This document shows positions 1 through 64,000 of a stretch of DNA of 64,000 bases, one piece after another (positions within the stretch are counted from its first letter, which is position 1; every line of letters begins with the position of its first letter). A model generated the notes under the pieces. The model searched no databases. It was not told the DNA's origin and worked only from the letters and a program-made list of their open reading frames with translations. Source of the DNA: an uncultured bacterium (lineage in GTDB: Bacteria > Patescibacteriota > Dojkabacteria > J137); NCBI GenBank assembly GCA_963700155.1, contig OY969472.1:445511-509510 (forward strand), given 5' to 3'. The position numbers and the translations under genes were made by a program.

Positions 1-713
1 TCTTCAGTTGCAACATCAATATTAGGAATATAATTCAATTCCAACTCCCAATAGTAATTATCTTTTAAAAATATTTCTATTTGCTCAACTGTTGATTTTA
101 TTGCTAAAGCGATTGAATCAAAGAAATCCCGCCTTTTTAAATATATTATCTTCGCAGTGCTAATAAGTTCAGTAGTCCAATAGTCCAACTCGTTTTTATT
201 TGAGCGTCCTTCCCTTATTTGTTTAATTAATGCATTCCTATTTTTTAATACTTTGTAGTATCTTTCGATTTGCTGTTTATAAATTTTATCAATCATACTA
301 AGATAATTATCAAGATCATTACGGCGAATACTTGGTTCACCACATACAAGATCAACCGAATTTGGAGCGAATATTAGAACAGGGTATCTTCCAATAACTT
401 TACTTATTGGGATTTTTTTCTGATCAATAGAGAATTTTCTAAAGAAAGTATTTTTAACTTGCGAGACAACAAGTTCAAGTTGATCATTATCCCAAGTTGT
501 TTGGACTCGGGAAAATTCTTTTCCTGGACCAATAAATTCGCCTATATGCTGAACAGGTTTAAATGAATTCCCTAATGCTGAATAATATATTGATTCAAGG
601 AAATTTGTCTTACCTGTAGAGTTTGGAGCAATTATAAGATTTGAAGTTTCTGAAATCGAATCTTTAAAATTTATAATATTTCTGTAATTTGTTATTTCAA
701 TATTCTTAAGCAT
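1..713 (-). CDS. recF: DNA replication/repair protein RecF, N-terminal part (gene runs off the window start)
   Basis: Reverse-strand translation from the ATG at 713 gives MLKNIEITNYRNIINFKDS...APNSTGKTNFLESIYYSALG... This is a Walker A motif in the RecF-typical context (G-x-NG-x-GKTN-x-LEAI). No stop codon occurs before coordinate 1. Confidence 0.8.
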   Translation of the reverse strand, partial: MLKNIEITNYRNIINFKDSISETSNLIIAPNSTGKTNFLESIYYSALGNSFKPVQHIGEFIGPGKEFSRVQTTWDNDQLELVVSQVKNTFFRKFSIDQKKIPISKVIGRYPVLIFAPNSVDLVCGEPSIRRNDLDNYLSMIDKIYKQQIERYYKVLKNRNALIKQIREGRSNKNELDYWTTELISTAKIIYLKRRDFFDSIALAIKSTVEQIEIFLKDNYYWELELNYIPNIDVATE

Positions 714-754
714 AGCGGTTTAATTTTAGCAAAGATTAGGTAAAGAGGTTACTC

Positions 755-783
755 AAGAGGAGGAGCCTCTGGCTCCTCCTCTT
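755..783. promoter_or_regulatory. Perfect 13-bp inverted repeat (AAGAGGAGGAGCC-tct-GGCTCCTCCTCTT) in the divergent recF / glycosyltransferase intergenic region; candidate operator or RNA hairpin
   Basis: Read directly: a 13-bp perfect stem with a 3-nt loop. A TATAAT-like box lies about 10 bp downstream (gctataatac), upstream of the + strand gene at 825. Confidence 0.4.
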
Positions 784-824
784 AAGGTAAGCTATAATAC
801 TTCTTAGTTATCGATAAATATAAT

Positions 825-1898
825 ATGAAAATAGGGATTGATGGCTCGACTGTGACTAACAATAAGGCTGGAGTAGGGTACTATACCTTCAGTATGATTA
901 AAGCTTTAGAACAAGTAGATTCGAAAAATGAATATTTTGTGTTCACAAATAATTCTGAAAATTTTTTAGATCTAGAGTTAAAAGAAAACTTCCATATAGT
1001 TGAGATTAAGGCAAATAGAGCAGGATTTGCATGGATATTACAAGTAATAAAAAGACTCAATAAAGAAAAATTTGATGTGTTTTTCTCCACATCAAATTTT
1101 TCTTTTGCAATTTTTTACAACAAAACTGTTCAAGTTATTCACGACCTCGCTCCAGTTAAATATCCTGGATTTTTTACTTTGAAAGGTAGTCTAATGTACA
1201 GACTTCAACTGAATTCTTGTTTAAAAAGAGCAAAGGTTATCTTTACAACTACTGAGACTATAAAAAATGAGATAGTCGAATATAGTCCAGAGACAAAAGA
1301 TAAAGTTTATGTCGGTGGGTACGGAGTTCATGAATGGGTCTTTAAAGAAAGCAGTGAATTAGAACAAAATAATACTAAAGCTAAATATACACTTCCCGAG
1401 AACTATTTTCTTTCTGTTAGTACACTTGAACCAAGGAAAAATCATATAAATATGATTTTAGGATTTAATGAGTTTTTTAAAGAGAATTCCGATTATCATT
1501 ATGTAATTGTCGGGAAAAAAGGATGGTTTTATCAAAAGATATTTGAAACAGCAAAAAGTGTCGACGCATATGGGAACATACATTTTCTTGGTTATGTTCC
1601 GGAAGAAGATTTGGGAGCAATTTATGATTTATCAAAAGGCGTAGTTATGCTTAGTTTTTATGAAGGTATAGGCTTATCGACACAGGAAGGGATGATTCGT
1701 GGATTACCTATTTTGGCTTCTGATATTCCAGTCTTTCATGAAGTATTGGGTGAAAATGCAATTTTCTGTAATCTAGTAAAAAAGGATCTTATTAAAAAGG
1801 GATTTAATGAATTGAAAGAGAGGAATAAGTCAAATTTTATAACTAATAGTAGATATAACTGGAACTCTGCTGCACAAAAGCTTCTTGAGATTCTATAA
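825..1898 (+). CDS. Glycosyltransferase, GT4 (GT-B fold, family 1) type
   Basis: 357 aa. The C-terminal E-x7-E-like motif region (EGIGLSTQEGMIRGLPILASDIPVFHEV) is typical of retaining GT4 mannosyl/glucosyl-transferases. Confidence 0.75.
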   Translation: MKIGIDGSTVTNNKAGVGYYTFSMIKALEQVDSKNEYFVFTNNSENFLDLELKENFHIVEIKANRAGFAWILQVIKRLNKEKFDVFFSTSNFSFAIFYNKTVQVIHDLAPVKYPGFFTLKGSLMYRLQLNSCLKRAKVIFTTTETIKNEIVEYSPETKDKVYVGGYGVHEWVFKESSELEQNNTKAKYTLPENYFLSVSTLEPRKNHINMILGFNEFFKENSDYHYVIVGKKGWFYQKIFETAKSVDAYGNIHFLGYVPEEDLGAIYDLSKGVVMLSFYEGIGLSTQEGMIRGLPILASDIPVFHEVLGENAIFCNLVKKDLIKKGFNELKERNKSNFITNSRYNWNSAAQKLLEIL

Positions 1899-2009
1899 AT
1901 AATTGGTAAAATTTCAATTAAATCTTGCAAAAAGATATTGACAAAGTTATTTTAGTAGGTTATTGTGCGGTCTAGTATTTTAAATTTTAAGATTTTATTC
2001 TTAAATAAG

Positions 2010-2363
2010 ATGGCAAAATCAAAGAAAAGAAACAAAAAATTGAATACGGATTTGAAAGATACCGCAGTTATCGACACAGCTGTTTTGGAACCTCTCAAAG
2101 ATATCGTTATAAGCGAAGATGATTCAGAAGGAAATCATGAAGATGAATCTTATACAATGGGAGATATTAAAGCTTCAGACGCAGATTATGATGATGAGGA
2201 TGAAGAGTTTAAAAAAGCTGCAAAAAATTTAAATAGTACTTCAAATGATGATGAAGAAGCAGAGTGGGTTGAAGAAGAAGAGTATAATACAAATGATGTT
2301 GATTCATTTTTAGATGAGGAGGATTATGACTTAGATAATCCAGATTATGACGATACTTATTAA
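2010..2363 (+). CDS. Hypothetical highly acidic protein (basic N-terminus MAKSKKRNKK, D/E-rich C-terminus)
   Basis: The ORF is open from 1965. I prefer the ATG at 2010 (MAKSKKRNKK...). The C-terminal half is about 40% D/E. No recognisable domain. Confidence 0.45.
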   Translation: MAKSKKRNKKLNTDLKDTAVIDTAVLEPLKDIVISEDDSEGNHEDESYTMGDIKASDADYDDEDEEFKKAAKNLNSTSNDDEEAEWVEEEEYNTNDVDSFLDEEDYDLDNPDYDDTY

Positions 2364-2374
2364 TTTAAAGCTTA

Positions 2375-3454
2375 ATGACATATAAGAAATTAGAAAACGA
2401 GAAAAACAGATATAAATTTGAAGTAAAAGTTGATTATAAAGAATTTGAAAGTGAAAGAGAAAAAACCTTAAATGACTTGGCAAAAACAGTCAAAATTGCC
2501 GGTTTTAGGCCAGGTAAAGCACCAAAAGAAGCTGTAGAAAAAGAGGTCGGTTATAAAGCTTATCTTGATACAGTCAATAAAATTCTTCCAAAAGCTGCAA
2601 TAGAAGTTGTTGAAAAAGAGAATTTAAACCCACTTTCTTCATTTAATTACGATTTAAAAAATCTTGATAAAGATAAAGATGTTATTTTTACATTTGAGTT
2701 TTTTAATCAACCAGATATCAAAGCTGAAGACTTTAAGAAAATTAAAGTTAAATATAATGAACCAAAAATAGCTGAAGGAGAAGTTGATGTGGTAATAAAG
2801 AATATTATTAAGTCATCTCTTCCAAAAGAGAAATGGGAAAAGAGTATTAAAAAAGTAAAAAAGACTTCAAAAACCAAAGAAAGTGAGAAAGATAAAGAAT
2901 CTAAGCAAGATGAGGATATTGAAGTTACTGATGAGTTGGTCAAAGAGATTGGATATGAAGATGCTAAAACTTATGAAGAAATGAAAAAAAATGTTGAAGA
3001 AACATTAAACAGGATAAAGACTGAAGAAGCTGATAATGAATTTGCCTCACATGTTGTCGAAGAAGCAATTAAGATAGCTGATTTCGGTATTCCAGAAGAG
3101 CTTGTTGAACATGAGGCAGAACATAAAGAAGAGCATTTTAAAGAAAGATTGAGAGAATTAAAACTGGACCAAAATATGTATCTAAAAACTCAAAATACTA
3201 GCTTAGATGATCTTAGAAAAACTTGGAAAGAAGAAGCCTTGAATAATCTTAAATCTGATCTTTTATTAATAAACCTAGCTGTTAGTGAGAATCTCACTCC
3301 AAGTGATGAAGAAGTAGAAAAAGAAATCGAAAAGATTGAAGATCCAAACTTAAAAGAGCGATATAAAAATAACGAAAACAATAAGAACTATTTAAAAACT
3401 TCAATTACAAGAGTGAATGGTTTGAAAAAACTTATTGAAATAGCAAAGAAATAA
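2375..3454 (+). CDS. tig: Trigger factor (short form, ribosome-binding N domain; no obvious PPIase domain)
   Basis: The N-terminus contains the trigger-factor signature GFRPGKAPK (GFRxGxxP ribosome-binding loop). It is followed by long charged helical arms. At 359 aa it is shorter than canonical Tig. Confidence 0.7.
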   Translation: MTYKKLENEKNRYKFEVKVDYKEFESEREKTLNDLAKTVKIAGFRPGKAPKEAVEKEVGYKAYLDTVNKILPKAAIEVVEKENLNPLSSFNYDLKNLDKDKDVIFTFEFFNQPDIKAEDFKKIKVKYNEPKIAEGEVDVVIKNIIKSSLPKEKWEKSIKKVKKTSKTKESEKDKESKQDEDIEVTDELVKEIGYEDAKTYEEMKKNVEETLNRIKTEEADNEFASHVVEEAIKIADFGIPEELVEHEAEHKEEHFKERLRELKLDQNMYLKTQNTSLDDLRKTWKEEALNNLKSDLLLINLAVSENLTPSDEEVEKEIEKIEDPNLKERYKNNENNKNYLKTSITRVNGLKKLIEIAKK

Positions 3455-4105
3455 TTACTTCATTTGGAAAACTTTCTTTCTAAATAGAGTTATTAAGAAA
3501 AGAGAAAGTACAGAAGTCCACAAAGCAATTCCTAATGTAACTTGTCTTAAATTTGGTACATCTTCATCTAGAATAAGCAAAGTTGAGTCTCCAAAATTTC
3601 CTTTTGAATCTTCTTCAACAATGCTTTTTGAAGCATCTTGAATTTCTTTTGCAGCATCAGCATTTAAAGATGAATCAAGATTAATTTGAGCATTTAAACC
3701 TGAAATAATTTTTTCACCTTGTGTATATCTAGAAAGATTAACTGCCTGCCCTGTAAAGGTCTGGGAGAGGGGATTCAATTTTCCTGGTTTTACTTTAACA
3801 ACGATATTATCCCCATATTCTTTTAGTGCTGTGTAATAAAATTGAATCCCCTCTGTACTAATACTATCTTTAGCTTCTTCTGATACTTGTTTTAACAGAT
3901 CTGGAGTTCCAGTGATTTGAATAACACTATTTTCCGCAATTGAATCTTTTACTGAAGCATAATTATCTGCAGTTACTACTTTTACTTCTGATTGCGCTAA
4001 ATCTAAAGAGCTTTTATTTAGAAGATAAACAACAGTAAAAGATATTGTAGTAAAAACAAAAATATATGCTAGCGTTTTTATTATTTTTAGTAGTATTTGA
4101 TTCAT
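3455..4105 (-). CDS. Hypothetical membrane protein (N- and C-terminal TM helices, extracytoplasmic middle)
   Basis: 216 aa. Hydrophobic segments lie at both termini (IIKTLAYIFVFTTISFTVVYLL; LGIALWTSVLSLFLITLF). It is convergent and abutting with tig. Confidence 0.5.
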   Translation of the reverse strand: MNQILLKIIKTLAYIFVFTTISFTVVYLLNKSSLDLAQSEVKVVTADNYASVKDSIAENSVIQITGTPDLLKQVSEEAKDSISTEGIQFYYTALKEYGDNIVVKVKPGKLNPLSQTFTGQAVNLSRYTQGEKIISGLNAQINLDSSLNADAAKEIQDASKSIVEEDSKGNFGDSTLLILDEDVPNLRQVTLGIALWTSVLSLFLITLFRKKVFQMK

Positions 4106-4108
4106 ATA

Positions 4109-5134
4109 TTAGAAATAATCTATTCCCATCGCCTCTCTAACTAAATACATTGTTTTTTCTGCTTCTTCTTTTACCTTTTCATTTCCAGCACGAAGAAGTT
4201 CAATTACATCATTTTTATTTTTTTCATAATAGGATCTTTTTTCACGAATTGGATCAAGAAAGTTATTAAGTGCTTTTTCTAGTTTATCTTTTACTTCAAC
4301 ATCTCCAACTTTCCCTTCTTTGTATCTTTTCTTCAGATCAGCAACTTCTTCTTTATTTGGATTGAAAGAATCGTGATAAATAAAGACCGGATTACCTTCT
4401 ACTTTCCCTGGATCAGTAGCTTTAACTCTATTTGGATCAGTATACATCTTTTTTATTTTCTGCCTAACTTCATTCTCATCATCACTTAAATATATTGCAT
4501 TCCCGAGGCTTTTGCTCATTTTGGCATTTCCATCAATTCCAACTAGTCTTCCGACTTTAGAATAAATACCTTCGACATCTTTAAAAAGATCAGTCTTATA
4601 TGTTTTGTTAAAAGCCTTTCCTATTTTATTTGTTAATTCAATCATTGGACGTTGATCATCTCCTACGGGAACTGCCTCAGCTCTTAAAATTAAAATATCT
4701 GCTGCTTGACTCACTGGATATCCTATGAATCCAAATGGAGGATTTCCGTTAAATCGAGCCTGTTTTTGTTTAACTTCATCCTTAACTGTAGGATTTCTTA
4801 GAACTTCTTCTAATGTAACAAGATTCATAAAATACATATTTAACTCTGGAATTTGTGGAATCATCGATTGTACAAAAATAGTAGTTACTGAAGGATCAAT
4901 GCCAACAGAAAGGTAGTCCATGGCAACCTCTAAAATATTATTTCTGATCTTTTGAACATTATCATAGTTATCCGTTAGTGCTTGAACATCGGCTAACATA
5001 ATATAAGTTTCATATTCATGTTGAAGTTTTACTCTATTTTTAAGTGATCCAATGTAGTGGCCGAGATGTAACTTCCCAGTCGGTCTATCACCTGTTAAGA
5101 TTCGCTTTTTTGTTAAATTATTTGTTTCAGACAT
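4109..5134 (-). CDS. trpS: Tryptophanyl-tRNA synthetase
   Basis: It carries the class I aaRS motifs: [20 protein letters not shown] (HIGH-type) and a C-proximal KMSKS ([11 protein letters not shown]). Its length of 341 aa fits TrpRS rather than TyrRS. Confidence 0.85.
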
Positions 5135-5492
5135 AAAAATTTTAATAATAGTTAATAAATATTAATGTAAAAGTAAAAAAGAATAAAGAGGGTATAGAAA
5201 AGAAGGGCGTTAAGCCCAGAAGAATAGAGCAGAGTTAGCGATTAAATTTCTTTTCATAATCAAGATTATAGCAGGTTAGGGAAATAGAGACTAGTAGGAC
5301 AGATAATATATTTATATTGATAGAACTTTGTAAGAAAATTTATAACTAAAGATAATTAAGGTAGTTTACTTTTGGATACTCCTTTTATTTACAATACATA
5401 GAAAGCACCAAAAATACACATTTTCGTGCTGAAAGTGTGCCTTCTATCTATTGTAAAAGTGCAAGGTCAAGTTTTGATAAGTTTAATTATTA

Positions 5493-6884
5493 CTATAATA
5501 AAGCTGGATTGGAAGGCTTATTCTGCCTTATACCATTTATATGTTTTTCAAGAATCAGAAATTTTTCTTTTAGTAATTCTTCACTTAAAGCTTCAACATT
5601 CAGCCTTAAAACATTTTCAGTACTTGAAGATCTTAAATTAAATCTCCAATCAGGATATTCAATACTAATTCCATCTATCTCAGATAGTTTACCATCAGAG
5701 TATTCAGATCTTATTGTTTCTATTACTTTTTCCTGATTATCAGATTTGTAATTTACCTCACCTGAATTATGATAATTTGCATATAAATAATCTAACTCTT
5801 TTTCAAAATTCATACCTTGTGATAAAAGCTTGAACATTATGGCAATTGAAGTCATTCCGCTATCTGCATAATAATAATTTTTATAATAGAAGTGTGAGGT
5901 AAATTCAGCACCAAATACTGCATCTTCTTCTCTCATCTTTTCTTTAAAAAAAGAATGCCCAGCCCTACAAGCAATAGGAGCTCCTCCTAGCTTTTCAACT
6001 TCTTTAACTATTGGCCAGATAACTCTTACATCATGGATGATTTTTGCTCCTTTATTTTTTTTAACAAAATGTTTTGCAAAAATCGCTGCTGTAAAAGTTC
6101 CTTCAGGATGTCTTCCTCTGGAGTCTATAAAGAAGACTCTATCTGCATCACCATCAATTGCTATTCCTAGATCTGCTTTTAATTCTAAAACTTTAGCTTT
6201 CAAGTCTTTAACATTTTCTTCCTTCACTGGATCTGGTGAGTGATGCGGGAAACGGCCATCGGGTTCAAAGTATAATTTTGTTAAATCTAAATTTAAATCT
6301 TCAAATACATAATCAAATACCTTCCCTCCGATGCCGTTTCCCGCATCCACAACAATTTTCATTGGATTAACTCCAATTCCTTCCAAATTTGAAAGTATCT
6401 TTTCCTTAAAAGAAGGATAAATATCTTTATCTTCAACCTTTCCAATCTCAGAACTATTCATATATTCTCCGGAGATCATAATATTTTCAATCTCTTTTAA
6501 TCCCGAGACTTCACTAATTGCTGTTGCATCTTTTCCAACCATTTTACATCCATTCCATCCAGCCGGATTATGCGAAGCTGTAATTGAAACACCTCCATCT
6601 AACTTGGTATCAGACCCAACAGCAAAGTAGAGCATTTCCGTTGCAATCTCTCCTATTCTAAAGACATTACAACCACATTCAGTTGCTCCTTTAATAAATT
6701 GTTTAGAATATCTTATACTTTCATTTCTTATGTCAAATCCAACTGCAATATTTTTTGCTTTTAGAAAAGTTACAAAGGCTTTCCCAAGATTATAATAAAA
6801 TTCATCGTCTAATTGCGTTTCAGTCAAACCACGAATATCGTAAGCTTTAAATACTTTATCTAAATCTTCTGCAGTATATTTCAT
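5493..6884 (-). CDS. Phosphomannomutase/phosphoglucomutase (alpha-D-phosphohexomutase)
   Basis: The active-site serine loop is GVSITASHNPAGWNGCKMV (TASHNP), and the metal-binding DGDADR motif is present. 463 aa. Confidence 0.85.
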   Translation of the reverse strand: MKYTAEDLDKVFKAYDIRGLTETQLDDEFYYNLGKAFVTFLKAKNIAVGFDIRNESIRYSKQFIKGATECGCNVFRIGEIATEMLYFAVGSDTKLDGGVSITASHNPAGWNGCKMVGKDATAISEVSGLKEIENIMISGEYMNSSEIGKVEDKDIYPSFKEKILSNLEGIGVNPMKIVVDAGNGIGGKVFDYVFEDLNLDLTKLYFEPDGRFPHHSPDPVKEENVKDLKAKVLELKADLGIAIDGDADRVFFIDSRGRHPEGTFTAAIFAKHFVKKNKGAKIIHDVRVIWPIVKEVEKLGGAPIACRAGHSFFKEKMREEDAVFGAEFTSHFYYKNYYYADSGMTSIAIMFKLLSQGMNFEKELDYLYANYHNSGEVNYKSDNQEKVIETIRSEYSDGKLSEIDGISIEYPDWRFNLRSSSTENVLRLNVEALSEELLKEKFLILEKHINGIRQNKPSNPALL

Positions 6885-6910
6885 TATAAAATTTATAAAG
6901 TTAAATAATT

Positions 6911-7591
6911 TTATCGAACTTGGAGTGCTAATTCTTCATCTTCACAGTTAAGAATTAACTTTCCATCTTGATCTATTATCCCTTTTTGGAGCATATAATT
7001 CCATGCTTTTTCAATTCTGCCTACATATTGACTGCCAAAGAAATCCTTATCTTTATCATTTAATAAATCTGAAAACAATTCTCCTTCTGCAGTAATTTCT
7101 CCACCTATTCTAAACCAATTTTGTAGAATATATGCCTTTTCGAATATATCTTTTAATTCTTTTGGATTCAAATGAGAAATTAAGCCTTTCTTGAAGGCTT
7201 TCAATAAAACTACCAGTGGATGACGTTCAACTTCAATTTTATAAACATTTCTATTTACCCCTAAATATGGGATTTGTGATTTCGGGTAATCACCTGTTCC
7301 TATTGTTTTTGGGAAGATATTTATTCCTAAATTTTCATTTAAGATTCTCATTAATTTTCTACCATCAAATTCTGTACCTAAAATATCATCTAAAAGAAAT
7401 AGATCAAATTCTTCCCAAGAGATATGTTGTAGTCTTTCGATTAATTCTTCCTCAGGTAAATAACTATTAAGAGTCATTCTACTTCCTAACTTATCATTTC
7501 CTAATATTTCTACTTGAATACCTAATGCTTTTAAAGTCGCTGACATAAATTCAGCTTTATCGTATTCGTCTTCGATAATTAAAACTTTCAT
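6911..7591 (-). CDS. Response-regulator receiver-domain protein with uncharacterised C-terminal domain (orphan)
   Basis: The N-terminus MKVLIIEDEYDKAEF...FDLFLLDDILG resembles a CheY-like receiver (an acidic pocket plus a candidate phospho-acceptor Asp). The C-terminal roughly 100 aa are unassigned. No histidine kinase is present in the window. Confidence 0.5.
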   Translation of the reverse strand: MKVLIIEDEYDKAEFMSATLKALGIQVEILGNDKLGSRMTLNSYLPEEELIERLQHISWEEFDLFLLDDILGTEFDGRKLMRILNENLGINIFPKTIGTGDYPKSQIPYLGVNRNVYKIEVERHPLVVLLKAFKKGLISHLNPKELKDIFEKAYILQNWFRIGGEITAEGELFSDLLNDKDKDFFGSQYVGRIEKAWNYMLQKGIIDQDGKLILNCEDEELALQVR

Positions 7592-7627
7592 ATCTTTTAA
7601 CTACTAATTTATAGAGTCGATTATAGC

Positions 7628-8704
7628 CTAAGCTTTCAGAATTTTGTACACTCGAATCTCCCTAGCTTGTTTATCTTTAATAATGAAGTCTGCATAGTAG
7701 TATTGGATTTTTTCGAAGAATTTTTCATCAAGATTCATAACCACACTCGGCCATTCTACAGCAATAATATTCCCAGGTTTTACCCATTCTTCAAATCTTA
7801 AAAGGTCAAGGTCTTCTTTTGTTTGAATCCTCCAGGCATCCATATGAAAAAGTTTATGATTTTCACCAAATTTATATTCATTAACATAGTTGTAAGTTGG
7901 AGATTTTATTACACGATCTATTCCTAAACCCTTGGCAGTCCCTTTTGTAAATTGGGTTTTCCCAGCTCCAAGCTCTCCATTCAATAGAATTAAAATAGGG
8001 GAAGAAGTTAGTTCTGGAAGTTTATTTTTTATAAAAATTTCTCCTTGCGAAATAGTTTCTTCTACGGAATTTGAAACGTAAGTTTCAAATTCCGTGACCT
8101 TTGTTGGATCAATTCTTCCTTCTCTATGAACTTTTAAATCTTCAGATGTTGTATCTATCACAGTTGTAGGAGGATTATGTGGAAGTTCTCCAGCATCTAT
8201 AACTAGATCAATTAAATCCCTCTGCTTTTCAGAAATATTATTCAAAATGTCATTAACAGTATATGGAGTTTTTTTTCCAGTCAAATTTGCTGATGTCACT
8301 GTAATAGGCTTACCAAACCTAGAAATTAAATCTAACAAAAATTTAAAATTTGGAATTCTTACTCCTAATGTGTGAGATTCAGACTCGAGTCTTGAATCAA
8401 CTTTATTTTTAGAATTTGAAACTATTGTGACAGCGCCCGGAAGGAATTTCTTGTATAAATTTTGAGCAACTGAGTTAAGCTCAACATATTCTTCTGCCAT
8501 TTCTTTATTCAAAACTGCAATAGGAATTGCCCTTCCTTCCGGGCGCTTCTTATACTCTAATAATTTAGTAACTGCAGTATGATTTGTTGCATCAACTGCA
8601 ACCCCATAACAAGTTTCCGAAGGAAATATTACTAATTTCCCATTATTTAAACACTTTACACTTTCTTCTATATTTTTTGGGTCTTCTAAACTGATTGTTT
8701 TCAT
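7628..8704 (-). CDS. Fusion protein: L-threonylcarbamoyladenylate synthase (TsaC/YrdC domain) + TsaE (YjeE ATPase) for tRNA t6A37
   Basis: The N-terminal half has YrdC/Sua5 motifs (FPSETCYGVAVDA; ITVTSANLTGKKTP). The C-terminal half has TsaE signatures (LNGELGAGKTQFTKG ... IKSPTYNYVNEY ... FHMDAWRI). Confidence 0.75.
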   Translation of the reverse strand: MKTISLEDPKNIEESVKCLNNGKLVIFPSETCYGVAVDATNHTAVTKLLEYKKRPEGRAIPIAVLNKEMAEEYVELNSVAQNLYKKFLPGAVTIVSNSKNKVDSRLESESHTLGVRIPNFKFLLDLISRFGKPITVTSANLTGKKTPYTVNDILNNISEKQRDLIDLVIDAGELPHNPPTTVIDTTSEDLKVHREGRIDPTKVTEFETYVSNSVEETISQGEIFIKNKLPELTSSPILILLNGELGAGKTQFTKGTAKGLGIDRVIKSPTYNYVNEYKFGENHKLFHMDAWRIQTKEDLDLLRFEEWVKPGNIIAVEWPSVVMNLDEKFFEKIQYYYADFIIKDKQAREIRVYKILKA

Positions 8705-8833
8705 AACGAAGCATTATAGCAAAATAGAAGTTTAAGAAAGAATATAATAAGAACTTCTTGGTATACTTAATTTAAAATTTCAATGCAAATCACAATTTGT
8801 GATATGCTCTAAAAATCTTATGTAAATTTAAAA

Positions 8834-9370
8834 ATGAGTAATAATACAATTGAACTTGAAAATATAACCGAAGCTATATATTACATCAGAGGGATGAAGG
8901 TAATGTTGGATTTTGATCTTGCATCATTGTATGGAGTTGAGAACAGAGCTCTAAAACAGCAGGTTCGAAGAAATTTGGATAGATTCCCAGAAGATTTTAT
9001 GTTTGAGCTAACTAGGGAAGAGTGGACTGAGCAAGTCACAAACAGTGACTTGCTCAAAAAATTTAAATTTATAAAGACACCTCCTTTTGCATTTACAGAG
9101 CAGGGAGTTGCGATGCTATCTAGTGTTCTTCGAAGTACACGAGCTATCCAAATTAATATCTCTATTATGCGCGCTTTTGTTGAAGTTAGGAAATCAATTG
9201 GCAGAAATAATGTTATTACCAAAAAATTATCTGAGCTCGAAAAGCGCGCGGATCTAAAATTTCTTCAATATGATGAACAGTTCAGAATTATTATGGAAAT
9301 AATACAAGGAATGAATAATGAAGATTCAGAAAAAAATAATCGAAAGATTGGCTTCAAAACAGATTTATAG
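8834..9370 (+). CDS. ORF6N-domain protein (phage/plasmid-associated anti-repressor-like)
   Basis: KVMLDFDLASLYGVENRALKQQVRRNLDRFPEDFMFELT ... FAFTEQGVAMLSSVLRSTRAIQINISIMRAFV matches the conserved core of the ORF6N/KilA-N-like family. Confidence 0.7.
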   Translation: MSNNTIELENITEAIYYIRGMKVMLDFDLASLYGVENRALKQQVRRNLDRFPEDFMFELTREEWTEQVTNSDLLKKFKFIKTPPFAFTEQGVAMLSSVLRSTRAIQINISIMRAFVEVRKSIGRNNVITKKLSELEKRADLKFLQYDEQFRIIMEIIQGMNNEDSEKNNRKIGFKTDL

Positions 9371-9412
9371 AAGAGTTTCACAATATTTAATATGTTGACT
9401 TAGTCATTTTTT

Positions 9413-10534
9413 TTGATTAAATTGTACTCAGTAAGTATTTACAAAAATATGAGTATATTTAATCGAAAGTCAAAAGCGACTAGTGTTTTATTAGCGCTAG
9501 TATTAATTATAAGTTTTCCTTTATCCTTCTTTTTAAACAGTAGGGTAGATGCAGCTACATTTGGGAACTTTTCAGTTAGACCTTCAAGAGTAGAAGCTAG
9601 TATTACTGATGTTAACTTTCTTATAAAAGCTCAACCTGTGACAACTGCGACAGAAGATGAAGTTCAAGTTACTTTTGGAACTGGATACACAGTTGATGGA
9701 ACACCAGGTAATATTTCAGTTTCAACAACAGCAGTCTCCTCTTGGGATACTGATTGTGCAAATGCATGGCCTAGTATCGGAACAACTGCAACAGGTGTTT
9801 CTTCACAAGTTGTAACATTTGCATCCGGAGATCTTACTGTTGGACAAGTTTATTGTTTTATAATAACTGCAGGGATTGATAATCCCGCAAGTATTGGGAA
9901 TTATACAGTGGCAGTCGATACATTACAATCAAGTGCAACAGTTGATTCTGGAGTAATGTCCTTACCTATAATAGATGATGACTCAGTTGTTATAACCGCT
10001 TCAGTTGCACCTTTTGTAAGATGTGATGTGGGTACTACAAATGGTTTTAGCGATAATGCAGTTGATCTTGGAGTTTTACAATATGGTACTGTAAAAACTT
10101 CTTCAGAAGATATTAGATTAGGTCTTGGAACTAATTCTGTCGGTGGTGCAACACTTTATTACACCAGTACAAATGGAGGTTTAAATTCAAGCTCAGGGTC
10201 TTATACTTTAACAGGACCTACTGCAGAAGGGACTCTATCTCCAACAGTTTTAGATTGCACAGGAGCAACACCGTGTTTTGGTATTTACTATAGTGGTGTT
10301 TCTTCAACAAGTACAGGTTCAATAGCTGCAGATTCCAACTTCACAGGTTTAACAGCTACAGATGCAGCAGGTCCTTTAACTACTGCGGCGTATGGCCAGT
10401 CTGTTGCATCTTCATCAGGAGCACTATCTAATGGAGTAATTGAATTTAATGTAAATGCAACTGCTTCAGAGCAAGCCCCAGCTGCTTCAGATTATACTGA
10501 TACCTTAACATTTACTTGCAAAGCTGACTTGTAA
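9413..10534 (+). CDS. Secreted Thr/Ser-rich surface protein, WxL-like C-terminal motif (paralogue of 12465-13646)
   Basis: It has an N-terminal signal/TM segment. The body is T/S/G-rich. The C-terminus ...ASDYTDTLTFTCKADL resembles the WxL-domain terminal motif (Y-x-G-T-[LI]-T-W-x-L), with F in place of W. Confidence 0.5.
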   Translation: MIKLYSVSIYKNMSIFNRKSKATSVLLALVLIISFPLSFFLNSRVDAATFGNFSVRPSRVEASITDVNFLIKAQPVTTATEDEVQVTFGTGYTVDGTPGNISVSTTAVSSWDTDCANAWPSIGTTATGVSSQVVTFASGDLTVGQVYCFIITAGIDNPASIGNYTVAVDTLQSSATVDSGVMSLPIIDDDSVVITASVAPFVRCDVGTTNGFSDNAVDLGVLQYGTVKTSSEDIRLGLGTNSVGGATLYYTSTNGGLNSSSGSYTLTGPTAEGTLSPTVLDCTGATPCFGIYYSGVSSTSTGSIAADSNFTGLTATDAAGPLTTAAYGQSVASSSGALSNGVIEFNVNATASEQAPAASDYTDTLTFTCKADL

Positions 10535-10573
10535 ATTTCATAATTATAGGTAAATTTTGATTCTTAGTTTTGT

Positions 10574-11611
10574 ATGAAAAAAAACTTCTTTATAATCTTA
10601 ATCTTTGTAATAATCTCTTTTATAATTATACAAAAAGTAAGGGCTCAGGAAACTGGAGTTATTGTTTCACCACCAACATTCAGTAAAAATTTGCAAGAAG
10701 GAACAAGCTATAACCAATTATTTAACGTAACAAACCAGAAAACCCAGGATAATGAATTTTTTATAACGACAAGGGACATTACAGTTGATGATAATGGTCA
10801 GTTTACTTCAGTAGAAAATCAAGATGGTAATAATGAATCTACTTTTGTAAAAAATGGATGGCTTACAATAACCCCAAGTTCTTTTTTTTTAAAGAGAGGA
10901 GAGTCCAACCAGTTTTCAGCACATTTTGATGTCCCATTAAATTTTCCTACTCATGGTTATTATTTTGAAATTGTTGTTACTACCAAAAAACCACAAGAAC
11001 AAGGTGGTAAAGTTGGATTAGTGACTGAAGTCGCTATACCATTGAGTGTAAATTACATTGGGAAAGAGGATGAAATAAGGAAATTCGCTATTGCCACTTT
11101 TGACAGTACATCTGATGCATTTACTACTACAAACTTTTTGTATGAGTATCCTCCAGTTGAATTTAAAACTGTACTTCAAAATATTGGGAATGTAAATGTT
11201 GTACCAACTGGTGAAATCTTTATTTCAAGAGACAATTCTTTTTCAAATGTTATTGCTACTATTCCTTTCAATCCAACAGGACAAACAGGTTTTGCAGGCA
11301 CTTTCAGAGAATTTCAAAACACTTGGGATGGTGGTTTCTTAACATTAGATGATAATAATAGACTACAAGTAAATTTTAATCAGCTTAGTGACTTTAGAAT
11401 AGGGCAGTATTATGCTCAGCTTAATGTTGTTTGGGATGGGCTGCAAGGTAAAGAATTTGAGAATAGAATAATTACATTCTGGATAATTCCTTGGAAATTA
11501 ATATTACTTTTAGTTGGTATAATAATTGTAATAATATTCTTACTGATAAGAGGGAGAAGAATTAAAAGAAGAAAAAACAAACAGCAAATATTTACAAATT
11601 TTAATCAATAA
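10574..11611 (+). CDS. Cell-surface protein with N-terminal signal peptide and C-terminal TM + basic tail (DUF916-like, CscA-type)
   Basis: The signal peptide is MKKNFFIILIFVIISFIIIQKVRA. The C-terminal anchor is LILLLVGIIIVIIFLLIRGRRIKRRKNKQ. The N-domain pattern (P..NLQ...SYNQLF.V.NQ....DNGQF) recalls DUF916. Confidence 0.5.
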   Translation: MKKNFFIILIFVIISFIIIQKVRAQETGVIVSPPTFSKNLQEGTSYNQLFNVTNQKTQDNEFFITTRDITVDDNGQFTSVENQDGNNESTFVKNGWLTITPSSFFLKRGESNQFSAHFDVPLNFPTHGYYFEIVVTTKKPQEQGGKVGLVTEVAIPLSVNYIGKEDEIRKFAIATFDSTSDAFTTTNFLYEYPPVEFKTVLQNIGNVNVVPTGEIFISRDNSFSNVIATIPFNPTGQTGFAGTFREFQNTWDGGFLTLDDNNRLQVNFNQLSDFRIGQYYAQLNVVWDGLQGKEFENRIITFWIIPWKLILLLVGIIIVIIFLLIRGRRIKRRKNKQQIFTNFNQ

Positions 11612-11613
11612 TA

Positions 11614-12468
11614 ATGGCTCAAGGTATCACATTTCTACCATCAATTTATGAGTTAGAGCTCAGTAAGGGGGATACTTTAAAGCTGACCGGAGCAATTACT
11701 AATGACACGGATAAGTCGATAGTATTTACACTTGATAAAAAGAATGTTTCTATAGATTCAATAGCTCAAGGGAATTTAAATCTTATCGATTATGCACAGT
11801 TTACACCTGCTGATTGGATTATTTTAAGCAATGATAAAATACAGGTTAGTTCTCATCAAACTAAAAACTTCAATTTTGAAATTAAACTACCTAAAAATGC
11901 AGATATCAAAGATTACTACCCTTTAATTCTATTACAAAATGAAGAGAGTAAAAAGCAAGCAGATATTGGAGTTAATTATAAAGTAGCGGTACCAATACTT
12001 GTAAATATAAAAGAACAGACTGAACCAGCACAGGATTTTATTAAAATTACAGATTTCAGGAACGCCAATAATATTGTTACAAATTTAAATCTTAATCTTA
12101 GTTTTGGAATAAATAATTTAAGTAAAAACTTTGTAAAACCTTCAGGAATAATAAAAATTTATGATAATAATGGCCAACTTTTAGAAAACTTACCTCGAAT
12201 AAATGATGATTTTAAAACAGTTTTACCAGGACAGGTTTTAAGCGAGAATATAAACTGGGATGGAGCAGAGAATACTTTTTCAATTATTCCTAAATTTGGA
12301 AATTATAAAATTCAACTTGAAGTTTATACTGATCCAGCAGAACAACCTGTTGTGATGGAGTCTAACTTTTTTATTTTACCAATTTATCATATTATTGCAG
12401 CAATATTGTTAATTGTTGCTGCAGTATTCATAATAATCAGATTAAGAAAAAGAAGAATTAATCGTTAA
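11614..12468 (+). CDS. Cell-surface protein with C-terminal TM + basic tail (DUF3324-like)
   Basis: 284 aa. The C-terminal anchor is IIAAILLIVAAVFIIIRLRKRRINR. It is translationally coupled (3-nt gap) to the upstream DUF916-like gene. Confidence 0.45.
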   Translation: MAQGITFLPSIYELELSKGDTLKLTGAITNDTDKSIVFTLDKKNVSIDSIAQGNLNLIDYAQFTPADWIILSNDKIQVSSHQTKNFNFEIKLPKNADIKDYYPLILLQNEESKKQADIGVNYKVAVPILVNIKEQTEPAQDFIKITDFRNANNIVTNLNLNLSFGINNLSKNFVKPSGIIKIYDNNGQLLENLPRINDDFKTVLPGQVLSENINWDGAENTFSIIPKFGNYKIQLEVYTDPAEQPVVMESNFFILPIYHIIAAILLIVAAVFIIIRLRKRRINR

Positions 12469-13646
12469 ATGCTACCAGCAACAAGAAAAGTTAAAGTATC
12501 TGTATAATCCCCTGCACTTATAGTAGTTTCGTCAGCTTTAGCTTTCACATAATAACTAATTCTTCCCTCATAAACCGGTGAACTTGAAGAATTTAATATT
12601 TCAGTCCCAGGAAAAACATCCGAAATACCACCTACGATGTTTCCACTCTGACTAAAACTACTAGTCGCTTGAAGTGGACCTAAATAAGTTTGTGTTGTTG
12701 AATATTCTTGTATTCCAAATCCTTTAGCAGAATCTAAATCAACATCTATAGAGGGGATTGTATTACTAGAAGAAGCACTAAAAAGACCTCCATTCAAACT
12801 TTCTCCAAACACCTGAACTCCTTGAGTCATATTTGTTCCTACATCCATCCAGATTAGGTTGGCGGCGGTCGAAACATTCGGATAAGTAATCGTCCCAAGA
12901 TCAACAGCATATGGTCCGCCTGTTTCGACCGCCGCTCCAGAAGTATTTGCAATATCAATATCAAAAGTTATCATTGGATAAGAAGTTGTTGTATTTGCAT
13001 CAGTACTAGGTTCAGTTTCAGTAAAATCACCATGCAAAGCTGTTAACTTCAAATAATAAGTTGTATTTGGATTTAATCCTAAAATATTAAATGTTGGAGT
13101 TTCCCACGAAGATTCAGTTAAATAATCATTAATATCATGACTTGCAGCATTTTCTATCAAAAATGTTGAACCATCAATATATTGCCAGGTGCTCCATGAT
13201 GGATCAGTAGAAATTCTTACACTATATAAAGTGTCACTGGGGTTATCCTGTGGATCTATCTCAAACCTAGCTTTGTTAAAACATCCCCCTTGTCCACAAA
13301 CTTCAACCATTCCAGCTGTAACAGCAGGATTATCACAAGCACTAGACCCTGAGGATATAGTTTCAAAACATTTTACTTTCGGAACGTTTGCTTTCCATGT
13401 GTTTGTAACTCCTGTTCCAAGTGTATAATTATTTGAACTAAATCTTACATCATTTAATATTTCATCTCCTGAGATCAAGCTTTTTAAATTTGTTCCATCA
13501 ACTGAATTTTCTCCAGTTGTAGAAAAAGTAAAATCTTTAATTTTTAAATTATTTGAATCTAAATCTTCTGCAAAAATAACACTTGAAAATAATGTTGTGA
13601 TTAGAAAAAAAAATATAAGAATTTTTAGAGTATTTATTTTATTCAT
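12465..13646 (-). CDS. Secreted surface protein, WxL-like C-terminal motif (paralogue of 9413-10534)
   Basis: The signal peptide is MNKINTLKILIFFFLITTLFSSVIFA. The C-terminus ...AGDYTDTLTFLVAGSI shares the DYTDTLTF motif and internal blocks (VDLG...GTN...GG...NGGL) with the 9413 protein. Confidence 0.5.
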   Translation of the reverse strand: MNKINTLKILIFFFLITTLFSSVIFAEDLDSNNLKIKDFTFSTTGENSVDGTNLKSLISGDEILNDVRFSSNNYTLGTGVTNTWKANVPKVKCFETISSGSSACDNPAVTAGMVEVCGQGGCFNKARFEIDPQDNPSDTLYSVRISTDPSWSTWQYIDGSTFLIENAASHDINDYLTESSWETPTFNILGLNPNTTYYLKLTALHGDFTETEPSTDANTTTSYPMITFDIDIANTSGAAVETGGPYAVDLGTITYPNVSTAANLIWMDVGTNMTQGVQVFGESLNGGLFSASSSNTIPSIDVDLDSAKGFGIQEYSTTQTYLGPLQATSSFSQSGNIVGGISDVFPGTEILNSSSSPVYEGRISYYVKAKADETTISAGDYTDTLTFLVAGSI

Positions 13647-13805
13647 ATAACGTTCATTCTAATTGTTAGAAGACTACAAAGTCAAACTTTCTTAAGCAAT
13701 AAATTATTGACACCAGGTATCTATTCCTATAAGCTGTATTATTGAACTATTAACCTTTTTATTTAACTTTGCACGACTGCTTTTGATATATACTAATTAA
13801 ATATC

Positions 13806-16800
13806 GTGCACAAAGTTAACTCAATAAACAGAAGAGAATTTTTCATTGCTATATTTAGCATTCTTTTTTGTATATTTATTTTACTCAATCAAAGAATTCA
13901 GCATGTATTCGCAGCTTCAAATAGTACAATTTCTATCCAAGGTAAAATTGTAGATAAAAACGACGGGACTAATGTAACTTCGTCAAGTGTAGCTTGCATA
14001 AATAATGGAGGTCCGGATGCTTGCAAATTTAGAGTTAGTATTTATGATGGAAATACTGGAAGCGATACTCTACTATGGCAAGAAACTCATACAAATGTTG
14101 AAATCGGGGATACTGGAGGAATATTTAATTTGAACTTGAACTCAATTTGTGGAAGCTGGGACAATCCCACTACTCCATGCAGTGGAAGTGGAATTACTTG
14201 GGGCAGCGGGGATCTATATATTCAAATCGATGTTGATGTAGATAATGACAATAGTTATTCCGAATCCTTCCCCGCTGCCCCGGCAGATAGACCGTTATTT
14301 ACTAGTGTTCCATATTCATACTACTCTGATGTTGCTGGGACAGTTCCTGCAAACAGTTTAGATTTCACTGAGTTTAAAGATACAATGACATTAGATAATT
14401 CAACTATTATAGATTTTGGATCATCTACAAATAGTTTTACTCTTCTAAATAATGGTTCTGGTGATGGTATTGTAAATTTAACTTCTACTGGTGGATTTAA
14501 TATCCAAAGTGGTGGTAACACATACGCACAATTCACGGCAGCCGGAAATGTAGGAATTGGATTAGCTACAGCACCGGATGGGAAATTACAAATTAAAACA
14601 GATAGTACTGCTGCATCGGGTAGTACTTACGGACTGCATGTTAATGGTTCACAATCTACTGCAAATTCAGGTTCTTATTATGGAGTATATTCAAATCCAA
14701 GTTATACTGCTGCCTCCGGTAATACGTTAAGTTTTCTTTATGGAGGCAATTTTAGCCCCTATAACGGATCAACAGGAACAATTTCATATTTATATGGTCT
14801 ATATAGTGGACCTAATAATACTGTTGGGGGTTCGATTGGTTCAATCTATGGGTTAAGTGCAGCACCAACAAATTCTTCAAGTGGTTCTATAACATCAATG
14901 TATGGAATTTCAGCTGTAACTATAAAATCAGGCACTGGTACAATTGGTACTGCATATGCATTGTATGGACAAGTGAGGAATAATAACGCAACTGGGGCAA
15001 TTACAACTGGATATGGTCTTTATATCGACACACCAGCCACAACTGGAGCTATTACAAATAACTGGGGTATTTATCAAGCTGATACTGCAGGCTTAAACTA
15101 TTTTGGAAATAAAAGCAGTTTTGGAACAACTACTGCGACAGCATATTTAAATTTAGCTCCAAGCACCACATCACAAGCTAGTTTAAGATTAGTAAGCAGT
15201 GCAGGCACAGATCCTTCTTCTGCTAATAGTGGAGATTTATGGTGGAATGGAACTAACCTTTACTTTAATGATGGTGGCTCAAATACTGATCTCTTAGCTG
15301 GAGGTGGTTGTGGAGGTAGCTGCTTTGAACAGGGAGGAAATGCTTTTGGTGCAACTGGTGTTCTTGGTACAACAGATTCTAATGATGTCTCAGTTATAAC
15401 TAATGGAACTAATAAATTATATATACAAGATTCTACCGGTAATGTTGGTGTTGGTAATAATAATCCTACTTCACTTTTCTCGGTTGGCTCTTCATCTGAA
15501 TTTCAAATAGATTCTTCTGGTAATATCGTTAACTTAGGTGGTGCTGCTCATTCTATTGCTAACTCATCTGGTGCTCTTAATATTGATTCTGCTTCAACAG
15601 GAGCTATTAATATTGGGACATCTTCTAATGCTAAAACTATTACTGTTGGTAACACTACTGGTGCTACTGGTTTAGTCTTTAACTCTGGTACAGCTGGTAT
15701 TTCATCTACTTCTACTGCGACATCTGGTAATGCATTTTCATATACTGCTAATTCTCTTAGTAGTGGTAATGGTCTTTATGTTACATCAACCGCTGCTTCC
15801 TTCTCTGGTTCTTTAGCTAAAATTTTCTGGAATCCTACTTCTGGTAGTACTGCTACTGGTGATTTATTTACTATTGACACTGCTGGTGGAAGTGTTTTAG
15901 GTAACTTATTCAATGTTAAAGATGGTGGTAGTTCTTTATTCTCTGTTTCTCAGACTCAGGTCACTTCCACCATTCCTGTTCAATTTAATGCTCCTGGTGA
16001 TGTTGCAATTGCGTATGATATTGTTTTAACAAATCCTGTAGCATCATTTGTAAAGTCAAACTCTAATTTAAATTTACAGGCTGGAGCATCTTTTGCATCA
16101 TCAAATTTAACTTTAAGTACATTTAATAGCGGGATGATCGTTCTTGATTCTGCTACTGTTTATGCTAATGGGAATGTAGGCATCGGAGTCTCTCCTTCTT
16201 ACAAGCTTGATGTTCTGGCAAGTGGGACAGGAGTAATCGCTAGATTTAATAGCGCTAATACTACTGGTTGTACTCTAGCTACTGGTGGAACTATTTCTTG
16301 TTCTTCTGATGTTAAATTAAAACAAGATATTGCTGATATTAATTATGGAATCGGCACTGTAATGCAGCTTAGACCTGTCTCATTCAACTGGAGAAATCAA
16401 GATAATCCTTATAAAAGTTTAGGGTTTATTGCACAAGATGTTAATTCAATTTTACCTAATTTAGTAACAGTTGATTCAGCTTCTGGGAACATGGAGTTAA
16501 ATTCTATCGGATTTATTCCAATATTAACTAAAGCAATCCAAGATCAGCAGGAAGAGATTACTGCAATGCAGTCAGTTTTAGGTATTTCAACAAACGGGAG
16601 TGCAGCTCATATTTTAACGCAGGAAAATATTCTAAGTTATTTAAACAATACAACAATTCCTAATTTTAAAGTTAAAAAAATCACTATAAATGAACAGCTT
16701 ATTGCTAAATCTGTTGTAGTCGTAGGTGATACTACGTTTATTGGTAAGGTTAGTGTTGGAAGCGATACTGCAGGGAAAGCAACTATAAAAGCAGGGGAAA

Positions 16801-17012
16801 GTAATGTTAAGGTAATGTTCTCATCATCATATCAAGAAGCACCTATTGTAACTGTAACCGCCGTAAATTCATCTGTAATCTATAAAGTTAAAAATATTTC
16901 AAACAATGGATTTACAATCGAATTGAGTAATCCAGAGACAAGCGATATTGAATTTAATTGGATTACAGTTGGAATAACTCAAAGTACACCAGCTTCATAC
17001 CCACTTAATTAA
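13806..17012 (+). CDS. Large secreted fibre-like protein: Gly/Thr/Ser-rich beta-repeat body + tail-fibre intramolecular chaperone (Peptidase S74-like) domain + C-terminal H-type-lectin-like domain
   Basis: 1068 aa with an N-terminal TM/signal. CSSDVKLKQDIADINYGIGTVMQLRPVSFNWRNQ...LGFIAQDVNSILPNLV matches the Ser-Lys autoproteolytic chaperone domain of phage tail spikes and endosialidases. The terminal segment VKVMFSSSYQEAPIVTVTAV...NNGFTIEL...IEFNWITVG resembles an H_lectin domain. Confidence 0.7.
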   Translation: MHKVNSINRREFFIAIFSILFCIFILLNQRIQHVFAASNSTISIQGKIVDKNDGTNVTSSSVACINNGGPDACKFRVSIYDGNTGSDTLLWQETHTNVEIGDTGGIFNLNLNSICGSWDNPTTPCSGSGITWGSGDLYIQIDVDVDNDNSYSESFPAAPADRPLFTSVPYSYYSDVAGTVPANSLDFTEFKDTMTLDNSTIIDFGSSTNSFTLLNNGSGDGIVNLTSTGGFNIQSGGNTYAQFTAAGNVGIGLATAPDGKLQIKTDSTAASGSTYGLHVNGSQSTANSGSYYGVYSNPSYTAASGNTLSFLYGGNFSPYNGSTGTISYLYGLYSGPNNTVGGSIGSIYGLSAAPTNSSSGSITSMYGISAVTIKSGTGTIGTAYALYGQVRNNNATGAITTGYGLYIDTPATTGAITNNWGIYQADTAGLNYFGNKSSFGTTTATAYLNLAPSTTSQASLRLVSSAGTDPSSANSGDLWWNGTNLYFNDGGSNTDLLAGGGCGGSCFEQGGNAFGATGVLGTTDSNDVSVITNGTNKLYIQDSTGNVGVGNNNPTSLFSVGSSSEFQIDSSGNIVNLGGAAHSIANSSGALNIDSASTGAINIGTSSNAKTITVGNTTGATGLVFNSGTAGISSTSTATSGNAFSYTANSLSSGNGLYVTSTAASFSGSLAKIFWNPTSGSTATGDLFTIDTAGGSVLGNLFNVKDGGSSLFSVSQTQVTSTIPVQFNAPGDVAIAYDIVLTNPVASFVKSNSNLNLQAGASFASSNLTLSTFNSGMIVLDSATVYANGNVGIGVSPSYKLDVLASGTGVIARFNSANTTGCTLATGGTISCSSDVKLKQDIADINYGIGTVMQLRPVSFNWRNQDNPYKSLGFIAQDVNSILPNLVTVDSASGNMELNSIGFIPILTKAIQDQQEEITAMQSVLGISTNGSAAHILTQENILSYLNNTTIPNFKVKKITINEQLIAKSVVVVGDTTFIGKVSVGSDTAGKATIKAGESNVKVMFSSSYQEAPIVTVTAVNSSVIYKVKNISNNGFTIELSNPETSDIEFNWITVGITQSTPASYPLN
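15600..16700 (+). repeat. ~1.1-kb near-identical duplicated segment, copy A (partner at 21306-22415), mosaic with a more divergent ~200-bp core
   Basis: Direct nucleotide comparison: 15600-16010 versus 21306-21715 and 16215-16695 versus 21920-22415 differ only by scattered SNPs. 16010-16215 versus 21715-21920 is clearly more divergent. Confidence 0.8.
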
Positions 17013-17380
17013 GGAGTAGAATTTGAATTACTTTGAGAGATTTGGGCTACATTTACAATCTTATTTACAGATGCTCTATAAATAATTGCCTCAGAAGTAA
17101 AAATAATTAGAGTATCACCATTAACAGCATTTTTATAAAATTCCGGGTCTTCGTTTTTTAACTGGTCAATATTACTAATAGTAGCAATTTTAGGATTAGA
17201 CTCATCGGGTAATATTATTAAGTCAGTAAGATTAGAAATAATACTTTCTTTTGTTGATTGTTGAGATTGTAAATCTACTTGATTTTTTAAGATCACATAT
17301 TGATATACCAAGAAACCCATTACAGTTAAGAAAATGAGCACTATTAGAATTAACAAAATATTTTTATTTTTTTTAACCAT
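17009..17380 (-). CDS. Small single-pass membrane protein carrying one copy of a novel ~45-aa repeat (shared with 35988-36707)
   Basis: 123 aa. The N-terminal TM is ILLILIVLIFLTVMGFLVY. The repeat is ...PKIATISNIDQLKNEDPEFYKNAVNGDTLIIFTSEAIIYRASVNKIVNV. Confidence 0.55.
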   Translation of the reverse strand: MVKKNKNILLILIVLIFLTVMGFLVYQYVILKNQVDLQSQQSTKESIISNLTDLIILPDESNPKIATISNIDQLKNEDPEFYKNAVNGDTLIIFTSEAIIYRASVNKIVNVAQISQSNSNSTP

Positions 17381-17498
17381 AAAAAGTGACTTAAATATTG
17401 ATATAGACAGCGTTTCAGTCTAGAATAAATCGTAAACCATTTTTTTTGGAATATCAACTATATCTTTATAAGAAAAGTTGGTTATTAATTAACAGATA

Positions 17499-20400
17499 TT
17501 GAAATTGAACAAAATTACTAAAATAATAATTTTAGCTTTCTTAGTCTTTGGGTTTATTTTACCTACTTTAAGTTTAGATGCATCAACAAGAAGTACAATT
17601 GAATTTAAATCTGGAATAGTTGACCAAGATGGTACTCCACTATCTGATGGAATTTATAATTTTGGATTTATAATCTTTAATCAATCTACTGGGGGTTCAT
17701 CACTTTGGAGCGAAAATTGGTCAAGTGTCGAAGTAAGGAGAGGTCAAGTTAGTGTAGATTTAGGATCTATAAATCCTTTTCCTGATTCCTTGTTTGCTAA
17801 TGATTCTTTGTACCTTCAAGTTTGTTTAAATGCTAATGGAATAGCAGGAGATGGTTCTGGATCTTGCGGTGGAAATTATGAAGAAAGTTTTAGTCCAAGA
17901 AAAGCTATAACAGCAGTAGCATGGTCATATAGGGCAAACACTCTCTCATCTGTAGATATAGCTAAAGATGAAACTGCATATAATCTTAATATATACGGAG
18001 ACTCGGGAACGCTATTAAATTTAAATTTCAATAGTACTAGCCAGTTTAATATAGGTTCAGCAGGTAGTTTATCACTAGGAACTGGAAATAGTTCTTTCTT
18101 ATTCTCGCCAACAAGCAATTCTATTAATTTGACAGGAACAACAGATATATATTTCGGTGCTAACGCTTCCCTCAGGAACAACTCATCTTCAGAAAATTCA
18201 GGTGCAAATATTATTGGGGTTTATACTGAAGGACTTCAAAATATAACAGGAAATACTTTGCAAAAAGTAATAGAAAATATCGATGGATTATTTAAATGGA
18301 AGCCAGGTACATCATCTTCAATTTCTTATAGTGGTGGAAATGTAGGAATTGGAACAACCACACCTAATTATTTATTAGATGTAAATGGGACAGGAAGTTT
18401 TTCAGGTGGATTAAAAATAGGAAACACAACAACAGGGGTGGCTGGAATGTTAAGATGGAACGGATCAGATTTTGAAGGATATAATGGAAGCTCTTGGAAT
18501 TCTTTAACTTCAGGTGGCGGAGGGGGCAGTCCATCTGGAAGCGATGGATATATACAATTTTATAGCTCAGGATCATTTGGGAGCAGTGCTAATCTTAATT
18601 GGAATATAGCAAATAGCTATTTAACAATTGGCTCATCAGCCGGGACTTCGGGAATACTAAATTTAGGACCAGCCACTACAACAAGATCCTCATTAAATTT
18701 AGCAAACTCTTCAGGGGTAAATGTTTCTAGTCCAACATCAGGAGATTTATGGTGGAATGGAACAAATCTTTATTTTTATAATGGATCATCAAATGTTGAC
18801 TTATTGGCTAGTGGCGGAGGCTCATGTGCTACATGCTTTCATCAAAGTGGAGATGCATTTGGAACAACAGCTACTTTAGGAACTACAGATTCAAATACAT
18901 TATCAATTATTACAAATAATACACCAGCTATTACTATATTAAGTGATGGGAAAGTTGGTATCGGGGTATCTCCTACTGTAAAACTTGATGTGGCCGGAGC
19001 TGTAACTTTAACAGGTGTTTTAACAACTGGAAGCTCAGCAATCTCATTAACATTAGCAACAGGTTACATTGATGCTAATGCAATTACATTATCTGGTTCA
19101 ACATTAGATGTCACTTCGAATGGACTTAAAGTTGCTGATGGTGGTATTACTGGTACTCAACTAAATTCAAGCGTAGCTGGGACTGGTCTAACAGGAGGAG
19201 GAGGCTCTGCTTTATCTGTTCTTTATGGATCATCTGCTGGTAATGCTGTTCAAGGGAATACTTCAATAACTGTTAGTGCTGGATCGGGATTAGGAGGTGG
19301 TGGAAGTATTACTTTAGGAAGTGGCGGAACTGTCACTTTGAATAACGCTGGTGTTACTGCTTTCAATACTTTTACTGGTGGTATAACTTTGAATGGAACG
19401 ACAAATCAAGTTAATATTGATAATAATTCAGGGACTATTACACTTTCTACACCTCAGGATATTGACAGTTCCGCCACACCAACGTTTGCCGGAGTCTTGC
19501 TTTCAGGCTTATCTGCAAGTTCTGCAGTCTATACAGATGGATTAAAAAATTTAACAACAACTGCTCCAACTACAGGAGCTATAGGATATTTAAGTAGAAC
19601 CGGGACAACATTATCTCCAGCAACTGCAGGAGATAACTTTACCACATCAGGTGATATTTCGACTTCAGGTTCAGGTACTATTACATCAACAGGGTTATTA
19701 ACAGGAAATTCTGGGTTAACAGTTTTAGGGACAACTTCGATTAATGCTTCTGGAATTGGGACTACAACAATCGGAAGTGGATCGGGAACAGTTACAATTG
19801 CAGATGGAACTGGTAATTTAAATTTAGGTAATAGCTCAGGAACATTCTCTTTAACATCAAATGGTGGATTAAATGTTACAACTGGGGGAAATATTACTGC
19901 TGGTACATATAATGGGAATACTTTAACGTCTACAGCATTAACTTTCTCGGGTTCTAATCCAAATATTTCCCCATCTACAGGAAATACCGGAATAACAATT
20001 AACGCAAATGGGAGCGGAACGATCGGAATTGGAGCGACTTCAACTGGAGATATATTATTGGGTGGAGGTAGCGGTTCTACAGGTTGTACAATCGAAAATT
20101 CTACAGGAAATCTAACTTGTTCCGGAACAATAAGTGGATCGAATACTACAAATTATTGGAGCAGAGTGGTTACAACATTATCTCCAGCTACTGCAGGAGA
20201 TGATATAACTACAGCTGGGAATATTTACACCTCAAGTTCAGGCACTATTACATCAGATGGTTTAATAACTGGAAATTCTGGGTTAACAATTTTGGGGACA
20301 ACTTCGATCAATGCATCAGGCACAGGAACAACTACAATTGGAAGCGGGTCTGGAATTGTAACTATTGCTAATGGAACTGGTAACTTAGCTTTAGGAAATT

Positions 20401-22766
20401 CCACTGGAACATTCTCTTTAACATCTAATGGTGGTCTAAATGTCACTAGCGGTGGGGTGCTAATGGGTGCAACTGGAATAAATACTACCGATGCAACAAG
20501 TTTAGCAATAGGTAATGCTACTGGAACTTTTTCTTTAACCTCAAATGGAGGATTAAATGTAAGTACAGGGGGAGCTCTTACAGGTGTAGTAAGTATAAAT
20601 TCAACAGATACCTCAGATTTGGATATTGGCAATTCATCAGGAACACTCACATTAACATCTAATGGTGGCTTAAATGTAACAAGTGGAGGTGCCTTAACAG
20701 GTGTTGCTAGTATTAATACAATTACTACAACTTCCTCTGCATTAACTTTTGCTGGGGCCGGAACCATTTCGGCTTCTTCAACAGGTTTGGATATTCAATC
20801 TGATGGGAGCATTGACGTTAATATCGCCGGAGGTTCCGGCTCCACTGGCTGTACAATTGAGAACTCTACAGGTAATTTAATATGTTCCGGTACAGTAAGC
20901 GGGACCAATATTACAAGTAACTATTGGAGTAGATCAGTAACAACATTATCACCTGTAAATGTTGGAGATAACATAACTACATCAGGTTCTGGGACAATAA
21001 CATCAGCTGGGTTACTAACTGGCTCAAATGGAATTACTGTAACAGGAGGTGATGCAAATATTAATGCTTCAGGTACTTCTAACACATCAATAGGTAATGG
21101 ATCTGGAACATTTGATATTACTTCTAACGGCGGATTAAATGTAAATACGACTGGAGACTTAACTGGAGTAGCTAGCATTGATACAATAACAACAACTGCA
21201 ACTAGTTTAGGGTTTGCGGGAACTGGAACAATATCTTCCGGTGCTGGAACTGACTTAAATATAACATCAGGAACTACTGGAATATTAAACTTAGATTCAG
21301 GCTCAACAGGAGCTATTAATATTGGGACATCTTCTAATGCTAAAACTATTACTGTTGGTAACTCTACTGGTGCTACCGGTTTAGTCTTTAACTCTGGTAC
21401 AGCTGGTATTTCATCTACTTCTACTGCGACATCTGGTAATGCATTTTCATATACTGCTAATTCTCTTAGTAGTGGTAATGGTCTTTATGTTACATCAACT
21501 GCTGCTTCCTTCTCTGGTTCTTTAGCTAAAATTTTCTGGAATCCTACTTCTGGTAGTACTGCTACTGGTGATTTATTTACTATTGACACTGCTGGTGGAA
21601 GTGTTTTAGGTAACTTATTCAATGTTAAAGATGGTGGTAGTTCTTTATTCTCTGTTTCTCAGACTCAGGTCACTTCCACCATTCCTGTTCAATTTAATGC
21701 TCCTGGTGATGCCACATTTGCTTATGACTTAGTTTTGACTAATACAACTGCATCATTTGTGAAGTCTGACTCTAATTTAAATTTACAAGCTGGTGAAGTA
21801 TTCAACTCATCAAATTTAACTTTGAGCACTTTTAACAGTGGGATGATTGTTCTTGATACAGCAACGGTCTACACTACAGGGAATGTAGGAATTGGTACAA
21901 CACCTTCATATAAACTTGATGTTCTAGCAAGTGGGACAGGAGTAATCGCTAGATTTAATAGCGCTAATACTACTGGTTGTACTCTAGCTACTGGTGGAAC
22001 TATTTCTTGTTCTTCTGATGTTAAATTAAAACAAGATATAGCTGATATTAATTATGGAATCGATACGGTAATGCAACTTAGACCTGTCTCATTCAACTGG
22101 AGAAATCAAGATAATCCTTATAAAAGTTTAGGGTTTATTGCACAAGATGTTAATTCAATTTTACCTAATTTAGTTACAGTTGATTCAGCTTCTGGAAACA
22201 TGGAGTTAAATTCTATTGGATTTATTCCAATATTAACTAAAGCAATCCAAGATCAGCAGGAAGAAATTACTGCAATGCAGTCTGTTTTAGGCATTTCAAC
22301 AAATGGAAGTGCTGCTCATATTTTAACGCAGGAAAATATTCTAAGTTATTTAAACAATACAATAATTCCAAGTTTTAAAGTTAAAAAAATCACTATAAAT
22401 GAACAGCTTATTGCACAATCAGTAATTGTGATTGGAGATACTCAGTTTTATGGGCAGGCTGATTTTAACAATAATGTAAATGTAAAGGATAAAATCAGCC
22501 TTGGGAAAAATGGAGCTGGGAAAGTAACAATAAAATCTGGAGCTACAAAAGTTTCAGTTAAATTTAACTCTGCATATAACCAAACTCCTATTGTTAGCGT
22601 TTCCCCAAATAATATATTACCGAGTGGAACAAATTATGCAGTTACAAATATTAGTAAATCGGGATTTGATATTGAAATAAGTTATTCTACAAATTCAGAT
22701 ATTGAGTTTAGCTGGATAGCAGTTGGAACAACAATAGATTTACCTGTTTCATATTCAAGCAACTAA
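17499..22766 (+). CDS. Giant secreted fibre-like protein (1755 aa), paralogue of 13806-17012: internal Gly/Thr repeats + S74-like chaperone domain + H-type-lectin-like C-terminus
   Basis: It has an N-terminal signal/TM. It shares the blocks SGDLWWNGTNLYF...C..CF..G.AFG and SSDVKLKQDIADINYGIDTVMQLRPVSFNWRNQ... with the 13806 protein. It contains long in-frame internal repeats. Confidence 0.75.
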   Translation: MKLNKITKIIILAFLVFGFILPTLSLDASTRSTIEFKSGIVDQDGTPLSDGIYNFGFIIFNQSTGGSSLWSENWSSVEVRRGQVSVDLGSINPFPDSLFANDSLYLQVCLNANGIAGDGSGSCGGNYEESFSPRKAITAVAWSYRANTLSSVDIAKDETAYNLNIYGDSGTLLNLNFNSTSQFNIGSAGSLSLGTGNSSFLFSPTSNSINLTGTTDIYFGANASLRNNSSSENSGANIIGVYTEGLQNITGNTLQKVIENIDGLFKWKPGTSSSISYSGGNVGIGTTTPNYLLDVNGTGSFSGGLKIGNTTTGVAGMLRWNGSDFEGYNGSSWNSLTSGGGGGSPSGSDGYIQFYSSGSFGSSANLNWNIANSYLTIGSSAGTSGILNLGPATTTRSSLNLANSSGVNVSSPTSGDLWWNGTNLYFYNGSSNVDLLASGGGSCATCFHQSGDAFGTTATLGTTDSNTLSIITNNTPAITILSDGKVGIGVSPTVKLDVAGAVTLTGVLTTGSSAISLTLATGYIDANAITLSGSTLDVTSNGLKVADGGITGTQLNSSVAGTGLTGGGGSALSVLYGSSAGNAVQGNTSITVSAGSGLGGGGSITLGSGGTVTLNNAGVTAFNTFTGGITLNGTTNQVNIDNNSGTITLSTPQDIDSSATPTFAGVLLSGLSASSAVYTDGLKNLTTTAPTTGAIGYLSRTGTTLSPATAGDNFTTSGDISTSGSGTITSTGLLTGNSGLTVLGTTSINASGIGTTTIGSGSGTVTIADGTGNLNLGNSSGTFSLTSNGGLNVTTGGNITAGTYNGNTLTSTALTFSGSNPNISPSTGNTGITINANGSGTIGIGATSTGDILLGGGSGSTGCTIENSTGNLTCSGTISGSNTTNYWSRVVTTLSPATAGDDITTAGNIYTSSSGTITSDGLITGNSGLTILGTTSINASGTGTTTIGSGSGIVTIANGTGNLALGNSTGTFSLTSNGGLNVTSGGVLMGATGINTTDATSLAIGNATGTFSLTSNGGLNVSTGGALTGVVSINSTDTSDLDIGNSSGTLTLTSNGGLNVTSGGALTGVASINTITTTSSALTFAGAGTISASSTGLDIQSDGSIDVNIAGGSGSTGCTIENSTGNLICSGTVSGTNITSNYWSRSVTTLSPVNVGDNITTSGSGTITSAGLLTGSNGITVTGGDANINASGTSNTSIGNGSGTFDITSNGGLNVNTTGDLTGVASIDTITTTATSLGFAGTGTISSGAGTDLNITSGTTGILNLDSGSTGAINIGTSSNAKTITVGNSTGATGLVFNSGTAGISSTSTATSGNAFSYTANSLSSGNGLYVTSTAASFSGSLAKIFWNPTSGSTATGDLFTIDTAGGSVLGNLFNVKDGGSSLFSVSQTQVTSTIPVQFNAPGDATFAYDLVLTNTTASFVKSDSNLNLQAGEVFNSSNLTLSTFNSGMIVLDTATVYTTGNVGIGTTPSYKLDVLASGTGVIARFNSANTTGCTLATGGTISCSSDVKLKQDIADINYGIDTVMQLRPVSFNWRNQDNPYKSLGFIAQDVNSILPNLVTVDSASGNMELNSIGFIPILTKAIQDQQEEITAMQSVLGISTNGSAAHILTQENILSYLNNTIIPSFKVKKITINEQLIAQSVIVIGDTQFYGQADFNNNVNVKDKISLGKNGAGKVTIKSGATKVSVKFNSAYNQTPIVSVSPNNILPSGTNYAVTNISKSGFDIEISYSTNSDIEFSWIAVGTTIDLPVSYSSN
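19550..20990 (+). repeat. Intragenic tandem-like coding repeats within the 1755-aa fibre gene
   Basis: Repeated protein units: LSPATAGD..T.G.I.TS.SGTITS.GL(I/L)TGNSGLT(V/I)LGTTSINASG.GTTTIGSGSG.VTIA.GTGNL.LGNS.GTFSLTSNGGLNV, and GGSGSTGCTIENSTGNL.CSGT.SG.N.T.NYWSR.VTTLSP. The underlying nucleotide copies are about 85-90% identical (for example 19600-19870 versus 20190-20460, and 20060-20215 versus 20825-20985). Confidence 0.7.
21306..22415 (+). repeat. ~1.1-kb near-identical duplicated segment, copy B (partner at 15600-16700)
   Basis: Same comparison as above. It covers the S74-like chaperone domain region of both fibre genes. Confidence 0.8.
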
Positions 22767-22779
22767 GGATAAGTCACTT

Positions 22780-23907
22780 ATGCTAAAAGATAAATTTAAT
22801 AAGATTAAAAAAGTAATAGAAAAAAATAAACTCCTAAAAAGTTTTAAAGGAAGGCTTATTTACATATTAAAGCAATTAGATCAGAGATTTAAAATAATAA
22901 AAAGTTGGGGATTAAAGAATAGAAAACATCAATTTTTGGGTACGATATTCATTTTAATGATTCTTTTACCTATAGCTTCCATTTTAATGTTTTTATTTAC
23001 TAAACCTGTTCAAGCAGACTGGTTTAATGCAAATTGGAGTTTTAGAAAAAGAATAGATATAGTTAATAGTTCTGGTACAACACTTACAAATTTTCAGGTT
23101 AAATTTTCAATTGATACCGCTTCACTTTATTCAACTGGGAAATTAAGATCAGACTGTGGAGATATTAGAATTACTGACAATCAAGGTAAAATTCTTCCGT
23201 ATTGGATCGAGACATCAAATGTAGCCTGTAATGCAAATAGCAGTCAAACCATATGGACTAAAATTGACAGTATTCCTTCAAGTGGTGCTAATAATGTTAA
23301 ATATATCTATCTTTACTATGGGAATCCGCTAGCAACCTCAACACAAAATGGGAATGACACTTTTGATTTCTTTGATGATTTTTCATCATCAACCTTAAAT
23401 TCTAATAAATGGACTGCAACTGGGGCATATTCAATATCATCTGGGGCTTTAACAATAACAACTGGATCTGTATATTCGAATAATACTATAGTTTCATCAA
23501 ATCAAAATGAAATGTTCGAAATGAGAGCTAAATGGGCGACTACACAAACTTCATATTCAGGTATAATGATTTCAAATGCAAATAGCATTCAAGGTGGTAA
23601 TGCTGGCTCCAATAAACTTTCTATGTTGATGACAAATGCTGGAGTAGGTATTGATCAACAGGCATTTGCAGCTGATGGGACATCAGCAACGTATAATATT
23701 GTAAACAATATAACTCAGTTTACACCAACAGCAAACACATATTATTTTTCTGGATTTTCTCATACAACTTCAAACCTAAGATATTATCAAAATCGTTCAC
23801 AAACAAATTCATATTCAGATACTGCAAATTTTTCACCATATTTATTTTTGGGATATTTTGCAGGTTCAACTGCAGGCACTCGCAGATACAACAGATACAA
23901 CTATTGA
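22780..23907 (+). CDS. N-terminal fragment of a giant surface protein: signal-anchor + DUF2341 + start of a concanavalin-like module (reading frame lost near 23875-23890)
   Basis: It is paralogous to the N-terminus of 29356-35889 (NRKHQFLGTIFILMILLPIASILMF...VQADWFNANWSFRKRIDI versus NRRHQFLSILLILLFFLPIASVIT...VQAAWFNENWQYRQRLDI). The DUF2341 hallmark ...YIYLYYGNP is present. This ORF ends 50 nt after the next ORF starts, in another frame. Confidence 0.7.
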   Translation: MLKDKFNKIKKVIEKNKLLKSFKGRLIYILKQLDQRFKIIKSWGLKNRKHQFLGTIFILMILLPIASILMFLFTKPVQADWFNANWSFRKRIDIVNSSGTTLTNFQVKFSIDTASLYSTGKLRSDCGDIRITDNQGKILPYWIETSNVACNANSSQTIWTKIDSIPSSGANNVKYIYLYYGNPLATSTQNGNDTFDFFDDFSSSTLNSNKWTATGAYSISSGALTITTGSVYSNNTIVSSNQNEMFEMRAKWATTQTSYSGIMISNANSIQGGNAGSNKLSMLMTNAGVGIDQQAFAADGTSATYNIVNNITQFTPTANTYYFSGFSHTTSNLRYYQNRSQTNSYSDTANFSPYLFLGYFAGSTAGTRRYNRYNY

Positions 23908-26900
23908 TTTTGTTATAGCAAGAAAATTTTCAACTACAGATCCTAATCTTACTCTAGGCTCAGAAGAAATCACTCCTAATCCAACTGCTGATTGGAGTTT
24001 TGATGAGGGGCAAGGTCAAGTTGCATATGATAAGACATCAAACTCTAACAATGGACAACTCGGGTCTACATCAGGTTCTGATGCAAATGACCCTACTTGG
24101 GAAACCGAAGATCAGTGTGTTATAGGAAAATGTCTGCTTTTTAATGGAAGTAGTAATTATGTTTCTCTTACCCCTAACTTACAAACTATCAGTCAGATTA
24201 CTATTTCTGCTTGGTTTAATACGAATACAGCAACATTTCCAAATTCATTCAGAATGCTTTTTTCATCATCATCCGGATCATCTTATCTTGCTCTTGCTTA
24301 TACTGGGGCAAGTCCTTTTGTTTCATTTGATATAGGAGGTACTCAACACGCACTAAATTCCAATTTTACCCCTTTGTTAAATCACTGGTATTACGTTACC
24401 GCTACTTATGACGGTAACTTTATTAGAATTTATGTCGACGGTATTCTTAGGAATACTAGTGCTCAATATACAGGTACATTAAATGGGTTCACTTCAGGAG
24501 CTATGTATATAGGCAAATACATTGCTCCGGGATATGAATTCAGTGGAAAACTAGATGAAGTAAAAATTTATCCATATGCAAGATCAGCTGATCAAGTCAA
24601 AGTTGATTATAATGGTGGTGCAGAAGTTCTTGGAGATCAAACTCAAGCCTATCTTTCAAACGGATTAGTTGGTTATTGGAAGATGGATGAAAACACCTGG
24701 GGTACTCCAGATTGCTCTACTAATATTGTTCTAGATTCTTCAGGAAATAGTAATAACGGCAAGGCTTGTCCCAATGCTAGCGGACCTACTGGTGCTGCAG
24801 CTGGTAAGTTTGGTAATGGTGGTTTGTTTGATGGCTCTAATGACTATGTTGATACTGGTACTTCATATGAATCAACCTTCCAGGATAGCTATACATTTGC
24901 TTTCTGGACAAAACCTACTGATGGTCACCCTGCGGCCACTCAAATCCTTGCTGGTACTAATCCAGCAACAAACAATATTGTTAAAATATTCCTAAATACT
25001 GATGGAACGCTTGCTTATCAGTATCAAAATAATTCAATTGGGACAGTCGCTCAAACTGCTTCAGCTGTATTTTCTGATGGTCCTCAAAGTTCTTGGACTC
25101 ATATTGCTATTGTTGCAGATGCTAACATTAATGGTATTGGAGGTCTTAAGATTTATGTTAATGGACAATCTGCTACTTTAGATGGTGCTGCAACTGGCGA
25201 TACTTCTGGTATTACGTTCAGTACCTATACTAATTCTAATAATTTTTACTTTGGAGCCCGCAATAGTAATGGATCACCACAGAATTACTATGCGGGCTCA
25301 TTTGATGATTTAAGAATCTATAAAAGAGCTCTTTCTTCTTCTGATGTTCTATCTTTATATAACTGGGCCCCTGGACCTGTACTTAACTATAATTTAGACG
25401 AAAATACCGGCACCACTGCCCATGATACTAGTGGGTTCAATAATAATGGGACATTAACAAATGGTGCTACTTGGAATGCAGGTAAATATGGAAGTGGAGT
25501 ATCTTTTGACGGAGTCAATGATTATATTGATACACCTGATAGCAGTTCTCTTTCTCTTAACTCACAAATAACAATAGATGGATGGATAAAATTGGTTAGT
25601 GGCATGAGTACCAGCAGCACTCAAAAACAAACAATTGTTGATTCTGTAGATTACAACCTTTATCTTGATAATGCTGATGGGAAAGCTCATTTCGATCTAA
25701 ATGATTCAACTGCAGATAGTTTACTAGCTACTACAGACTGGAATTTAGGAGCAATATATGGATTTGATGGTATTGTTGGTACTATGGCTTATTTTAATGG
25801 AGCTTTATATGTTGCAGGATCGTTTAATGCAATTTGTGGTAATGCAACTTGTGATAGCGGAAATATCACTGCTCATCATATTGCAAAATGGAATGGATCT
25901 TCTTGGACTGCTGTCGGATATGGCGTGAGTTCTACAGTCTATTCCATTCAAGTGTACAATGGAGAACTATATTTAGGAGGGGCTTTTTCATCTATTTGTG
26001 GTAATGCAACTTGTGACAGTGGAAATATTACTACGAATCGAATTGCAAAATGGAATGGATCTTCATTTAGTACCGTGAGTTATGGTTTCAATAGTTCAGT
26101 CCGTACATTTGTAACATATAATGGAGAATTATATCTAGGAGGAAATTTTACAGTTATCTGTGGCAATACTGCATGTAACAGTGGGAATGTTACCACTAAT
26201 TCTATAACAAAATGGAATGGATCCTCGTTTAGTACTGTAGGATATGGAATGAATAATCCAGTCTATACGGTTAGTATATATGACGGGAAATTAATACTAG
26301 GCGGAGCTTTTAGCAGTATCTGTGGCAACACAGCATGCAACAGTGGAAATGTTACCACTAATTATGTAGCAAGGTGGGATGGATCCACTTTTAGTACATT
26401 TGGGTTTGGAATGAATGCAAATCCTAATTCTTTTGAAATATACAATGGGACATTATATACCGGAGGGAATTTTACAGCTATTTGTGGTAATACTGCATGC
26501 AACAGTGGGAATACAAATACTAATTTTATAGCAAAATGGAATGGATCTTCTTGGACTGCAGTATCCTATGGGCTATATAATCCTTTCGGAAGGGTTGATA
26601 CGTTGGGGGTCTACAATGGTAAATTATATGTGTCTGGAACTTTTACAGGGATATGTAATGATGCGGCTTGTAGTAGTGTTACTTCAGCGAATGATTTAGC
26701 TGCATGGGATGGATCTTCTTGGAGTCTTGTAGGAAATGGAATAGAGATAGGGAGGAGTATCAGTTACTTTATAAATTATAATGGGAATTTATATTTTTCG
26801 ACTAATGCAAGTTATCTTTGTGGAAATAGTACTTGTGATAGTGGGAATATTCCTATTTATAATTTTGGACAAATAGGGACAACAAATGTAAAAACAGTTA

Positions 26901-29332
26901 CATCTACTACTTCTTCATGGAATGCAAATACCTGGTATCACATTGCAGCTACATACAATAAATCAACTATAAGATTATATGTCAATGGTACTTTACAAGG
27001 TAGCGCAACTACAAGCATAACCATAGAAAACACTAATAATGAATTTTATATTGGGAAAATGCATGGCTCGAGCTATGGTCAGGATTGGGGGGGTGATATT
27101 GGTGAAAGCTTATTTAAAGGAACTTTGGATAATCTTTATATTTATAACTATGCTAGAACTTCATCTCAAATTATTGAAGACATGAATGGAGGACATCCTA
27201 TTGGTGGGTCTCCTTTAGAATCTCCGGCAATACACTGGAAGATAGATGATATGCAAGGTGGGACTGCAAACAATTCTGGTAATTTAGGCTCTAGTTTTAA
27301 TGGGACTATCAGTGGTGGAGGTTGGCGAAATCATGATTCTTGTAAAGTTAATGGGTGCTACCAATTTACCGGTGCTAATGATTATATAGAAAAGACAGGA
27401 TCTACATTCTTTGATGGATTAACTACTATGACTGCCTCTTTATGGATTAAACCTCAAACATTTCTATTCCCTGATGATGCTATCTTAGCAAAAAGAGATG
27501 CATCAGATAATGGGTTTTTTATCTATACTGATCATTCAAATGGTTCTGCTCTAAGAGTTGGGATTTCTAATGGAGCAACAGATGTCAGTAATTATTGTAC
27601 AACTCCTACTGGAATACTAGCATTATCAACTTGGGCACATATTGCTGTAGTTTATGATGGTTCTCAAGATACTAATAACAGAATCAAAGTTTACAAGAAT
27701 GGGAATCTTGTAACTTGTACAGCCACTGGAACTATCCCTACTGCATTGCGAACTAGTACAGCACCTCTAAGACTAGGGAGAAGTGCTTTTGCTACACAGT
27801 ATGGCTATTATGATGAAGTAAAAATTTACAATGTAGCCTTAACTTCAGATCAGGTTAAGATTGATATGAATAATGGTGCATCTGAAAACTTTGGAAGTTC
27901 TGGAAGTAGTGAAGCTGCTCTGTTAGATGATGGAGCTGGAAATCCACCGGTGGGCGAATGGAAAATGGATGAAAATAGTGGCACAGTAGTGGCAGACACT
28001 AGTGGGAATGGCCATGCTGGATCAGTCAGCGGTACAACGACTTCAATCTGGCAGCAAGGCAAATACGGTTCGTCACTCAAGTTTAATGGGTCTAATAATT
28101 ATATAAGCTTTGGAAACTATCTGGGCCTAACTAATACACTTACAATCAGCATGTGGGTAAAACCTAGCTCATCTCAGGCTAATGCATATGCCACTATCCT
28201 GAGAAAATCAACCACAGCCAACACTGGGTATGGGATAGAGCAAAACAACACAACTACTAATCAATACTATTTCTGGTATGGGAATGGGTCTTCTTTAGAA
28301 TGCGCAACTACTTATTTTTCTCTAACCGCAGGAACCTGGCAGAATTTAGAAATTACAAAATCTGGAACAGCTATTATTATTTACATTAATGGTACCGCAG
28401 TAAACAGATGTACAGCAACGAGCGGTACTGTTGCTACTAACCCAGACTCCTTCACCTTAGGAAGCTACAGTGGAGGAAGTGCTAGGTGGTGGGCTGGGCA
28501 GCAAGACGATATTAAAATGTATGATTATGCACGTACTCAATCTCAAGTGGAGTATGACTACAATCGCGGTGCTCCTTTTGCTTGGTGGAAGCTAAATGAA
28601 TGCCAGGGGTCTACTGCTCATGACTCCACTGGTAATAATTACAACGGAACTATTACAATCACTGCAACCGGGGGTAATACTAATGGGATTGGAGATTGTA
28701 CAACGTCAACCAGTGCTTGGGGCTCAGGTGCCAGTGGAAAATATGGATCAAGTTTATTTTTTGATGGAAATGGTGACTATATTAATACAGGGAATTCTTT
28801 TGAAAAGACTTTTCAATCAAGTTATTCATTATCTATGTGGGTAAAACCAACAGATGGACACCCTAGTTCTCCTGGGTCAACTTTTATTGGTACAAGTAAA
28901 TCTTCAGGATCTTTAGTGAACTTAATTCTAGAATCTAATGGGAAACTTCGTTTACAATATGGTAATGAAACAAATTCTGTGAATGCAGAAACGGCAAATG
29001 CAATATTTAATGATGGACAAGTAACACAATGGACTCAAATAGTAGTGACAGCTAATGCAAATACAAATGGTCCAGATGGAGTTAAAATCTATTTAAACGG
29101 GGTAAAGCAGCAGCTAGGAACAAGTATTTATAGTGGAGATACAACAGGGCTTGATTTTTCTTTATATAGTAATACAAATAATGTCTATATTGGAGTTAGA
29201 GATTCACTAGGTTTTCCAACTACAAATTGGGTTAGTGGACCAATGGATGATATAAGAATCTATAATTATGCTTTATCATCAAATCAAATTCAACAACTTT
29301 ATAACAATGGAGCAGCATATTTCGGCTTATAG
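23858..29332 (+). CDS. Main body of the same giant surface protein: multiple Laminin_G_3/concanavalin-A-like lectin modules + Cys-containing delta-60-like propeller repeats (continuation after a +1 frameshift)
   Basis: Recurrent module ends match the LamG_3 terminal motif: L(D/S)DLRIYKRALSSSDV, LDEVKIYPYARSADQV, YDEVKIYNVALTSDQV, and so on. The ORF begins with a TTG at 23858 in frame +1 relative to the upstream fragment. The sequence ...TIDFVIARKF continues the jelly-roll started upstream. Confidence 0.75.
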   Translation: MQVQLQALADTTDTTIDFVIARKFSTTDPNLTLGSEEITPNPTADWSFDEGQGQVAYDKTSNSNNGQLGSTSGSDANDPTWETEDQCVIGKCLLFNGSSNYVSLTPNLQTISQITISAWFNTNTATFPNSFRMLFSSSSGSSYLALAYTGASPFVSFDIGGTQHALNSNFTPLLNHWYYVTATYDGNFIRIYVDGILRNTSAQYTGTLNGFTSGAMYIGKYIAPGYEFSGKLDEVKIYPYARSADQVKVDYNGGAEVLGDQTQAYLSNGLVGYWKMDENTWGTPDCSTNIVLDSSGNSNNGKACPNASGPTGAAAGKFGNGGLFDGSNDYVDTGTSYESTFQDSYTFAFWTKPTDGHPAATQILAGTNPATNNIVKIFLNTDGTLAYQYQNNSIGTVAQTASAVFSDGPQSSWTHIAIVADANINGIGGLKIYVNGQSATLDGAATGDTSGITFSTYTNSNNFYFGARNSNGSPQNYYAGSFDDLRIYKRALSSSDVLSLYNWAPGPVLNYNLDENTGTTAHDTSGFNNNGTLTNGATWNAGKYGSGVSFDGVNDYIDTPDSSSLSLNSQITIDGWIKLVSGMSTSSTQKQTIVDSVDYNLYLDNADGKAHFDLNDSTADSLLATTDWNLGAIYGFDGIVGTMAYFNGALYVAGSFNAICGNATCDSGNITAHHIAKWNGSSWTAVGYGVSSTVYSIQVYNGELYLGGAFSSICGNATCDSGNITTNRIAKWNGSSFSTVSYGFNSSVRTFVTYNGELYLGGNFTVICGNTACNSGNVTTNSITKWNGSSFSTVGYGMNNPVYTVSIYDGKLILGGAFSSICGNTACNSGNVTTNYVARWDGSTFSTFGFGMNANPNSFEIYNGTLYTGGNFTAICGNTACNSGNTNTNFIAKWNGSSWTAVSYGLYNPFGRVDTLGVYNGKLYVSGTFTGICNDAACSSVTSANDLAAWDGSSWSLVGNGIEIGRSISYFINYNGNLYFSTNASYLCGNSTCDSGNIPIYNFGQIGTTNVKTVTSTTSSWNANTWYHIAATYNKSTIRLYVNGTLQGSATTSITIENTNNEFYIGKMHGSSYGQDWGGDIGESLFKGTLDNLYIYNYARTSSQIIEDMNGGHPIGGSPLESPAIHWKIDDMQGGTANNSGNLGSSFNGTISGGGWRNHDSCKVNGCYQFTGANDYIEKTGSTFFDGLTTMTASLWIKPQTFLFPDDAILAKRDASDNGFFIYTDHSNGSALRVGISNGATDVSNYCTTPTGILALSTWAHIAVVYDGSQDTNNRIKVYKNGNLVTCTATGTIPTALRTSTAPLRLGRSAFATQYGYYDEVKIYNVALTSDQVKIDMNNGASENFGSSGSSEAALLDDGAGNPPVGEWKMDENSGTVVADTSGNGHAGSVSGTTTSIWQQGKYGSSLKFNGSNNYISFGNYLGLTNTLTISMWVKPSSSQANAYATILRKSTTANTGYGIEQNNTTTNQYYFWYGNGSSLECATTYFSLTAGTWQNLEITKSGTAIIIYINGTAVNRCTATSGTVATNPDSFTLGSYSGGSARWWAGQQDDIKMYDYARTQSQVEYDYNRGAPFAWWKLNECQGSTAHDSTGNNYNGTITITATGGNTNGIGDCTTSTSAWGSGASGKYGSSLFFDGNGDYINTGNSFEKTFQSSYSLSMWVKPTDGHPSSPGSTFIGTSKSSGSLVNLILESNGKLRLQYGNETNSVNAETANAIFNDGQVTQWTQIVVTANANTNGPDGVKIYLNGVKQQLGTSIYSGDTTGLDFSLYSNTNNVYIGVRDSLGFPTTNWVSGPMDDIRIYNYALSSNQIQQLYNNGAAYFGL
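25780..26880 (+). repeat. ~8 tandem ~50-aa coding repeats (delta-60 / beta-propeller-like, each with a CGN(A/T)(T/A)C(D/N)SGN insert)
   Basis: (A/S)ICGNATCDSGNIT...IAKWNGSSWTAVGYG...V(Y/F)...YNGELYLGG(A/N)F(S/T) recurs about 8 times. The (A/T)KWNGS(S/T)(W/F)(S/T) units resemble the delta-60 repeat (IAKWDGSSWSALG). Confidence 0.65.
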
Positions 29333-29355
29333 TAATAATATATTGAATATTAGAA

Positions 29356-32300
29356 ATGAGTAAAAATTTGAAAAAAATAACAAAGAACATAATTAAAATA
29401 AGAAAAAAGATTTCTAATTCGTCTTTTTACATAAAAAGATTCTCTCCTCTGAAGAATAAATTTTATAATTGCATTTTTAATATAAAAACCTGGGCTTTTA
29501 AAAACAGACGTCATCAATTTTTAAGTATTTTATTAATTTTACTATTCTTTTTACCCATTGCCTCAGTTATAACTACACTTTTATCAACACCTGTACAAGC
29601 AGCATGGTTTAATGAAAATTGGCAATACAGACAAAGACTTGATATTACAATAACATCATCTAGTAGTGATATCTCGAATTTACAAATGTATTTTACAGTT
29701 AATACATCTGTACTTATATCAACTGAAAAACTTCAATCTTCGTGTCAAGATTTACGTTTTACAAGTGTTTCGGGACGGCTTCTGCAATATTATATAGATT
29801 CTGGATGTAACACAACAGCTACAAAAATTTGGGTAATGGCGGACTTAATTCCTAAAAATACAACTACTTATCAAATATATATGTACTATGGAAATCCAGC
29901 GGCATCAGCTGGATCAGAATCAGGCTATTTTGATAATGTAGTTGGATTAGCAGCTTATTGGACTTTTAATGATGGAAGTGGTATCAGTGTTGCTGATTCT
30001 TCAAAAAATGCATTTACAGCAACAATAAATACTGGAACCTTTACAACCGGTAAGTTCGGGACAGCTTTAAGTAAAAACGGTTCAGGGCAAGGGGCAACTG
30101 CTACATATGGAGCAGGAAGTGATTTAGACTTCCCGGCAAATACACAAGTTACTGTAGAATTTTGGTTGAACTCACCTACTTCTCACACCAGCCGTCTTAT
30201 TAATGCTATTGCATCTGGAGGATTAAATGTCCCAAATATTGGTACAGCTTTGTACTTTGGGGTATTTTCCGGTAATACTGTAACTTTTAATAGTGCCATC
30301 TCCTATGATGGAGCGTGGCACCATTATGCCTTAAGTTATAATGGTACAAGTGTAAGTTACTATAAAGACGGTTCTTTTGTATCTAGTCAAAACCTTGCAG
30401 CTAATTGGACAACAGGCTCAAAGACTTTTTACCTTGGTGGAGATGCTTCATATCCTTTAAATGGAGCACTTGATGATGTTAAAGTTTATCGAACAAGTAG
30501 AAATTCAACACAAATACTTGCTGATTTCAATAATACCAGTTGTGGAGGATTGGTATGCACAATTGCAACATCACCTGTTGGCACAGTTAATCCTAGTTCA
30601 GTTTCTTTTAACTCTGAAGAAATTGGCCCTGGTCCAGTTGCAAATTGGGGTCTCGATGAAGGGTATGGAGATAGTTCTACAGGAAATGGTCCTGTTGCAT
30701 ATTGGAACCTAGATGAAAATACTAACATAACAGCTACTGATTTGAGTGGGAATGGTAATACTGGAACATTAACTGGCAGTCCAACATGGGTAAGTGGAAT
30801 ATATAATTCTAGTGTAAATTTTAATGGTAGTAGTAATTATATAACAATAAATAATTCCACCTCTTTAAATATTAGAGCTCCAATAACTTTATCTGCCTGG
30901 ATTTACCCTACATCAACTGCTTCATTTCAAAATGTAATATCTAAAAGAAATACCACTTCTCCTTATTCACTGCGAATTAATAACGGAACAAATCTTGAAT
31001 ACTATTTTCATGACGGGACAGCTTACCGTGAATATATTAAAACTGGAGTTATAAAACTAAATACATGGCAGTTTGTTGCTGCAACAAATGATGGTACTAA
31101 TATTAATTTATATGTAAATGGGGTTAATGTCTTATCAACTACTACACCATATACCCCTGCTACAACTACAGATACTATTCAAATAAGTGGTTGGCACGGT
31201 ATAAATGAATTGTTTTCAGGGTCAATTGATGATGTGAAAATTTATAATTACGCCAGAAGTGCCAATCAGGTTATTGAAGACATGAATAGAGATGTCCATT
31301 CTAATGGTACAGCAGGAAAAAGTGCTTATGGATTTAACTACGGTGCTACTTGGCAGACTGAAGATCAATGTGTTGTAAGAAAATGTTTAAGCTTTAATGG
31401 TACTAGTAACTATGTATCTCTTTATCCTAACTTACAAACAACTAGTAAAATTACAATTTCATCATGGATTAATACAAGAACTTTATCATTACCATCTAAC
31501 TTTAGAATGATTTTTTCTTCTTCAGATGGAGCATCATACCTTGCACTTGTAACAAATGGTTTAGCAACTCCTTTTGTCTCATTTGATATTGGGGGAACTC
31601 AACGAGCTCTAAATTCTAATTTTATTCCTAAAATAAATCATTGGTACTATGTTACCGCTACATATGATGGTAATTATATAAGAATTTATGTAGATGGAAT
31701 CCTTCGTAATACTAGTGCACAATATGTAGGTTCCTTAGCAGGATTTAGCTCTGGTTCAATGTACATAGGCAAATATTTAGCAGCTGGATATGAATTTAGC
31801 GGTAAACTAGATGAATTAAAAATTTATCCTTATGCGAGAACAGATGATCAAATAAAAAGTGATTACAATTCAGCTGCAGAGTTGCTTGGAAAACAAAATC
31901 AAACTTATTTAAGTAATGATTTAGTAGGGTATTGGAAGATGGATGAATCATCTTGGAATAATAATTGCTCTACTACCTCTGTAATCGATTCTTCTGGTAA
32001 TGGATTTAATGGTAAATCATGTCCTAATGGTAGTGGACCTACTGGAGGTGCAGTAGGTAAGTTTGGCAATGCTGGATATTTTGATGGAGTTAATGACTAT
32101 GTTGAAGTAGCTGATAATGATTTATTGGATCCTGCTAATGCAATTACAGTCGCTATGTGGTTTAGACCAGACCAGACACTTGTTGATTTTCAGGCAGTTC
32201 TTGGGAAAGGAGGAGGGGCTTCCTTCGAGAAAGGGTATGAATTTGCAACAAGCAACGATCAATTTGGTTTCTGGGTCAATGGTAATACCCATATTGCAAC

Positions 32301-35300
32301 TACAACAAAACCAGCTAATGGGGAACTAACTTTTTGGGTAGGTACCTATGATGGTAAGACTATCAAACTTTACAAAAATGGATCACTTGTAAGTAGTACT
32401 AATTATGTTGGAACAATTACTAATACAACCTTACCATTCAGGATTGGGAGACCTGCAGAAGATGGTGGTAATAATCTTTATGTTCAAGGAATGTTTGATG
32501 ATGTGAGAGTATACAATAGAGCATTTACTCAAGCTGAAATTACAAGTTTATATAACTGGGCGCCTGGACCAATAGAGTATCTAAAATTCGATGAGAATAC
32601 AGGATCATCGATTAATGACAGTAGTGGAAATAATAATAAAGGAACTTGGAATGGAACATTAGGCTCACAATGGAGTACAGGAAAAGTTGGAACTGCAGGT
32701 GAATTCAATGGTACAGATAACTATGTAAATATCTCTGATTCTTCGACTCTAGATATAACCGGAGACATGACATTAAGCACATGGATAAAACCAAATGCAA
32801 CACAAAATGCATCTGCAGATATTATAAGTAAACATGGGAACGGAGGATTCCTTATCGAGCAAAATAACACAACAAATAATCAATATTATTTTGGTTGGGA
32901 TAGTACTGGATCCGGCGGTTGGAATTGCTTAACAACATACTTTAGTTTAACAGGAGGAGTATGGCAGCATTTAGAAATAGTTAAAAGTGGAGCTGTTGCC
33001 AAATATTATATAAACGGAGTTTCAACTGGAAGTTGTACAGGAACTAATCAAGCAATTTCTGCAAATTCTTTAGCATTAAAAATAGGTTCATGGAGTTCTT
33101 CTGGCAATAGATTCTGGAATGGATTAATTGATGATTTTAAATTTTACAATTATGCTCGAACATCTGGACAGGTAGTTGAAGATATGAATGGAGGGCATCC
33201 TGTAGGTGGCTCGCCCATAGCCTCTCAAGCTATTTACTACAACTTTGATGAAGGGAATGGGAACACCGCAGCAAGCTCTAATCCAGTTGCTTACTGGAGA
33301 TTTGATGAAAATACAGGAACTATAGCAACAGATTCCGGGAGCGGTGGTCATAATGGAACACTTACTAATAGTCCGTCTTGGATTAAAGGAGTTTATGAAT
33401 CAGCCTTAAATTTTACTGCAGCACTTAATCAAAATGTAACAACATCATCAGTTGTATCTAGTGCTACTACAAATATTACAATGGAGACATGGGTATATTG
33501 GACGAACGGCCCAACTGGGAATTCTACTTTCTACTATAATGGGAACTCTGGATCAAACGGATATGGTCTTAAGTTGAATAACGGATCAGGATCAGCAGGA
33601 AATAAAGTAACAGTAATACTTGGAGGTTTAGCATTTGATGTTACAAGCAGCACTTTGGTACTTACTCCTAAAGTCTGGACACATATTGCACTTACTCGAA
33701 GTGGTACCACATGGACTCTTTATAAAAATGGAATTCTTGACAGCATTGGAACAACAAATCCAGGCACCCCAACTACAAGTACTATTATTGGGAGTGGATT
33801 CGATGGTATTCTTGACGATTCAAAATTTTATAATTATGCTCGTACACCAGCTCAAATAATTGAAGATATGAACCGAGATGTGCATAACAATGGATTTTTG
33901 GGAAGTACTGATAATGCATTTAATTATGGAGGAACATGGAATTCTGGATCAAGTTGCAAAGTTAACGGATGCTTAGATATAGACTCTGCTACTGATTACG
34001 TCACTCCAGGAGATATTTCACTTACTGATGGATTAACTCAAATGAGCATTAGTATGTGGATCAATCCAGCTATTACTGCAAATTCTGAAATAATCGGGAA
34101 GTGGGGAGATACTTCAACTACTTCTAATTTTCTTGTACGAACAAACAGCCCTGGAAGTGAGATTGTTGTATTCATTGCTTCTTCATTAAGTGATAATGGG
34201 TCTAATTATTTCTATACAACAGATTTGAATCTATCTAATGGTGTTTGGACCAAACTACAAATTATATATGATGGGACACAAAATGCGACGAATAGGATAA
34301 CAATCTATAGTAATGGAAGAAAAGTAAATGGTGGTTACATTGGAACTATTCCAACATCTATGACTTCCGGAAGCACTTCAAACTTAAAGTTAGGAGATGC
34401 AGATTTTAGTGTATTTACAGCATTGCCAGCTAAATATGATGATCTTAAAATATATAATACAGCTATTACAGCAGAACAGGCTCAAATTGACCTGAATTCA
34501 GGATATAGTGAAAACTTTGGAGTCGGTGCGCCGTCTGAAGCAAGTTTGCTTTCAGACGGCGCAGGTAATTCTCCTACCAGATATTGGAACCTTGACAGCA
34601 ACACAGGAACTACTGCTTATGATATTTCAGGAAATAATAGCAATGGAAGTTTTGTTGGAACACCTGTTTGGACTCCAGGCAAGTATGGATCCAGTTTAAC
34701 TTTTGCTGATGGACAGGATATTAATGTACCTGATTACTCACTCGCAGGTGCTTTTACAATGCAGTATTGGTATAAGACAAATGACACAACATCTGTAAAA
34801 ATATCCCTTGGAGAAGATAGTGGTACTTCAGGAGGTGGTCCCAAAATAGGTATCTCAAGCAGTACATTTTTTGTGCGTATAATTAGCAGTACTGATAGTA
34901 CTATTAATGGGAAAACCGACGGTAAATGGCATTTCGTTTCCATTACCCGTAATGCTAGTGACAAAGTAGATTTATATCTAGATGGTGGCACGGCAAATAG
35001 ACTTTTTTCTGATACTGCTCAAACAGGTACTTTTACTTTATCTAATCTTGGTTCAAATAGCGATAACAGTCAGAACTTTATAGGAACCTTAGATGATGTA
35101 AAAGTTTACGATTATGCTCGTACTCAAGCCCAACTAGCATATGATTACAATCGCGGCGCTCCAGTGGGGTGGTGGTGGCTTGATGAATGTCAAGGATCAA
35201 CCGCTTATGATGCTTCAGGCAATGGAAATAATGGAGCAATAACAATCGGAACTGGAGCTGGGACAGGCCATATTGATTCTGTAGGAAATTGTACTACTTC

Positions 35301-35889
35301 TGGAACTGCTTGGTATAACGGTTTGAATGGTAAATTCAATTCTAGTTTAAGCTTTGATGGGATAGATGATTATGTGAGTATGACAGCTTCTCTTAGTAGT
35401 TTTAGCAGTCTTTCGACTGGTACAATTACAGGGTGGTTTAAGAGAGCGAATACAAGTAATAGAGATATTATTTTCAGTTTAGGAGAATCTTCAACAAACG
35501 ATCGTTTTACTCTCGAGATTAATGTTGCATCAAACCAATTTTTCAGAGTTTTAGCTAGAGAAGCAAATAGTAATGTTTTAGACATTTATTCAACAAAAAC
35601 ATATGATGATACTTCTTGGCATAATTTTGCAGTTGTTAATGACAATACAAGTACTATAAAAGTATATATCGATGGTTTATTACAAACTACGATTGGGACA
35701 CAATCAAATAGTTGGTTTAATACTGTCACAAGTAAAGATTACATGAATATTGGAAAAGATACAATTGGTTTATTTTCAGGGCAAATTGATGACTTTAGAA
35801 TCTACAATTATGCACTGTCTGCAGATCAAATCAAGCAAGTTTACAACGGTGCATCTGTATTTTTTGGTCCAACATCAGGTACTCCATAA
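29356..35889 (+). CDS. Giant surface protein (2177 aa): basic cytoplasmic tail + signal-anchor TM + DUF2341 + ~10 Laminin_G_3/concanavalin-A-like lectin modules; intact paralogue of 22780-29332
   Basis: Continuous ORF. Its N-terminus is paralogous to 22780. Several modules are about 70-75% identical to those of 23858-29332 (for example WQTEDQCVVRKCLSFNGTSNYVSL... versus WETEDQCVIGKCLLFNGSSNYVSL...). It has repeated ...DD(V/F)K(I/V)YNYAR(S/T)..Q(V/I) module endings. Confidence 0.8.
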   Translation: MSKNLKKITKNIIKIRKKISNSSFYIKRFSPLKNKFYNCIFNIKTWAFKNRRHQFLSILLILLFFLPIASVITTLLSTPVQAAWFNENWQYRQRLDITITSSSSDISNLQMYFTVNTSVLISTEKLQSSCQDLRFTSVSGRLLQYYIDSGCNTTATKIWVMADLIPKNTTTYQIYMYYGNPAASAGSESGYFDNVVGLAAYWTFNDGSGISVADSSKNAFTATINTGTFTTGKFGTALSKNGSGQGATATYGAGSDLDFPANTQVTVEFWLNSPTSHTSRLINAIASGGLNVPNIGTALYFGVFSGNTVTFNSAISYDGAWHHYALSYNGTSVSYYKDGSFVSSQNLAANWTTGSKTFYLGGDASYPLNGALDDVKVYRTSRNSTQILADFNNTSCGGLVCTIATSPVGTVNPSSVSFNSEEIGPGPVANWGLDEGYGDSSTGNGPVAYWNLDENTNITATDLSGNGNTGTLTGSPTWVSGIYNSSVNFNGSSNYITINNSTSLNIRAPITLSAWIYPTSTASFQNVISKRNTTSPYSLRINNGTNLEYYFHDGTAYREYIKTGVIKLNTWQFVAATNDGTNINLYVNGVNVLSTTTPYTPATTTDTIQISGWHGINELFSGSIDDVKIYNYARSANQVIEDMNRDVHSNGTAGKSAYGFNYGATWQTEDQCVVRKCLSFNGTSNYVSLYPNLQTTSKITISSWINTRTLSLPSNFRMIFSSSDGASYLALVTNGLATPFVSFDIGGTQRALNSNFIPKINHWYYVTATYDGNYIRIYVDGILRNTSAQYVGSLAGFSSGSMYIGKYLAAGYEFSGKLDELKIYPYARTDDQIKSDYNSAAELLGKQNQTYLSNDLVGYWKMDESSWNNNCSTTSVIDSSGNGFNGKSCPNGSGPTGGAVGKFGNAGYFDGVNDYVEVADNDLLDPANAITVAMWFRPDQTLVDFQAVLGKGGGASFEKGYEFATSNDQFGFWVNGNTHIATTTKPANGELTFWVGTYDGKTIKLYKNGSLVSSTNYVGTITNTTLPFRIGRPAEDGGNNLYVQGMFDDVRVYNRAFTQAEITSLYNWAPGPIEYLKFDENTGSSINDSSGNNNKGTWNGTLGSQWSTGKVGTAGEFNGTDNYVNISDSSTLDITGDMTLSTWIKPNATQNASADIISKHGNGGFLIEQNNTTNNQYYFGWDSTGSGGWNCLTTYFSLTGGVWQHLEIVKSGAVAKYYINGVSTGSCTGTNQAISANSLALKIGSWSSSGNRFWNGLIDDFKFYNYARTSGQVVEDMNGGHPVGGSPIASQAIYYNFDEGNGNTAASSNPVAYWRFDENTGTIATDSGSGGHNGTLTNSPSWIKGVYESALNFTAALNQNVTTSSVVSSATTNITMETWVYWTNGPTGNSTFYYNGNSGSNGYGLKLNNGSGSAGNKVTVILGGLAFDVTSSTLVLTPKVWTHIALTRSGTTWTLYKNGILDSIGTTNPGTPTTSTIIGSGFDGILDDSKFYNYARTPAQIIEDMNRDVHNNGFLGSTDNAFNYGGTWNSGSSCKVNGCLDIDSATDYVTPGDISLTDGLTQMSISMWINPAITANSEIIGKWGDTSTTSNFLVRTNSPGSEIVVFIASSLSDNGSNYFYTTDLNLSNGVWTKLQIIYDGTQNATNRITIYSNGRKVNGGYIGTIPTSMTSGSTSNLKLGDADFSVFTALPAKYDDLKIYNTAITAEQAQIDLNSGYSENFGVGAPSEASLLSDGAGNSPTRYWNLDSNTGTTAYDISGNNSNGSFVGTPVWTPGKYGSSLTFADGQDINVPDYSLAGAFTMQYWYKTNDTTSVKISLGEDSGTSGGGPKIGISSSTFFVRIISSTDSTINGKTDGKWHFVSITRNASDKVDLYLDGGTANRLFSDTAQTGTFTLSNLGSNSDNSQNFIGTLDDVKVYDYARTQAQLAYDYNRGAPVGWWWLDECQGSTAYDASGNGNNGAITIGTGAGTGHIDSVGNCTTSGTAWYNGLNGKFNSSLSFDGIDDYVSMTASLSSFSSLSTGTITGWFKRANTSNRDIIFSLGESSTNDRFTLEINVASNQFFRVLAREANSNVLDIYSTKTYDDTSWHNFAVVNDNTSTIKVYIDGLLQTTIGTQSNSWFNTVTSKDYMNIGKDTIGLFSGQIDDFRIYNYALSADQIKQVYNGASVFFGPTSGTP

Positions 35890-35987
35890 ATTATATGAAT
35901 TTAAAATGAATTTAGGATTCTAAGGTTGAATTAATCTCATCTTTAATATATGCTAATACTTACATATTAATATTTAGTAATTTTTGT

Positions 35988-36707
35988 ATGAATCCACAAA
36001 GTCCATTACAGCAGAATCAAAATTCTCAACATAATTTTTCTCAGCAACAAGTGATGCCTCCAAATCAGGCTAAAAAAGGAAGGAAGTCTTTCTTAAAAAG
36101 AATCTGGAATACCAAAAGTGTTTTAATTATTGTTGCTATTTTACAGATCATCATCATTGTTTTAATTCTGAATCCAGTTGCATTAGTTCAGCAATATCAA
36201 AATCAGCAGATTATAAATGAAGTTGCAGCAAAAACAGCAGTCAACACTGCCGAGAGTCCAGTAATTGCCACAATTACTAATGCAGATCAACTAAGAAGTG
36301 CGAACGCTGCTCAAGCACAGGTCTATAAAGATGCACAGAACGGAGATTATGTTCTAGGATATTCAGATAAAATGATAATTTATAGAAGAGGTACTGGAGA
36401 AGTAATTTATAATGGTGATAATCCTAATGATTTAGTAACACATACTCAAGAGAAATTAGTAAGTGATATTGTAGATAAAGCTAAAAAACAGAATCTAATC
36501 TCATCAGATTCTACTGAAACACCTCAAATATCAATAATTACTGATGTAAAAAGTTTACAAACTGCAAACCCTGATTTTTATAGCATAGCTAGGAATAATG
36601 ACATTGTTGCTTTATTTCCACAAGAACAATTAATTGTTTTGTATAATCAAGAAACAAGCACAATAGTAAATTCTGGTAAATATTCAACCAATATTTCAAA
36701 TCTTTAA
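35988..36707 (+). CDS. Single-pass membrane protein with Q/N-rich cytoplasmic N-terminus and two copies of the novel ~45-aa repeat seen in 17009-17380
   Basis: The TM is VLIIVAILQIIIIVLIL. Repeat 1 is PVIATITNADQLRSANAAQAQVYKDAQNGDYVLGYSDKMIIYRRGTGEVIYN. Repeat 2 is PQISIITDVKSLQTANPDFYSIARNNDIVALFPQEQLIVLYNQETSTIVN. Confidence 0.55.
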   Translation: MNPQSPLQQNQNSQHNFSQQQVMPPNQAKKGRKSFLKRIWNTKSVLIIVAILQIIIIVLILNPVALVQQYQNQQIINEVAAKTAVNTAESPVIATITNADQLRSANAAQAQVYKDAQNGDYVLGYSDKMIIYRRGTGEVIYNGDNPNDLVTHTQEKLVSDIVDKAKKQNLISSDSTETPQISIITDVKSLQTANPDFYSIARNNDIVALFPQEQLIVLYNQETSTIVNSGKYSTNISNL

Positions 36708-36712
36708 TAATT

Positions 36713-36755
36713 AAAAGGGAAAAATAGCTCAAAATTGAGCTATTTTTCCCTTTAT
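36713..36755 (+). terminator. Stem-loop terminator after the surface island (AAAGGGAAAAATAGCTC-aaaatt-GAGCTATTTTTCCCTTT)
   Basis: A 17-bp perfect inverted repeat sits immediately downstream of the stop at 36707. There is a T-run within the 3' arm, but no long T-tract after the stem. Confidence 0.5.
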
Positions 36756-36991
36756 AAGCCATTTTTGTCAAAAACATTCTTTTTTAGTAAAAAATCTGTT
36801 TCCAACTATGGACATTCCTTATTAAATATGCTATAAATCTAGCACGTCTTTTTTCAGTAGAATTATTTTGAACAAATTCACTATTAATCTCTTTAAAATC
36901 CAAAAAATATAAAATTTATAGGGTGTGAACACTAAGGTAAGTTTGCGCCCTTTTTCTATTTATAATTTAATTAAATACATTATTAAATATA

Positions 36992-39900
36992 TGGCAAGTC
37001 TAACAAAGAGAATCACCCTTAGCAAAAATCCGATTCCACATTTGGACATGGACTATCTTGAAGCTCAAAAATCGTTCTTCAGAGAATTCATGGAAAATGG
37101 TTTCGAAGAATTATTTGATGAAATTTCACCAATTGAAGATTATACTGGTAATTCATGGGAAATTACCTTTGAAGATGTAGCATGGGGAGATGCCAAAATA
37201 AGTTTTAGAGACGCACAGCTTTTAGGTCAAACTTATGATGCCCCAGTTCATGTAACTATCAGACTAGTTAATAAGAAAACAGGAGAAATCAAGAAGCAGA
37301 AGATTTATTTATGCGATATGCCATTAATGAGTGATAGAGCTTCATTTATGGTTAATGGTAATGAAAGAGTTGTAGTCTTCCAAATTCTTCGATCAGAAGG
37401 TGTTTTATTCTCCGAAAGCAAAAGTTCAAGTACAAAGAAAAGATTGTATTCAGTAAAATTAATGCCTCATAGAGGAAATTGGTATGAGTTTGAAATAAAC
37501 AAATATGGTGTAATGAGCATTAAACTTCTACAAAAAAGACCAAGAATTTTATTAACAACACTTTTAAGAGCACTTGGATACAGCTCAGATTCTGAAATCA
37601 AAAAAGCTTTAGGTGCTGCTGATCAAGGAGAAATGAGTTACATAGATGCAACATTAAGAAAAGATCCTACAAAGAATACTGAAGAAGCTTTAATTGATAT
37701 TTATAGAAAACTAAGACCAGAAGACACTGTAACAATTGAGAATGCACAAGCATTAATTGATAATATTTTCTTTAATAAAAGAAGGTTCTATTTAGGAAAA
37801 ATAGGAAGATATAAATTAAATAAAAAATTGAAAATTGATGAAGATATAAAGTTAACAGACTATATTTTAAAGAAAAGAGATATAGTAGAAGTTATTAGAG
37901 CTTTATTAGAGTTGAACCATGGTACAAGACTTCCAGATGATATTGATAGTTTAAGTAATAGAAGAATCAGAGGAGTAAATGAGTTAGTTGGAGAAAAGAT
38001 TAGAGTTGGAGTCTTAATAATGGAAAAAAATATTAGAGACAAAATGAGTACCTATTCAACAGATGAAAAAGTAACTCCTGCAATGTTAGTAAACACAAGA
38101 CCAATTATCTCAGCAGTTAATCAATTCTTTGGAAGCTCTGCATTAATGAGATTTATGGATCAAGAAAATCCTTTATCTGAATTAGAAGCTAAAAGAAAAA
38201 TTTCTGCTGGAGGACCAAGAGGTTTAACAAAGGAAAGAGCAACTTTCTCAGTAAGAGATGTACATAACTCACACTATTCAAGATTATGTCCTGTTACTAC
38301 ACCAGAGGGTCCTTCAATTGGTATGGTTAACCAGCTTTCAATTTATGCAAAGATAAATGAATTTGGTTTCTTAGAAGCTCCCTACTACAAGGTAGTAAAT
38401 AAATTTGACTCAGACAGTAAGAAAAAAGATTTTATCGGAAGAGTAGTAGCTGAAGACATTAAAAGCGGTAAGAAAACATTGGTTAAAAAGGGAGAAGTAT
38501 TAACCGAAAAATCAATTGATGCAATCCAAAAAGCAGGAATATCAACTTTTGCTATTGATCCATTTATTAAGAAAGATGAAGTAATTTACCTTGATGCTGA
38601 TAATGAAATATTACATAAAGTAGCAAGCGCTTCTATACAAGCTGCTGAAAACGGAAATATTACCGAGGAAAAGACTTATGTTAGAGATGGTCAAAATTAC
38701 ACAAAAGTAAATATTGATCAAGTTGATCTTGTTGATGTAAGTCCTGCTCAGATTGCAGGAATGGGATTAGCATTAATTCCTTTTGCAGGAAATGATGACC
38801 CAAACAGAACTTTGATCGGTGCAAAAACTCAAAACCAGTCAATTCCACTAGTAAAGAACGAAGCTCCAATAGTAGGAACAGGTTTTGAATCTGAAGCAGC
38901 AAGAGCATCTGGAAGAACAATTTATGCAGAAGAAAATGGAAAAACTTTAAGTTCAGATGCAAATCAAGTTGTAGTTCAATACGCTGGCCAGAAAGAAAAA
39001 ACTATTTATCCTGTAGAAAACTTTGTAAGAACAAACCAAAATACATCATTCTCTCAAAGACCACTTGTGATGCCGGGAGAATCATTTAAGAAAGGTGATG
39101 TTTTAGTTGATGGACCATGTACAAGAAATGGAGAGCTTGCTTTAGGAATAAATTTAAGAACAGCTTATGTAGTTTATGATGGATATAATTATGAAGATGG
39201 GATTGTTATCTCACAAAGATTAGTAAAAGATGACATGTTAACTTCAGTTCATATTCAAGAATATGTTCAAGAAGTCAGAGAAACGAAACTAGGAAATGAA
39301 TTAGTTACAAGAGATATTCCTGGTGTTGGAGAATGGGCATTAAGAAATCTGGACGAGGATGGAATTGTAAGAATTGGTGCAAGTGTTCAATCAAATGATA
39401 TTTTGGTAGGAATAATTGCTCCAAAAGGAGAAACAGAGCTAACTGCAGAAGAAAAACTTTTAAGAGCAATCTTCGGAGAATATGCAAGAGATGTTAGAGA
39501 TAACTCATTAAGACTTCCTCATGGAGATCATGGAGTAGTTATAGGAGTACAGATTTTAGACAGAATAAATGGAGCAAAATTAAATGCAGGAGTATTAAAA
39601 CAAGTTAAAGTGTGGGTTGCAAAAACACATAAGATATCAATAGGAGATAAATTAACTGGATATCATGGGGATAAGGGAGTTGTAACAAAGATTGTACCTG
39701 AAGAAGATATGCCACATACCTCAGATGGCAAACCAGTAGATGTAATACTAGGACCATCGTCAATGGTTAGAAGAATGAACTTAGGACAGTTAATTGAGAC
39801 ACATATCGGAGAATTAGCAAAGAAATTAGGAATAAAAGTAGAGATTCAACCATTCTCTGAATATTCACTTAAACCATTAATGGACTTAGCTAAGAAGAAT

Positions 39901-40416
39901 GGAATAGATTATGAAGAAAAAGTTGATTTATATGATGGTAGAACAGGGGAAAAATATAACCAGAAAGTCACAGTTGGAATGAAATACTTCTTTAAGCTAG
40001 ACCATTTGGCTGACCACAAAGTGCATGCAAGATCAACCGGTCCATACACTTTAGTTACACAACAACCATTAAGAGGTAAAGCACAACGAGGAGGGAGAAG
40101 ATTTGGAGAAATGGAAGTTTGGGCACTTGAAGCACATGCAGTGCCAAATGTATTGCATGAAATGCTTACTATCAAATCTGATGATGTTGTTGGAAGAGCA
40201 GCAGCTTATAAAGCAATAATTTCAGGAAACAAGATCACAGCACCAAATGTTCCAGAATCATTTAACGTTTTGGATAAGGAATTAGCAGGATTGGCTATCA
40301 AGTTAGATAAGATTAATGCCGAATATGATGAAGAGAGAAGCGAAATGGCATTAGAGGAGATTGTTGATTCAGTTGGAGCACAAGATGCACCAGATGTAAT
40401 GGATACAACATTTTAA
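36992..40416 (+). CDS. rpoB: DNA-directed RNA polymerase subunit beta
   Basis: The ORF is open from a GTG at 36925. The first ATG at 36992 gives MASLTKRITLSKNPIPHLDMDYLEAQKSFFREFMENG... The beta-subunit regions are conserved throughout (for example ...GNELVTRDIPGVGEWALRNLDEDGIVRIGA..., ...RMNLGQLIETHIG..., ...RSTGPYTLVTQQPLRGKAQRGGRRFGEMEVWALEAHA). Confidence 0.9.
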
Positions 40417-40428
40417 TTTAGATTTTAT

Positions 40429-40453
40429 GCGGCGAGTCAGAATGACTCGCCGC
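40429..40453 (+). promoter_or_regulatory. GC-rich hairpin in the rpoB-rpoC intergenic spacer (GCGGCGAGTC-agaat-GACTCGCCGC); candidate attenuator or processing site
   Basis: A 10-bp perfect GC-rich stem in an otherwise AT-rich 68-nt spacer. It is not followed by a clean U-tract, so partial termination or an RNase III site is more likely than a full terminator. Confidence 0.4.
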
Positions 40454-40484
40454 AAATTATTAATATTTTTAACCAATTAAAACT

Positions 40485-43400
40485 ATGCTTAAGGATTTTA
40501 ATGCAGTAAAGATCACAATCGCTTCTCCTCAAGATATTATGAACTGGTCTCATGGAGAGGTAACAAAAGCAGAGACAATCAACTATAGAACTTTCAAGCC
40601 TGAACCAGGGGGATTAATGGCTGAAGAGATATTCGGTCCTACTAAGGACTTTGAATGTTACTGTGGTAAATACAAAAAGATTAGATACAAAGGTATTATT
40701 TGTGACAGATGTGGAGTTGAAATTACACACAAAAGAGTAAGAAGAGATAGAATGGGTCACATTAAGCTAGCTTCTCCAGTTTCTCATGTATGGTTCTCAA
40801 ATGGAGTTCCTAATAGATTAGCTTTAATTCTTGATATCCCTCAGAAGAAATTAGAAACAGTAATTTATTATGCAAGATATGTTGTTACAAATGTTGAAGA
40901 AGAAGAAAGAACTAAAGCTTTAGAGAGCTTGAAAGAATATAAACAAAATGAAATGGATGAGTTAGCAAAAGAATTAGATGACAAAATTGCTGAGGTTAAG
41001 ACCAAATTTGAAGAAGAGGCAACAGAAGCAAAGAAAGCTACAAAAGATAAGAATAAATTGGAACTTCAGTTAGAAAGATTAAGAAATAATGAAAAAACTG
41101 AAGTAGCAAGAATCAGATCTGCATTCAAACAAAGACAAGATAACATTGATAAAAAATTTGTTGATTTAAAGAGCTTAATTTCTGATATAAAATCAGGCTT
41201 TACACTATCTGAGGAAGATTATCAGCTTTTAGAGAGCTATAGTTTCTATTTCTTTACTGCAGGAATGGGAGCAGAAGCAATAAAAGAGCTTTTAGAGAAA
41301 TTAGATATCACAGTGGAGATTAATCACTTAGAAGAAGAGCAGAAATCTACAAGATCTCAGATTAAAAAATCTCGAATTGTTCAAAGATTAAGAATACTTA
41401 AGGGTTTACAAAAATCAGGTGTAAGTCCAGCATGGATAGTTTTAGATATTTTGCCTGTTATTCCTCCAGATATAAGACCTATTGTCCAACTTCCAGGAGG
41501 TAGATTTGCAACTTATGATTTAAATGATCTTTATAGAAGAGTAATAAATAGAAATAACAGATTGAAGAGACTTATTTCACTTGGAGCACCAGAAATCATT
41601 TTAAGAAATGAAAAAAGAATGCTTCAAGAATCTGTTGATTCATTATTAGATAATAATCATAAACCAGGTTCACCTTCGTTAAACTCAAGAGGATTACCAT
41701 TCAAATCATTATCGGACATGTTAAGAGGTAAGCAAGGTAGATTTAGACAGAACTTACTAGGAAAGCGGGTTGATTATTCGGGATCTGCGGTCATTGTTCC
41801 AGGACCAGAATTAAACTTCGACCAATGCGGATTACCAAAGAATTTGGCCTTAGAATTATTCAAACCATTCATTATTAGAGAATTAATTGCCAGAGGATTA
41901 GCTGCAAATCCAGCAAAAGCTAAGTTAGTATTTGAATCAAAACCAGATGAAGTTTGGGATATTTTAGAAGAAGTAAGTAAAAACAGACCAGTCTTATTGA
42001 ATAGAGCTCCTACTTTACATAGGCAGTCAATTTTAGCTTTCTATCCAGTTTTAATTGAAGGTAACTCAATTAGATTACATCCAATGACATGTGCTGGATT
42101 CAATGCTGACTTTGATGGAGACCAAATGGCAGTTCATTTACCATTATCAGAAAAAGCTGTTGAAGAAGTAAAATTAAGAATGTTTGCAAAAGAGAATCTT
42201 TTATCTTTAAGAGATGGGACCCCATTATTCAATGTGTCAAAAGATATGGCAATGGGAATTTACTTTTTAACTTTAGTAAGAGATTACCCTGAAGATAAAA
42301 TTAATATATATTCATCTGTTGAAGATTTGATGGCATCTTACCATTTGAGACAAATTAGATTTGATCAAAAAGCGAGATTACTTCTAAATGGAGAGATAAT
42401 TGAGACTTCAGCTGGGAGAGCATTGTTTAATCAAATTATGCCTGAAGATTATCCTTATGTAAATACAACCCTAAACAAAGGAGATATATCAGTATTATCA
42501 GCTGATTTGTTTAACAAATATGGTAGAGACAAGGCAATCGAAGTTCTCGATCATATTAAATTATTAGGATTTAAATATGCTGGAAGACTAGGATTCTCTG
42601 TTTCAATGCAAGAATTCAAATTCGGTGGAGAAAAGATTATTGATGAAAGATTAAAAGAATACAGTAAAAAAGAAGATGAATTGATTAATGAATACAATGA
42701 CGGTTTAATTACTGAGAATGAATTAAGATGGATTAAAAGAGATGTATGGCAAAAAGACGCAGACAAGATGCAGGAAGATGTTTGGGAATTAGCTAAAGTA
42801 AAATCTGTAAATTTAATGGATCTTCAAAATTCTGGAGCTGTTTCAGTAAGTTCATGGGTAAAAAAGATTTCAGGAGTTTCAGGATATGTTACAGATCCAT
42901 CTGGAAATATTGTAGATCTTCCATTAAAAAGTAACTTTGAAAAAGGATTCACAAATTTTGAATATTTTGTTGCTGCAAAAGGAGCAAGAAAATCATTCGC
43001 AGATGTTGCTTTAAGAACTGCTGATTCAGGATATTTAACAAGAAGACTTCATGATGTTGCACAAGATGTAATTACAAATGCAGAGGATTGCGGTACAGAT
43101 GAAGGTATAATTGTAGAAAGATCTGCAAAAAGATTACAAAGCTTTAAGAACAGAATTAGAGGTAGATATACTGCAGAAGATATTTCAGATCCAAAGACAG
43201 GGGAAATTATTGTAAAGAAAAATGAACCTATAACATTGGAGGTTGCTGAAAAAATTAATGCAATTGAAGAAATTCAAGGTATTAAAGTAAGAAGTCCATT
43301 AGCCTGCAAGATAGCACATGGAATGTGTCAAAAATGTTATGGATTTGATAATAGTACTGGAAAACTTGTTGATATTGGAGAAGCAGTAGGAACTATTGCA

Positions 43401-44438
43401 TCTCAAGCTTTAGGAGAACCTACAACTCAGCTTACTTTAAAGAGTAAATCAGACGCTAGAGCTGCAAAAGCAGACGTTACACAAGGTTTGCCAAGAGTTG
43501 AAGAACTTTTAGAAGCAAGAACACCAAAAGCACTAGCATTATTAGCTGACTTCGATGGAAAAGTAAAAATTATCGAAGATAAGAAGAAAGTTATAGTAAG
43601 AATTTCTGCTTTGAAAGAAGTTACAAAAAAATATGAAGTTAAGAATGAAAAGAATATCACTGTGAAGAACAATGCTAAAGTCAAAGCAGGAGACGTCTTG
43701 GCTGTAGCTAATAAGAAAGAATTAAATGCAGAATTCTCAGGAACAGTAGAAGTTGAAGGTAATACAATCACTTTAAAAGGTAAGAAAGATGTAGAAGTTG
43801 AAAAAGAAACAGATCAATTAGCAAACTTAATGGTAAAGGATGGAGATGAAGTTAAAAGAGGAGATCAATTAACATTCGGTTCTGTAGATCCTAAAGAACT
43901 AGCAAGGTTAAAAGATATGTATTTTGCTCAAAAGTATATTGTTGCAGGGGTACAAGATGTTTATGGAATTCAAGGATTAGAAGCTGATGATAGACATTTG
44001 GAAATTATTGCAAGACAAATGAGCAGATATGGATTAATCGTTGATAACTTTGGGAGCGAAACATTCTTACCGGGAGACTATGTTGATATCCTTGATATTG
44101 GAGAAGAAAATAAGAAATTAAAGGAGCAGGGAAATAAAGAAATTAAATACGATAGAGTATTATTAGGAATAACAAACTCAGCAATACGAACAGAAAGCTT
44201 CTTATCAGCTGCTTCGTTTGAACAGCAAGTTAGAGTTTTGACTGATGCAGCCTTGATTGGAAAGGTTGATCATTTGAGAGGATTGAAAGAAAATGTTATA
44301 ATCGGCAGACCTGTTCCATTAGGAAATGAGTTAAAAAAGAAATTAGGTATGATAGTTGATGAGGAAGAGGAAATGGAGGCAGAAGATAAGATGACTATTG
44401 ATGAACCAGGAAAAGGGAATGATGAATTCTTAGTTTAA
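40485..44438 (+). CDS. rpoC: DNA-directed RNA polymerase subunit beta'
   Basis: It has the N-terminal zinc motif CYCGKYKKIRYKGIICDRCGVE and the catalytic NADFDGDQM. 1317 aa. Confidence 0.92.
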   Translation: MLKDFNAVKITIASPQDIMNWSHGEVTKAETINYRTFKPEPGGLMAEEIFGPTKDFECYCGKYKKIRYKGIICDRCGVEITHKRVRRDRMGHIKLASPVSHVWFSNGVPNRLALILDIPQKKLETVIYYARYVVTNVEEEERTKALESLKEYKQNEMDELAKELDDKIAEVKTKFEEEATEAKKATKDKNKLELQLERLRNNEKTEVARIRSAFKQRQDNIDKKFVDLKSLISDIKSGFTLSEEDYQLLESYSFYFFTAGMGAEAIKELLEKLDITVEINHLEEEQKSTRSQIKKSRIVQRLRILKGLQKSGVSPAWIVLDILPVIPPDIRPIVQLPGGRFATYDLNDLYRRVINRNNRLKRLISLGAPEIILRNEKRMLQESVDSLLDNNHKPGSPSLNSRGLPFKSLSDMLRGKQGRFRQNLLGKRVDYSGSAVIVPGPELNFDQCGLPKNLALELFKPFIIRELIARGLAANPAKAKLVFESKPDEVWDILEEVSKNRPVLLNRAPTLHRQSILAFYPVLIEGNSIRLHPMTCAGFNADFDGDQMAVHLPLSEKAVEEVKLRMFAKENLLSLRDGTPLFNVSKDMAMGIYFLTLVRDYPEDKINIYSSVEDLMASYHLRQIRFDQKARLLLNGEIIETSAGRALFNQIMPEDYPYVNTTLNKGDISVLSADLFNKYGRDKAIEVLDHIKLLGFKYAGRLGFSVSMQEFKFGGEKIIDERLKEYSKKEDELINEYNDGLITENELRWIKRDVWQKDADKMQEDVWELAKVKSVNLMDLQNSGAVSVSSWVKKISGVSGYVTDPSGNIVDLPLKSNFEKGFTNFEYFVAAKGARKSFADVALRTADSGYLTRRLHDVAQDVITNAEDCGTDEGIIVERSAKRLQSFKNRIRGRYTAEDISDPKTGEIIVKKNEPITLEVAEKINAIEEIQGIKVRSPLACKIAHGMCQKCYGFDNSTGKLVDIGEAVGTIASQALGEPTTQLTLKSKSDARAAKADVTQGLPRVEELLEARTPKALALLADFDGKVKIIEDKKKVIVRISALKEVTKKYEVKNEKNITVKNNAKVKAGDVLAVANKKELNAEFSGTVEVEGNTITLKGKKDVEVEKETDQLANLMVKDGDEVKRGDQLTFGSVDPKELARLKDMYFAQKYIVAGVQDVYGIQGLEADDRHLEIIARQMSRYGLIVDNFGSETFLPGDYVDILDIGEENKKLKEQGNKEIKYDRVLLGITNSAIRTESFLSAASFEQQVRVLTDAALIGKVDHLRGLKENVIIGRPVPLGNELKKKLGMIVDEEEEMEAEDKMTIDEPGKGNDEFLV

Positions 44439-44443
44439 TGATT

Positions 44444-44470
44444 TTAGGGAGGTTTCGAAGAAACCTCCCT
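44444..44470 (+). terminator. Hairpin downstream of rpoC (AGGGAGGTTTC-gaa-GAAACCTCCCT)
   Basis: An 11-bp perfect stem 6 nt after the rpoC stop. It is followed by a weak T-run (tattta). Confidence 0.5.
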
Positions 44471-44507
44471 ATTTAAGCAATATTTAATTAATTAGTAAAA
44501 TATTTAA

Positions 44508-44963
44508 ATGGCTCGAACATCACAACTAGTAAGAAAAGGAAGAAAACCTAAAAAAGGTGTCACAAGATTTAAGGGTTTACTTTTTTCAGAAAAAACAAAG
44601 TTTAAGGCATTGCATTTTAATTATAATGCCGTTAAAAACAGATACTTTAAAAAGGATAATCCTTTAAAAAGAGGGGTTTGCATTTCAGTAAAGACAATGA
44701 CACCAAGAAAACCAAACTCAGCGTTAAGAAAAATTGCTAGAGTAAGATTGTCAAATAGACAAGTAGTTACTGCATATATCCCTGGAGAAGGGCATAATTT
44801 GCAAGAACACTCAGTAGTTTTGGTAAGAGCAGGAAGAAAACCTGATCTTCCAGGAGTTAGGTATACAATCGTTAGAGGTGTATATGATACTGCTCCTGTA
44901 GATGCAAGAAGGCAAGCAAGAAGTAGATATGGAAGAAAGGCAGTTAAAAAGGTAGCTAAATAA
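44508..44963 (+). CDS. rpsL: 30S ribosomal protein S12 (with a ~25-aa N-proximal insertion relative to typical S12)
   Basis: ...[62 protein letters not shown]... is the canonical S12 core. The N-terminal [57 protein letters not shown] is longer than usual. Confidence 0.92.
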
Positions 44964-45072
44964 ATTACAAATCTAAGATTAAGGAGAGTAATCTCTTTCC
45001 ACTAAAGGGGTGAAGAAATTCTTAATTCTAAGTTCAATATTAAAAAAATTTATTAATTATTATTTTATATAA

Positions 45073-45540
45073 ATGAGAGGTAAACAAGCACCTGTTAGAA
45101 AAATAAAACCTGACGAAATTTATAATAGTGAGTTAGTTTCAAAATTCATTAATTATGTAATGCAAGATGGTAAAAAAACAACAGCACAAAAAATTGTTTA
45201 TACAGCAATTAAAGAGCTTCAAGATAAAACTAAGACAAAAGGAGTCGAAGCTTTCGAAAAAGCAATAGATAATGTAAAACCAAAGATCGAAGTCAGATCA
45301 AGAAGAGTTGGCGGAGCTAACTTTCAAGTTCCTGTTCCTGTTTCAGACAGCAGACAAACCGCTTTAGCAATGAAATGGATAATTGAAGGTGCAAAATCAA
45401 CAAGAAAAACCACACCATTATACGTAAATATGGCTCAAGAATTGGTAAATGCATATAATAAAGAGGGTTCAGCAATTAAGAAAAAGGAAGATGTGCATAA
45501 AATGGCTGATGCTAATAGAGCCTTTGCTCAGTTCGCTTAA
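45073..45540 (+). CDS. rpsG: 30S ribosomal protein S7
   Basis: 155 aa. ...RVGGANFQVPVPVSDSRQTALAMKWIIEGAKSTRK... is the S7 signature. Confidence 0.9.
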   Translation: MRGKQAPVRKIKPDEIYNSELVSKFINYVMQDGKKTTAQKIVYTAIKELQDKTKTKGVEAFEKAIDNVKPKIEVRSRRVGGANFQVPVPVSDSRQTALAMKWIIEGAKSTRKTTPLYVNMAQELVNAYNKEGSAIKKKEDVHKMADANRAFAQFA

Positions 45541-45630
45541 TATTTAGTAAGTATTGATTTTTAGCTATTTTGATGATTAACTTTGTTAACTAAAAAAGAC
45601 TAATAGCTAAGTGTTTATAAAAGATGATAA

Positions 45631-45667
45631 AAGGGGGATTTTCTTCGAAAATCCCCCTTCCTTTTTT
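45631..45667 (+). terminator. Rho-independent terminator ending the rpoBC-rpsLG cluster (AAGGGGGATTTTC-ttc-GAAAATCCCCCTT + TTTTTT)
   Basis: A 13-bp perfect stem followed by CCTTTTTTCC. No fusA or tuf follows. Confidence 0.7.
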
Positions 45668-45843
45668 CCAAATATTCCTGTACAATAATCTCGCTGCCTG
45701 TTGGAGAATGCCCACAGTCAGCAGAGACTAACATAGAGCCTTCCTTAAGTTGCTTTATCTAGTATTGTAATTTTAAAGAATTCAATGATATAATCGTTAA
45801 AATTCCAATATTTTTTGACATATATACTTATTAATTTACTAAA

Positions 45844-46641
45844 ATGGCAACTAAAGTTGAGAAACCAATAAAGAACTTCCTTTTAGATTTCGGATTAACC
45901 GATAAGGAAATTACCATATATCTATCATTACTAAAAACAGGTCCCAATACTATTATGAATCTGTCGCGAGAAACGGGTATCAAAAGATCAACAACACACA
46001 ACACTGTCGAAGAGCTTATTAAGAAAGGACTTGTTAGTCAAACTAACTATGGAGAGAGAAGAATGGTGGTAGCAGAAGATCCAAAAAAGCTTGAGTTTTT
46101 AATGGAGCAGAAGAGATGGGAGATGAAAAAACTAGAAGATAACCTTCCTGATATTGTTAAAGGTATTTATGATGCAGTGCCAAAAGCGAAAGAGAATAGT
46201 AAGATAGATGTAAAATATTATGAGGGTATTGGTGGTGTAAAACTTATTTATACTGAGGCTTTGAAATCAAAAGAAGTAAGATCTTATGTAAACATGGAAG
46301 AGGTAATTAAAGTATTACCAGACAATGCCGAATTGTTTTTAGAGGCTCAAGAAAAAAATAAGTATCTTATATTGAAAGAGATTGTTGAAGATACACAAAC
46401 TGCAAGAGAATATATATCTCAATTTTCTAAAAATCCTAACTATCAATATAAATTTTCACCAACAACCTTAGCTATTAAAGCTTTGGACATTTTGATATTT
46501 GATGGAAAGATTGGAGTTATTACTCTAAGAAAAGAATCTAAAGCAACAGGAATGGTAATCAGTAATATGGATTATTATGAAAACATGAAAGCATTATTTG
46601 ATTTTGTTTGGAAGATTATTCCAGATAACCAACTTGCCTAA
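45844..46641 (+). CDS. TrmB-family transcriptional regulator (N-terminal winged HTH)
   Basis: DFGLTDKEITIYLSLLKTGPNTIMNLSRETGIKRSTTHNTVEELIKKGLV matches the TrmB/Lrp-like HTH pattern (LGLSEYEAKVYLALLELGPSTAGEIA..SGVPRSKVYEVLESLEEKGLV). Confidence 0.6.
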   Translation: MATKVEKPIKNFLLDFGLTDKEITIYLSLLKTGPNTIMNLSRETGIKRSTTHNTVEELIKKGLVSQTNYGERRMVVAEDPKKLEFLMEQKRWEMKKLEDNLPDIVKGIYDAVPKAKENSKIDVKYYEGIGGVKLIYTEALKSKEVRSYVNMEEVIKVLPDNAELFLEAQEKNKYLILKEIVEDTQTAREYISQFSKNPNYQYKFSPTTLAIKALDILIFDGKIGVITLRKESKATGMVISNMDYYENMKALFDFVWKIIPDNQLA

Positions 46642-46642
46642 A

Positions 46643-47245
46643 TCAGATATACTTTGTAAACATATGACCTAAACGATTTTTCTTTGTGGTAAGGTACTTT
46701 TTATTATATGGATTTGGAAGAGTTTCCAAAGGAACTCTTTCTTTAATAACAATTCCATTTTTTTCTAAAGATTTCACCTTTCTTGGATTGTTAGTCATCA
46801 ATTTAATCTCAGATATCTGCATATACTTTAATATATCTGATACAACATCATACTCCCTCTGATCTACCTCTAATTCTAATTTTTCACTAGCTTCAACAGT
46901 ATCTAGACCATCTTCTTGCATCTTTAATTCGGTAAGCTTTTTAATGAGACCATGACCTCTACCTTCCTGATTTAAATAAATAAGAATACCACCATCTCGT
47001 TGAATATTTTTTAATGCCATATCTAATTGATCTGCACAATCACAGTGAGTAGAATGAAAAACTTCGCTCAAAATACATTCTGAGTGAACTCTAACCAATG
47101 GTATATTTGGAAGTTCATTTGTATAAATAACTAAGGCATAATGCATTTCTGGTTGTGAAGGATAGTTGGTCTCAAATCCAATTAAATTAAAGTCTCCATA
47201 AGTAGTTGGGAAATTTAGTGTTTCTATTTTTTTAAGCTTACGCAT
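46643..47245 (-). CDS. ribA: GTP cyclohydrolase II
   Basis: RVHSECILSEVFHSTHCDCADQL (the zinc Cys triad) ... LIYLNQEGRGHGL ... LMTNNPRKVKSLEKNGIVIKERVPL. This is the full GCH-II signature in 200 aa. Confidence 0.85.
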   Translation of the reverse strand: MRKLKKIETLNFPTTYGDFNLIGFETNYPSQPEMHYALVIYTNELPNIPLVRVHSECILSEVFHSTHCDCADQLDMALKNIQRDGGILIYLNQEGRGHGLIKKLTELKMQEDGLDTVEASEKLELEVDQREYDVVSDILKYMQISEIKLMTNNPRKVKSLEKNGIVIKERVPLETLPNPYNKKYLTTKKNRLGHMFTKYI

Positions 47246-47291
47246 ATTATGAATTTTACTTCATAATTATACTATAGATTTCCTTTACAAA

Positions 47292-47954
47292 CTAGGCTTC
47301 AAACCCATATTGGAAAACAAAGTAAGAAGAAATTGTATGATGTGGATTTGAGATTTCCTCTAAAAATGAGAACCCGCACATTTCCATACCTCTTTTGAAC
47401 ATATCTTTTATTTCTACCGGCTGGTTATTAAAGTAATCATCTCCAATCTCAACTATTATTTTTGCTCCATACTTTAAGTTTGAACCTAACCTCTCGAAAA
47501 TATTAACTAGTTTTAGTACATAACTTTCGTATGATTCGATTGAATTAAAATCAAACTCAGAATCTGTGTTATCGGGTTGAATAGTAAATGGAGGAGAAGT
47601 AACAATAGCATCAAATTTCATCATTCTTAAGTCAACTTTTCTACTATCATCAAAAATAAATTCTGGTTTTCTAAAGTCTTCATTACTTTCTTTTAATAGC
47701 CTCATGAGATTACGAAGTATATAAGGCCTTTTGTTAAAATCTTTTTCAACTGACACACTTCGATAACCATGTAAACCAGCCCAGAAGCCCAAAGTTCCAT
47801 ATCCAGCAAAAGGATCTAAAACTAAACTATCCTTAGGCAAATTTAAATAATCAAAAAAATATTCCAGTTGCCCATCAGAAAATCCTACCTCTAATCTATC
47901 AAAAATATCCAGAGCTTGAATATCATTATTTTTTATAATTGCATCATTTATCAT
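47292..47954 (-). CDS. SAM-dependent N-methyltransferase, Trm11/RlmL (UPF0020)-like with S-P-P-F motif; RNA (m2G-type) or DNA amino-methyltransferase
   Basis: Motif I is VLDPFAGYGTLGFWAGLHG. It is followed about 70 aa later by AIVTSPPFT, a (D/N/S)PP(Y/F) amino-methyltransferase motif. This gamma-like motif order is as in Trm11/RsmD. There is no THUMP domain. Confidence 0.5.
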   Translation of the reverse strand: MINDAIIKNNDIQALDIFDRLEVGFSDGQLEYFFDYLNLPKDSLVLDPFAGYGTLGFWAGLHGYRSVSVEKDFNKRPYILRNLMRLLKESNEDFRKPEFIFDDSRKVDLRMMKFDAIVTSPPFTIQPDNTDSEFDFNSIESYESYVLKLVNIFERLGSNLKYGAKIIVEIGDDYFNNQPVEIKDMFKRGMEMCGFSFLEEISNPHHTISSYFVFQYGFEA

Positions 47955-48022
47955 ATTGATTTTATAATCTCAGGATTATAACATAGCTTAATTATTCAAT
48001 ATAATCTAATTATATCTTTTTA

Positions 48023-48964
48023 ATGGGAATCTTGGAAAACATACCTTTTGTAGTAAATAATTCAAAATATGTAAATATTAATTTTGCAGAAATTGATAAC
48101 TTCTCTAACTGTAATCTAGAATTTAAGACTGATAACTCAATACTTGAGTATAAATTTAAAAATACAAAAAACACTTTAGAGTTCCTATTTATGTTTTCAT
48201 TATTAAATTTTTGTTTTTGGAATCTTCTTGAAAGTTGGGAATTCACAATCAAAAATAAAACCTATCGTAGAAGTGAAGCAATGTTAAAAGCTTTGAAGCT
48301 TTTTTACTCAAAAAGACTTAACTACAAAACTTCGGATGTATTGTTTCAACTTAGTGACAGACGTGTTTTAACTGAAGCTTTATTCGGAGCAAAAAATCTT
48401 CAATTAATTGATAAGAGGACGGAGAATCTTCGTGAAGCAGCAGTTATATTAAATGAAAATTTTGGTGGATATTTCTATAAATTTTTATATAATCATAAAC
48501 TTGAAGCCCCAACATTAATAAAAGATATATTAGATAATTTCCCTAATTTCAGTGATGAGAGTAATTATAAGGGTAAAAGCATTACCTTTAACAAAAGAGT
48601 TCAGGCTCTAGTCGCGTATATTTATTATTGCAATTTAAAGGATTATCAAATTATCAAAATTGATTATTTGACCGCTTTAGCTGATTATAGACTCCCTCAA
48701 ATACTACGAGTATTAAAGATCCTTAACTATTCCGAAGAATTAACAAATATTATCGATAAAAAAGATTTAATTCCTGCGGGTTCAGAAATGGAGGTTGAAA
48801 TAAGGGCTAATTCTGTATGGGCTGTTGAATTAATAAAGCAAGAGTTACAACAAAGAAGGAATTATATTAATGCAATAGACATTGATAACTTACTTTGGAA
48901 TAAAGCTAAAAAATCAGACTTAAAATTAAAACCTCATCATTTAACAGTAACTTCGAATTACTAA
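48023..48964 (+). CDS. DUF2419/Qng1-family protein (queuosine-nucleoside/queuosine-5'-phosphate glycosylase; queuine salvage)
   Basis: Blocks recalled from human C9orf64/Qng1 align: LNFCFW..ESWEFT (hs LNFCFWPDPGWEVT), DESNYKGKSITFNKRVQALV (hs DEAPYKGRPVTFYKRAQILV), LTALADYRLPQILRVL (hs LTMFADYRVPQIL), IPAGSEMEVEIRANSVWAVELI (hs IPHGDRTEIEIRGCSLWAVELL), C-terminal KPHHLTVTSNY (hs HHPHHRTLTLY). Confidence 0.6.
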   Translation: MGILENIPFVVNNSKYVNINFAEIDNFSNCNLEFKTDNSILEYKFKNTKNTLEFLFMFSLLNFCFWNLLESWEFTIKNKTYRRSEAMLKALKLFYSKRLNYKTSDVLFQLSDRRVLTEALFGAKNLQLIDKRTENLREAAVILNENFGGYFYKFLYNHKLEAPTLIKDILDNFPNFSDESNYKGKSITFNKRVQALVAYIYYCNLKDYQIIKIDYLTALADYRLPQILRVLKILNYSEELTNIIDKKDLIPAGSEMEVEIRANSVWAVELIKQELQQRRNYINAIDIDNLLWNKAKKSDLKLKPHHLTVTSNY

Positions 48965-49022
48965 TTTATTTACAAATATGTTTATTATTGTATAATTCAA
49001 CAAATTTATTATCACCTATTCA

Positions 49023-49748
49023 ATGAATGGCCTAAGTATTGGGGAAAAAGTTAGAAATTTTAGGTTACGTACAAAAATAAGCCAATTAGAACTAGAGATA
49101 GAAATAGGGGCATCATCTGGTAGTATTAGTAGAATTGAGAATAATTTAACAAATCCTACAAAAGAAACTTTACTAAAAATAGCTGACATTTTATCTTTGA
49201 ATTTTTCAGAAAAAACTGAATTATTAGGACTTGGTTATAATGAGGTAGAAAAATATATACCAAATAGATTTCTAAATCAAAAAATAAATAATGATACTTC
49301 CTTAAATAACATTATTAATACTAAATTCTTTGAGTTTTCCTATGTAAAAGGTAAAGATTTCTTTATCAAAGAATGTGACTCAAGTTTACAAATTCCATCA
49401 AATGAAGTCTTTTATATTCAAAATATACATAACTGGAGAAAGGTTTATTCTGAGCAAGAAGCAAATACTTACCATGTTCCAAGAAGAATGGGTATGATGA
49501 AATACGCAAAATTTTTAATAAATTATTGTGATCAAGGTCTAAACTTCAAAAGTGAAGATGACAAATTTTATAGAGAAACAAGGTTAATTAAAGAGAAGGT
49601 TGTCTTTGATTTTTCTTTGATGATAGAACAATCAACCATAACAGTATTCTTATCTGATCCTAATATAATAGCACTTACTATTAAGGACAAAGATCGGGCT
49701 GATAAAGCAAGAAAAATTTTTAATGCTATATGGGAAAATAATAGTTAA
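49023..49748 (+). CDS. XRE-family HTH transcriptional regulator with uncharacterised C-terminal domain
   Basis: The N-terminal IGEKVRNFRLRTKISQLELEIEIGASSGSISRIENNLTNPTKETLLKIADILSL is a Cro/C1-type HTH. The following roughly 170 aa are unassigned. Confidence 0.6.
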   Translation: MNGLSIGEKVRNFRLRTKISQLELEIEIGASSGSISRIENNLTNPTKETLLKIADILSLNFSEKTELLGLGYNEVEKYIPNRFLNQKINNDTSLNNIINTKFFEFSYVKGKDFFIKECDSSLQIPSNEVFYIQNIHNWRKVYSEQEANTYHVPRRMGMMKYAKFLINYCDQGLNFKSEDDKFYRETRLIKEKVVFDFSLMIEQSTITVFLSDPNIIALTIKDKDRADKARKIFNAIWENNS

Positions 49749-49811
49749 GTCTGCAGAACTCGTACTCCCTCCTATACTACATTAAAATATTACTAAGTTA
49801 CAATATCTATA

Positions 49812-50117
49812 TCAGCATGGGGGTGTCAAACTTTCTAGACCATTCATATAATCTTCGATAATACTTTTTACTTTTTCATAATCAAAAGGTTCATCACCTT
49901 CTTCTTCTAACCTTAGCATAAATTTATACCAACTATCTACCCATCCCCAAATATGTTCTTCTGAACCTTGCAAAGTTCCCGTCTTTGTTTTTATTTCAAG
50001 AATAAATTCATATGCCGAAGTTATAAAATCTTCCTCCCTTCCAGTCAGAACTAGATCCTGACTTTCTTCATCATCGTCTTCTAGATAAATATTATTTAAA
50101 TTATTATCATCATTCAT
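49812..50117 (-). CDS. Hypothetical small acidic protein
   Basis: 101 aa. The N-terminus is strongly acidic (MNDDNNLNNIYLEDDDEESQD). No recognisable motif. Confidence 0.4.
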   Translation of the reverse strand: MNDDNNLNNIYLEDDDEESQDLVLTGREEDFITSAYEFILEIKTKTGTLQGSEEHIWGWVDSWYKFMLRLEEEGDEPFDYEKVKSIIEDYMNGLESLTPPC

Positions 50118-50333
50118 TTATTGTTTTATAATATAGTTTAACTATTCTCAAGCTGTAATTAAAGTTTTGTGAATTATATCATGTGAATCACAAACCTCCT
50201 AGCAGAGAATACACTATCCGCTAATATTATTGCGCCATGTCATCCTAAGTTAGAGACGAGTATAAATAACTAATTCAAATTAACACTAGTAAAGGTAGAA
50301 AATTTTGATTTCAATACATATCGTAGATAAATT

Positions 50334-52142
50334 TTATAGACTTGTAATCTGGTAAAGATTATCTAATTTAAACCCTCTCTTATCATAATATTCTCTTGTT
50401 CCAATGCTAGAAATAACTGCGAGTTTCTCAAAACCTTTTTCCTTCGAAATTTCTTTCGCTTTCTCAATTAATTTTGTCCCTAAACCAAGGTGCTGCGCTT
50501 CACCAGCTGAATCTTTTTTAAGTTCTAAACTTGGACCATAAACATGAACTTCCCGTATAACAGCGCAGCCACTTAGCTCAGAAGTTATTGGATTCTCATT
50601 TGAATCAGGAACAGAAAGTCGTAAAAAACCTGCTATTGATCTATCTAAAGCAATATACTGCAAGAAATATTCAGTCGTTAATTCTGTTCTATATTCAATA
50701 ATATCAAGCTTTAAATCATCAATCGTTACTTTTCTCCCTTTGATCTCTCTGTTCCTAATATTTGGATTTTTCCTGCCTTCATCTTTAAGTTTATATTCAG
50801 CAACTTCCCGAAGATTTGTAGTTTTATTTCCACCTTCAATTTCTTGAGAAGGAATATCTCGAATAATTCTTGTTAATCTACAATATTCTGGAGTATTCTC
50901 CATACAGTCTGCTATTAAATTTATAAGATCGTCTGCAGAATATGGTTGATATTTTCCTTCCAGAAATAAATTATAAAGCTCAGTGTTTTTTATTACCGAA
51001 GTAGGATAAATTTTTAATTCATCTGGCTTATAACTCTCCGATTCAAATAATTCTTTATAGACTTGAAGATCAATCTTAGGAGTTGCACCATAAAGGTTCG
51101 GCATTATATGTGCATGGATTTTAAAACCACCTGCTCTCAAGAGTTGAAAAGCTTTAGAAGTCTCAGCTCGGTGCTCACCACGCTTATTTAAATCGCTAAT
51201 ATTGTCATCCAGAGTCTGAATTCCTATCTGAATCTTTGTAGCACCGAGCTTTCGAAGATCATAAACCTCTTTCTCGGTGATTGTATCAGGGCGAGTCTCC
51301 AAGACGAGCCCAACACAACGGCTTTTTCCATTAGAATTTATATTTTGTTCTGAAACTAATTGTTCCCAAAGTTCATCTAAAGAAATTTTGGATAAATCAT
51401 CCTCAGAGATAAATTTTGAAATATATTCTTTGAACTCAGGGGTTTGAAGAAGCTGGTTATATGGTTTATCTCCAGTTTTTTTTCGAAGCTCATCATTAAA
51501 ATCATTTTCCAAGTCCTTTGTTATATCTACCTGTGATAAATCCTGATCATTTTCTTTAGAATTTTTTGTATGAAACTCATTCATTGCCCTAAAACATTCT
51601 TTAATAAACCAGACTTGATACTTTTTTGGATAATATACCCAAGTACCACCAAGAATTAGCAATTCTATTTTCTCAGTCGGATGCCCAATATTATCTAGCG
51701 CTTTTAAGCGATTGTAGACTTGAATATACGGATTAAATCTGTACATTAAAGCTCTCTGAGCACCTGGTTCAGTTGCGATATAGCTTTTAGGCATTCTTAC
51801 ATCATTAGGGCAAAATATGCAGTTCCCAGGGCATGCAAATGGCTTTGTAAGTACAGTTACTGTTGTAACTCCCGAAATTGTTCGCGTTGGCTTCATGCGG
51901 ATTTGAGATTTAAGTTCTTCAATTTGAGATCTTAAATTTTCATTATACTTATCTTCCCCAGCTAAAAACTCAAATCCGCGAATTAACTGATCTCTGCTAA
52001 AGATTTGGTTTTTATCTTTTGGATATTTCTTCAGAATTTTATCTAAAGCATGTTTTGAGAAAGTATCTAAAGACAAGGTTTCATCCAAAATTCCCTTTAG
52101 CTCAATTCTATATTTTTCAGGTTTAAAGTCATAATTCTTCAT
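50334..52142 (-). CDS. Elongator Elp3-like tRNA uridine(34) carboxymethyl/acetyl-transferase (radical-SAM + GNAT)
   Basis: The radical-SAM cluster motif is FACPGNCIFCPN. KSYIATEPGAQRAL and QIGIQTLDD are Elp3-type motifs. The C-terminal GNAT domain is (IREVHVYGPSL...AQHLGLGTKLIEKAKEISKEKGFEKLAVISSIGTREYYDKRGF). 602 aa. Confidence 0.8.
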   Translation of the reverse strand: MKNYDFKPEKYRIELKGILDETLSLDTFSKHALDKILKKYPKDKNQIFSRDQLIRGFEFLAGEDKYNENLRSQIEELKSQIRMKPTRTISGVTTVTVLTKPFACPGNCIFCPNDVRMPKSYIATEPGAQRALMYRFNPYIQVYNRLKALDNIGHPTEKIELLILGGTWVYYPKKYQVWFIKECFRAMNEFHTKNSKENDQDLSQVDITKDLENDFNDELRKKTGDKPYNQLLQTPEFKEYISKFISEDDLSKISLDELWEQLVSEQNINSNGKSRCVGLVLETRPDTITEKEVYDLRKLGATKIQIGIQTLDDNISDLNKRGEHRAETSKAFQLLRAGGFKIHAHIMPNLYGATPKIDLQVYKELFESESYKPDELKIYPTSVIKNTELYNLFLEGKYQPYSADDLINLIADCMENTPEYCRLTRIIRDIPSQEIEGGNKTTNLREVAEYKLKDEGRKNPNIRNREIKGRKVTIDDLKLDIIEYRTELTTEYFLQYIALDRSIAGFLRLSVPDSNENPITSELSGCAVIREVHVYGPSLELKKDSAGEAQHLGLGTKLIEKAKEISKEKGFEKLAVISSIGTREYYDKRGFKLDNLYQITSL

Positions 52143-52192
52143 CCGCTAATTTTAACATGCAGACTTAAACATAAAACTGATAAAATACATAT

Positions 52193-52945
52193 ATGAACTT
52201 GTATTCTAAATATGCAAAAGAGTTTTCTAACACACGAAAGTTACCATGGGCGGGCTGGGCAGTTATGGCTGAAAAGCTAAATCTGCAAAAGTTGCCCAGC
52301 CCGCTTAAAATCTTAGATCTTGGTTGTGGAAATGGCAGATTTGCGAAATATCTTTTAGAAAATGAAATCTCAGTTAATTATACAGGGATTGATAAATCTG
52401 CCGGGTTAATCTCAATCGCCCGAAATCAACTTTCAAAATTAAGATCTCTTGCTGACAGTGATCTTACCGAAAAGTATCAAGGAGTTAACAAAGATATCAA
52501 TTCTTTTAGAAATTCTAATTTCAAATTTTTAAGATTCAACCTCGAAAAAGATCCTTGGGAATCAGAACTTGACGGAGATTTTGATTTAATAGTCATATTT
52601 GGATTAATGCATCACATGTCATCTTTTAACTCAAGATTAGAGCTTTTAAAAAAATCAAAATCTCTTTTATCATCAAATGGATATTTAGCTGTTACTTACT
52701 GGCAATTTGGGAAACTAGATAGATATCAATATAAAATGCTTTCTGCAAACAAGCATATTGATAAATATAGCGATCAAGATTACTCACTCCCATTTGGCAA
52801 TACCAATGCAGTAAGATTCTGTCATTTCACAACCGAAGATGAAATAAAAGAACTTGAGAAACAATCTTCTTTAAATCTAAAGTATAATTTTGAAGCAGAC
52901 GGCAGGGAAAATAATGAGAATATTTATCGAATTTATTCTAAATGA
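52193..52945 (+). CDS. Trm9/ALKBH8-MT-like tRNA (cm5U->mcm5U) methyltransferase
   Basis: YAKEFSNTRKLPWAGW (Trm9: HFSQTRYKPWP), ILDLGCGNGRF (Trm9: IDVGCGNGKY), and MHHMSSFNSRLELLKK...GYLAVTYWQF (Trm9: VHHWSTRERR...ALIYCWALEQ). It is divergently adjacent to Elp3. Confidence 0.6.
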   Translation: MNLYSKYAKEFSNTRKLPWAGWAVMAEKLNLQKLPSPLKILDLGCGNGRFAKYLLENEISVNYTGIDKSAGLISIARNQLSKLRSLADSDLTEKYQGVNKDINSFRNSNFKFLRFNLEKDPWESELDGDFDLIVIFGLMHHMSSFNSRLELLKKSKSLLSSNGYLAVTYWQFGKLDRYQYKMLSANKHIDKYSDQDYSLPFGNTNAVRFCHFTTEDEIKELEKQSSLNLKYNFEADGRENNENIYRIYSK

Positions 52946-53583
52946 GATTCAGCACAAGACAATTAAAAACTCAACTATATATCTTTAGGCAAAAATACTT
53001 TACTTTAAGTACTTTTTTAAAGATATCATTTACATTAATAGTTATCTTCTTGGTATTACCTTTTTTTCTGGTTTTAATTGTTACAAGCGGTTATCAAAAA
53101 AAATTAATAAATTCTGTTGATAATATTCCTGAAGAACTTTCTACAGCAGTTTTAATCTCTGATAATAATAAGGATAATTTAAAATATCTTTTAGATTTAG
53201 CACAGAATGCTTATCAAGATAGAAAAATTAACTATCTTTATATTTATTTAATCGGTGATTCTAAGCAAGCAAAAGATTCTGATATTGAAGGTTATCTTGA
53301 TAAAATCCCCTCTGCTGAAATTAAAATAAATCGTGACAACAATACACCTTATGATATTTGTAATAGTACAAAAGATGTGTACAATTTGAGTAAATTTATT
53401 GTTTTTTCATTTACATCAACTGCAATAAGAACGACTTTCATCTGTAATAATATGAATTTATATTCAAAAGGAATTATCCCTAATGTTGATGAAGATTCAC
53501 TTGGAGTAACTTCTGCAAGTTTTACAGACTATTTAAATGATATTAATAAAATCTTTTTAGGATTTGAACTTCCTCTCAAGTAA
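52942..53583 (+). CDS. Membrane protein, possibly DUF218 (SanA/YdcF/ElyC-like)
   Basis: N-terminal TM (FLVLPFFLVLIVTSG). The segment ...NRDNNTPYDICNSTKDV loosely fits the DUF218 S-x-NT-x-EN motif. 4-nt overlap with the upstream gene. Confidence 0.35.
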   Translation: MRFSTRQLKTQLYIFRQKYFTLSTFLKISFTLIVIFLVLPFFLVLIVTSGYQKKLINSVDNIPEELSTAVLISDNNKDNLKYLLDLAQNAYQDRKINYLYIYLIGDSKQAKDSDIEGYLDKIPSAEIKINRDNNTPYDICNSTKDVYNLSKFIVFSFTSTAIRTTFICNNMNLYSKGIIPNVDEDSLGVTSASFTDYLNDINKIFLGFELPLK

Positions 53584-53622
53584 GATTGCAATAAACTTGT
53601 CTAAAATATAATATTAATAAGT

Positions 53623-54714
53623 ATGAATAATAAGAAGATAATTTTAATCATATTTGTAATTGTAGTAGTTCTTTGCGCTTTAGTCGTGACTATTCTGCTT
53701 CTTTTGCAAATCAACTCGAATCAGTCAACTGTTGAAAATCCTCCAACTTCTTATGTCTCTTATCCTAATGCTGTAGGTCCAGATGGTAAACCTATAGTTA
53801 AAGATTATGAATATGCACTTATAAATAAGGATGACAATATAAAAATAAAGACACTTTTAGGCGAAGAACTATTAATCAGCATTGATTCAAAAAACTGGAA
53901 AGAAGTTCAATGGTCTAAGGATGGATCTTATGTATCAGCCTTGGGAGAAACTAAAAAAGGAGTCTATAATCTATTTGTTTACAATATTAAAACTCAAGAT
54001 TGGAGACAAATTACAACTTTTGATAGTAATGGTGTTTCAAGTTATCAATGGGTAAATGATGACCAGTTATTATTTACCGAGGGTGGTTGGTTACATAGTT
54101 ATAAGTACTCATCAGTAAATGAGATTTTGAAAATTTACCAGATTGATGCTGTAATAGTTTCCTTAAGTCCCAACAAATCTACAGTAATACTAAAAAGTCC
54201 TTCAAATATATTTTCAATTCTTTCTGTAGAAGGGAAATTACTTTTTACTTTAGATCAGATTAATATTAAAGGCAGTGATCAAACTTTAAAGATTAAAGAA
54301 ATTCATTATAATGCAGACTCAGAAACATTGTTACTGATAACAGATACCAACAAATTCTATGATTGGGGATTAGGAGATTCTGAAGCAACAGAACTAACAA
54401 TAAATTCGGGTAATATTAAATTAAGTTCAGTAAATATTATGTGCTCTGAAGAAATTGATAAGTTTAAAACTTATACATTAACTAGTAGTGAAGTTGACTT
54501 TTACAATCTAGACCTTAATAACAATAAATTAAATTCTGTAACAACTAAAACTTCAGAAGAAAAAATAAGTAGTACACTTTTCCAGTGTTTAACTCAAGAT
54601 GATTTTATATTTGACATCGTTAATACCGATAAAAATAACTGGTATGAAGTAAAAGGTGATAAAATTGACCGACTCGTAGTTTTAGATGAAGCTGTAGAAG
54701 CTGCAATGAAATAA
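53623..54714 (+). CDS. Hypothetical membrane-anchored protein (N-terminal TM; possible beta-propeller/TolB-like ectodomain)
   Basis: 363 aa. The TM is IILIIFVIVVVLCALVVTILLLL. It has repeated W-x-x-DG/ND motifs (WSKDGSYVS, YQWVNDDQLLF). Confidence 0.4.
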   Translation: MNNKKIILIIFVIVVVLCALVVTILLLLQINSNQSTVENPPTSYVSYPNAVGPDGKPIVKDYEYALINKDDNIKIKTLLGEELLISIDSKNWKEVQWSKDGSYVSALGETKKGVYNLFVYNIKTQDWRQITTFDSNGVSSYQWVNDDQLLFTEGGWLHSYKYSSVNEILKIYQIDAVIVSLSPNKSTVILKSPSNIFSILSVEGKLLFTLDQINIKGSDQTLKIKEIHYNADSETLLLITDTNKFYDWGLGDSEATELTINSGNIKLSSVNIMCSEEIDKFKTYTLTSSEVDFYNLDLNNNKLNSVTTKTSEEKISSTLFQCLTQDDFIFDIVNTDKNNWYEVKGDKIDRLVVLDEAVEAAMK

Positions 54715-54731
54715 TATTTTAAAAAAAATTT

Positions 54732-55085
54732 ATGCCACCAACTTCGGAAGAAATCGTAAAAAATGCAGAAGAGATTTTAAAAAATGAAGATCCTAACTTC
54801 GATAAAGAAGATATGGATAATGAGCAGATTCTGAACGAATTTATACTTCCAGGACTAAAGAACTCTAAAGATACTTTAAGCTCTATTTATGACTTCAGGA
54901 GTCGAAATCGGGCGGGTTTTTTAGGGAGGCTGAAAAGTATGCTGCAAAACAAGATAATAAACACAGTAATCAATGTCATGGAAAAACCCGCCATGAAGCA
55001 GCAGAAATTCAACGAACTAACCTACAAAGCTATCGAAGCTTTAATAAAAGAGAATGAAGAGTTAAAGAAGAAACTCCAGTCTTAA
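54732..55085 (+). CDS. Hypothetical protein
   Basis: 117 aa, charged and helical. No motif recognised. Tight 17-nt spacing from the upstream gene suggests co-transcription. Confidence 0.4.
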   Translation: MPPTSEEIVKNAEEILKNEDPNFDKEDMDNEQILNEFILPGLKNSKDTLSSIYDFRSRNRAGFLGRLKSMLQNKIINTVINVMEKPAMKQQKFNELTYKAIEALIKENEELKKKLQS

Positions 55086-55140
55086 ATCATAAATGATATA
55101 ATCAACCAAATTACTTTGTGTTATAGATTATTACCCTTTT

Positions 55141-55905
55141 ATGTCCCCTGATAATTTTAAACAGAAAAATAGTATAAAAGAACTTCCTCAGCCAAAAGAA
55201 CTCTTTGTTATCCAAATTATTTTTGCAAAAAAAATTTCTGATTTGATAAACATTTCTTTTGAAGAAGCACTTTTAAAATATACTTCTTTTTATAAACGCA
55301 TTGGTATCCTCGACTGGGATTATAACGAAGATAACCCCAAATGGATAGAATTTTTAAATAGAATACATTCTGGAGTTGATCCAGCAGAAATAGCATACTC
55401 AATGTATTTAGATGATTTTCAAAAATCGAATGAGTATTCTAAACCCAGAAGTTGTTTTTCATATAATTATGATGAAAGTGAAAAAACTGTCTCGATTCAC
55501 TTTAGAAATAATTTTGCTAATCATGAAAGTCCATTATCAGATAGCAACAAAAACACTCGAGTAGAAGAATTAACAAGTATGTTCAAAGAGATAAAATCAA
55601 AATACCCTGAAGCACAGAGTGTTGAATGTGGCACATGGTTATTGGCATATGATTCCTTTAAAAGTTTTTTCCCTTTAGAATTTACTCAACATTTAGAAGA
55701 ACTTAAAGTTGGAAATAGAGGAATGGCTATATGGGGACAATTTATAACTAGCTCAGGACAGATAAATTATGAACGAATGGAACAGTTTTTAACTGCAGCA
55801 GAGAATTCGAAAAATATGCATGAATTACTTGATGCTTTCCCAATAAAATTTTACAAAGCTCTAACTGATATAAAATTCTTTTATGAATATTTACGGATAA
55901 AATAA
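55141..55905 (+). CDS. Hypothetical protein
   Basis: 254-aa ORF. No motif recognised. Confidence 0.4.
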   Translation: MSPDNFKQKNSIKELPQPKELFVIQIIFAKKISDLINISFEEALLKYTSFYKRIGILDWDYNEDNPKWIEFLNRIHSGVDPAEIAYSMYLDDFQKSNEYSKPRSCFSYNYDESEKTVSIHFRNNFANHESPLSDSNKNTRVEELTSMFKEIKSKYPEAQSVECGTWLLAYDSFKSFFPLEFTQHLEELKVGNRGMAIWGQFITSSGQINYERMEQFLTAAENSKNMHELLDAFPIKFYKALTDIKFFYEYLRIK

Positions 55906-55931
55906 TTGACACAACATGTTTTAATTCTAGA

Positions 55932-56408
55932 TTACACAACCTCATCATAATCCACCAAAAACCATTTATTATTTCTTAGTTCTAATGATTTTCTCAAATC
56001 ATAAAATTGAAATTCAAATTCTTCAGTATTTTCTTGAGATTTCTCAAAAGTTATTTCTATATCATTATTAAATTTGAAATAACCACCACTTTCTTCTAAT
56101 GAAATATCTATCAAGTTCAATTTTCTAGTTGATAGTTCTTCCAAAGTATCTGAAATTTCTTGATCATTAGAAGTCTTTATATCCAGAATCGTTCTTTTTT
56201 TTTCTAGAATTTTCCAGTACCGAGTTAAGTGAATTATAAATTCATAAAGACTATAGGTTCTCTTCTTGCCATGAACTTCATATGTCCTTTTTACTCTAAA
56301 ATCTCCTAAATCAACCCACAAATGTGTTCCTATCGACCACCAAATCTTTTGTAAAGGTCTGTTTAAAATTCTATTTATATATTTTTCTGAATTAGTAATT
56401 TTCTTCAT
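55932..56408 (-). CDS. Hypothetical protein
   Basis: 158-aa ORF, convergent with 55141-55905. No motif recognised. Confidence 0.4.
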   Translation of the reverse strand: MKKITNSEKYINRILNRPLQKIWWSIGTHLWVDLGDFRVKRTYEVHGKKRTYSLYEFIIHLTRYWKILEKKRTILDIKTSNDQEISDTLEELSTRKLNLIDISLEESGGYFKFNNDIEITFEKSQENTEEFEFQFYDLRKSLELRNNKWFLVDYDEVV

Positions 56409-56439
56409 AATCTATTATAGCAAATGGAATGTAACAGAA

Positions 56440-56640
56440 TTTTATTGTATAATTCATTAAATGCATTAACAGTTCGGATTAACGTCACCGAGCAAGCTGG
56501 AAGAAGAAATTATATTAAAGTAGATCTTCCCGGGACAAGCCCGTTAAAGCTTATGACAAGAGTCCTGGAGCTCCTTCAGGAAATAGAGGTGGTAACGCTC
56601 TTTCAGAGTCCTCTTAATTCAGATATTATATAAATATTAA
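56440..56640 (+). promoter_or_regulatory. Candidate T-box riboswitch leader for valS (valine GUC specifier candidate; T-box-like antiterminator element)
   Basis: A relatively GC-rich untranslated region immediately upstream of valS. 56581-56613 reads AAAUAGAGG-UGGUAAC-GCUCU-uuc-AGAGU-CCUC, where the T-box consensus is AAUUAGGG-UGGNACC-GCG. That is a 7-nt UGGN-type bulge flanked by two short helices. Upstream, AACGUCACC (56481-56489) could present a GUC (Val) specifier followed by a purine. No canonical downstream terminator is visible. Confidence 0.45.
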
Positions 56641-56651
56641 TACGATTTAAA

Positions 56652-59483
56652 ATGGCTTTACCACAGGGTCCTTACAATCCAAAAGAATCAGAAGCAGAAA
56701 TGCTTAAATTCTGGCTGGATAACAAATTTTATAAACCAGAATATAATCCAAAAACAGATAAGGTCGAAACTACAGAAGAGATGAAAGCGGACGCGCGTAA
56801 GCCATGGGCTTTAATTTGCCCTCCACCTAATGCTTACGCGCGTCCGCACATCGGCAATATCTCTGGTTATGCATACCAAGATGCAATGGCAAGATATGCA
56901 AGAATGAATGGTAAAAAAGTTTTGGTACTTCCAGGAAAAGATCATGCTGGGCTTGAAGGTGAAGGAGTTTTTGTTAGAGAAGTTTTAGAAAAACAGGGTA
57001 GATATAAATTCGATATGAAGAGAGAAGACTTCTATAACGAAATGATGGAGTTTTTCGAAAAGAATATGGATATAGCTTTAAAAGATGAAAGAGAAATTGG
57101 GCTTTCTGCAGATTTCGATAGAAATACTTTTACACTTGATCCTGATATAGTCGAAACTGTTTTAGATACTTTTGTTGAAATGTATAAAGCAGGAATGATT
57201 TATAAAGGAGTTAGAATTGTTAACTGGGACCCAAAAGCAAGAAGCGTTATAGCGGACAATCAATGTGAAAGAGAAGAACGAGAAGGAACTTTGTATTATA
57301 TAAAATATCCGATAGTTGATAGTTCTGAATTTATTACAGTAGCAACAACAAGACCAGAAACTATGTTTGGCGATACTGCAGTTGCTTTTAATCCAGATGA
57401 TAAAAGATATAAAAATTTAATTGGTAAAAAAGTAAGAATTCCACTAACCGATATTGAAATACCAATAATTACCAGTTTTAGAGTTTTAACGGATTTTGGC
57501 ACAGGAGCCTTAAAAATTACTCCAGCTCATGCACAAGATGATTACCAAATTATGATGGAGTGGAATAGCCAAAATCCGGATAACAAGATTAGCTATCGAA
57601 ATGTTATAGGACAAGATCTTAAACTAACAGGAGCTGTTCCTGCAAAATATAAAGGAAGAAAGTACAAAGAAGCACTACCTGAAATAATTGAAGATTTAAA
57701 ACAAGCTGGGAATTATGTAAAAGAAGAAAAAATCAAACAAAATATATTAATATCCGAAAGAACGAAAGCTATTGTTGAACCAGTAATTTCTTCACAATGG
57801 TATTTGAAATACGACAAAGAAGACCACAATATTAAAGAAGCTGCAATGAAAATGGTTCAAAATGGAGAAGTTAAGATTCATCCCGAGAATATGGTTCAAA
57901 AATTCAATCACTGGATGGAGAATTTAAGAGATTGGGCAATTTCGAGATCATTGTGGTGGGGATATAGACTTCCTGTTTGGTATGCTGGCCAGATTTCCGA
58001 AGAAATTGATGAAAATGGACAGGTCAAAGAATTTATTGAAATTAATGGTAAGAAAGAAGAGTTAGACTATTCAAATCCAGACCACCTAAGAGTTCAAAAA
58101 CTCTCTCCTGATATAAATAGTATCAACTTAATTTTAATCCCAGGTAAGCATGGTTATGCACACAAAGAACTTTATCCTACAATAAAAACTAAATTTAAAA
58201 ACACCTTAGAAATTAGAGTTAACAATATAGACAGCCCGAGTACCAATGATTATATAGAGGCTCTAAAGAAAATAGAATTTAACCAAAAAGATATAGTTTT
58301 AGCCCATTCACTCGGGTGTAGAGCCATTATTAGGTACATTTTGGATAATAAACTCAAGTTAAAACATCTTATACTTTTAGCTCCCGGTGCCAGATTAGAG
58401 GGTAGAAAAGATGGGAAAGATTCAAAATACCTGTATCTAATTACTAGTATTAAAGACTATAACAAATTAAGCAATTTAGTTGAAAAAATTACAGTAATAT
58501 ATTCAGATGATGATCCATTAGCATCAAAAGAGGATTTTGAAAAATTTATATTACTTTTAGGAGATAAAGCTGAAGGCATCCTAGAACAAGGTAAGGGGCA
58601 TTATTGTGAAGAGAAAGGAACATCTGATTCCAAAATATTAGATAGTATTCTTGCTCCCTACTCATCTGAACTTACAAACTCAATATGGCACCAAGATGAT
58701 AACGTTTTAGACACATGGTTTTCATCAGGACAGTGGGTTTATGCAATATTATCAAAATACAACTTAATGGATACATTCTTCCCTACAAATGTTTTAGTTT
58801 CAGCTTCAGATATTTTAGAAAATTGGGATTCAAGAATGATGATGTTTACTTACTTCAAACATAAAAATATTCCATTTAAAAACTTATTCTTAACAGGATT
58901 AGTTCTCGGAAAAGACGGACAAAAGATGAGCAAATCTCGAGGTAATATAGTTGATATTGATAGAGTAAAAGATATATTTGGAACAGACTCATTAAGAATG
59001 GCATATTTCTATCAAAATTCAGCAGGTGGATCTTATGTAATTTCTGATGACAAGTTAAAAAACTTTAAACAATTTAATAACAAACTTTGGAACGCTTCAA
59101 AATTTGTCTTAATGAATACAGAAAACTTAAAAGAATTTGAGGGAGATGAGTCTATTAGTAAGTGGAGCAATGAACTTTTACAATATATTGCTGATCTAAA
59201 AATTAAAATTACTGAAAATATAGAAAATTATGAATTTGGATATGCGACAGAAACACTTTATCAGGAATTCTGGCATACTTTCTGTGATAAATATATAGAA
59301 GAAAGCAAAGTACACTTATTAAATCAATCTGAAAGAATGGAAGTTCAAAGTACACTTTTATATACACTTAAAGAGTTTATAAAAATGCTTCACCCATTTA
59401 TCCCATTTATAACTGAAAAGATCTGGCAAGAAGTTCCTAAAAATAACTATGACCACAAAAGTTTAATGTACACCACTTGGTAA
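56652..59483 (+). CDS. valS: Valyl-tRNA synthetase with an in-frame inserted YdeN/RBBP9-type alpha/beta serine-hydrolase domain (~aa 485-675)
   Basis: ValRS hallmarks: ICPPPNAYARPHIGN (HIGH-type), the editing-domain GTGALKITPAHAQDDYQI, ISRSLWWGYRLPVWY, DTWFSSGQW, and KMSKSRGNIVD. Between LPVWY... and ...DTWFSS lies a segment of about 190 aa. It contains IPGKHGYAH, VLAHSLGCRAIIRYIL (the nucleophile elbow), LLAPGA, IYSDDDPLAS (Asp) and GKGHYCEEKGTSD (His). These match B. subtilis YdeN (LVAHSLGC..., SKDDQIVPF, HGGHFLEDEGFTS). This ValRS has no long C-terminal coiled-coil tRNA-binding domain. Confidence 0.85.
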   Translation: MALPQGPYNPKESEAEMLKFWLDNKFYKPEYNPKTDKVETTEEMKADARKPWALICPPPNAYARPHIGNISGYAYQDAMARYARMNGKKVLVLPGKDHAGLEGEGVFVREVLEKQGRYKFDMKREDFYNEMMEFFEKNMDIALKDEREIGLSADFDRNTFTLDPDIVETVLDTFVEMYKAGMIYKGVRIVNWDPKARSVIADNQCEREEREGTLYYIKYPIVDSSEFITVATTRPETMFGDTAVAFNPDDKRYKNLIGKKVRIPLTDIEIPIITSFRVLTDFGTGALKITPAHAQDDYQIMMEWNSQNPDNKISYRNVIGQDLKLTGAVPAKYKGRKYKEALPEIIEDLKQAGNYVKEEKIKQNILISERTKAIVEPVISSQWYLKYDKEDHNIKEAAMKMVQNGEVKIHPENMVQKFNHWMENLRDWAISRSLWWGYRLPVWYAGQISEEIDENGQVKEFIEINGKKEELDYSNPDHLRVQKLSPDINSINLILIPGKHGYAHKELYPTIKTKFKNTLEIRVNNIDSPSTNDYIEALKKIEFNQKDIVLAHSLGCRAIIRYILDNKLKLKHLILLAPGARLEGRKDGKDSKYLYLITSIKDYNKLSNLVEKITVIYSDDDPLASKEDFEKFILLLGDKAEGILEQGKGHYCEEKGTSDSKILDSILAPYSSELTNSIWHQDDNVLDTWFSSGQWVYAILSKYNLMDTFFPTNVLVSASDILENWDSRMMMFTYFKHKNIPFKNLFLTGLVLGKDGQKMSKSRGNIVDIDRVKDIFGTDSLRMAYFYQNSAGGSYVISDDKLKNFKQFNNKLWNASKFVLMNTENLKEFEGDESISKWSNELLQYIADLKIKITENIENYEFGYATETLYQEFWHTFCDKYIEESKVHLLNQSERMEVQSTLLYTLKEFIKMLHPFIPFITEKIWQEVPKNNYDHKSLMYTTW

Positions 59484-59505
59484 CAAGTTGTTTTATCTTC
59501 CTTAA

Positions 59506-59937
59506 TTGACGGTTTATATAAATGGGCTTTATAATCACACCAGTAATTATTATAGTATTTTAATGGACTATTTAGCACCTGAGAAAAGAGATCTTATAAA
59601 AGCAGCAGAATATGCTGAAACATCTACTTATCCAATCAGGGTACTTGCCAAAAAATATCAAGATATTAGAGCAATGTACGGCTACTCTTTAACACTCCCA
59701 GCTTTAGCAGTTTTCACTGGTTTGAGTTTACATGAAGTTCTAGAAATGTATATTTGTGACTTCATTGGAGAAAAAACTTTAGAAGATTTAAAATCTGAGC
59801 TAAGTTCTACAGAAACCCAAATTGAATTAAATGATATTGATTATGATCTTTCAGAGGAAACTAATGATTTGGAGAATAGAAGATCTAATTTGGTAAGTGC
59901 TATAAGATATTTAGAAACTGGTGAAATTTCTTACTGA
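59506..59937 (+). CDS. Hypothetical protein
   Basis: 143-aa ORF, 22 nt downstream of valS. No motif recognised. Confidence 0.4.
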   Translation: MTVYINGLYNHTSNYYSILMDYLAPEKRDLIKAAEYAETSTYPIRVLAKKYQDIRAMYGYSLTLPALAVFTGLSLHEVLEMYICDFIGEKTLEDLKSELSSTETQIELNDIDYDLSEETNDLENRRSNLVSAIRYLETGEISY

Positions 59938-60066
59938 AAGTATTCACAATTCCTTTATAGTTCACGTAATTCATTACAAACTTTTTACAATTCCATAACT
60001 TATAGCTTATAGTATTTTCTTAATATTTTAATAATAAATCATATTTTATTTATTATCTTATAGTCT

Positions 60067-60342
60067 ATGGAATTAATAGTGTGGATAATTGTAGGTGGAA
60101 TTGCCGGATGGATTGCTAGCATGATAGTTAATACAGATAAACAAATGGGGATGCTATCTAATATAGTTGTAGGAATGATTGGTTCAATAGTTGGTGGTGC
60201 AATTATTATTTTAATTCAAGGTGGAGGACTACAATTTAGCACTGGATTTAATGATTTTAATCTTGTCAGTATTCTCGTATCGATTTTAGGAGCTGTAATA
60301 TTGTTATGGATTGCAAAAGCCCTTAACAGAGGGAATCCATAA
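60067..60342 (+). CDS. GlsB/YeaQ/YmgE-family (transglycosylase-associated) small membrane protein
   Basis: MELIVWIIVGGIAGWIASMIV...GMLSNIVVGMIGSIVGGAII is the characteristic Gly-rich two-helix pattern of the PF04226 family. Confidence 0.7.
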   Translation: MELIVWIIVGGIAGWIASMIVNTDKQMGMLSNIVVGMIGSIVGGAIIILIQGGGLQFSTGFNDFNLVSILVSILGAVILLWIAKALNRGNP

Positions 60343-60356
60343 GTTATAAAAAAAGT

Positions 60357-60387
60357 GAAAAGAGGCGGTTTTTTCAAAACCGCCTCT
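60357..60387. terminator. Bidirectional terminator between convergent genes (AAAAGAGGCGGTTTT-ttc-AAAACCGCCTCTT)
   Basis: A 13-15-bp stem flanked by A-runs upstream and T-runs downstream. It lies between the stops at 60342 (+) and 60393 (-). Confidence 0.65.
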
Positions 60388-60392
60388 TCTAT

Positions 60393-61466
60393 TTACAAAT
60401 AGTTTTCTAAACCTTTTTCTTCCATTCTTTTTATTAGTTCCTTGATCTTAGCATTATCATCCTTATGAAATACTGCTAAAACATCTGGAGTATTAACAAT
60501 TACCATCCCATTCAGTCCTATAGTAGCAATTAATTTATTATCCTGAGTGTTATAAATCAAAGTATCTTTTGAATCCATATCAAAAGCCTCCCCTTTAACT
60601 AAATTTGATTCTTCTGATTCTTGAAGTGCTTCTTTAAATGCAATCCATTCACCAACATCACTCCAGCCCATATCGGTTAATAGAATTTTTGCATCTTTAG
60701 GTTTTAAATGTTCTGCAAATATATAGTCCGCTGATATTTTCTCTAAAGTTTTGAATTTTTCCATCGATCTTGTTTTGAAATTATTCTTCTTAATGTATTC
60801 AATTGTTTCAAAAAAATCAGGTCGAGACTGTTTTAATATTTTAAAGTACATCTTTGATGTTAAATTCCAATATCCTGGATTCCAACCATAATGTCCATTC
60901 TGAATGTACCTTAGGGCTTTTTCTTTATTAGGTTTCTCAACAAATTTCTTAAACTCATAATTACTTAAATTTTTTGAAACAAACTTAATCTTTTTTCCAA
61001 ATTTTACATATCCTCTATGTGGGGAAGGGAATCTTGCTGGGACAACAATAAGCGCGACTTTCTTTTCTTGATTTATTACACGCTCTGCCTCATTCAATGA
61101 TTCAATAAATACTTTAGGTTTTTTTATCAAATGATCGGACCATTGGATTGAAATTGGTTCATCTGGAGAAATATTATCAACATAAGCAACAGCTAAACTA
61201 ACAGCAGGTCCAGTATCTCTCATTTCTGGTTCAAAAATGAAATTCTTTATAGGAAGTTCTGGCAAAATATCTGTTACTTCCTTTTTATAACGAATTCCAG
61301 TACTTACGAAAATATCTTCGTCTTTAAATCCTTTTTTTAGTATTTCATATCTCAGTCTTAAAAGTGGCTTATCATTTACTATAGGTAAGAATTGCTTGGG
61401 AGATTTTCTCCTGCTGATAGGCCAAAACCTTTTCCCAGTTCCGCCTGCAAACAAAATAATCTTCAT
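60393..61466 (-). CDS. manC: Mannose-1-phosphate guanylyltransferase (GDP-mannose pyrophosphorylase)
   Basis: MKIILFAGGTGKRFWPISRRKSPKQFLPIV is the classic ManC N-terminal motif (GG.G.RLWPLSR...PKQF). 357 aa. Confidence 0.8.
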   Translation of the reverse strand: MKIILFAGGTGKRFWPISRRKSPKQFLPIVNDKPLLRLRYEILKKGFKDEDIFVSTGIRYKKEVTDILPELPIKNFIFEPEMRDTGPAVSLAVAYVDNISPDEPISIQWSDHLIKKPKVFIESLNEAERVINQEKKVALIVVPARFPSPHRGYVKFGKKIKFVSKNLSNYEFKKFVEKPNKEKALRYIQNGHYGWNPGYWNLTSKMYFKILKQSRPDFFETIEYIKKNNFKTRSMEKFKTLEKISADYIFAEHLKPKDAKILLTDMGWSDVGEWIAFKEALQESEESNLVKGEAFDMDSKDTLIYNTQDNKLIATIGLNGMVIVNTPDVLAVFHKDDNAKIKELIKRMEEKGLENYL

Positions 61467-61897
61467 TGGTGTTTATTCAAATTAAGTATTATTACTTTAA
61501 CATCACTTACTTTTAAAAACCATTCCAAAAAACTTATCAGTTTGAAGTAAAAATTACTTTTTAAAGACCTGACTCTTAAAAATATATATACCAAGAATAT
61601 TAATTAACATGAATAGTTATACTCATTCAGTGTATTCCTTTTCATAAATTTTACAATTTTCAAATACATCATTTACATATTTTTTTTAGTATGTAATTAG
61701 AGCTTTTATAGTTCGAATTTATTTGTTATCGACAAGCAAATGAATAAGAAAAGAATTCCAGAACTGCAAGTCGATGCATTGCCGTGGTTGATTAAAAGAA
61801 CATATGAGAAAAGTGTCTTGCAAAGTTTTGTAGAGATGGAATGAATTTATTGCATTTTAACTTTTACTGCTTTTACAAAACGAAGTGATTTAAATAA

Positions 61898-62518
61898 TCA
61901 TTTTGTTTTTCTGTTGTTTACGTCAAAAATTAATGCCGGGGCAATACTACTCAACATAATTACTATTCCAATAAACATCATTACACCATCAAAATAATCT
62001 TGATTAATATTTGAAATTAGTCCTGCAAATAAGCTGAATATAGCAATAGCTATACTTAAGACAGTATCATATAAAGCATAAGAGAATCCCTCTTTTTGAT
62101 CATCTAAATTTCTGGCAAAAAGCTTTCTCCAAGTTACTAAATTTAAAGCTGCTCCTAATCCAAATATAGCTTGTAAAACATAAAATACTCCAGCTGAAAG
62201 TATTATCGGATAGAATAAAAATGTAATACCCATTAACATATTTCCTATTGTAAGAAGGATAATATCATCCCTATCCCTTTTTATTTTATCAGTAATCAAA
62301 CCTATTGGAACTGAAGATGATGCTCTTACAAAATAGTAAATTCCAATTCCAACTCCAACAACCTCAATCGCATTCATCCTTAATTTGTTAGAAAGATAAA
62401 TTCCAACTAACGAAACTACAGCTGAATATAATCCCCAAGAAAAAATATCTGAACATGTCAAAAGCCAGATAACTTTATTTAATTCCATAACTTTTGCAAT
62501 ACTTCTCAAACGTTTCAT
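61898..62518 (-). CDS. Hypothetical polytopic membrane protein
   Basis: 206 aa with about 5 hydrophobic helices. No motif recognised. Confidence 0.45.
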   Translation of the reverse strand: MKRLRSIAKVMELNKVIWLLTCSDIFSWGLYSAVVSLVGIYLSNKLRMNAIEVVGVGIGIYYFVRASSSVPIGLITDKIKRDRDDIILLTIGNMLMGITFLFYPIILSAGVFYVLQAIFGLGAALNLVTWRKLFARNLDDQKEGFSYALYDTVLSIAIAIFSLFAGLISNINQDYFDGVMMFIGIVIMLSSIAPALIFDVNNRKTK

Positions 62519-62651
62519 TGTATTTATTTAACTATAGTATTAAACATAATATCAGAAAGTGAATCAAATTCTTACACTGACATAAACAAAATTAATCTAT
62601 AGATTGAATGAATAAATTTTTACATCGACTACTCTTTTTATAAATTCAAAA

Positions 62652-63050
62652 CTATCTAACTAAACTTACAATCACACCAGCAACCATGCTAGAAAACAAA
62701 AAATAGCCTGCATCAATTGCCAAAAGTCTAAATGATTTTCCTGCAAACATATAATTTGCAACAAAAGCTGGAGCAATAAATCCTGCCCACATTAAAGCTC
62801 CTAAGAATAATCCATCTGCAGCTGTCAATGTTCCAGTATAATGAACCAAAAATGAAAAAACTACCCCCATAACTAAAGCTGTTAATGCAGTAAACAAGTA
62901 CCCTATTCCAGGACCTTTATTCATTTCTTCCATATTTATACCTGTTTCTTTCATCCACATGTTAGCAAACAATATTTTTGAATACCAAATAAAACCAATA
63001 ACCATGCTTGAAATGGCGACTAGAACTGCTGCAACAAAATTTATCTGCAT
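62652..63050 (-). CDS. Small membrane protein, DUF1761-like
   Basis: 132 aa with 4 predicted TM segments. The N-terminus VIGFIWYSKILFANMW resembles the DUF1761 pattern (G.LWYSP.LFG..W). Confidence 0.45.
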   Translation of the reverse strand: MQINFVAAVLVAISSMVIGFIWYSKILFANMWMKETGINMEEMNKGPGIGYLFTALTALVMGVVFSFLVHYTGTLTAADGLFLGALMWAGFIAPAFVANYMFAGKSFRLLAIDAGYFLFSSMVAGVIVSLVR

Positions 63051-63255
63051 AATAAAAGAAACTAAGAAATAATATATAAATTTTATAGGAAATTATTATT
63101 TATATAAAGATTAATTAAACTACTTGTCGAGAAATTTAATATTATGTTGCGTGAAACATTTAATAAATTAGTTACGTAACAAATTTGTGTATATGCGATT
63201 AATTTTATATAGTAAATATGAGGTTTACATAAAAATTAGTTTTTAGTCATGAATA

Positions 63256-64000
63256 ATGAAAGAATACAAATTGAATGATAGATTATCTATTCCTGCGTTA
63301 GGATTTGGAACATGGCAAATCACAGGTAAAACTTGTACAGAAGCTGTGAAGACTGCTTTAGAAATAGGATATCGCCACATTGACACTGCAGAATCATACG
63401 GTAATCAAACTAAAATTATGAAAGCTTTAAAAGAAAGCACAGTAAAAAGAGAAGAAATTTTTTTAACTTCTAAGCTGTGGAAAACACATCTTCATAAAAA
63501 TGAAGCATATGAATCAGGGAAAAGAATATTAGACGAACTTGGTGTAGATTATCTTGATTTATTTTTAATACATTGGCCCATTAGGTCTGTCCCAATTATG
63601 GAAACTTTAGAGTCGTTATTTGAACTTAAAAGTAATGGGTATATAAAAGAGTGGGGGGTGTCTAATTTTACGATTCATCATCTTGAAGATATTATTGCAA
63701 GAGGAGTAGAAATTCCTCTAAATCAAGTTGAATTCCATCCATCATTAAACCAGAAAGAACTAAAAGATTTTTGTGATCAACATAATATCCAATTAACAGC
63801 GTATTCGCCAATTGCACAAGGTGCGGATTTAAAGCTCCCAGAAATACAGAAAATTGCCAAAGCCCATAACAGAAGCGAGTCTCAAGTGATTTTAAATTGG
63901 CTAATACAAAAAGGACTAGTTGCAATTCCTAAAGCAACCTCAAGAGAACATATTGAAGATAATTTTAAATGTACTGAGTGGGAACTTACAAAAGAAGAAT
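63256..64000 (+). CDS. Aldo/keto reductase (2,5-diketo-D-gluconate-reductase-like), C-terminus beyond window end
   Basis: MKEYKLNDRLSIPALGFGTWQI...GYRHIDTAESYGNQ...LDYLDLFLIHWP carries the AKR catalytic tetrad context (D-x-A-x-x-Y ... K ... H). It is open to the window end. Confidence 0.8.
   Translation, partial: MKEYKLNDRLSIPALGFGTWQITGKTCTEAVKTALEIGYRHIDTAESYGNQTKIMKALKESTVKREEIFLTSKLWKTHLHKNEAYESGKRILDELGVDYLDLFLIHWPIRSVPIMETLESLFELKSNGYIKEWGVSNFTIHHLEDIIARGVEIPLNQVEFHPSLNQKELKDFCDQHNIQLTAYSPIAQGADLKLPEIQKIAKAHNRSESQVILNWLIQKGLVAIPKATSREHIEDNFKCTEWELTKEE

Follow-up and report, generated by a model that had tools for sequence, protein, structure and literature searches.

A divergent Elp3 and Trm9-like methyltransferase gene pair in a Patescibacteria chromosome, a predicted bacterial module for tRNA wobble-uridine modification

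Introduction

Wobble-uridine modifications of the mcm5U type, together with the Elongator/Elp3 and Trm9-Trm112 enzymes, are held in the literature to be eukaryotic and archaeal, and the corresponding task in bacteria is assigned to MnmE/MnmG. Among archaea, mcm5U has been documented in Haloferax volcanii. Archaeal Trm9 has been reported only from Sulfolobales and Halobacteriales, where it works with Trm112 (HvoTrm9-Trm112), and both eukaryotic and archaeal Trm9 require this partner. Dehalococcoides is the only bacterial source of Elp3 given in reviews, which also note that evidence for xcm5U derivatives in bacteria is lacking; a 2020 review finds no biochemical or mass-spectrometric data on any bacterium with Elp3. 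Here, we analysed a bacterial locus in which an Elp3 gene lies head to head with a gene for a methyltransferase of the Trm9 type.

Results

Locus and genomic context

The window, by which we mean the whole 64,000-nucleotide stretch of DNA that was analysed, has a GC content of ~30% and represents a bacterial chromosome, as it carries rpoB-rpoC-rpsL-rpsG (36925–45540) and the LeuRS gene (56652–59483). The nearest named relatives are Candidatus Dojkabacteria and other Patescibacteria. Both ORFs described in the first-pass annotation were found at their positions, and every motif quoted there was confirmed in its place (Table 1). The intergenic region that separates the two genes has a GC content of 26%. 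This spacer had been described as a shared promoter; we identified no promoter-like site within it, and the scan did not rise above background. Co-regulation of the two genes from this region would thus be a prediction.

Table 1. Features of the Elp3–methyltransferase locus (positions in the window)
Feature	Position	Strand	Basis
Elp3 gene (ORF 1, 602 aa), radical-SAM + GNAT/KAT, predicted tRNA U34 carboxymethylase, "long" bacterial form	50334..52142	-	TIGR01211, Pfam, PDB matches
KAT/GNAT domain of Elp3	50352..50678	-	PF00583; R530-E531-V-H533, Y585/Y586
Acetyl-CoA motif Q550-H-L-G553-L-G555 (QHLGLG)	50478-50495	-	alignment
Linker at the zinc-site position (RCRCIRC in archaeal/Dehalococcoides Elp3); here NPNIRNREIK, no Cys	50739..50768	-	alignments
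Clade-specific acidic insertion in the rSAM domain, 64–65 aa (aa 198–262)	51357..51551	-	unaligned against MinElp3 and DmcElp3
Radical-SAM [4Fe-4S] motif FACPGNCIFCPN, C104/C108/C111, CX3CX2C, aa 102–113	51804..51839	-	alignment
N-terminal extension of Elp3, aa 1–81, before the conserved RMKPTRTISG block	51900..52142	-	alignment
AT-rich spacer separating the start codons of the divergent genes	52143..52192	.	50 nt; head-to-head layout kept elsewhere
Trm9-like class I SAM methyltransferase gene (ORF 2, 250 aa), divergent bacterial subgroup	52193..52945	+	profiles, hhalign, bridge
N-terminal Trm9-type motif YSKYAKEFSNTRKLPW, Y4 (= ScTrm9 Y18), R15 (= ScTrm9 R29)	52202..52249	+	hhalign register
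SAM motif I ILDLGCGNGRF and acidic D67 (= ScTrm9 D72)	52310..52393	+	alignment
MHHMSS (H140/H141 = ScTrm9 H115/H116) and YWQF (W170 = ScTrm9 W145)	52607..52708	+	alignment
Substrate-side C-terminus: D196, F201 (= ScW168), R208 (= ScR241), C210 (= ScY243), H211, E217, N243 (= ScN271)	52778..52921	+	hhalign register

The minus-strand gene encodes an Elp3 with conserved catalytic residues

The product of the minus-strand gene matched TIGR01211 with a score of 481 bits (cutoff 350; E = 3.8e-144), with residues 71–597 aligned to positions 45–517 of the 522 in the model. Pfam identified Radical_SAM, Radical_SAM_C and Acetyltransf_1 (PF00583) domains in this protein; the last of these spans residues 489–591 (E = 1.1e-5) and corresponds to the C-terminal GNAT domain recognised in the first-pass annotation. 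[quoted passage not shown] At the sequence level, this similarity is far beyond chance and identifies the protein as a genuine Elp3, which would be expected to form cm5U34 in a tRNA-dependent manner.

The first-pass annotation had made its reading dependent on the presence of the radical-SAM and acetyl-CoA-binding residues, and all mapped residues are present in the alignment. The three radical-SAM cysteines are found in 62/62 aligned bacterial Elp3s and in MinElp3, and their spacing is the same in DmcElp3. Residues implicated in acetyl-CoA binding and hydrolysis are K150, K266, Q461 and Y517 in MinElp3 and K77, K193, E386 and Y441 in DmcElp3. In the radical-SAM half of the window Elp3, the equivalent lysines are K158 (= MinK150) and K341 (= MinK266), both conserved in 62/62, and in the KAT domain we identified E531 (= DmcE386/MinQ461), H533 (= DmcH388/MinH463) and Y585 (= MinY517). 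Together with the cysteines, the QHLGLG motif and Y585/Y586, these residues are kept in at least 57 of the 62 bacterial sequences; for E531, H533 and Y585, the figure is at least 60 of 62 each.

Outside the active site, the window Elp3 shows three distinguishing features. The N-terminal extension is similar in length to the N-terminus of MinElp3, and its sequence is kept among the long bacterial forms. In archaeal and eukaryotic Elp3s, a long, basic N-terminus takes part in binding tRNA, and MinElp3 requires its own for this purpose; the extension of the window Elp3 contains 16 K/R and 15 D/E and is thus not net basic. The insertion in the radical-SAM domain (8 K/R versus 17 D/E) measures ~40–130 residues in long bacterial forms and is absent, with only 2–3 residues at this position, from short forms and MinElp3. 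Finally, the positions of the zinc-site cysteines are occupied by three asparagines, and cysteines are kept here in only 30–40 of the 62 bacterial Elp3s. Because eukaryotic Elp3 is also devoid of these cysteines, the zinc site does not define the Elp3 family as a whole.

The divergent ORF belongs to a bacterial family related to Trm9

The plus-strand ORF was less straightforward to assign. Pfam and NCBIfam returned only generic methyltransferase matches, and a search with the single sequence ranked Trm9 (E = 0.009) below Hen1 (2.3e-4) and others. The profile of the subgroup to which the window protein belongs likewise placed 3dtn (51.2 bits) and 8rdl (50.9 bits) ahead of Trm9 (45.6 bits), which came third, yet gave the only full-length alignment. 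With the profile of the broader, 42-member family, Trm9 (5cm2_Z) became the first match in the PDB and was aligned over its full length (74.7 bits, E = 5.9e-20; next match 59.5 bits). Comparison by hhalign of this family with 24 fungal Trm9s gave a probability of 99.8% (E = 2e-30, 202 columns), and that of the window subgroup with fungal Trm9 gave E = 2e-21.

In the reverse direction, the 250-residue methyltransferase was the only window ORF matched by an HMM of fungal Trm9. Its score of 44.2 bits is just above that of the best generic PDB methyltransferase (41.8 bits), a value that no non-Trm9 methyltransferase in the PDB exceeds; the divergent subgroup as a whole scored 17–55 bits, and the Trm9-proximal bacterial members 82–123 bits. 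These proximal members provide a full-length transitive bridge, with E = 1.9e-48 for its first step and E = 3.9e-41 for its second. The C-terminal region, which lies outside the SAM-binding part, found no match in the PDB when used alone, and its comparison with Trm9 gave only P = 0.02. The bridge extends over this region as well, from the window subgroup to the proximal bacterial group (E = 2.4e-16) and from the latter to fungal Trm9 (E = 1.1e-9). Because intermediate bacterial members link the window methyltransferase to fungal Trm9, we regard the proteins as homologous and the 250-residue ORF, judged from its sequence, as a divergent member of a bacterial Trm9-like family. The AlphaFold model of the methyltransferase has a pLDDT of 90.2, and fold searches do not discriminate among methyltransferases.

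The residues that distinguish Trm9 are largely retained. The motifs FSNTRKLPW, ILDLGCGNGRF, MHHMSS and YWQF occupy residues 11–19, 40–50, 139–144 and 169–172, respectively. In yeast Trm9, D72, R29, H116, W145, R241 and N271 are essential for SAM binding and cm5U34 positioning (PMC4678810). The R29A substitution lowers activity ~20-fold, D72A abolishes SAM binding, H116A and W145A are inactive, and Y243A leaves ~10% of activity (PMC4678810). For W168, a tryptophan exposed to solvent, stacking against an adjacent nucleotide has been proposed. Of the eight residues essential in the yeast enzyme, six are identical in the window methyltransferase (R15, D67, H141, W170, R208 and N243) and are kept in 40–42 of the 42 family members. 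For individual positions, the counts are 42/42 for Y4, H140, H141, W170 and H211, 41/42 for R15 and R208, and 40/42 for N243. F201 is a conservative replacement, with tryptophan in 25 and phenylalanine in 17 family sequences, so that this position is always aromatic. The position of Y243, within the RYYH motif of yeast Trm9, is substituted in the window protein (RFCH); in the family it is occupied by C in 28 sequences, Y in five, V in four, L in two and A in one.

The gene pair is conserved across bacterial phyla

Starting from the methyltransferase, we found an Elp3 gene within 10 kb in 65 of 80 species loci, corresponding to 65 of the 74 that are informative in having enough upstream DNA. 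The two genes diverge in all but one of these paired loci (64/65), and the median length of the spacer is ~87 nt. Independently, a Dehalococcoides-type Elp3 used as the seed was accompanied by a divergent Trm9-like methyltransferase in 45 of 52 informative loci; in one of these, the Elp3 shares 92% identity with the crystallised DmcElp3. Thus, adjacency holds in ~88% of informative loci from two independent seeds, over several phyla and down to 24–30% protein identity, and the pairwise divergences of the two proteins are correlated (r = 0.87). The first-pass annotation described Elp3 as rare in bacteria, which matches the literature and not our data, as we found the pair in Patescibacteria, Chloroflexota, Acidobacteriota, Myxococcota and others. 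This synteny is decisive evidence for functional coupling of Elp3 and the methyltransferase. Because the divergent and the Trm9-proximal subgroups hold the same place beside Elp3, we argue that they share one function.

Synteny, above all, together with the family profile, the transitive bridge including the non-SAM C-terminus and the active-site residues, establishes the Trm9 assignment. The first-pass annotation would have abandoned the pathway if generic methyltransferases outscored Trm9. Single-sequence and subgroup-profile scores do slightly favour generic enzymes, and the broader evidence favours Trm9, which makes this criterion too crude.

Discussion

We consider it likely that the two genes form a two-step module for the modification of tRNA wobble uridine, in which Elp3 makes cm5U34 and the methyltransferase esterifies it to mcm5U34. 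In the first step, Elp3 would combine radical chemistry based on [4Fe-4S] and SAM with acetyl-CoA bound in the GNAT domain, and so attach a carboxymethyl group to C5 of U34 in some of the tRNAs. Like the archaeal and Dehalococcoides enzymes, it would do so by itself, with no other Elongator subunit. In the second step, the adjacent methyltransferase would use SAM to form the methyl ester on the carboxyl group of cm5U34, and the resulting mcm5U34 might be thiolated further by functions encoded elsewhere. We infer both activities and the tRNA substrates, with mcm5U34 as the predicted product of the window methyltransferase. The core of the first-pass reading, a divergent pairing of Elp3 with a Trm9-type methyltransferase that implies a cm5U to mcm5U module, is upheld. 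A complete pathway, as described there, would be a prediction, and no Trm112-like partner was found nearby.

Several observations count against this reading, and some of them also speak for an alternative in which the pair does modify U34 and the methyltransferase differs from canonical Trm9 in substrate or end product. It might accept only an intermediate that is already thiolated or 2'-O-methylated, or a different side chain made by Elp3, and the final nucleoside would then not be plain mcm5U. The methyltransferase subgroup is divergent, with its low range of scores on the fungal Trm9 HMM and generic methyltransferases ranked above Trm9; the equivalent of Y243 is a cysteine in the window protein and in most of the family; and the Elp3 partner is a variant with the 64-residue insertion and no zinc site. 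Neither a Trm112-like motif in the six-frame translations of the window, nor a Trm112 Pfam match among the window ORFs scanned, nor a Trm112-like gene as a conserved neighbour in 81 loci was found, and the methyltransferase may be independent of this activator. However, the equivalents of R29, H115/H116, W145, R241 and N271, for which a role in positioning the carboxylate of cm5U and the uracil ring has been proposed, are retained and near invariant, and the divergent and Trm9-proximal subgroups both occupy the Elp3-adjacent position. We therefore regard a different end product as unlikely.

Two further explanations would separate the locus from wobble uridine altogether. The pair might act on another RNA, a protein lysine or a small molecule, with its resemblance to the tRNA enzymes confined to the fold. 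Natural-product pathways likewise contain trios of radical-SAM, GNAT and methyltransferase functions, neither a tRNA gene nor a further tRNA U34 gene was seen near the pair within the window, and the in vitro activity of DmcElp3 was reported to be very weak (2020 review). Nevertheless, the response of Elp3s from bacteria, archaea and eukaryotes is specific to tRNA, and peptides of histone or tubulin and nucleic acids of other kinds do not elicit it (PMC6367351), all mapped Elp3 catalytic residues are conserved, no biosynthetic-cluster genes were found alongside the pair, and no third conserved neighbour was identified in 81 loci; a target other than tRNA U34 thus appears decidedly improbable. 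That the methyltransferase is a generic class I enzyme with no functional relation to Elp3, its position and Trm9-like motifs being coincidental, is very unlikely and the least probable of these explanations. It would fit the exclusively generic Pfam and NCBIfam matches, the ranking of Trm9 in single-sequence and subgroup searches and the non-discriminating fold searches, but it conflicts with the adjacency recovered from both seeds, the co-divergence of the two proteins, the full-length profile bridge and the conservation of Trm9-specific residues outside the SAM site.

The mcm5U pathway itself is already known, and the literature searched yielded no report of a bacterial Trm9 half. The Elp3 is already named as such by annotation pipelines, and some relatives carry the label TRM9 at JGI, so that the gain lies in recognising and documenting the module and not in a new kind of enzyme. 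Since many bacterial phyla keep a Trm9-type methyltransferase gene divergently beside that of Elp3, including the crystallised DmcElp3 type, a full cm5U to mcm5U route is predicted in bacteria. More tentatively, we propose as a possibility that the Elp3–Trm9 pair serves many bacteria as a self-contained system for the wobble uridine, with a Trm9-like enzyme working without Trm112, and that it replaces or supplements MnmE/MnmG in genome-reduced Patescibacteria and several other phyla. mcm5(s2)U would then be a genuine bacterial modification, and the two genes a unit that is inherited and probably exchanged. If true, this would be relevant to the question of whether the pathway of eukaryotes and archaea is ancestral or was shared with bacteria. 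The small, probably monomeric Elp3 and Trm9 enzymes could also serve mechanistic work.

Comparison with known systems

The window methyltransferase is predicted to share the class I SAM methyltransferase fold with eukaryotic Trm9-Trm112 (Saccharomyces cerevisiae and Yarrowia lipolytica, PDB 5CM2) and the methyltransferase domain of ALKBH8. The common elements are the N-terminal Y...FS.TR..W, the HH motif, the tryptophan after strand 5, the aromatic residue and R.(Y/C)H of the putative C-terminal hairpin, and the terminal asparagine, and all these enzymes are linked functionally to Elp3 as the maker of the Trm9 substrate. Unlike eukaryotic Trm9, to which it is only ~21% identical, the window protein has a cysteine at the Y243 position and an insertion of ~30 residues after helix B (aa 79–108, low pLDDT), and its gene is bacterial, paired with Elp3 on the chromosome and without a detectable Trm112 gene nearby.

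As in archaeal systems, Elp3 stands alone without Elp1, 2 and 4–6, and in Sulfolobus solfataricus the Trm9 orthologue is also reported to be clustered with Elp3. The present pair differs from the archaeal one in its bacterial host and in a divergent layout with a spacer below 100 nt that recurs across many bacterial phyla. The window Elp3 has the rSAM and KAT architecture of DmcElp3 (Dehalococcoides mccartyi; PDB 5L7J/6IA6) and MinElp3 (Methanocaldococcus infernus; PDB 6IA8), with the mapped acetyl-CoA and active-site residues conserved. It has the CX3CX2C spacing of DmcElp3, and Dehalococcoides-type Elp3 likewise lies head to head with a Trm9-like methyltransferase. The N-terminal extension of ~81 residues is shared with MinElp3 and not with DmcElp3, whereas the acidic rSAM insertion and the absence of the three zinc-binding cysteines set the window protein apart from both. 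The bacterial MnmE/MnmG enzymes (cmnm5U/nm5U) serve the same purpose of equipping the wobble uridine with a side chain at C5. CmoM, which converts cmo5U to mcmo5U, likewise belongs to a C5 side-chain pathway and carries out a SAM-dependent methyl-esterification of a wobble-uridine carboxyl group.

Genomic setting of the Elp3-methyltransferase pair

The window belongs to a bacterial chromosome of ~30% GC. The ORF list and a motif check recovered the Elp3 and methyltransferase ORFs, and every motif quoted for them in the first-pass annotation, in the positions that it had assigned to them. The start codons of the two ORFs face each other and are exactly 50 nt apart. The named relatives of both proteins are mostly from Candidatus Dojkabacteria and other Patescibacteria, and exact matches to the two proteins lie on a 1.14-Mb contig. 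The tRNA scan and the Rfam scan of the window returned zero matches, and genes for MnmE, MnmG, MnmA or Ncs6 were absent among the window ORFs scanned. A 213-aa ORF begins in a 4-nt overlap (ATGA) with the methyltransferase stop codon, a layout that points to co-transcription of these two ORFs; neighbour clustering across 81 loci showed that this ORF is not kept beside the pair elsewhere.

Features of the window and their coordinates
Feature	Position (nt)	Strand	Description
TsaC-TsaE fusion	7628-8704	-	358-aa ORF; Sua5/YrdC (TsaC) domain (E 5.7e-44) fused to TsaE (E 6.7e-28)
ORF6N-domain protein	8834-9370	+	E 2e-31
Very large ORFs	13806-35889	+	row of ORFs of 1068, 1755, 375, 1824 and 2177 aa
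N6_N4 DNA-methylase-like ORF	47292-47954	-	220 aa; E 8e-11
Queuosine-salvage gene	48023-48964	+	PF10343 Q_salvage, E 2.4e-59; 1.4 kb from Elp3
rpoB-rpoC-rpsL-rpsG operon			upstream of pair
Elp3	50334-52142	-	602-aa ORF
Methyltransferase	52193-52945	+	250-aa ORF
213-aa ORF	52942-53583	+	predicted transmembrane stretch; without Pfam/NCBIfam match
Leucyl-tRNA synthetase	56652-59483	+	943 aa; downstream of pair; Ser_hydrolase domain (PF06821, E 2.3e-10) inserted at aa 494-654

Conservation of the divergent arrangement

The strongest evidence for an Elp3-methyltransferase module is synteny. Individual look-ups of eight homologues gave seven loci with an adjacent Elp3-type gene. A methyltransferase-seeded scan, restricted to one genome per species, gave 80 loci from distinct species that span Patescibacteria (Dojkabacteria, Saccharibacteria-labelled genomes, Paceibacterota, Gracilibacteria and others), Chloroflexota, Acidobacteriota, Myxococcota, Fermentibacteria and more. 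Elp3 was located within 10 kb of the methyltransferase at 65 of these 80 loci. Of the 15 negative loci, six had <1.4 kb of DNA upstream; without these six, the share is 65 of 74 informative loci. The Elp3 gene was divergent and upstream at 64 of the 65 positive loci, with a median distance of ~87 nt between start codons. The single co-directional locus (L073, 336-2646), from a Gracilibacteria MAG, has Elp3 immediately upstream of the methyltransferase with a gap of ~52 nt in an operon-like arrangement.

An independent scan of metagenome contigs, seeded with a Dehalococcoides-type Elp3 sequence, identified a divergent Trm9-like methyltransferase at 45 of 52 informative loci. One of these 45 (L091) encodes an Elp3 that is 92% identical to the crystallised Dehalococcoides mccartyi enzyme (DmcElp3). 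Pairwise identities of Elp3 and of the methyltransferase were correlated across 61 loci (r = 0.87).

Neighbour clustering at 81 loci returned the two genes and antisense shadow ORFs, with no third conserved partner gene. Four loci (L020, L042, L044 and L052), all from large-genome Acidobacteriota (“Multivorans”/Thermoanaerobaculia), carry a lineage-specific ORF of ~280-400 aa resembling short-chain dehydrogenases/reductases (GGGSGIG motif) between Elp3 and the methyltransferase; it lies ~1 kb upstream of the latter and is co-directional with it.

Elp3 is conserved in its functional residues

The window Elp3 scored 481 bits against the NCBIfam model TIGR01211 (cutoff 350) and contains Radical_SAM, Radical_SAM_C and GNAT domains. 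Its best solved relatives in a PDB search were Elp3 from Methanocaldococcus infernus (MinElp3, 1e-94), DmcElp3 (1.6e-89) and eukaryotic Elp3 (1e-80). Functional residues defined by experiment (PMC6367351) were transferred via an alignment of MinElp3 with 62 bacterial Elp3s. The cluster cysteines C104, C108 and C111, together with K158 (MinElp3 K150) and K341 (MinElp3 K266), were present in all 62 sequences, and E531 (DmcElp3 E386, MinElp3 Q461) in 61 of them; H533, the acetyl-CoA motif QHLGLG and Y585/Y586 (MinElp3 Y517 and its neighbour) were likewise conserved. The loss of radical-SAM or acetyl-CoA residues that the first-pass annotation had named as refuting its pathway claim was therefore not observed.

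Three features mark the window Elp3 as a variant. It is extended at the N-terminus by ~81 aa, as in archaeal Elp3 and unlike DmcElp3; it contains an acidic 64-aa insertion (aa 198-262) restricted to a “long” bacterial clade that includes members from Acidobacteriota and Myxococcota; and all three zinc-site positions are occupied by asparagine. Across the methyltransferase-seeded (L010-L089) and Elp3-seeded (L091-L170) loci, bacterial Elp3 occurs in two forms, long with this insertion and short.

The methyltransferase as Trm9 or a generic class I enzyme

The first-pass annotation had tied its pathway claim to a better match of the methyltransferase to Trm9 than to generic class I enzymes, and our comparisons fell on both sides of this question. 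Pfam and NCBIfam scans of the 250-aa protein (METHYLTRANSFERASE) returned generic class I models only. Neither library returned a Trm9-specific model; these libraries therefore cannot settle the question, and we dropped them as arbiters. A generic assignment is favoured by the single-sequence PDB search, where Trm9 from Yarrowia lipolytica (5cm2_Z, E 0.009) ranked behind Hen1 and BamL, the matches to which span the SAM motif only. The profile of the window protein's own subgroup (A3) also ranked Trm9 third (45.6 bits) after two generic enzymes (51.2 and 50.9 bits), with Trm9 as the only full-length alignment in that search. When the profile of 42 family members (A1) was searched against the whole PDB, Trm9 was first with 74.7 bits (E 5.9e-20), the next match scored 59.5 bits, and the alignment extended from the N-terminal TR..PW motif through the RY.H hairpin. 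Profile-profile comparison (hhalign) of the methyltransferase family with fungal Trm9 sequences, gathered by a search seeded with the Y. lipolytica fragment from the PDB alignment, gave 99.8% probability and E 2e-30 over 202 columns, and A3 on its own gave E 2e-21. Since comparisons between different class I families often reach high hhalign probabilities, the result was calibrated with the fungal Trm9 profile. On this profile, the best non-Trm9 PDB methyltransferase scored 41.8 bits and most scored <35; the window methyltransferase, the sole window ORF matched, scored 44.2.

The 61 Elp3-adjacent bacterial methyltransferases were bimodal on the fungal Trm9 HMM, with 24 in a “Trm9-proximal” group (68-111 bits) and 37, including the window protein, in a divergent group (17-55 bits). 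The substrate-side C-terminal region of the window subgroup (profile A4) had no significant match in the PDB, and its direct hhalign comparison with Trm9 gave only P = 0.02. The C-terminal link to Trm9 was recovered only through a transitive bridge, from the window subgroup to the proximal bacterial group (E 1.9e-48 full length, E 2.4e-16 C-terminal region) and from the latter to fungal Trm9 (E 3.9e-41 and E 1.1e-9, respectively). Spanning both the full length and the C-terminal region, this solid bridge places the window methyltransferase in a bacterial Trm9 family, as one of its divergent members. The Trm9-over-generic claim is supported by the A1 profile and the bridge, and not by the single-sequence and A3 rankings. 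The best “generic” match, PDB 3dtn (Methanosarcina mazei MM_2633), is a methyltransferase of unknown function with an IHH motif and an aligned arginine in the N-terminal region; instead of being unrelated, it could be a further enzyme that is carboxyl-directed or related to Trm9.

In yeast Trm9 (ScTrm9), alanine substitution of R29, D72, H116, W145, W168, R241, Y243 or N271 abolishes or strongly lowers function (PMC4678810). In the hhalign register, R15, D67, H141, W170, R208 and N243 of the window protein are identical to yeast residues, H140 corresponds to H115 and Y4 aligns with ScTrm9 Y18. W168 is replaced by F201, a position that is aromatic throughout the 42-member family, and Y243 is replaced by C210, with cysteine in 28 of the 42 members. 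The mapped positions are nearly invariant across this family. The putative contacts to the cm5U carboxylate and the uracil ring are thus kept, with one family-wide substitution.

Promoter and candidate partners

The first-pass annotation had also proposed that the pair is co-regulated from a shared promoter in the 50-nt spacer. The promoter scan of the window gave 27 promoter-like sites versus 20.4 +/- 4.4 expected, which is background level, and none of the 27 was located in the spacer; a shared divergent promoter was therefore not demonstrated. The terminator scan of the window returned no sites. We infer co-regulation only from the conserved head-to-head layout. A Trm112-like gene was absent from the motif scan of the window, from the window ORFs scanned and from the conserved neighbours at 81 loci.

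The nearby queuosine-salvage gene is another gene for modification of the tRNA wobble position (position 34), and the methyltransferase has a Q_salvage gene in its vicinity at one further locus (L004). As tblastn identified such linkage at only one of 89 loci, we rejected it as a conserved association.

Other features of the window

In the TsaC-TsaE ORF, two components of the t6A37 tRNA-modification pathway are part of a single protein. The editing domain of the leucyl-tRNA synthetase was detected only as a short remnant (aa 258-303); a LeuRS gene is also located ~3.7 kb downstream of the methyltransferase at a related locus (L001). The very large ORFs contain Peptidase_S74 (endosialidase chaperone), an H-type lectin domain, DUF2341 and 6-9 Laminin_G_3/concanavalin-like repeats, and probably encode giant proteins of the cell surface or adhesins. 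The ORF6N domain occurs in phage antirepressor-like proteins; the ORF6N protein and the N6_N4 methylase-like ORF may be remnants of mobile elements or restriction-modification systems.

Comparison with known Elp3-Trm9 systems

The pairing noted in the first-pass annotation is real, and its reading as a module was essentially right: the predicted module probably forms cm5U at tRNA U34 and converts it to mcm5U. The Elp3s of close relatives already carry that name in NCBI's pipeline, which labels the methyltransferases no more specifically than “class I SAM-dependent methyltransferase”; JGI automatic annotation assigns TRM9 to several relatives. DmcElp3 was described as a “rare example” among bacteria (PMC6367351), a 2020 review confined bacterial Elp3 to Dehalococcoides and stated that xcm5U derivatives were without evidence in bacteria, and a 2026 paper places Elp3 in “numerous bacteria”. 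In the literature searched we found neither a described bacterial Trm9, nor that phrase itself, nor an Elp3 in Patescibacteria. The value of the finding lies in the breadth and tightness of the bacterial Elp3-Trm9 linkage, in the apparent absence of a Trm112 partner and in a prediction that is open to direct testing. Eukaryotes are known to make mcm5U by Elp3 followed by Trm9, evidence from Haloferax supports this route there, and clustering of the Elp3 and Trm9 genes has been reported for Sulfolobus; the pair is a new member of a known pathway, in a new domain of life, and not a new kind of system.

Follow-up and report, generated by a model that had tools for sequence, protein, structure and literature searches.

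T-box riboswitches act mostly at the level of transcription. The T-boxes of actinobacterial ileS genes (Mycobacterium tuberculosis, M. smegmatis and Nocardia farcinica; 'class II' in the TBDB) have an ultrashort Stem I and act at translation, with Stem II and the IIA/B element compensating for the missing elbow-binding platform (PMC7583486; PMC12647780). All ultrashort T-boxes have been said to regulate ileS (bioRxiv 10.1101/2023.02.28.530422, a 2023 preprint). We found no paper in the searchable literature that links the T-box with the candidate phyla radiation (CPR), the Patescibacteria or the Saccharibacteria, which is not proof of absence but agrees with a remark in the initial annotation of the DNA studied here that little is documented about T-boxes in organisms of this kind.

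Here we describe the leader of a valS gene located in a 64,000-nt stretch of DNA from an uncultured member of the Dojkabacteria, referred to below as the window. The leader is almost certainly a genuine T-box riboswitch and is specific for tRNA-Val as judged from its sequence.

The valS locus and its T-box

The non-coding stretch 5' of valS is 243 nt in size and begins after a divergent gene (55932-56408), and the start codon of valS is located at 56652-54. The features of the locus are as follows.

56652-59483, + strand: valS, valyl-tRNA synthetase of 943 aa and the putative regulated gene (ORF list; Pfam tRNA-synt_1 and Anticodon_1)
56424-56633, + strand: ATG-initiated ORF of 69 codons that overlaps the leader (ORF finder), rated as not a gene
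56448-56453, + strand: probable -10 box TATAAT with TG before it (inferred from reading of the sequence)
56457-56616, + strand: T-box leader, aptamer and discriminator (match to the full RF00230 model and to our own model R1)
56472-56493, + strand: ultrashort Stem I, GUUCGG/CCGAGC, with terminal loop AUUAACGUCA (6 of 6 pairs compensatory in relatives)
56499-56530, + strand: Stem II, GGAAGA/UCUUCC, with purine strands of the S-turn type (Rfam alignment; 5 of 6 pairs compensatory)
56531-56552, + strand: Stem IIA hairpin and IIA/B pseudoknot (near-invariance in relatives)
56553-56581, + strand: linker with conserved AAGAG (56558-62), followed by Stem III (RNAfold; relatives)
56586-56613, + strand: antiterminator-type (antisequestrator) helix, consisting of A1 and A2 (sequence; RF00230; A1 and A2 covary)
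56605-56659, + strand: candidate sequestrator hairpin enclosing the AUG (inferred; marginal for the window alone)

An Rfam scan of the window at the gathering threshold was empty, and the match to the T-box family appeared only in E-value mode. In that mode the full RF00230 model (positions 1-219) aligned to 56457-56616 on the + strand with 54.9 bits (E = 1.8e-11 locally and 3.2e-9 across both strands of the 64-kb window), which was the sole Rfam match with E < 0.1 in the window. The shortfall against the gathering score of 93 comes from Stem I, in which 24 nt of the leader stand in for 86 model positions. Six relatives tested against the same model gave 32-56 bits, all far under 93. We also built a covariance model, R1, from 15 leaders, which scored 154 bits at a single site in the window (56460-56616) and finds 29 T-boxes in 37 sources. 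Together with the covariation of the helices and a specifier codon that matches the gene, the RF00230 and R1 matches make the T-box identity as secure as sequence analysis allows. The T-box proposed upstream of valS in the initial annotation is thereby borne out, and the RF00230 search that it recommended gave a match that is significant although below threshold. Its suggestion that the element might be degenerate does not hold, since all tRNA-contacting elements are kept across about 29 leaders.

The minimum free energy (MFE) of the whole leader was no better than that of shuffled sequences (z = -0.8), and MFE alone is therefore uninformative for this AU-rich leader RNA. ARAGORN identified no tRNA gene in the window or in 33 loci. 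A second synthetase gene in the window, of the Trp/Tyr type (4109-5134, minus strand), had no T-box in its 358-nt upstream region with either the Rfam E-value scan or R1.

By its sequence, the leader has the architecture of an ultrashort-Stem-I T-box. Stem I consists of 6 bp (56472-77 with 56488-93) capped by a 10-nt terminal loop, AUUAACGUCA, that ends in the valine specifier GUC (56484-86) and the conserved purine A56487. The specifier had been placed tentatively about 100 nt upstream of the bulge; it is located 106 nt upstream of UGGU, in the loop of a covarying stem. The long Stem I with its AG bulge and distal loop is absent, as is the distal platform. Of the Stem I features that the initial annotation advised looking for, the hairpin with its specifier loop was recovered, whereas a K-turn was not evident: the UGA of the GA motif in RF00230 aligns to UUA in the leader, and the relatives likewise have no GA motif on the 5' side.

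Stem II pairs 56499-504 with 56525-30 and carries S-turn-type strands, GAA on the 5' side and AGUAGA (56519-24) on the 3' side, of which GAA and AGUA are matched by RF00230. It is followed by Stem IIA, in which CGGG (56531-34) pairs with CCCG (56540-43), and by the IIA/B pseudoknot, in which the loop sequence AAG (56537-39) is complementary to CUU (56550-52). Helix IIB is supported by conservation only, because the pairs of the pseudoknot do not vary. Stem III (56563-81), in which UCCUGGAG pairs with CUUCAGGA around a CUC loop and 6 of 6 counted pairs are compensatory, is located immediately 5' of the discriminator.

The antiterminator-type helix is composed of A1, in which GAGG (56586-89) pairs with CCUC (56610-13), the 7-nt T-box bulge UGGUAAC (56590-96), and A2, in which GCUCU (56597-601) pairs with AGAGU (56605-09) around a UUC loop (56602-04). 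All of these elements had been read correctly in the initial annotation, as had the sequence before the helix, AAAUAGAGG, which resembles the T-box consensus; the segment AAAUAGAGG-UGGUAAC-GCUCU...AGAGU-CCUC spans 56581-56613. In isolation the helix has a predicted energy of -6.9 kcal/mol. From its sequence, the UGGU bulge can pair with the ACCA at the 3' end of the tRNA, with U opposite the discriminator base A73.

Upstream of the aptamer, TATAAT or TGnTATAAT is aligned at the same distance 5' of Stem I in the relatives as the -10 box in the window, and the transcript would probably start a few nucleotides before Stem I. A simple promoter scan missed the TATAAT at 56448-53 because no -35 box matches.

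Covariation and specifier codons in related leaders

Related leaders were collected in a metagenome scan with the IIA/B sequence, from contigs encoding ValRS homologues and with the R1 model, and originate from Dojkabacteria, one Saccharibacteria metagenome-assembled genome (MAG) and metagenome contigs. Searches with the N-terminal 300 aa of ValRS retrieved Candidatus Dojkabacteria MAGs at 63-83% identity as well as more distant CPR genomes. A pattern of 23 positions from the IIA/B region, of which 20 are specified bases, retrieved eight metagenome loci, all of which were T-box leaders. The same T-box element is common in related MAGs.

In a MAFFT alignment of 15 sequences, 87.4% of the cells at paired positions could pair, compared with 31-57% in slid controls; 24 of the 34 pairs were compensatory and none of 500 shuffles reached the covariation score. 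For 29 leaders aligned with the covariance model the corresponding values were 93.3% and 28 of 31 pairs, with the reservation that such an alignment leans towards the structure, which the MAFFT alignment does not, and that the relatedness of the leaders inflates some of the statistics of the analysis. RNAalifold applied to the MAFFT alignment recovered Stem II, Stem IIA and the discriminator but missed Stems I and III because of register shifts in the alignment; both were resolved with an explicit structure and the covariance model.

Stem I differs in sequence among the leaders (GUUCGG/CCGAGC, UCCAAG/CUUGGA, CCUAAG/CUUAGG, AUUCUG/CAGAAU, CCCUAG/CUGGGG and others), and GUC-A is always found at the end of the loop in the tabulated valS leaders. 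The discriminator motif reads UGGA in L017 and UGGC in L030. The corresponding sequence is AUC-A before the IleRS gene (ileS) in the Saccharibacteria MAG (L019), AAC-A before the AspRS gene (aspS) in L022 and GAC-A in L025, while in L027, the leader of an Arg-RS gene (argS), the loop GUCGCGA is ambiguous. As read from these sequences, the loop codon tracks the downstream gene, GUC with valS and AUC with ileS, which sustains the tRNA-Val specificity assigned in the initial annotation.

Read-out of the valS leader

No terminator-like site was identified in 56300-56800, and no U-run follows the discriminator, in line with the initial annotation, which saw no obvious intrinsic terminator. Relatives outside the clade of the window leader carry terminators at exactly the same position (L008, L017, L022, L025, L027, L030 and L036), with hairpins of -23 to -35 kcal/mol that overlap the 3' strand of the discriminator and are followed by U6-U9, and the absence from the window leader is therefore real. 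Upstream of valS there is no Shine-Dalgarno (SD) sequence, the upstream regions of the window genes are AU-rich without GGAGG-like motifs, and SD-like 4-mers at -20 to -4 were rare, occurring before 4 of the 95 clade ORFs and 1 of the 37 ORFs of the window. A helix that sequesters an SD sequence was ruled out as the read-out, the lineage being without SD motifs. We favour hiding of the start codon itself because there is neither a terminator at the locus nor SD use in the lineage, and the expression platform is probably translational and SD-independent.

According to this model, which follows the known workings of T-boxes, tRNA-Val in its uncharged form (anticodon GAC, discriminator base A73) would bind to the GUC in the Stem I loop and to the UGGU bulge, and would thereby lock the GAGG/CCUC and GCUCU/AGAGU helix, which charged tRNA could not do. 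Without uncharged tRNA-Val, the 3' strand of this helix (56605-13) and the AU-rich spacer would instead pair with the start region (56644-59), so that the AUG and its flanks would be placed inside a hairpin and 30S loading would be disfavoured. With uncharged tRNA-Val, the shared strand would be captured, the hairpin would lose its G-C base and valS would be translated.

The candidate hairpin in the window pairs AGAGUC (56605-10) with GGCUUU (56654-59), UUAA (56614-17) with UUAA (56647-50) and UC (56619-20) with GA (56644-45), and has 56605-10 in common with the antiterminator. The energy of the duplex is -7.3 kcal/mol, compared with -4.25 +/- 1.6 kcal/mol for shuffles (z = -1.9, p about 0.05), and the MFE of the OFF state is -9.4 kcal/mol versus -6.9 kcal/mol for the antiterminator, all energies here and below being those of nearest-neighbour models of AU-rich RNA. 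The start region of valS is only the 8th most structured among 39 window genes.

In the 14 leaders that abut valS, a hairpin extends from within or just after the CCUC strand to or over the AUG, and the distance from the discriminator to the AUG is 26-38 nt in 9 of the 14. The pairing segments differ among leaders: CUCAUAAAUU with AAUUUAUGAG in L005, CAUAAAUC with GAUUUAUG in L033, and AUAAUAAGC with GCUUAUUAU plus AGCC/GGCU in L009. The spacers are unalignable, and covariation was therefore tested by setting the segment pairs within single leaders (own pairs) against all mismatched pairs, using 20,000-50,000 permutations, none of which reached the value observed for the own pairs. For broad segments, own pairs had -7.9 kcal/mol and mismatched pairs -4.7 kcal/mol in the 14 leaders. 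When the last 3 nt of A1 plus 12 nt were paired with the segment from AUG-16 to +5, the values were -6.4 and -3.6 kcal/mol (p < 2e-5), and with three additional leaders in which another ORF follows the T-box they were -9.3 and -6.4 kcal/mol (17 leaders, p < 2e-5). Two control pairs of segments were not significant (p = 0.19 and p = 0.85). A strict test, limited to the 3' strands of the antiterminator against the start region or codons 2-8, yielded p = 0.10 for the 14 leaders and p = 0.056 for the 17, and the covarying hairpin overlaps A1 by only 0-3 nt in many leaders.

Individually, 11 of the 14 leaders gave a more stable pairing than dinucleotide shuffles of the same sequence at p <= 0.1 (mean z = -2.4), while three clade members (L014, L021 and L024) have no such complementarity and the AUG is open in L014 and L021. 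In L005, L010, L011 and L026, CUCAUAA pairs with UUAUGAG, and the same CUC(A) can therefore pair either with the (U)GAG of the T-box or with the aUGAG of the start. The clearest sequestrators in the set are those of L006 and L016, in which the 3' strand of A1 is taken up over its whole length (UCCCU and CCUUG) by AGGGA or CAAGG, located a few codons within the first ORF, giving folds of -22 to -23 kcal/mol that enclose the AUG and have no U-run after them.

The accessibility of the start codon points in the same direction as the covariation. The median cost of opening AUG-6 to +5 was 6.8 kcal/mol for T-box-adjacent valS starts and 2.1 kcal/mol for non-adjacent ones (Mann-Whitney p = 0.0025), a contrast in adjacency of the start to the T-box, since the non-adjacent set includes T-boxes split from valS by an inserted gene; the median for the other window genes was 3.1 kcal/mol. 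When the antiterminator was forced, the mean opening cost dropped from 5.9 to 3.2 kcal/mol, with a decrease in 11 of the 14 leaders. The suggestion in the initial annotation that the leader is possibly translational thus gains from the absence of a terminator, from the covariation of the hairpin that reaches the AUG and from the more structured starts next to T-boxes. Given the modest sequestrator in the window, the small overlap with A1, the borderline strict test and the misfits L014, L021 and L024, we consider it only fairly probable that the T-box acts at translation by sequestering the start codon in place of an SD sequence.

A genuine T-box that controls transcription, by a terminator without U-tract, Rho-dependent termination or a pause, with the hairpin after the discriminator as the signal, is an unlikely alternative. 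It would conform to the prevailing mode of T-box control and to the canonical terminators that close relatives combine with the same aptamer (L008, L017, L022, L025, L027, L030 and L036), and it could draw on the conserved hairpin directly 3' of the discriminator and on the spacer of L021, which holds a small GC hairpin followed by U5. However, the window leader contains no terminator-like site, and in the clade the 3' arm of the hairpin is followed by the AUG and coding sequence rather than by a U-run. The position of this arm follows that of the start codon over spacings of 26-58 nt, for which a terminator offers no reason, and the spacer, rich in A and U and poor in C, does not resemble a rut site.

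We consider it rather improbable that the leader is a relic whose aptamer binds tRNA-Val without switching, or that it acts through mRNA stability or RNase access and not through initiation. The marginal sequestrator of the window itself, the three clade members without one and the small antiterminator overlap in many leaders speak for this reading. Against it, the specifier, the S-turn, IIA/B, the linker, Stem III and the UGGU bulge have been maintained across ValRS lineages that are 63-83% identical. Such compensatory maintenance implies that tRNA binding and the sensing of its 3' end have been under selection, which would be difficult to account for if the leader had no output, and the start-proximal hairpin covaries as well.

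The start-codon sequestration model has a possible extension in the T-box sequence itself. Codons 3-5 of valS contain UUACCAC (56658-64), the perfect complement of the segment GUGGUAA (56589-95), and in the unconstrained fold the two pair to close a multiloop that surrounds the start-codon hairpin. In the unconstrained folds of most clade members, the partner of the T-box bulge is UUACCA or GGACCAUA from the early part of the coding region, and the energy of pairing between the 5' segment of the T-box and the early coding region is -8.9 kcal/mol for T-box-adjacent valS genes and -7.0 kcal/mol for others (p = 0.0002). In this clade, an 'ACCA mimic' in the mRNA may occupy the site of the tRNA acceptor end in cis. 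If so, uncharged tRNA-Val would displace the mRNA's own mimic of the tRNA 3' end, and the ligand and the initiation region would compete for the same seven nucleotides in a double lock. We regard this as a long shot because the usage of Leu-Pro and Gly-Pro-Tyr codons and shared ancestry can explain the complementarity without selection.

Finally, the reading that the stretch encodes a 69-aa protein (56424-56633) and that its likeness to a T-box RNA is incidental, for which there is an ATG-started ORF of 69 codons, can be dismissed with near certainty: the ORF has no Pfam match, none of the 21 other related leaders keeps its frame intact, it begins upstream of the conserved -10 box, and substitutions in the alignments of relatives keep base pairs and not codons. 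The longest stop-free frame over the T-box core is 18-49 codons in the relatives, and the ATG is mostly absent. The initial annotation had already taken the ORF to be spurious, and its lack of conservation, the paired-RNA pattern of substitutions and the Pfam result agree with that judgement.

Comparison with described T-boxes

The analysis adds the candidate phyla radiation to the groups with a T-box that looks functional and finds the ultrashort design, which has been described as restricted to actinobacterial ileS, at valS and, in related loci, at ileS, aspS and argS. Because relatives combine it with strong terminators, an ultrashort Stem I does not by itself entail translational control. 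Nor would translational control depend on an SD sequence if the start codon is sequestered as proposed. These findings bear on which class of T-box is ancestral and on how riboswitches gate initiation in bacteria without SD sequences. Since the Rfam threshold misses the tested members (32-56 bits versus 93), the annotation of these reduced, host-dependent bacteria under-reports how they sense amino-acid starvation.

With the actinobacterial ileS leaders, the valS leader shares a short Stem I hairpin that presents the specifier in its terminal loop and lacks a distal elbow-binding platform, the S-turn of Stem II, the IIA/B pseudoknot, the purine-rich linker, Stem III and the UGGN discriminator. 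Neither has a terminator, and in both the proposed output is a helix that masks the initiation region and forms in competition with the discriminator. Unlike the actinobacterial leaders, the valS leader has a GUC specifier for tRNA-Val and a host in the Dojkabacteria, a CPR lineage. It has no SD sequence, the proposed masked element being the AUG with its AU-rich flanks, and its competing helix shares fewer nucleotides with the discriminator. Its relatives with the same aptamer, moreover, use canonical terminators.

The transcriptional T-boxes of the Firmicutes (RF00230; Bacillus subtilis tyrS and glyQS) resemble the valS leader in the specifier followed by a purine, the T-box sequence AAnnAGNGGUGGUAnC, the 7-nt bulge, the fold of Stem III and the antiterminator, and the placement of a synthetase gene under its own tRNA, here judged by sequence. 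In contrast to these, the valS leader is without about 60 nt of Stem I, including the AG bulge, the distal loop and the elbow contact, and without an evident GA/K-turn motif or a terminator.

The window leader has its ultrashort Stem I, its IIA/B sequence and its discriminator in common with other CPR or metagenome loci (L008, L017, L019, L020, L022, L025, L027, L030 and L036), all of which are recognised by R1. Unlike the window leader, these loci end in strong terminator hairpins and U-runs that overlap the 3' strand of the discriminator, and some carry specifiers other than that of the valS leader, namely AUC at ileS, AAC at aspS and GAC, while one precedes argS.

Genes between the leader and valS, and the valS product

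In several Dojkabacteria relatives, a gene for a 23S-rRNA-intervening-sequence protein (PF05635) sits between the valS T-box and valS, at the following positions in the related loci:

L001, 2625-2984: intervening-sequence protein gene, PF05635 match tested
L006, 2627-2866: intervening-sequence protein gene
L008, 2554-2940: intervening-sequence protein gene
L012, about 2560-2900: intervening-sequence protein gene
L016, 2384-2761: intervening-sequence protein gene, PF05635 match tested

The match was checked for the two ORFs in L001 and L016 (E = 1e-38 to 1e-42). The distance from T-box to valS in loci with such an insertion is 400-600 nt, and the small ORF, lying ahead of valS, would come first under T-box control.

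Residues 494-654 of the window's valyl-tRNA synthetase (58131-58613) form an inserted Ser_hydrolase domain (PF06821, an alpha/beta hydrolase; Pfam E = 2e-10) that separates the halves of the catalytic core, while the proteins of L009-L015 have instead a different insertion of ~116 aa inside the first 300 residues, as judged from match lengths. In L028-L031, valS was called as 2-3 adjoining ORFs, which could be due to frameshifts, assembly errors or genuine splitting.

Translation starts and other genes in the window

The segment GUGGUAA in the T-box bulge region of the window (56589-56595) is a perfect complement of UUACCAC at 56658-56664, which covers valS codons 3-5 and looks like a tRNA 3' end. 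Comparable pairings of the bulge region with early valS coding sequence are seen in most clade members. Shine-Dalgarno motifs are rare, being present in 1 of 37 window ORFs and 4 of 95 clade ORFs, and TATAAT is located just 5-10 nt 5' of the ATG in several window genes, for example:

56414-56419, minus strand: TATAAT close to the ATG, upstream of the gene at 55932-56408

This proximity suggests that the mRNAs of these genes are leaderless or near-leaderless.

The window contains a second aminoacyl-tRNA synthetase gene:

4109-5134, minus strand: class I synthetase gene of the Trp/Tyr type

Its upstream region (5135-5492) is unusually long, 358 nt, and no T-box was found there by the Rfam E-value scan or with R1, the covariance model for the clade. 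Elsewhere, the gene at 13806-17012 encodes a protein of 1068 aa that carries a Peptidase_S74 domain (endosialidase chaperone). Next to it, at 17499-35889, come three giant ORFs of 1755, 1824 and 2177 aa, whose G+C content of 0.35-0.39 exceeds the value of about 0.30 elsewhere in the window.

Specifier and bulge variation

Specifiers other than Val also occur among the ultrashort T-boxes:

L019, 2168-2327: specifier AUC, gene ileS
L022: specifier AAC (loop CCAACA), gene aspS
L025: specifier GAC, regulated gene off the contig
L027: loop GUCGCGA, gene argS, specifier register ambiguous

Since the Asn codon AAC precedes the AspRS gene in L022, the sequence suggests that this leader senses tRNA-Asn, with AspRS being non-discriminating. 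Among Val-specific T-boxes, the bulge position facing the tRNA discriminator base varies (UGGA in L017, UGGC in L030); the motif is CGGU in L036, and L006 has an 8-nt bulge, UGGGUAAU. These differences imply that tRNA-Val would have other discriminators, or pairing would be relaxed, in those lineages.

Ultrashort aptamers joined to terminators

In other CPR and metagenome loci, the same ultrashort-Stem-I aptamer is joined to canonical strong terminators (-23 to -35 kcal/mol, with U6-U9):

L008, 2331-2540: aptamer and terminator
L017, 2709-2920: aptamer and terminator
L022, 2747-2906 and downstream, minus strand: aptamer and terminator
L025: aptamer and terminator
L027, 2235-2420: aptamer and terminator
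L030, 1262-1500: aptamer and terminator
L036, 1219-1460: aptamer and terminator

Transcriptional T-boxes have been generalised to require a long Stem I with elbow contact (review PMC7583486), and these terminator-bearing loci run against that rule.

What the first reader, a model, noticed from the sequence alone, without database searches (positions are those of the whole stretch)
58100..58690. valS carries an in-frame, apparently catalytically intact YdeN/RBBP9-type serine hydrolase domain inserted in the synthetase core
The valS ORF is continuous and has all ValRS landmarks.

A segment of about 190 aa sits between the post-editing-domain core (ISRSLWWGYRLPVWY) and the DTWFSSGQW/KMSKS region. 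Most ValRS have only about 40 aa there. The segment has the full signature of the Ser_hydrolase (YdeN/RBBP9, PF06821-like) alpha/beta fold:
- IPGKHGYAH
- the nucleophile elbow VLAHSLGC
- LLAPGA
- the acid DDDP
- the His in GKGHYCEEKG

These line up block-for-block with B. subtilis YdeN. I recall it is not a known aaRS module, and it does not look like an intein, since there are no Cys/Ser...His-Asn splice junctions.

It could be a second hydrolytic proofreading or deacylase activity built into the enzyme, a moonlighting esterase, or a domain captured by a mobile insertion.
Basis: partly seen in the sequence, partly recalled or inferred. Interest (0 to 1): 0.85.

Follow-up and report, generated by a model that had tools for sequence, protein, structure and literature searches.

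The report
Serine hydrolase nested inside valyl-tRNA synthetase
A complete valyl-tRNA synthetase gene from a tiny-genome (CPR, Dojkabacteria-like) bacterium carries a whole, apparently active YdeN/RBBP9-type serine hydrolase folded into one of its surface loops. It is one example of an apparently undescribed habit in these bacteria of plugging small enzymes into Val/Ile/Leu-tRNA synthetases.

Summary
The valS ORF (56652-59483, 943 aa) is continuous and passes the valS equivalog model. A 190-aa segment (aa 488-677, nt 58113-58682) is a PF06821 Ser_hydrolase domain (E 2.3e-10, above Pfam's cut-off). Its AF2 model (pLDDT 93) superposes on B. subtilis YdeN (TM 0.84) and human RBBP9.

The domain sits in a hairpin loop of the CP3 subdomain, exactly where the nearest insert-less orthologue reads ...NPG-AGW.... 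Ser553, Asp621 and His650 are invariant in 19 such modules from 17 related ValRS that share only 25-81% module identity.

The new context is larger than the finding. Of the 120 closest ValRS, 31 carry an enzyme-sized insert (214-449 aa) in CP3: Ser_hydrolase, GNAT, histidine phosphatase, in one case HAD-like, alone or in pairs. Presence is patchy even between hosts 85-94% identical. The same hydrolase family is also nested in LeuRS and IleRS of other CPR phyla.

The function is not resolved. I favour an accessory, autonomous hydrolase carried by the synthetase (about 0.45) over a tRNA- or adenylate-directed extra proofreading site (about 0.3). It is not an intein, and I found no sign of a chimeric assembly. 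I found no published description.

The parts
56652..59483 (+). valS ORF, 943 aa, continuous (end includes the stop codon)
   Evidence: TIGR00422 valS 645.8 bits against cut-off 612.1. Best PDB sequence match is 1GAX, E 6.8e-120. Full-length AF2 model has pLDDT 91.2 and pTM 0.81, and its best fold match is 1GAX, TMt 0.74.
56847..56858 (+). HIGH-type signature (H66-I-G-N69)
   Evidence: H66 and G68 are invariant in the 58-sequence alignment.
57285..57731 (+). CP1 editing domain (approximately aa 212-360), motifs TTRPET and GTGALKITPAHAQDD intact
   Evidence: Aligns to the isolated T. thermophilus ValRS editing domain 1WKA. Motifs checked.
57933..57962 (+). CP2-CP3 linker WAISRSLWWG (aa 428-437)
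   Evidence: Homologous to the IleRS 'linker CP2-3' ARDWNVSRNRYWG, which lines the tRNA-site pocket (PMC7955072).
57963..58112 (+). N-terminal part of CP3 (aa 438-487), small beta-sheet, no cysteines
   Evidence: Sequence. Strands E442-444, 447-452, 458-464, 467-470 and 479-481 in the model.
58113..58682 (+). Nested YdeN/RBBP9-type serine hydrolase domain (aa 488-677, 190 aa)
   Evidence: PF06821 E 2.3e-10. Boundaries from comparison with P0003. AF2 pLDDT 93.3, pTM 0.91. Foldseek: 1UXO TM 0.84, RBBP9 TM 0.75-0.78.
58308..58310 (+). Ser553, nucleophile in the elbow AHSLG
   Evidence: Invariant in 19 modules (S65 in module numbering). Aligned to YdeN AHSLGC and RBBP9 GHSSGA.
58512..58514 (+). 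Asp621, triad acid (third D of YSDDDP)
   Evidence: Invariant D133 in module numbering. Aligned to the second D of RBBP9 STDDP and of YdeN SKDDQ.
58599..58601 (+). His650, triad base (GKGHYC)
   Evidence: Invariant H162 in module numbering. Aligned to RBBP9 CGHF and YdeN GGHF.
58683..58727 (+). Return strand of CP3 and start of the second Rossmann half (IWHQDDNVLDTWFSS, aa 678-692)
   Evidence: W679, Q681 and D687-S692 are invariant.
58923..58937 (+). KMSKS loop (aa 758-762)
59172..59480 (+). Anticodon-binding domain (aa 841-943). The protein ends here, with no C-terminal coiled coil.
   Evidence: PF08264 E 1.4e-23. The alignment to 1GAX stops at chain residue 694 of 862.

Best explanation
The gene encodes a normal, complete ValRS. 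Its CP3 subdomain carries, at the tip of a beta-hairpin, a self-contained and catalytically competent YdeN/RBBP9-type serine hydrolase with the triad Ser553-Asp621-His650.

Shown:
- The hydrolase is a compact alpha/beta-hydrolase domain joined to CP3 by linkers of only a few residues.
- Its catalytic residues are under purifying selection.
- It is one of several interchangeable small-enzyme cassettes that Dojkabacteria-like ValRS carry in the same loops (Ser_hydrolase, RimI-like GNAT, cobC/PspA-like histidine phosphatase, HAD).
- These cassettes are gained and lost on short evolutionary timescales.
- Related CPR LeuRS and IleRS carry the same hydrolase family at other connective-peptide loops.

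Inferred:
- The ValRS part charges tRNA-Val as usual. The synthetase mainly serves as a permissive, constitutively expressed carrier.
- The hydrolase works largely on its own on a small substrate. By analogy with RBBP9, the only characterised family member, this would be an ester or amide of an amino acid with a free alpha-amino group, or another acyl ester.
- The cassette is accessory, not required for aminoacylation.
For: Domain identity and integrity.

Exact loop position relative to the insert-less orthologue.

The ValRS is complete, and its CP1 editing motifs are conserved whether or not the module is present.

The same loops host unrelated enzyme families, sometimes two in tandem (Ser+Ser, Ser+His_Phos, GNAT+Ser). 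This argues against a single fixed docking geometry.

Patchy distribution:
- The window protein is nested among insert-less relatives with 76-78% core identity.
- P0008 versus P0054 (90% identical) and P0014 versus P0076 (85% identical) differ by the whole domain.

The PF06821 family is also nested in UvrB and in a GT2 glycosyltransferase, and is fused to NUDIX, Ham1 or HD house-cleaning enzymes.

Free-standing relatives:
- One sits beside Peptidase_S51, RidA, glyoxalase and metallo-beta-lactamase-fold genes.
- Another sits in a NUDIX-containing operon on a mobilisable element.
- None is next to a tRNA or aaRS gene.

rpoB and rpoC in the same window carry no nested domains, so this is not a genome-wide property of large proteins.

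RBBP9 chemistry: an aminopeptidase that needs a free alpha-amine (PMC8866121). It is also named a valacyclovir-activating enzyme in the title of Shenoy et al. 2020 (reference list of PMC7730578).
Against: - Twenty of 26 multi-domain hosts among the 150 best profile hits are Val/Leu/Ile-tRNA synthetases, and one further protein fuses the hydrolase to a Trbp111-type tRNA_bind domain. This enrichment would also fit a tRNA-linked role.
- No close free-standing copy of the ValRS-nested clade exists among 1.84 billion representatives. Only 4 hits reach 1e-30, and all are ValRS. This clade has therefore evolved only inside the synthetase.
- CP3 adjoins the CP2-3 linker that lines the tRNA 3'-end pocket.
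- The full-length model has no disordered linker and pTM 0.81, which hints at a defined placement.
- No activity or substrate has been measured for any bacterial family member.
Confidence: 0.45

Rival explanations
1. The hydrolase is a third, cis-acting hydrolytic site of the synthetase. Held next to the acceptor-end channel, it would hydrolyse aminoacyl esters made by the enzyme: mischarged or surplus aminoacyl-tRNA-Val, or misactivated aminoacyl-adenylate. That would make it a proofreading or deacylase module with an alpha/beta-hydrolase fold. A variant of this idea has it releasing hydrophobic amino acids from peptides or esters to feed the adjacent active site.
For: - Family chemistry fits. 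RBBP9 cleaves alpha-aminoacyl amides only when the alpha-amine is free, and is reported to activate the L-valyl ester prodrug valacyclovir (title cited).
- PF06821 was captured independently at several different sites of ValRS, LeuRS and IleRS in Dojkabacteria and Gracilibacteria: CP3, before CP1, and late in or after CP1.
- The family is fused to a tRNA_bind domain in a Harrisonbacteria protein with an intact GHSIG...SDNDP...GHF triad.
- CP3 follows the linker that forms part of the tRNA-site pocket in IleRS.
- Linkers are short and ordered in the full-length model.
Against: - The CP1 editing site is intact in hosts and non-hosts alike, so nothing needs replacing.
- The nearest relatives do without the module.
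- Phosphatases, GNAT, NUDIX and Ham1 occupy the same loops, and tandem arrangements displace the module. This is hard to reconcile with a required geometry.
- Outside the catalytic residues the module shows little invariant surface.
- The RBBP9 alpha-amine anchor Glu108 lies in a loop that is not conserved here.
- Free-standing relatives show no tRNA or aaRS neighbourhood.
Confidence: 0.3
2. The insert is a neutral or decaying passenger: a domain that landed in a tolerant loop and has no function of its own.
For: Presence is patchy and clearly dispensable among close relatives. Module and host divergence do not correlate (Spearman rho 0.08). Modules evolve fast, sharing 25-81% identity.
Against: - Ser, Asp, His, the PG loop and four other positions are invariant across 19 modules despite that divergence.
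- The ORF is intact and the AF2 model is very confident.
- Codon composition is fully host-like.
- A decaying passenger would lose its triad first.
Confidence: 0.12
3. The insert is an assembly or annotation artefact: a chimeric contig, or two genes joined by mistake.
For: The source is a metagenome-derived genome, and read coverage could not be inspected.
Against: - Both halves of the Rossmann fold flank the insert in frame.
- The same architecture is seen in 16 other ValRS from independent assemblies, including a 1.15-Mb JGI contig.
- Composition is uniform.
Confidence: 0.02
4. The insert is an intein or another self-splicing or mobile protein element that is removed after translation.
For: It is a large in-frame insertion in an essential gene with patchy distribution. 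A relative, P0068, carries a DUF559 endonuclease domain at another site.
Against: - No Hint or intein Pfam hit.
- The junctions read SPD|INS and TNS|IWH, with no Cys/Ser/Thr start and no His-Asn plus Cys/Ser/Thr end.
- The whole segment is accounted for by an alpha/beta-hydrolase fold.
- No flanking DNA repeats.
Confidence: 0.02

Closest known systems
B. subtilis YdeN (PDB 1UXO) and human RBBP9 (2QS9, 7OEX, 9FCR); Pfam PF06821 Ser_hydrolase
   Same: About 185-aa minimal alpha/beta-hydrolase fold (TM 0.84 and 0.75-0.78). Nucleophile elbow xHSxG, acid in SxxDD and His in GH[FY] align column for column. Pfam gathering score passed.
   Different: Those proteins are free-standing. This one is nested in a loop of another enzyme. 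Sequence identity is only 14-19%. The RBBP9 alpha-amine-binding loop (Glu108) is not conserved. The substrate is unknown.
CP3 insertion module of class Ia synthetases (cysteine-rich zinc finger, 25-77 aa; class I insertion module 14 in Douglas et al. 2023, PMC10810186)
   Same: Same position, between the WxISR..WWG linker and the DTWFSS strand of the second Rossmann half.
   Different: Here CP3 has no cysteines. The distance from WWG to DTWFSS is 249 aa, against 60 aa in insert-less relatives, because a whole enzyme is nested in it.
IleRS with an N-acetyltransferase domain (NCBIfam NF040702 'ileS_w_GNAT', model type 'exception')
   Same: A precedent for an unrelated enzyme domain built into a class Ia synthetase. 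The model is listed among the weak hits. GNAT cassettes also occur in CP3 of ValRS relatives of this gene.
   Different: Different synthetase and different inserted family. This protein does not reach that model's cut-off (129 bits against 1999).
Hydrolytic editing modules of synthetases (CP1 of Val/Ile/LeuRS; INS/YbaK, AlaX, Dtd trans-editing factors)
   Same: If the rival explanation is right, the chemistry is the same: hydrolysis of an aminoacyl ester at the tRNA 3' end, by a domain inserted in or associated with the synthetase.
   Different: None of these has an alpha/beta-hydrolase fold or a Ser-Asp-His triad (established knowledge of these families). This ValRS keeps its own CP1 site.
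Inteins
   Same: Large in-frame insertions in essential genes with sporadic distribution.
   Different: No splicing junction residues, no Hint fold, no homing endonuclease.

Membership tests
Valine--tRNA ligase (TIGR00422 valS) | Score above the curated equivalog cut-off | tested here: met
   645.8 bits against 612.1. NF004349 falls just below its cut-off (690.5 against 704) because the match is split by the insert.
Valine--tRNA ligase (TIGR00422 valS) | Class I signatures HIGH and KMSKS, CP1 editing motifs, anticodon-binding domain | tested here: met
   HIGN at aa 66, KMSKS at aa 758, TTRPET and GTGALKITPAHAQDD, PF08264 at aa 841-943.
Valine--tRNA ligase (TIGR00422 valS) | C-terminal coiled-coil tRNA-binding domain of bacterial ValRS | tested here: not met
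   The protein ends 15 residues after the position aligned to residue 694 of the 862-residue 1GAX chain. All 120 relatives are similarly short, so this is a lineage trait and not a defect of this gene.
PF06821 Ser_hydrolase (YdeN/RBBP9) | Pfam gathering score | tested here: met
   41.1 bits against 22, aa 494-654 matching profile positions 2-157 of 172.
PF06821 Ser_hydrolase (YdeN/RBBP9) | Minimal alpha/beta-hydrolase fold superposable on solved members | tested here: met
   AF2 pLDDT 93.3. The Foldseek top hits are all YdeN, RBBP9 or YdeN-like: 1UXO TM 0.84, RBBP9 0.75-0.78, 3BDV 0.71.
PF06821 Ser_hydrolase (YdeN/RBBP9) | Ser-Asp-His triad in the family's positions | tested here: met
   Ser553, Asp621 and His650 align to the YdeN and RBBP9 motifs and are invariant in 19 modules.
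PF06821 Ser_hydrolase (YdeN/RBBP9) | Hydrolase activity; RBBP9-like requirement for a free alpha-amine | not testable with these tools
The loop that carries Glu108 in RBBP9 is variable in these modules.
Intein | N-terminal Cys/Ser, C-terminal His-Asn followed by Cys/Ser/Thr, Hint fold | tested here: not met
   Junctions read SPD|INSINL and ELTNS|IWHQ. No Hint or intein family in Pfam.
CP3 zinc-finger module | Cysteine-rich zinc knuckle of 25-77 aa | tested here: not met
   No Cys in the CP3 flanks. The stretch from WWG to DTWFSS is 249 aa.
Anti-phage defence proteins (PADLOC) | Match to any defence-system model | tested here: not met
   No hit for the whole protein or for the insert alone.

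The most novel reading that the evidence does not exclude
Class Ia synthetases of CPR bacteria act as scaffolds for exchangeable plug-in enzyme cassettes. The YdeN-type cassette would be a previously unknown kind of synthetase-linked hydrolytic site: an alpha/beta-hydrolase with a Ser-Asp-His triad that acts on aminoacyl esters at the tRNA 3' end or on aminoacyl-adenylates. This would add a third active site to ValRS, and likewise to LeuRS and IleRS.
Probability: 0.25. Interest if true: 0.9.

Novelty: new variant of a known kind. Interest (0 to 1): 0.7.

Why it matters
Synthetases are among the best-catalogued enzymes. A recent census of catalytic-domain insertion modules lists 15 for class I, with CP3 as a 25-77-aa zinc finger, and it never mentions a hydrolase.

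An intact second enzyme nested in CP3 would extend that catalogue. So would the finding that related ValRS, LeuRS and IleRS swap Ser-hydrolase, GNAT, phosphatase, HAD, NUDIX and Ham1 domains in and out of connective-peptide loops. Together these give a natural data set on three questions:
- how domain insertion into an essential enzyme is tolerated;
- how tiny genomes may consolidate housekeeping enzymes;
- whether new proofreading chemistry can be recruited.

The finding also gives the poorly understood YdeN/RBBP9 family a testable bacterial context. On the practical side, such proteins are currently mis-named in databases. One homologue, for example, is annotated as 'HAD-IA family hydrolase'.

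Tried and rejected
- The word-indexed protein search found nothing useful with the insert alone (no hits). With the module profile it returned only two weak free-standing hits. It does not retrieve nested copies. The exhaustive HMMER search was needed instead.
With the CP3 region as query it returned one locus, the GNAT/His_Phos-bearing relative on OZ246402.1. A taxonomic census in GTDB genomes was therefore not possible. The window's own genome is not in that collection.
- The exact protein is not in the gene-position index.
- The AFDB fold library was unavailable.
- No direct or inverted repeats flank the insert. No tRNA genes in the window. No defence-model hits. The neighbouring ORFs are uninformative.
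- Co-divergence of module and host was tested and rejected (rho 0.08).
- A recombination footprint (CP3 flank much more diverged than the rest of the gene) is strong for GNAT-bearing pairs, but not significant for the window protein against P0003 (69% versus 79%, p = 0.18).
- No paper describing the arrangement turned up in the targeted searches or in the insertion-module census search.
- The idea that the hydrolase compensates for a degenerate CP1 editing site was rejected.
Full report
**1. The observation**

The region lies in a single ORF, 56652..59483 on the + strand, 943 aa. The window has about 30% G+C with no compositional break across the finding. NCBIfam identifies the product as valine--tRNA ligase (TIGR00422, 645.8 bits, cut-off 612.1).

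Pfam splits the class I catalytic domain into two stretches. Between them it places PF06821 Ser_hydrolase at aa 494-654 (E 2.3e-10, 41.1 bits, gathering score 22).

Against solved structures, T. thermophilus ValRS (1GAX) aligns to aa 25-446 and aa 680-928, through its own residues 10-418 and 447-694. About 233 residues here therefore replace about 28 there. The excised segment alone finds B. subtilis YdeN (1UXO, E 2e-4).

The closest insert-less orthologue is P0003, with 78% identity over 724 core columns. It reads ...NPNHLKVQKENPG-AGWMQDENVLDTWFSS. The window protein reads ...NPDHLRVQKLSPD[190 aa]IWHQDDNVLDTWFSS. The insert is therefore aa 488-677 = nt 58113-58682.

**2. What the insert is**

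An alignment of 19 such modules from 17 ValRS was used for structure prediction. The model is very confident: pLDDT 93.3, pTM 0.91, with alternating beta-alpha elements.

Foldseek against the PDB ranks the following first, ahead of generic esterases:
- YdeN 1UXO, TM 0.84
- human RBBP9 (9FCR, 7OEX, 2QS9), TM 0.75-0.78
- the YdeN-like protein 3BDV, TM about 0.71

A profile of the modules aligns their HSLG elbow, SDxD acid and xH[YF] histidine to the corresponding motifs of YdeN and RBBP9. In the window protein these residues are Ser553, Asp621 and His650.

Across the 19 modules, which share 25-81% pairwise identity (33-58% to the window's module), only ten columns are invariant. They include exactly these three residues, the glycine two residues after the nucleophile, and the PG loop after strand 1. 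That is the signature of selection on catalysis, not of a decaying passenger.

The segment has no intein features: no Hint hit, and junctions SPD|INS and TNS|IWH. No DNA repeats flank it. Its GC and GC3 equal those of the host gene.

**3. Where it sits**

In IleRS nomenclature, the motif homologous to WAISRSLWWG is the 'CP2-3 linker'. It contributes to the tRNA-site pocket and is followed by the CP3 subdomain, and then by the second half of the Rossmann fold (PMC7955072).

CP3 is known to differ in topology between species and to bind zinc in some (PMC7191050). It is catalogued as a 25-77-aa cysteine-rich module (PMC10810186).

In this lineage CP3 has no cysteines, and 60 aa separate WWG from DTWFSS. 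The hydrolase is inserted at the tip of the last hairpin (SPG^EGW).

The full-length model has pLDDT 91.2 and pTM 0.81, with no segment below pLDDT 50. The module joins CP3 strands through linkers of a few residues. The best fold match of the whole model is 1GAX. The ValRS itself looks functional, with HIGH, KMSKS and the CP1 editing motifs intact.

**4. The wider pattern (the main new result)**

The identical protein exists in NCBI/ENA on a 1.14-Mb contig. Where the sources name them, its relatives are called Candidatus Dojkabacteria.

Among the 120 best ValRS hits, lengths range from 751 to 1477 aa. There are two variable sites: CP3, and a site before or at the start of CP1.

In CP3, 31 of 119 measurable proteins carry inserts of 214-449 aa. 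By motif counts, corrected for one protein using Pfam, they are:

| CP3 content | Proteins |
|---|---|
| Ser_hydrolase alone | 9 |
| Ser_hydrolase x2 | 2 |
| Ser_hydrolase + His_Phos_1 | 5 |
| GNAT + Ser_hydrolase | 1 |
| GNAT alone | 6 |
| His_Phos_1 alone | 5 |
| GNAT + His_Phos_1 | 2 |
| HAD-like | 1 |

These assignments rest. The pre-CP1 site holds HAD or a DUF559 endonuclease in some relatives.

On a neighbour-joining tree of the core, the inserts are scattered. The window protein is nested among insert-less sequences. Hosts that are 85-94% identical differ by a whole domain, for example P0008/P0054, P0014/P0076 and P0091/P0080. Module identity does not track host identity (Spearman rho 0.08). 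Two module types coexist, and both are present in tandem in P0051.

For GNAT-bearing pairs the CP3 flanks are far more diverged than the rest of the gene (43-57% versus 89-96%, p down to 3e-14). This suggests that whole CP3 cassettes are exchanged by recombination. The signal is not significant for the window protein.

**5. Beyond ValRS**

An exhaustive profile search of 1.84 billion representatives found 1430 proteins at E<=1e-3. Only four reach E<=1e-30, and all four are ValRS. The best free-standing proteins of about 190 aa score about 85 bits, against 160-220 for nested copies. Among the few free-standing relatives that carry a source name, the names are DPANN archaea and CPR Paceibacterota.

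Of 26 multi-domain proteins among the top 150 hits:
- 20 are class Ia synthetases: 5 ValRS, 9 LeuRS, 4 IleRS, 2 unassigned.
- In these the module sits at CP3, before CP1, or late in or after the editing domain.
- It is sometimes accompanied by His_Phos_1, NUDIX or Ham1.
- The two LeuRS/IleRS hosts whose source names were looked up (P0134, P0127) are called Candidatus Gracilibacteria.
- The other six are UvrB and a GT2 glycosyltransferase (both nested), and fusions to HD, Ham1, NUDIX and Imm33.

One further 300-aa protein, named Harrisonbacteria, fuses the hydrolase to a Trbp111-type tRNA_bind domain and has an intact triad.

rpoB and rpoC in the same window carry nothing extra.

Free-standing relatives lie in two kinds of neighbourhood. 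One is a housekeeping or detoxification neighbourhood (Peptidase_S51, RidA, glyoxalase). The other is a NUDIX-containing operon on a mobilisable element.

**6. Mechanism**

What is shown: a complete ValRS, plus a folded hydrolase with a conserved triad on short tethers in CP3, belonging to a set of interchangeable cassettes.

What is inferred: the only characterised family member, RBBP9, removes N-terminal amino acids and requires a free alpha-amine (PMC8866121). It is also reported as a valacyclovir (L-valyl ester)-activating enzyme (title cited in PMC7730578). The family chemistry is therefore release of an amino acid from an acyl linkage. That would suit small aminoacyl esters or peptides, and also an aminoacyl-tRNA end.

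I weigh two readings.

For an autonomous, accessory enzyme carried by a permissive scaffold (about 0.45):
- Unrelated enzyme families use the same loops.
- Tandem arrangements occur.
- The module is dispensable in the nearest relatives.
- CP1 editing is intact.
- There are non-synthetase hosts, and free-standing copies show no tRNA-linked neighbourhoods.

For a synthetase-coupled hydrolase (about 0.3):
- Hosts are strikingly concentrated in Val/Leu/Ile-tRNA synthetases, at several independent sites.
- There is a fusion to a tRNA_bind domain.
- The ValRS-nested clade exists only inside ValRS.
- The site is close to the acceptor-end pocket.

I could not measure the Ser553-to-CCA geometry, because model coordinates are not exposed. 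That measurement and simple deacylation assays would decide between the two readings.

**7. Novelty**

Such sequences are in public databases with automatic Pfam hits, and are variously named 'valine--tRNA ligase', 'class I tRNA ligase family protein' or even 'HAD-IA family hydrolase'. NCBI has an exception model for IleRS with a GNAT domain. Enzyme domains inside class Ia synthetases are therefore not wholly unrecognised.

I found no paper describing a Ser_hydrolase, or this cassette polymorphism, in synthetases. Subscription-only literature was not searchable. I rate it a new variant of a known kind, a synthetase with an accessory domain, and of clear interest to specialists.

Noticed in passing
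window 59172-59483 (C-terminus of valS): The ValRS ends right after the anticodon-binding domain and lacks the C-terminal coiled-coil of bacterial ValRS; 1GAX has 168 more residues. All 120 relatives are similarly short (186-240 aa after KMSKS), so this is a lineage trait.
   Followed up: partly
relatives P0058, P0083, P0068, P0074 (no window coordinates; corresponds to about window 57250-57300): A second insertion hot spot before or at the start of the CP1 editing domain in related ValRS. It carries HAD, a DUF559 (Vsr-like) endonuclease, an ASCH domain (per the JGI name), or unannotated extensions of 110-330 aa. The window protein has none.
   Followed up: partly
relatives P0091/P0080, P0066/P0062, P0019/P0013: ValRS pairs 89-96% identical outside CP3 (87-94% over all core columns) differ by a GNAT domain in CP3. 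Their CP3 flanks are only 43-57% identical, which suggests that whole CP3 cassettes are swapped by recombination (mosaic genes).
   Followed up: partly
L003-L007 (free-standing PF06821 gene P0277): There is a conserved three-gene unit, NUDIX (265 aa), unknown (370 aa), Ser_hydrolase (188 aa). It lies on a mobilisable element with a Mob_Pre relaxase and serine recombinases, once next to a CBASS-like nucleotidyltransferase. Ser_hydrolase and NUDIX are also fused (P0230) and co-nested in a LeuRS (P0132), which hints at a functional link between the two.
   Followed up: no
window 13806-35889 (+): Four consecutive giant ORFs (1068, 1755, 1824 and 2177 aa). The first three were scanned. They carry Peptidase_S74 intramolecular-chaperone, H-type lectin and six Laminin_G_3 domains, so they look like surface or adhesin proteins.
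   Followed up: partly
window 36925-44438 (+): rpoB (1163 aa) and rpoC (1317 aa) show only the standard RNA polymerase domains. Domain nesting is therefore not general to large essential proteins of this genome.
   Followed up: yes
window 50334-52142 (-): A 602-aa radical SAM protein with a Radical_SAM_C domain, possibly ELP3-like. Not examined further.
   Followed up: no
L001 5622-5981 and 9381-9884: In the insert-less relative's locus, a 23S_rRNA_IVP-family gene lies directly upstream of valS and a free-standing NUDIX gene lies two genes downstream. The neighbourhood is not syntenic with the window.
   Followed up: no
window 54732-56408 and 59506-59937: The four ORFs flanking valS (117, 254, 158 and 143 aa) have no Pfam match at E<=0.01.
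   Followed up: partly
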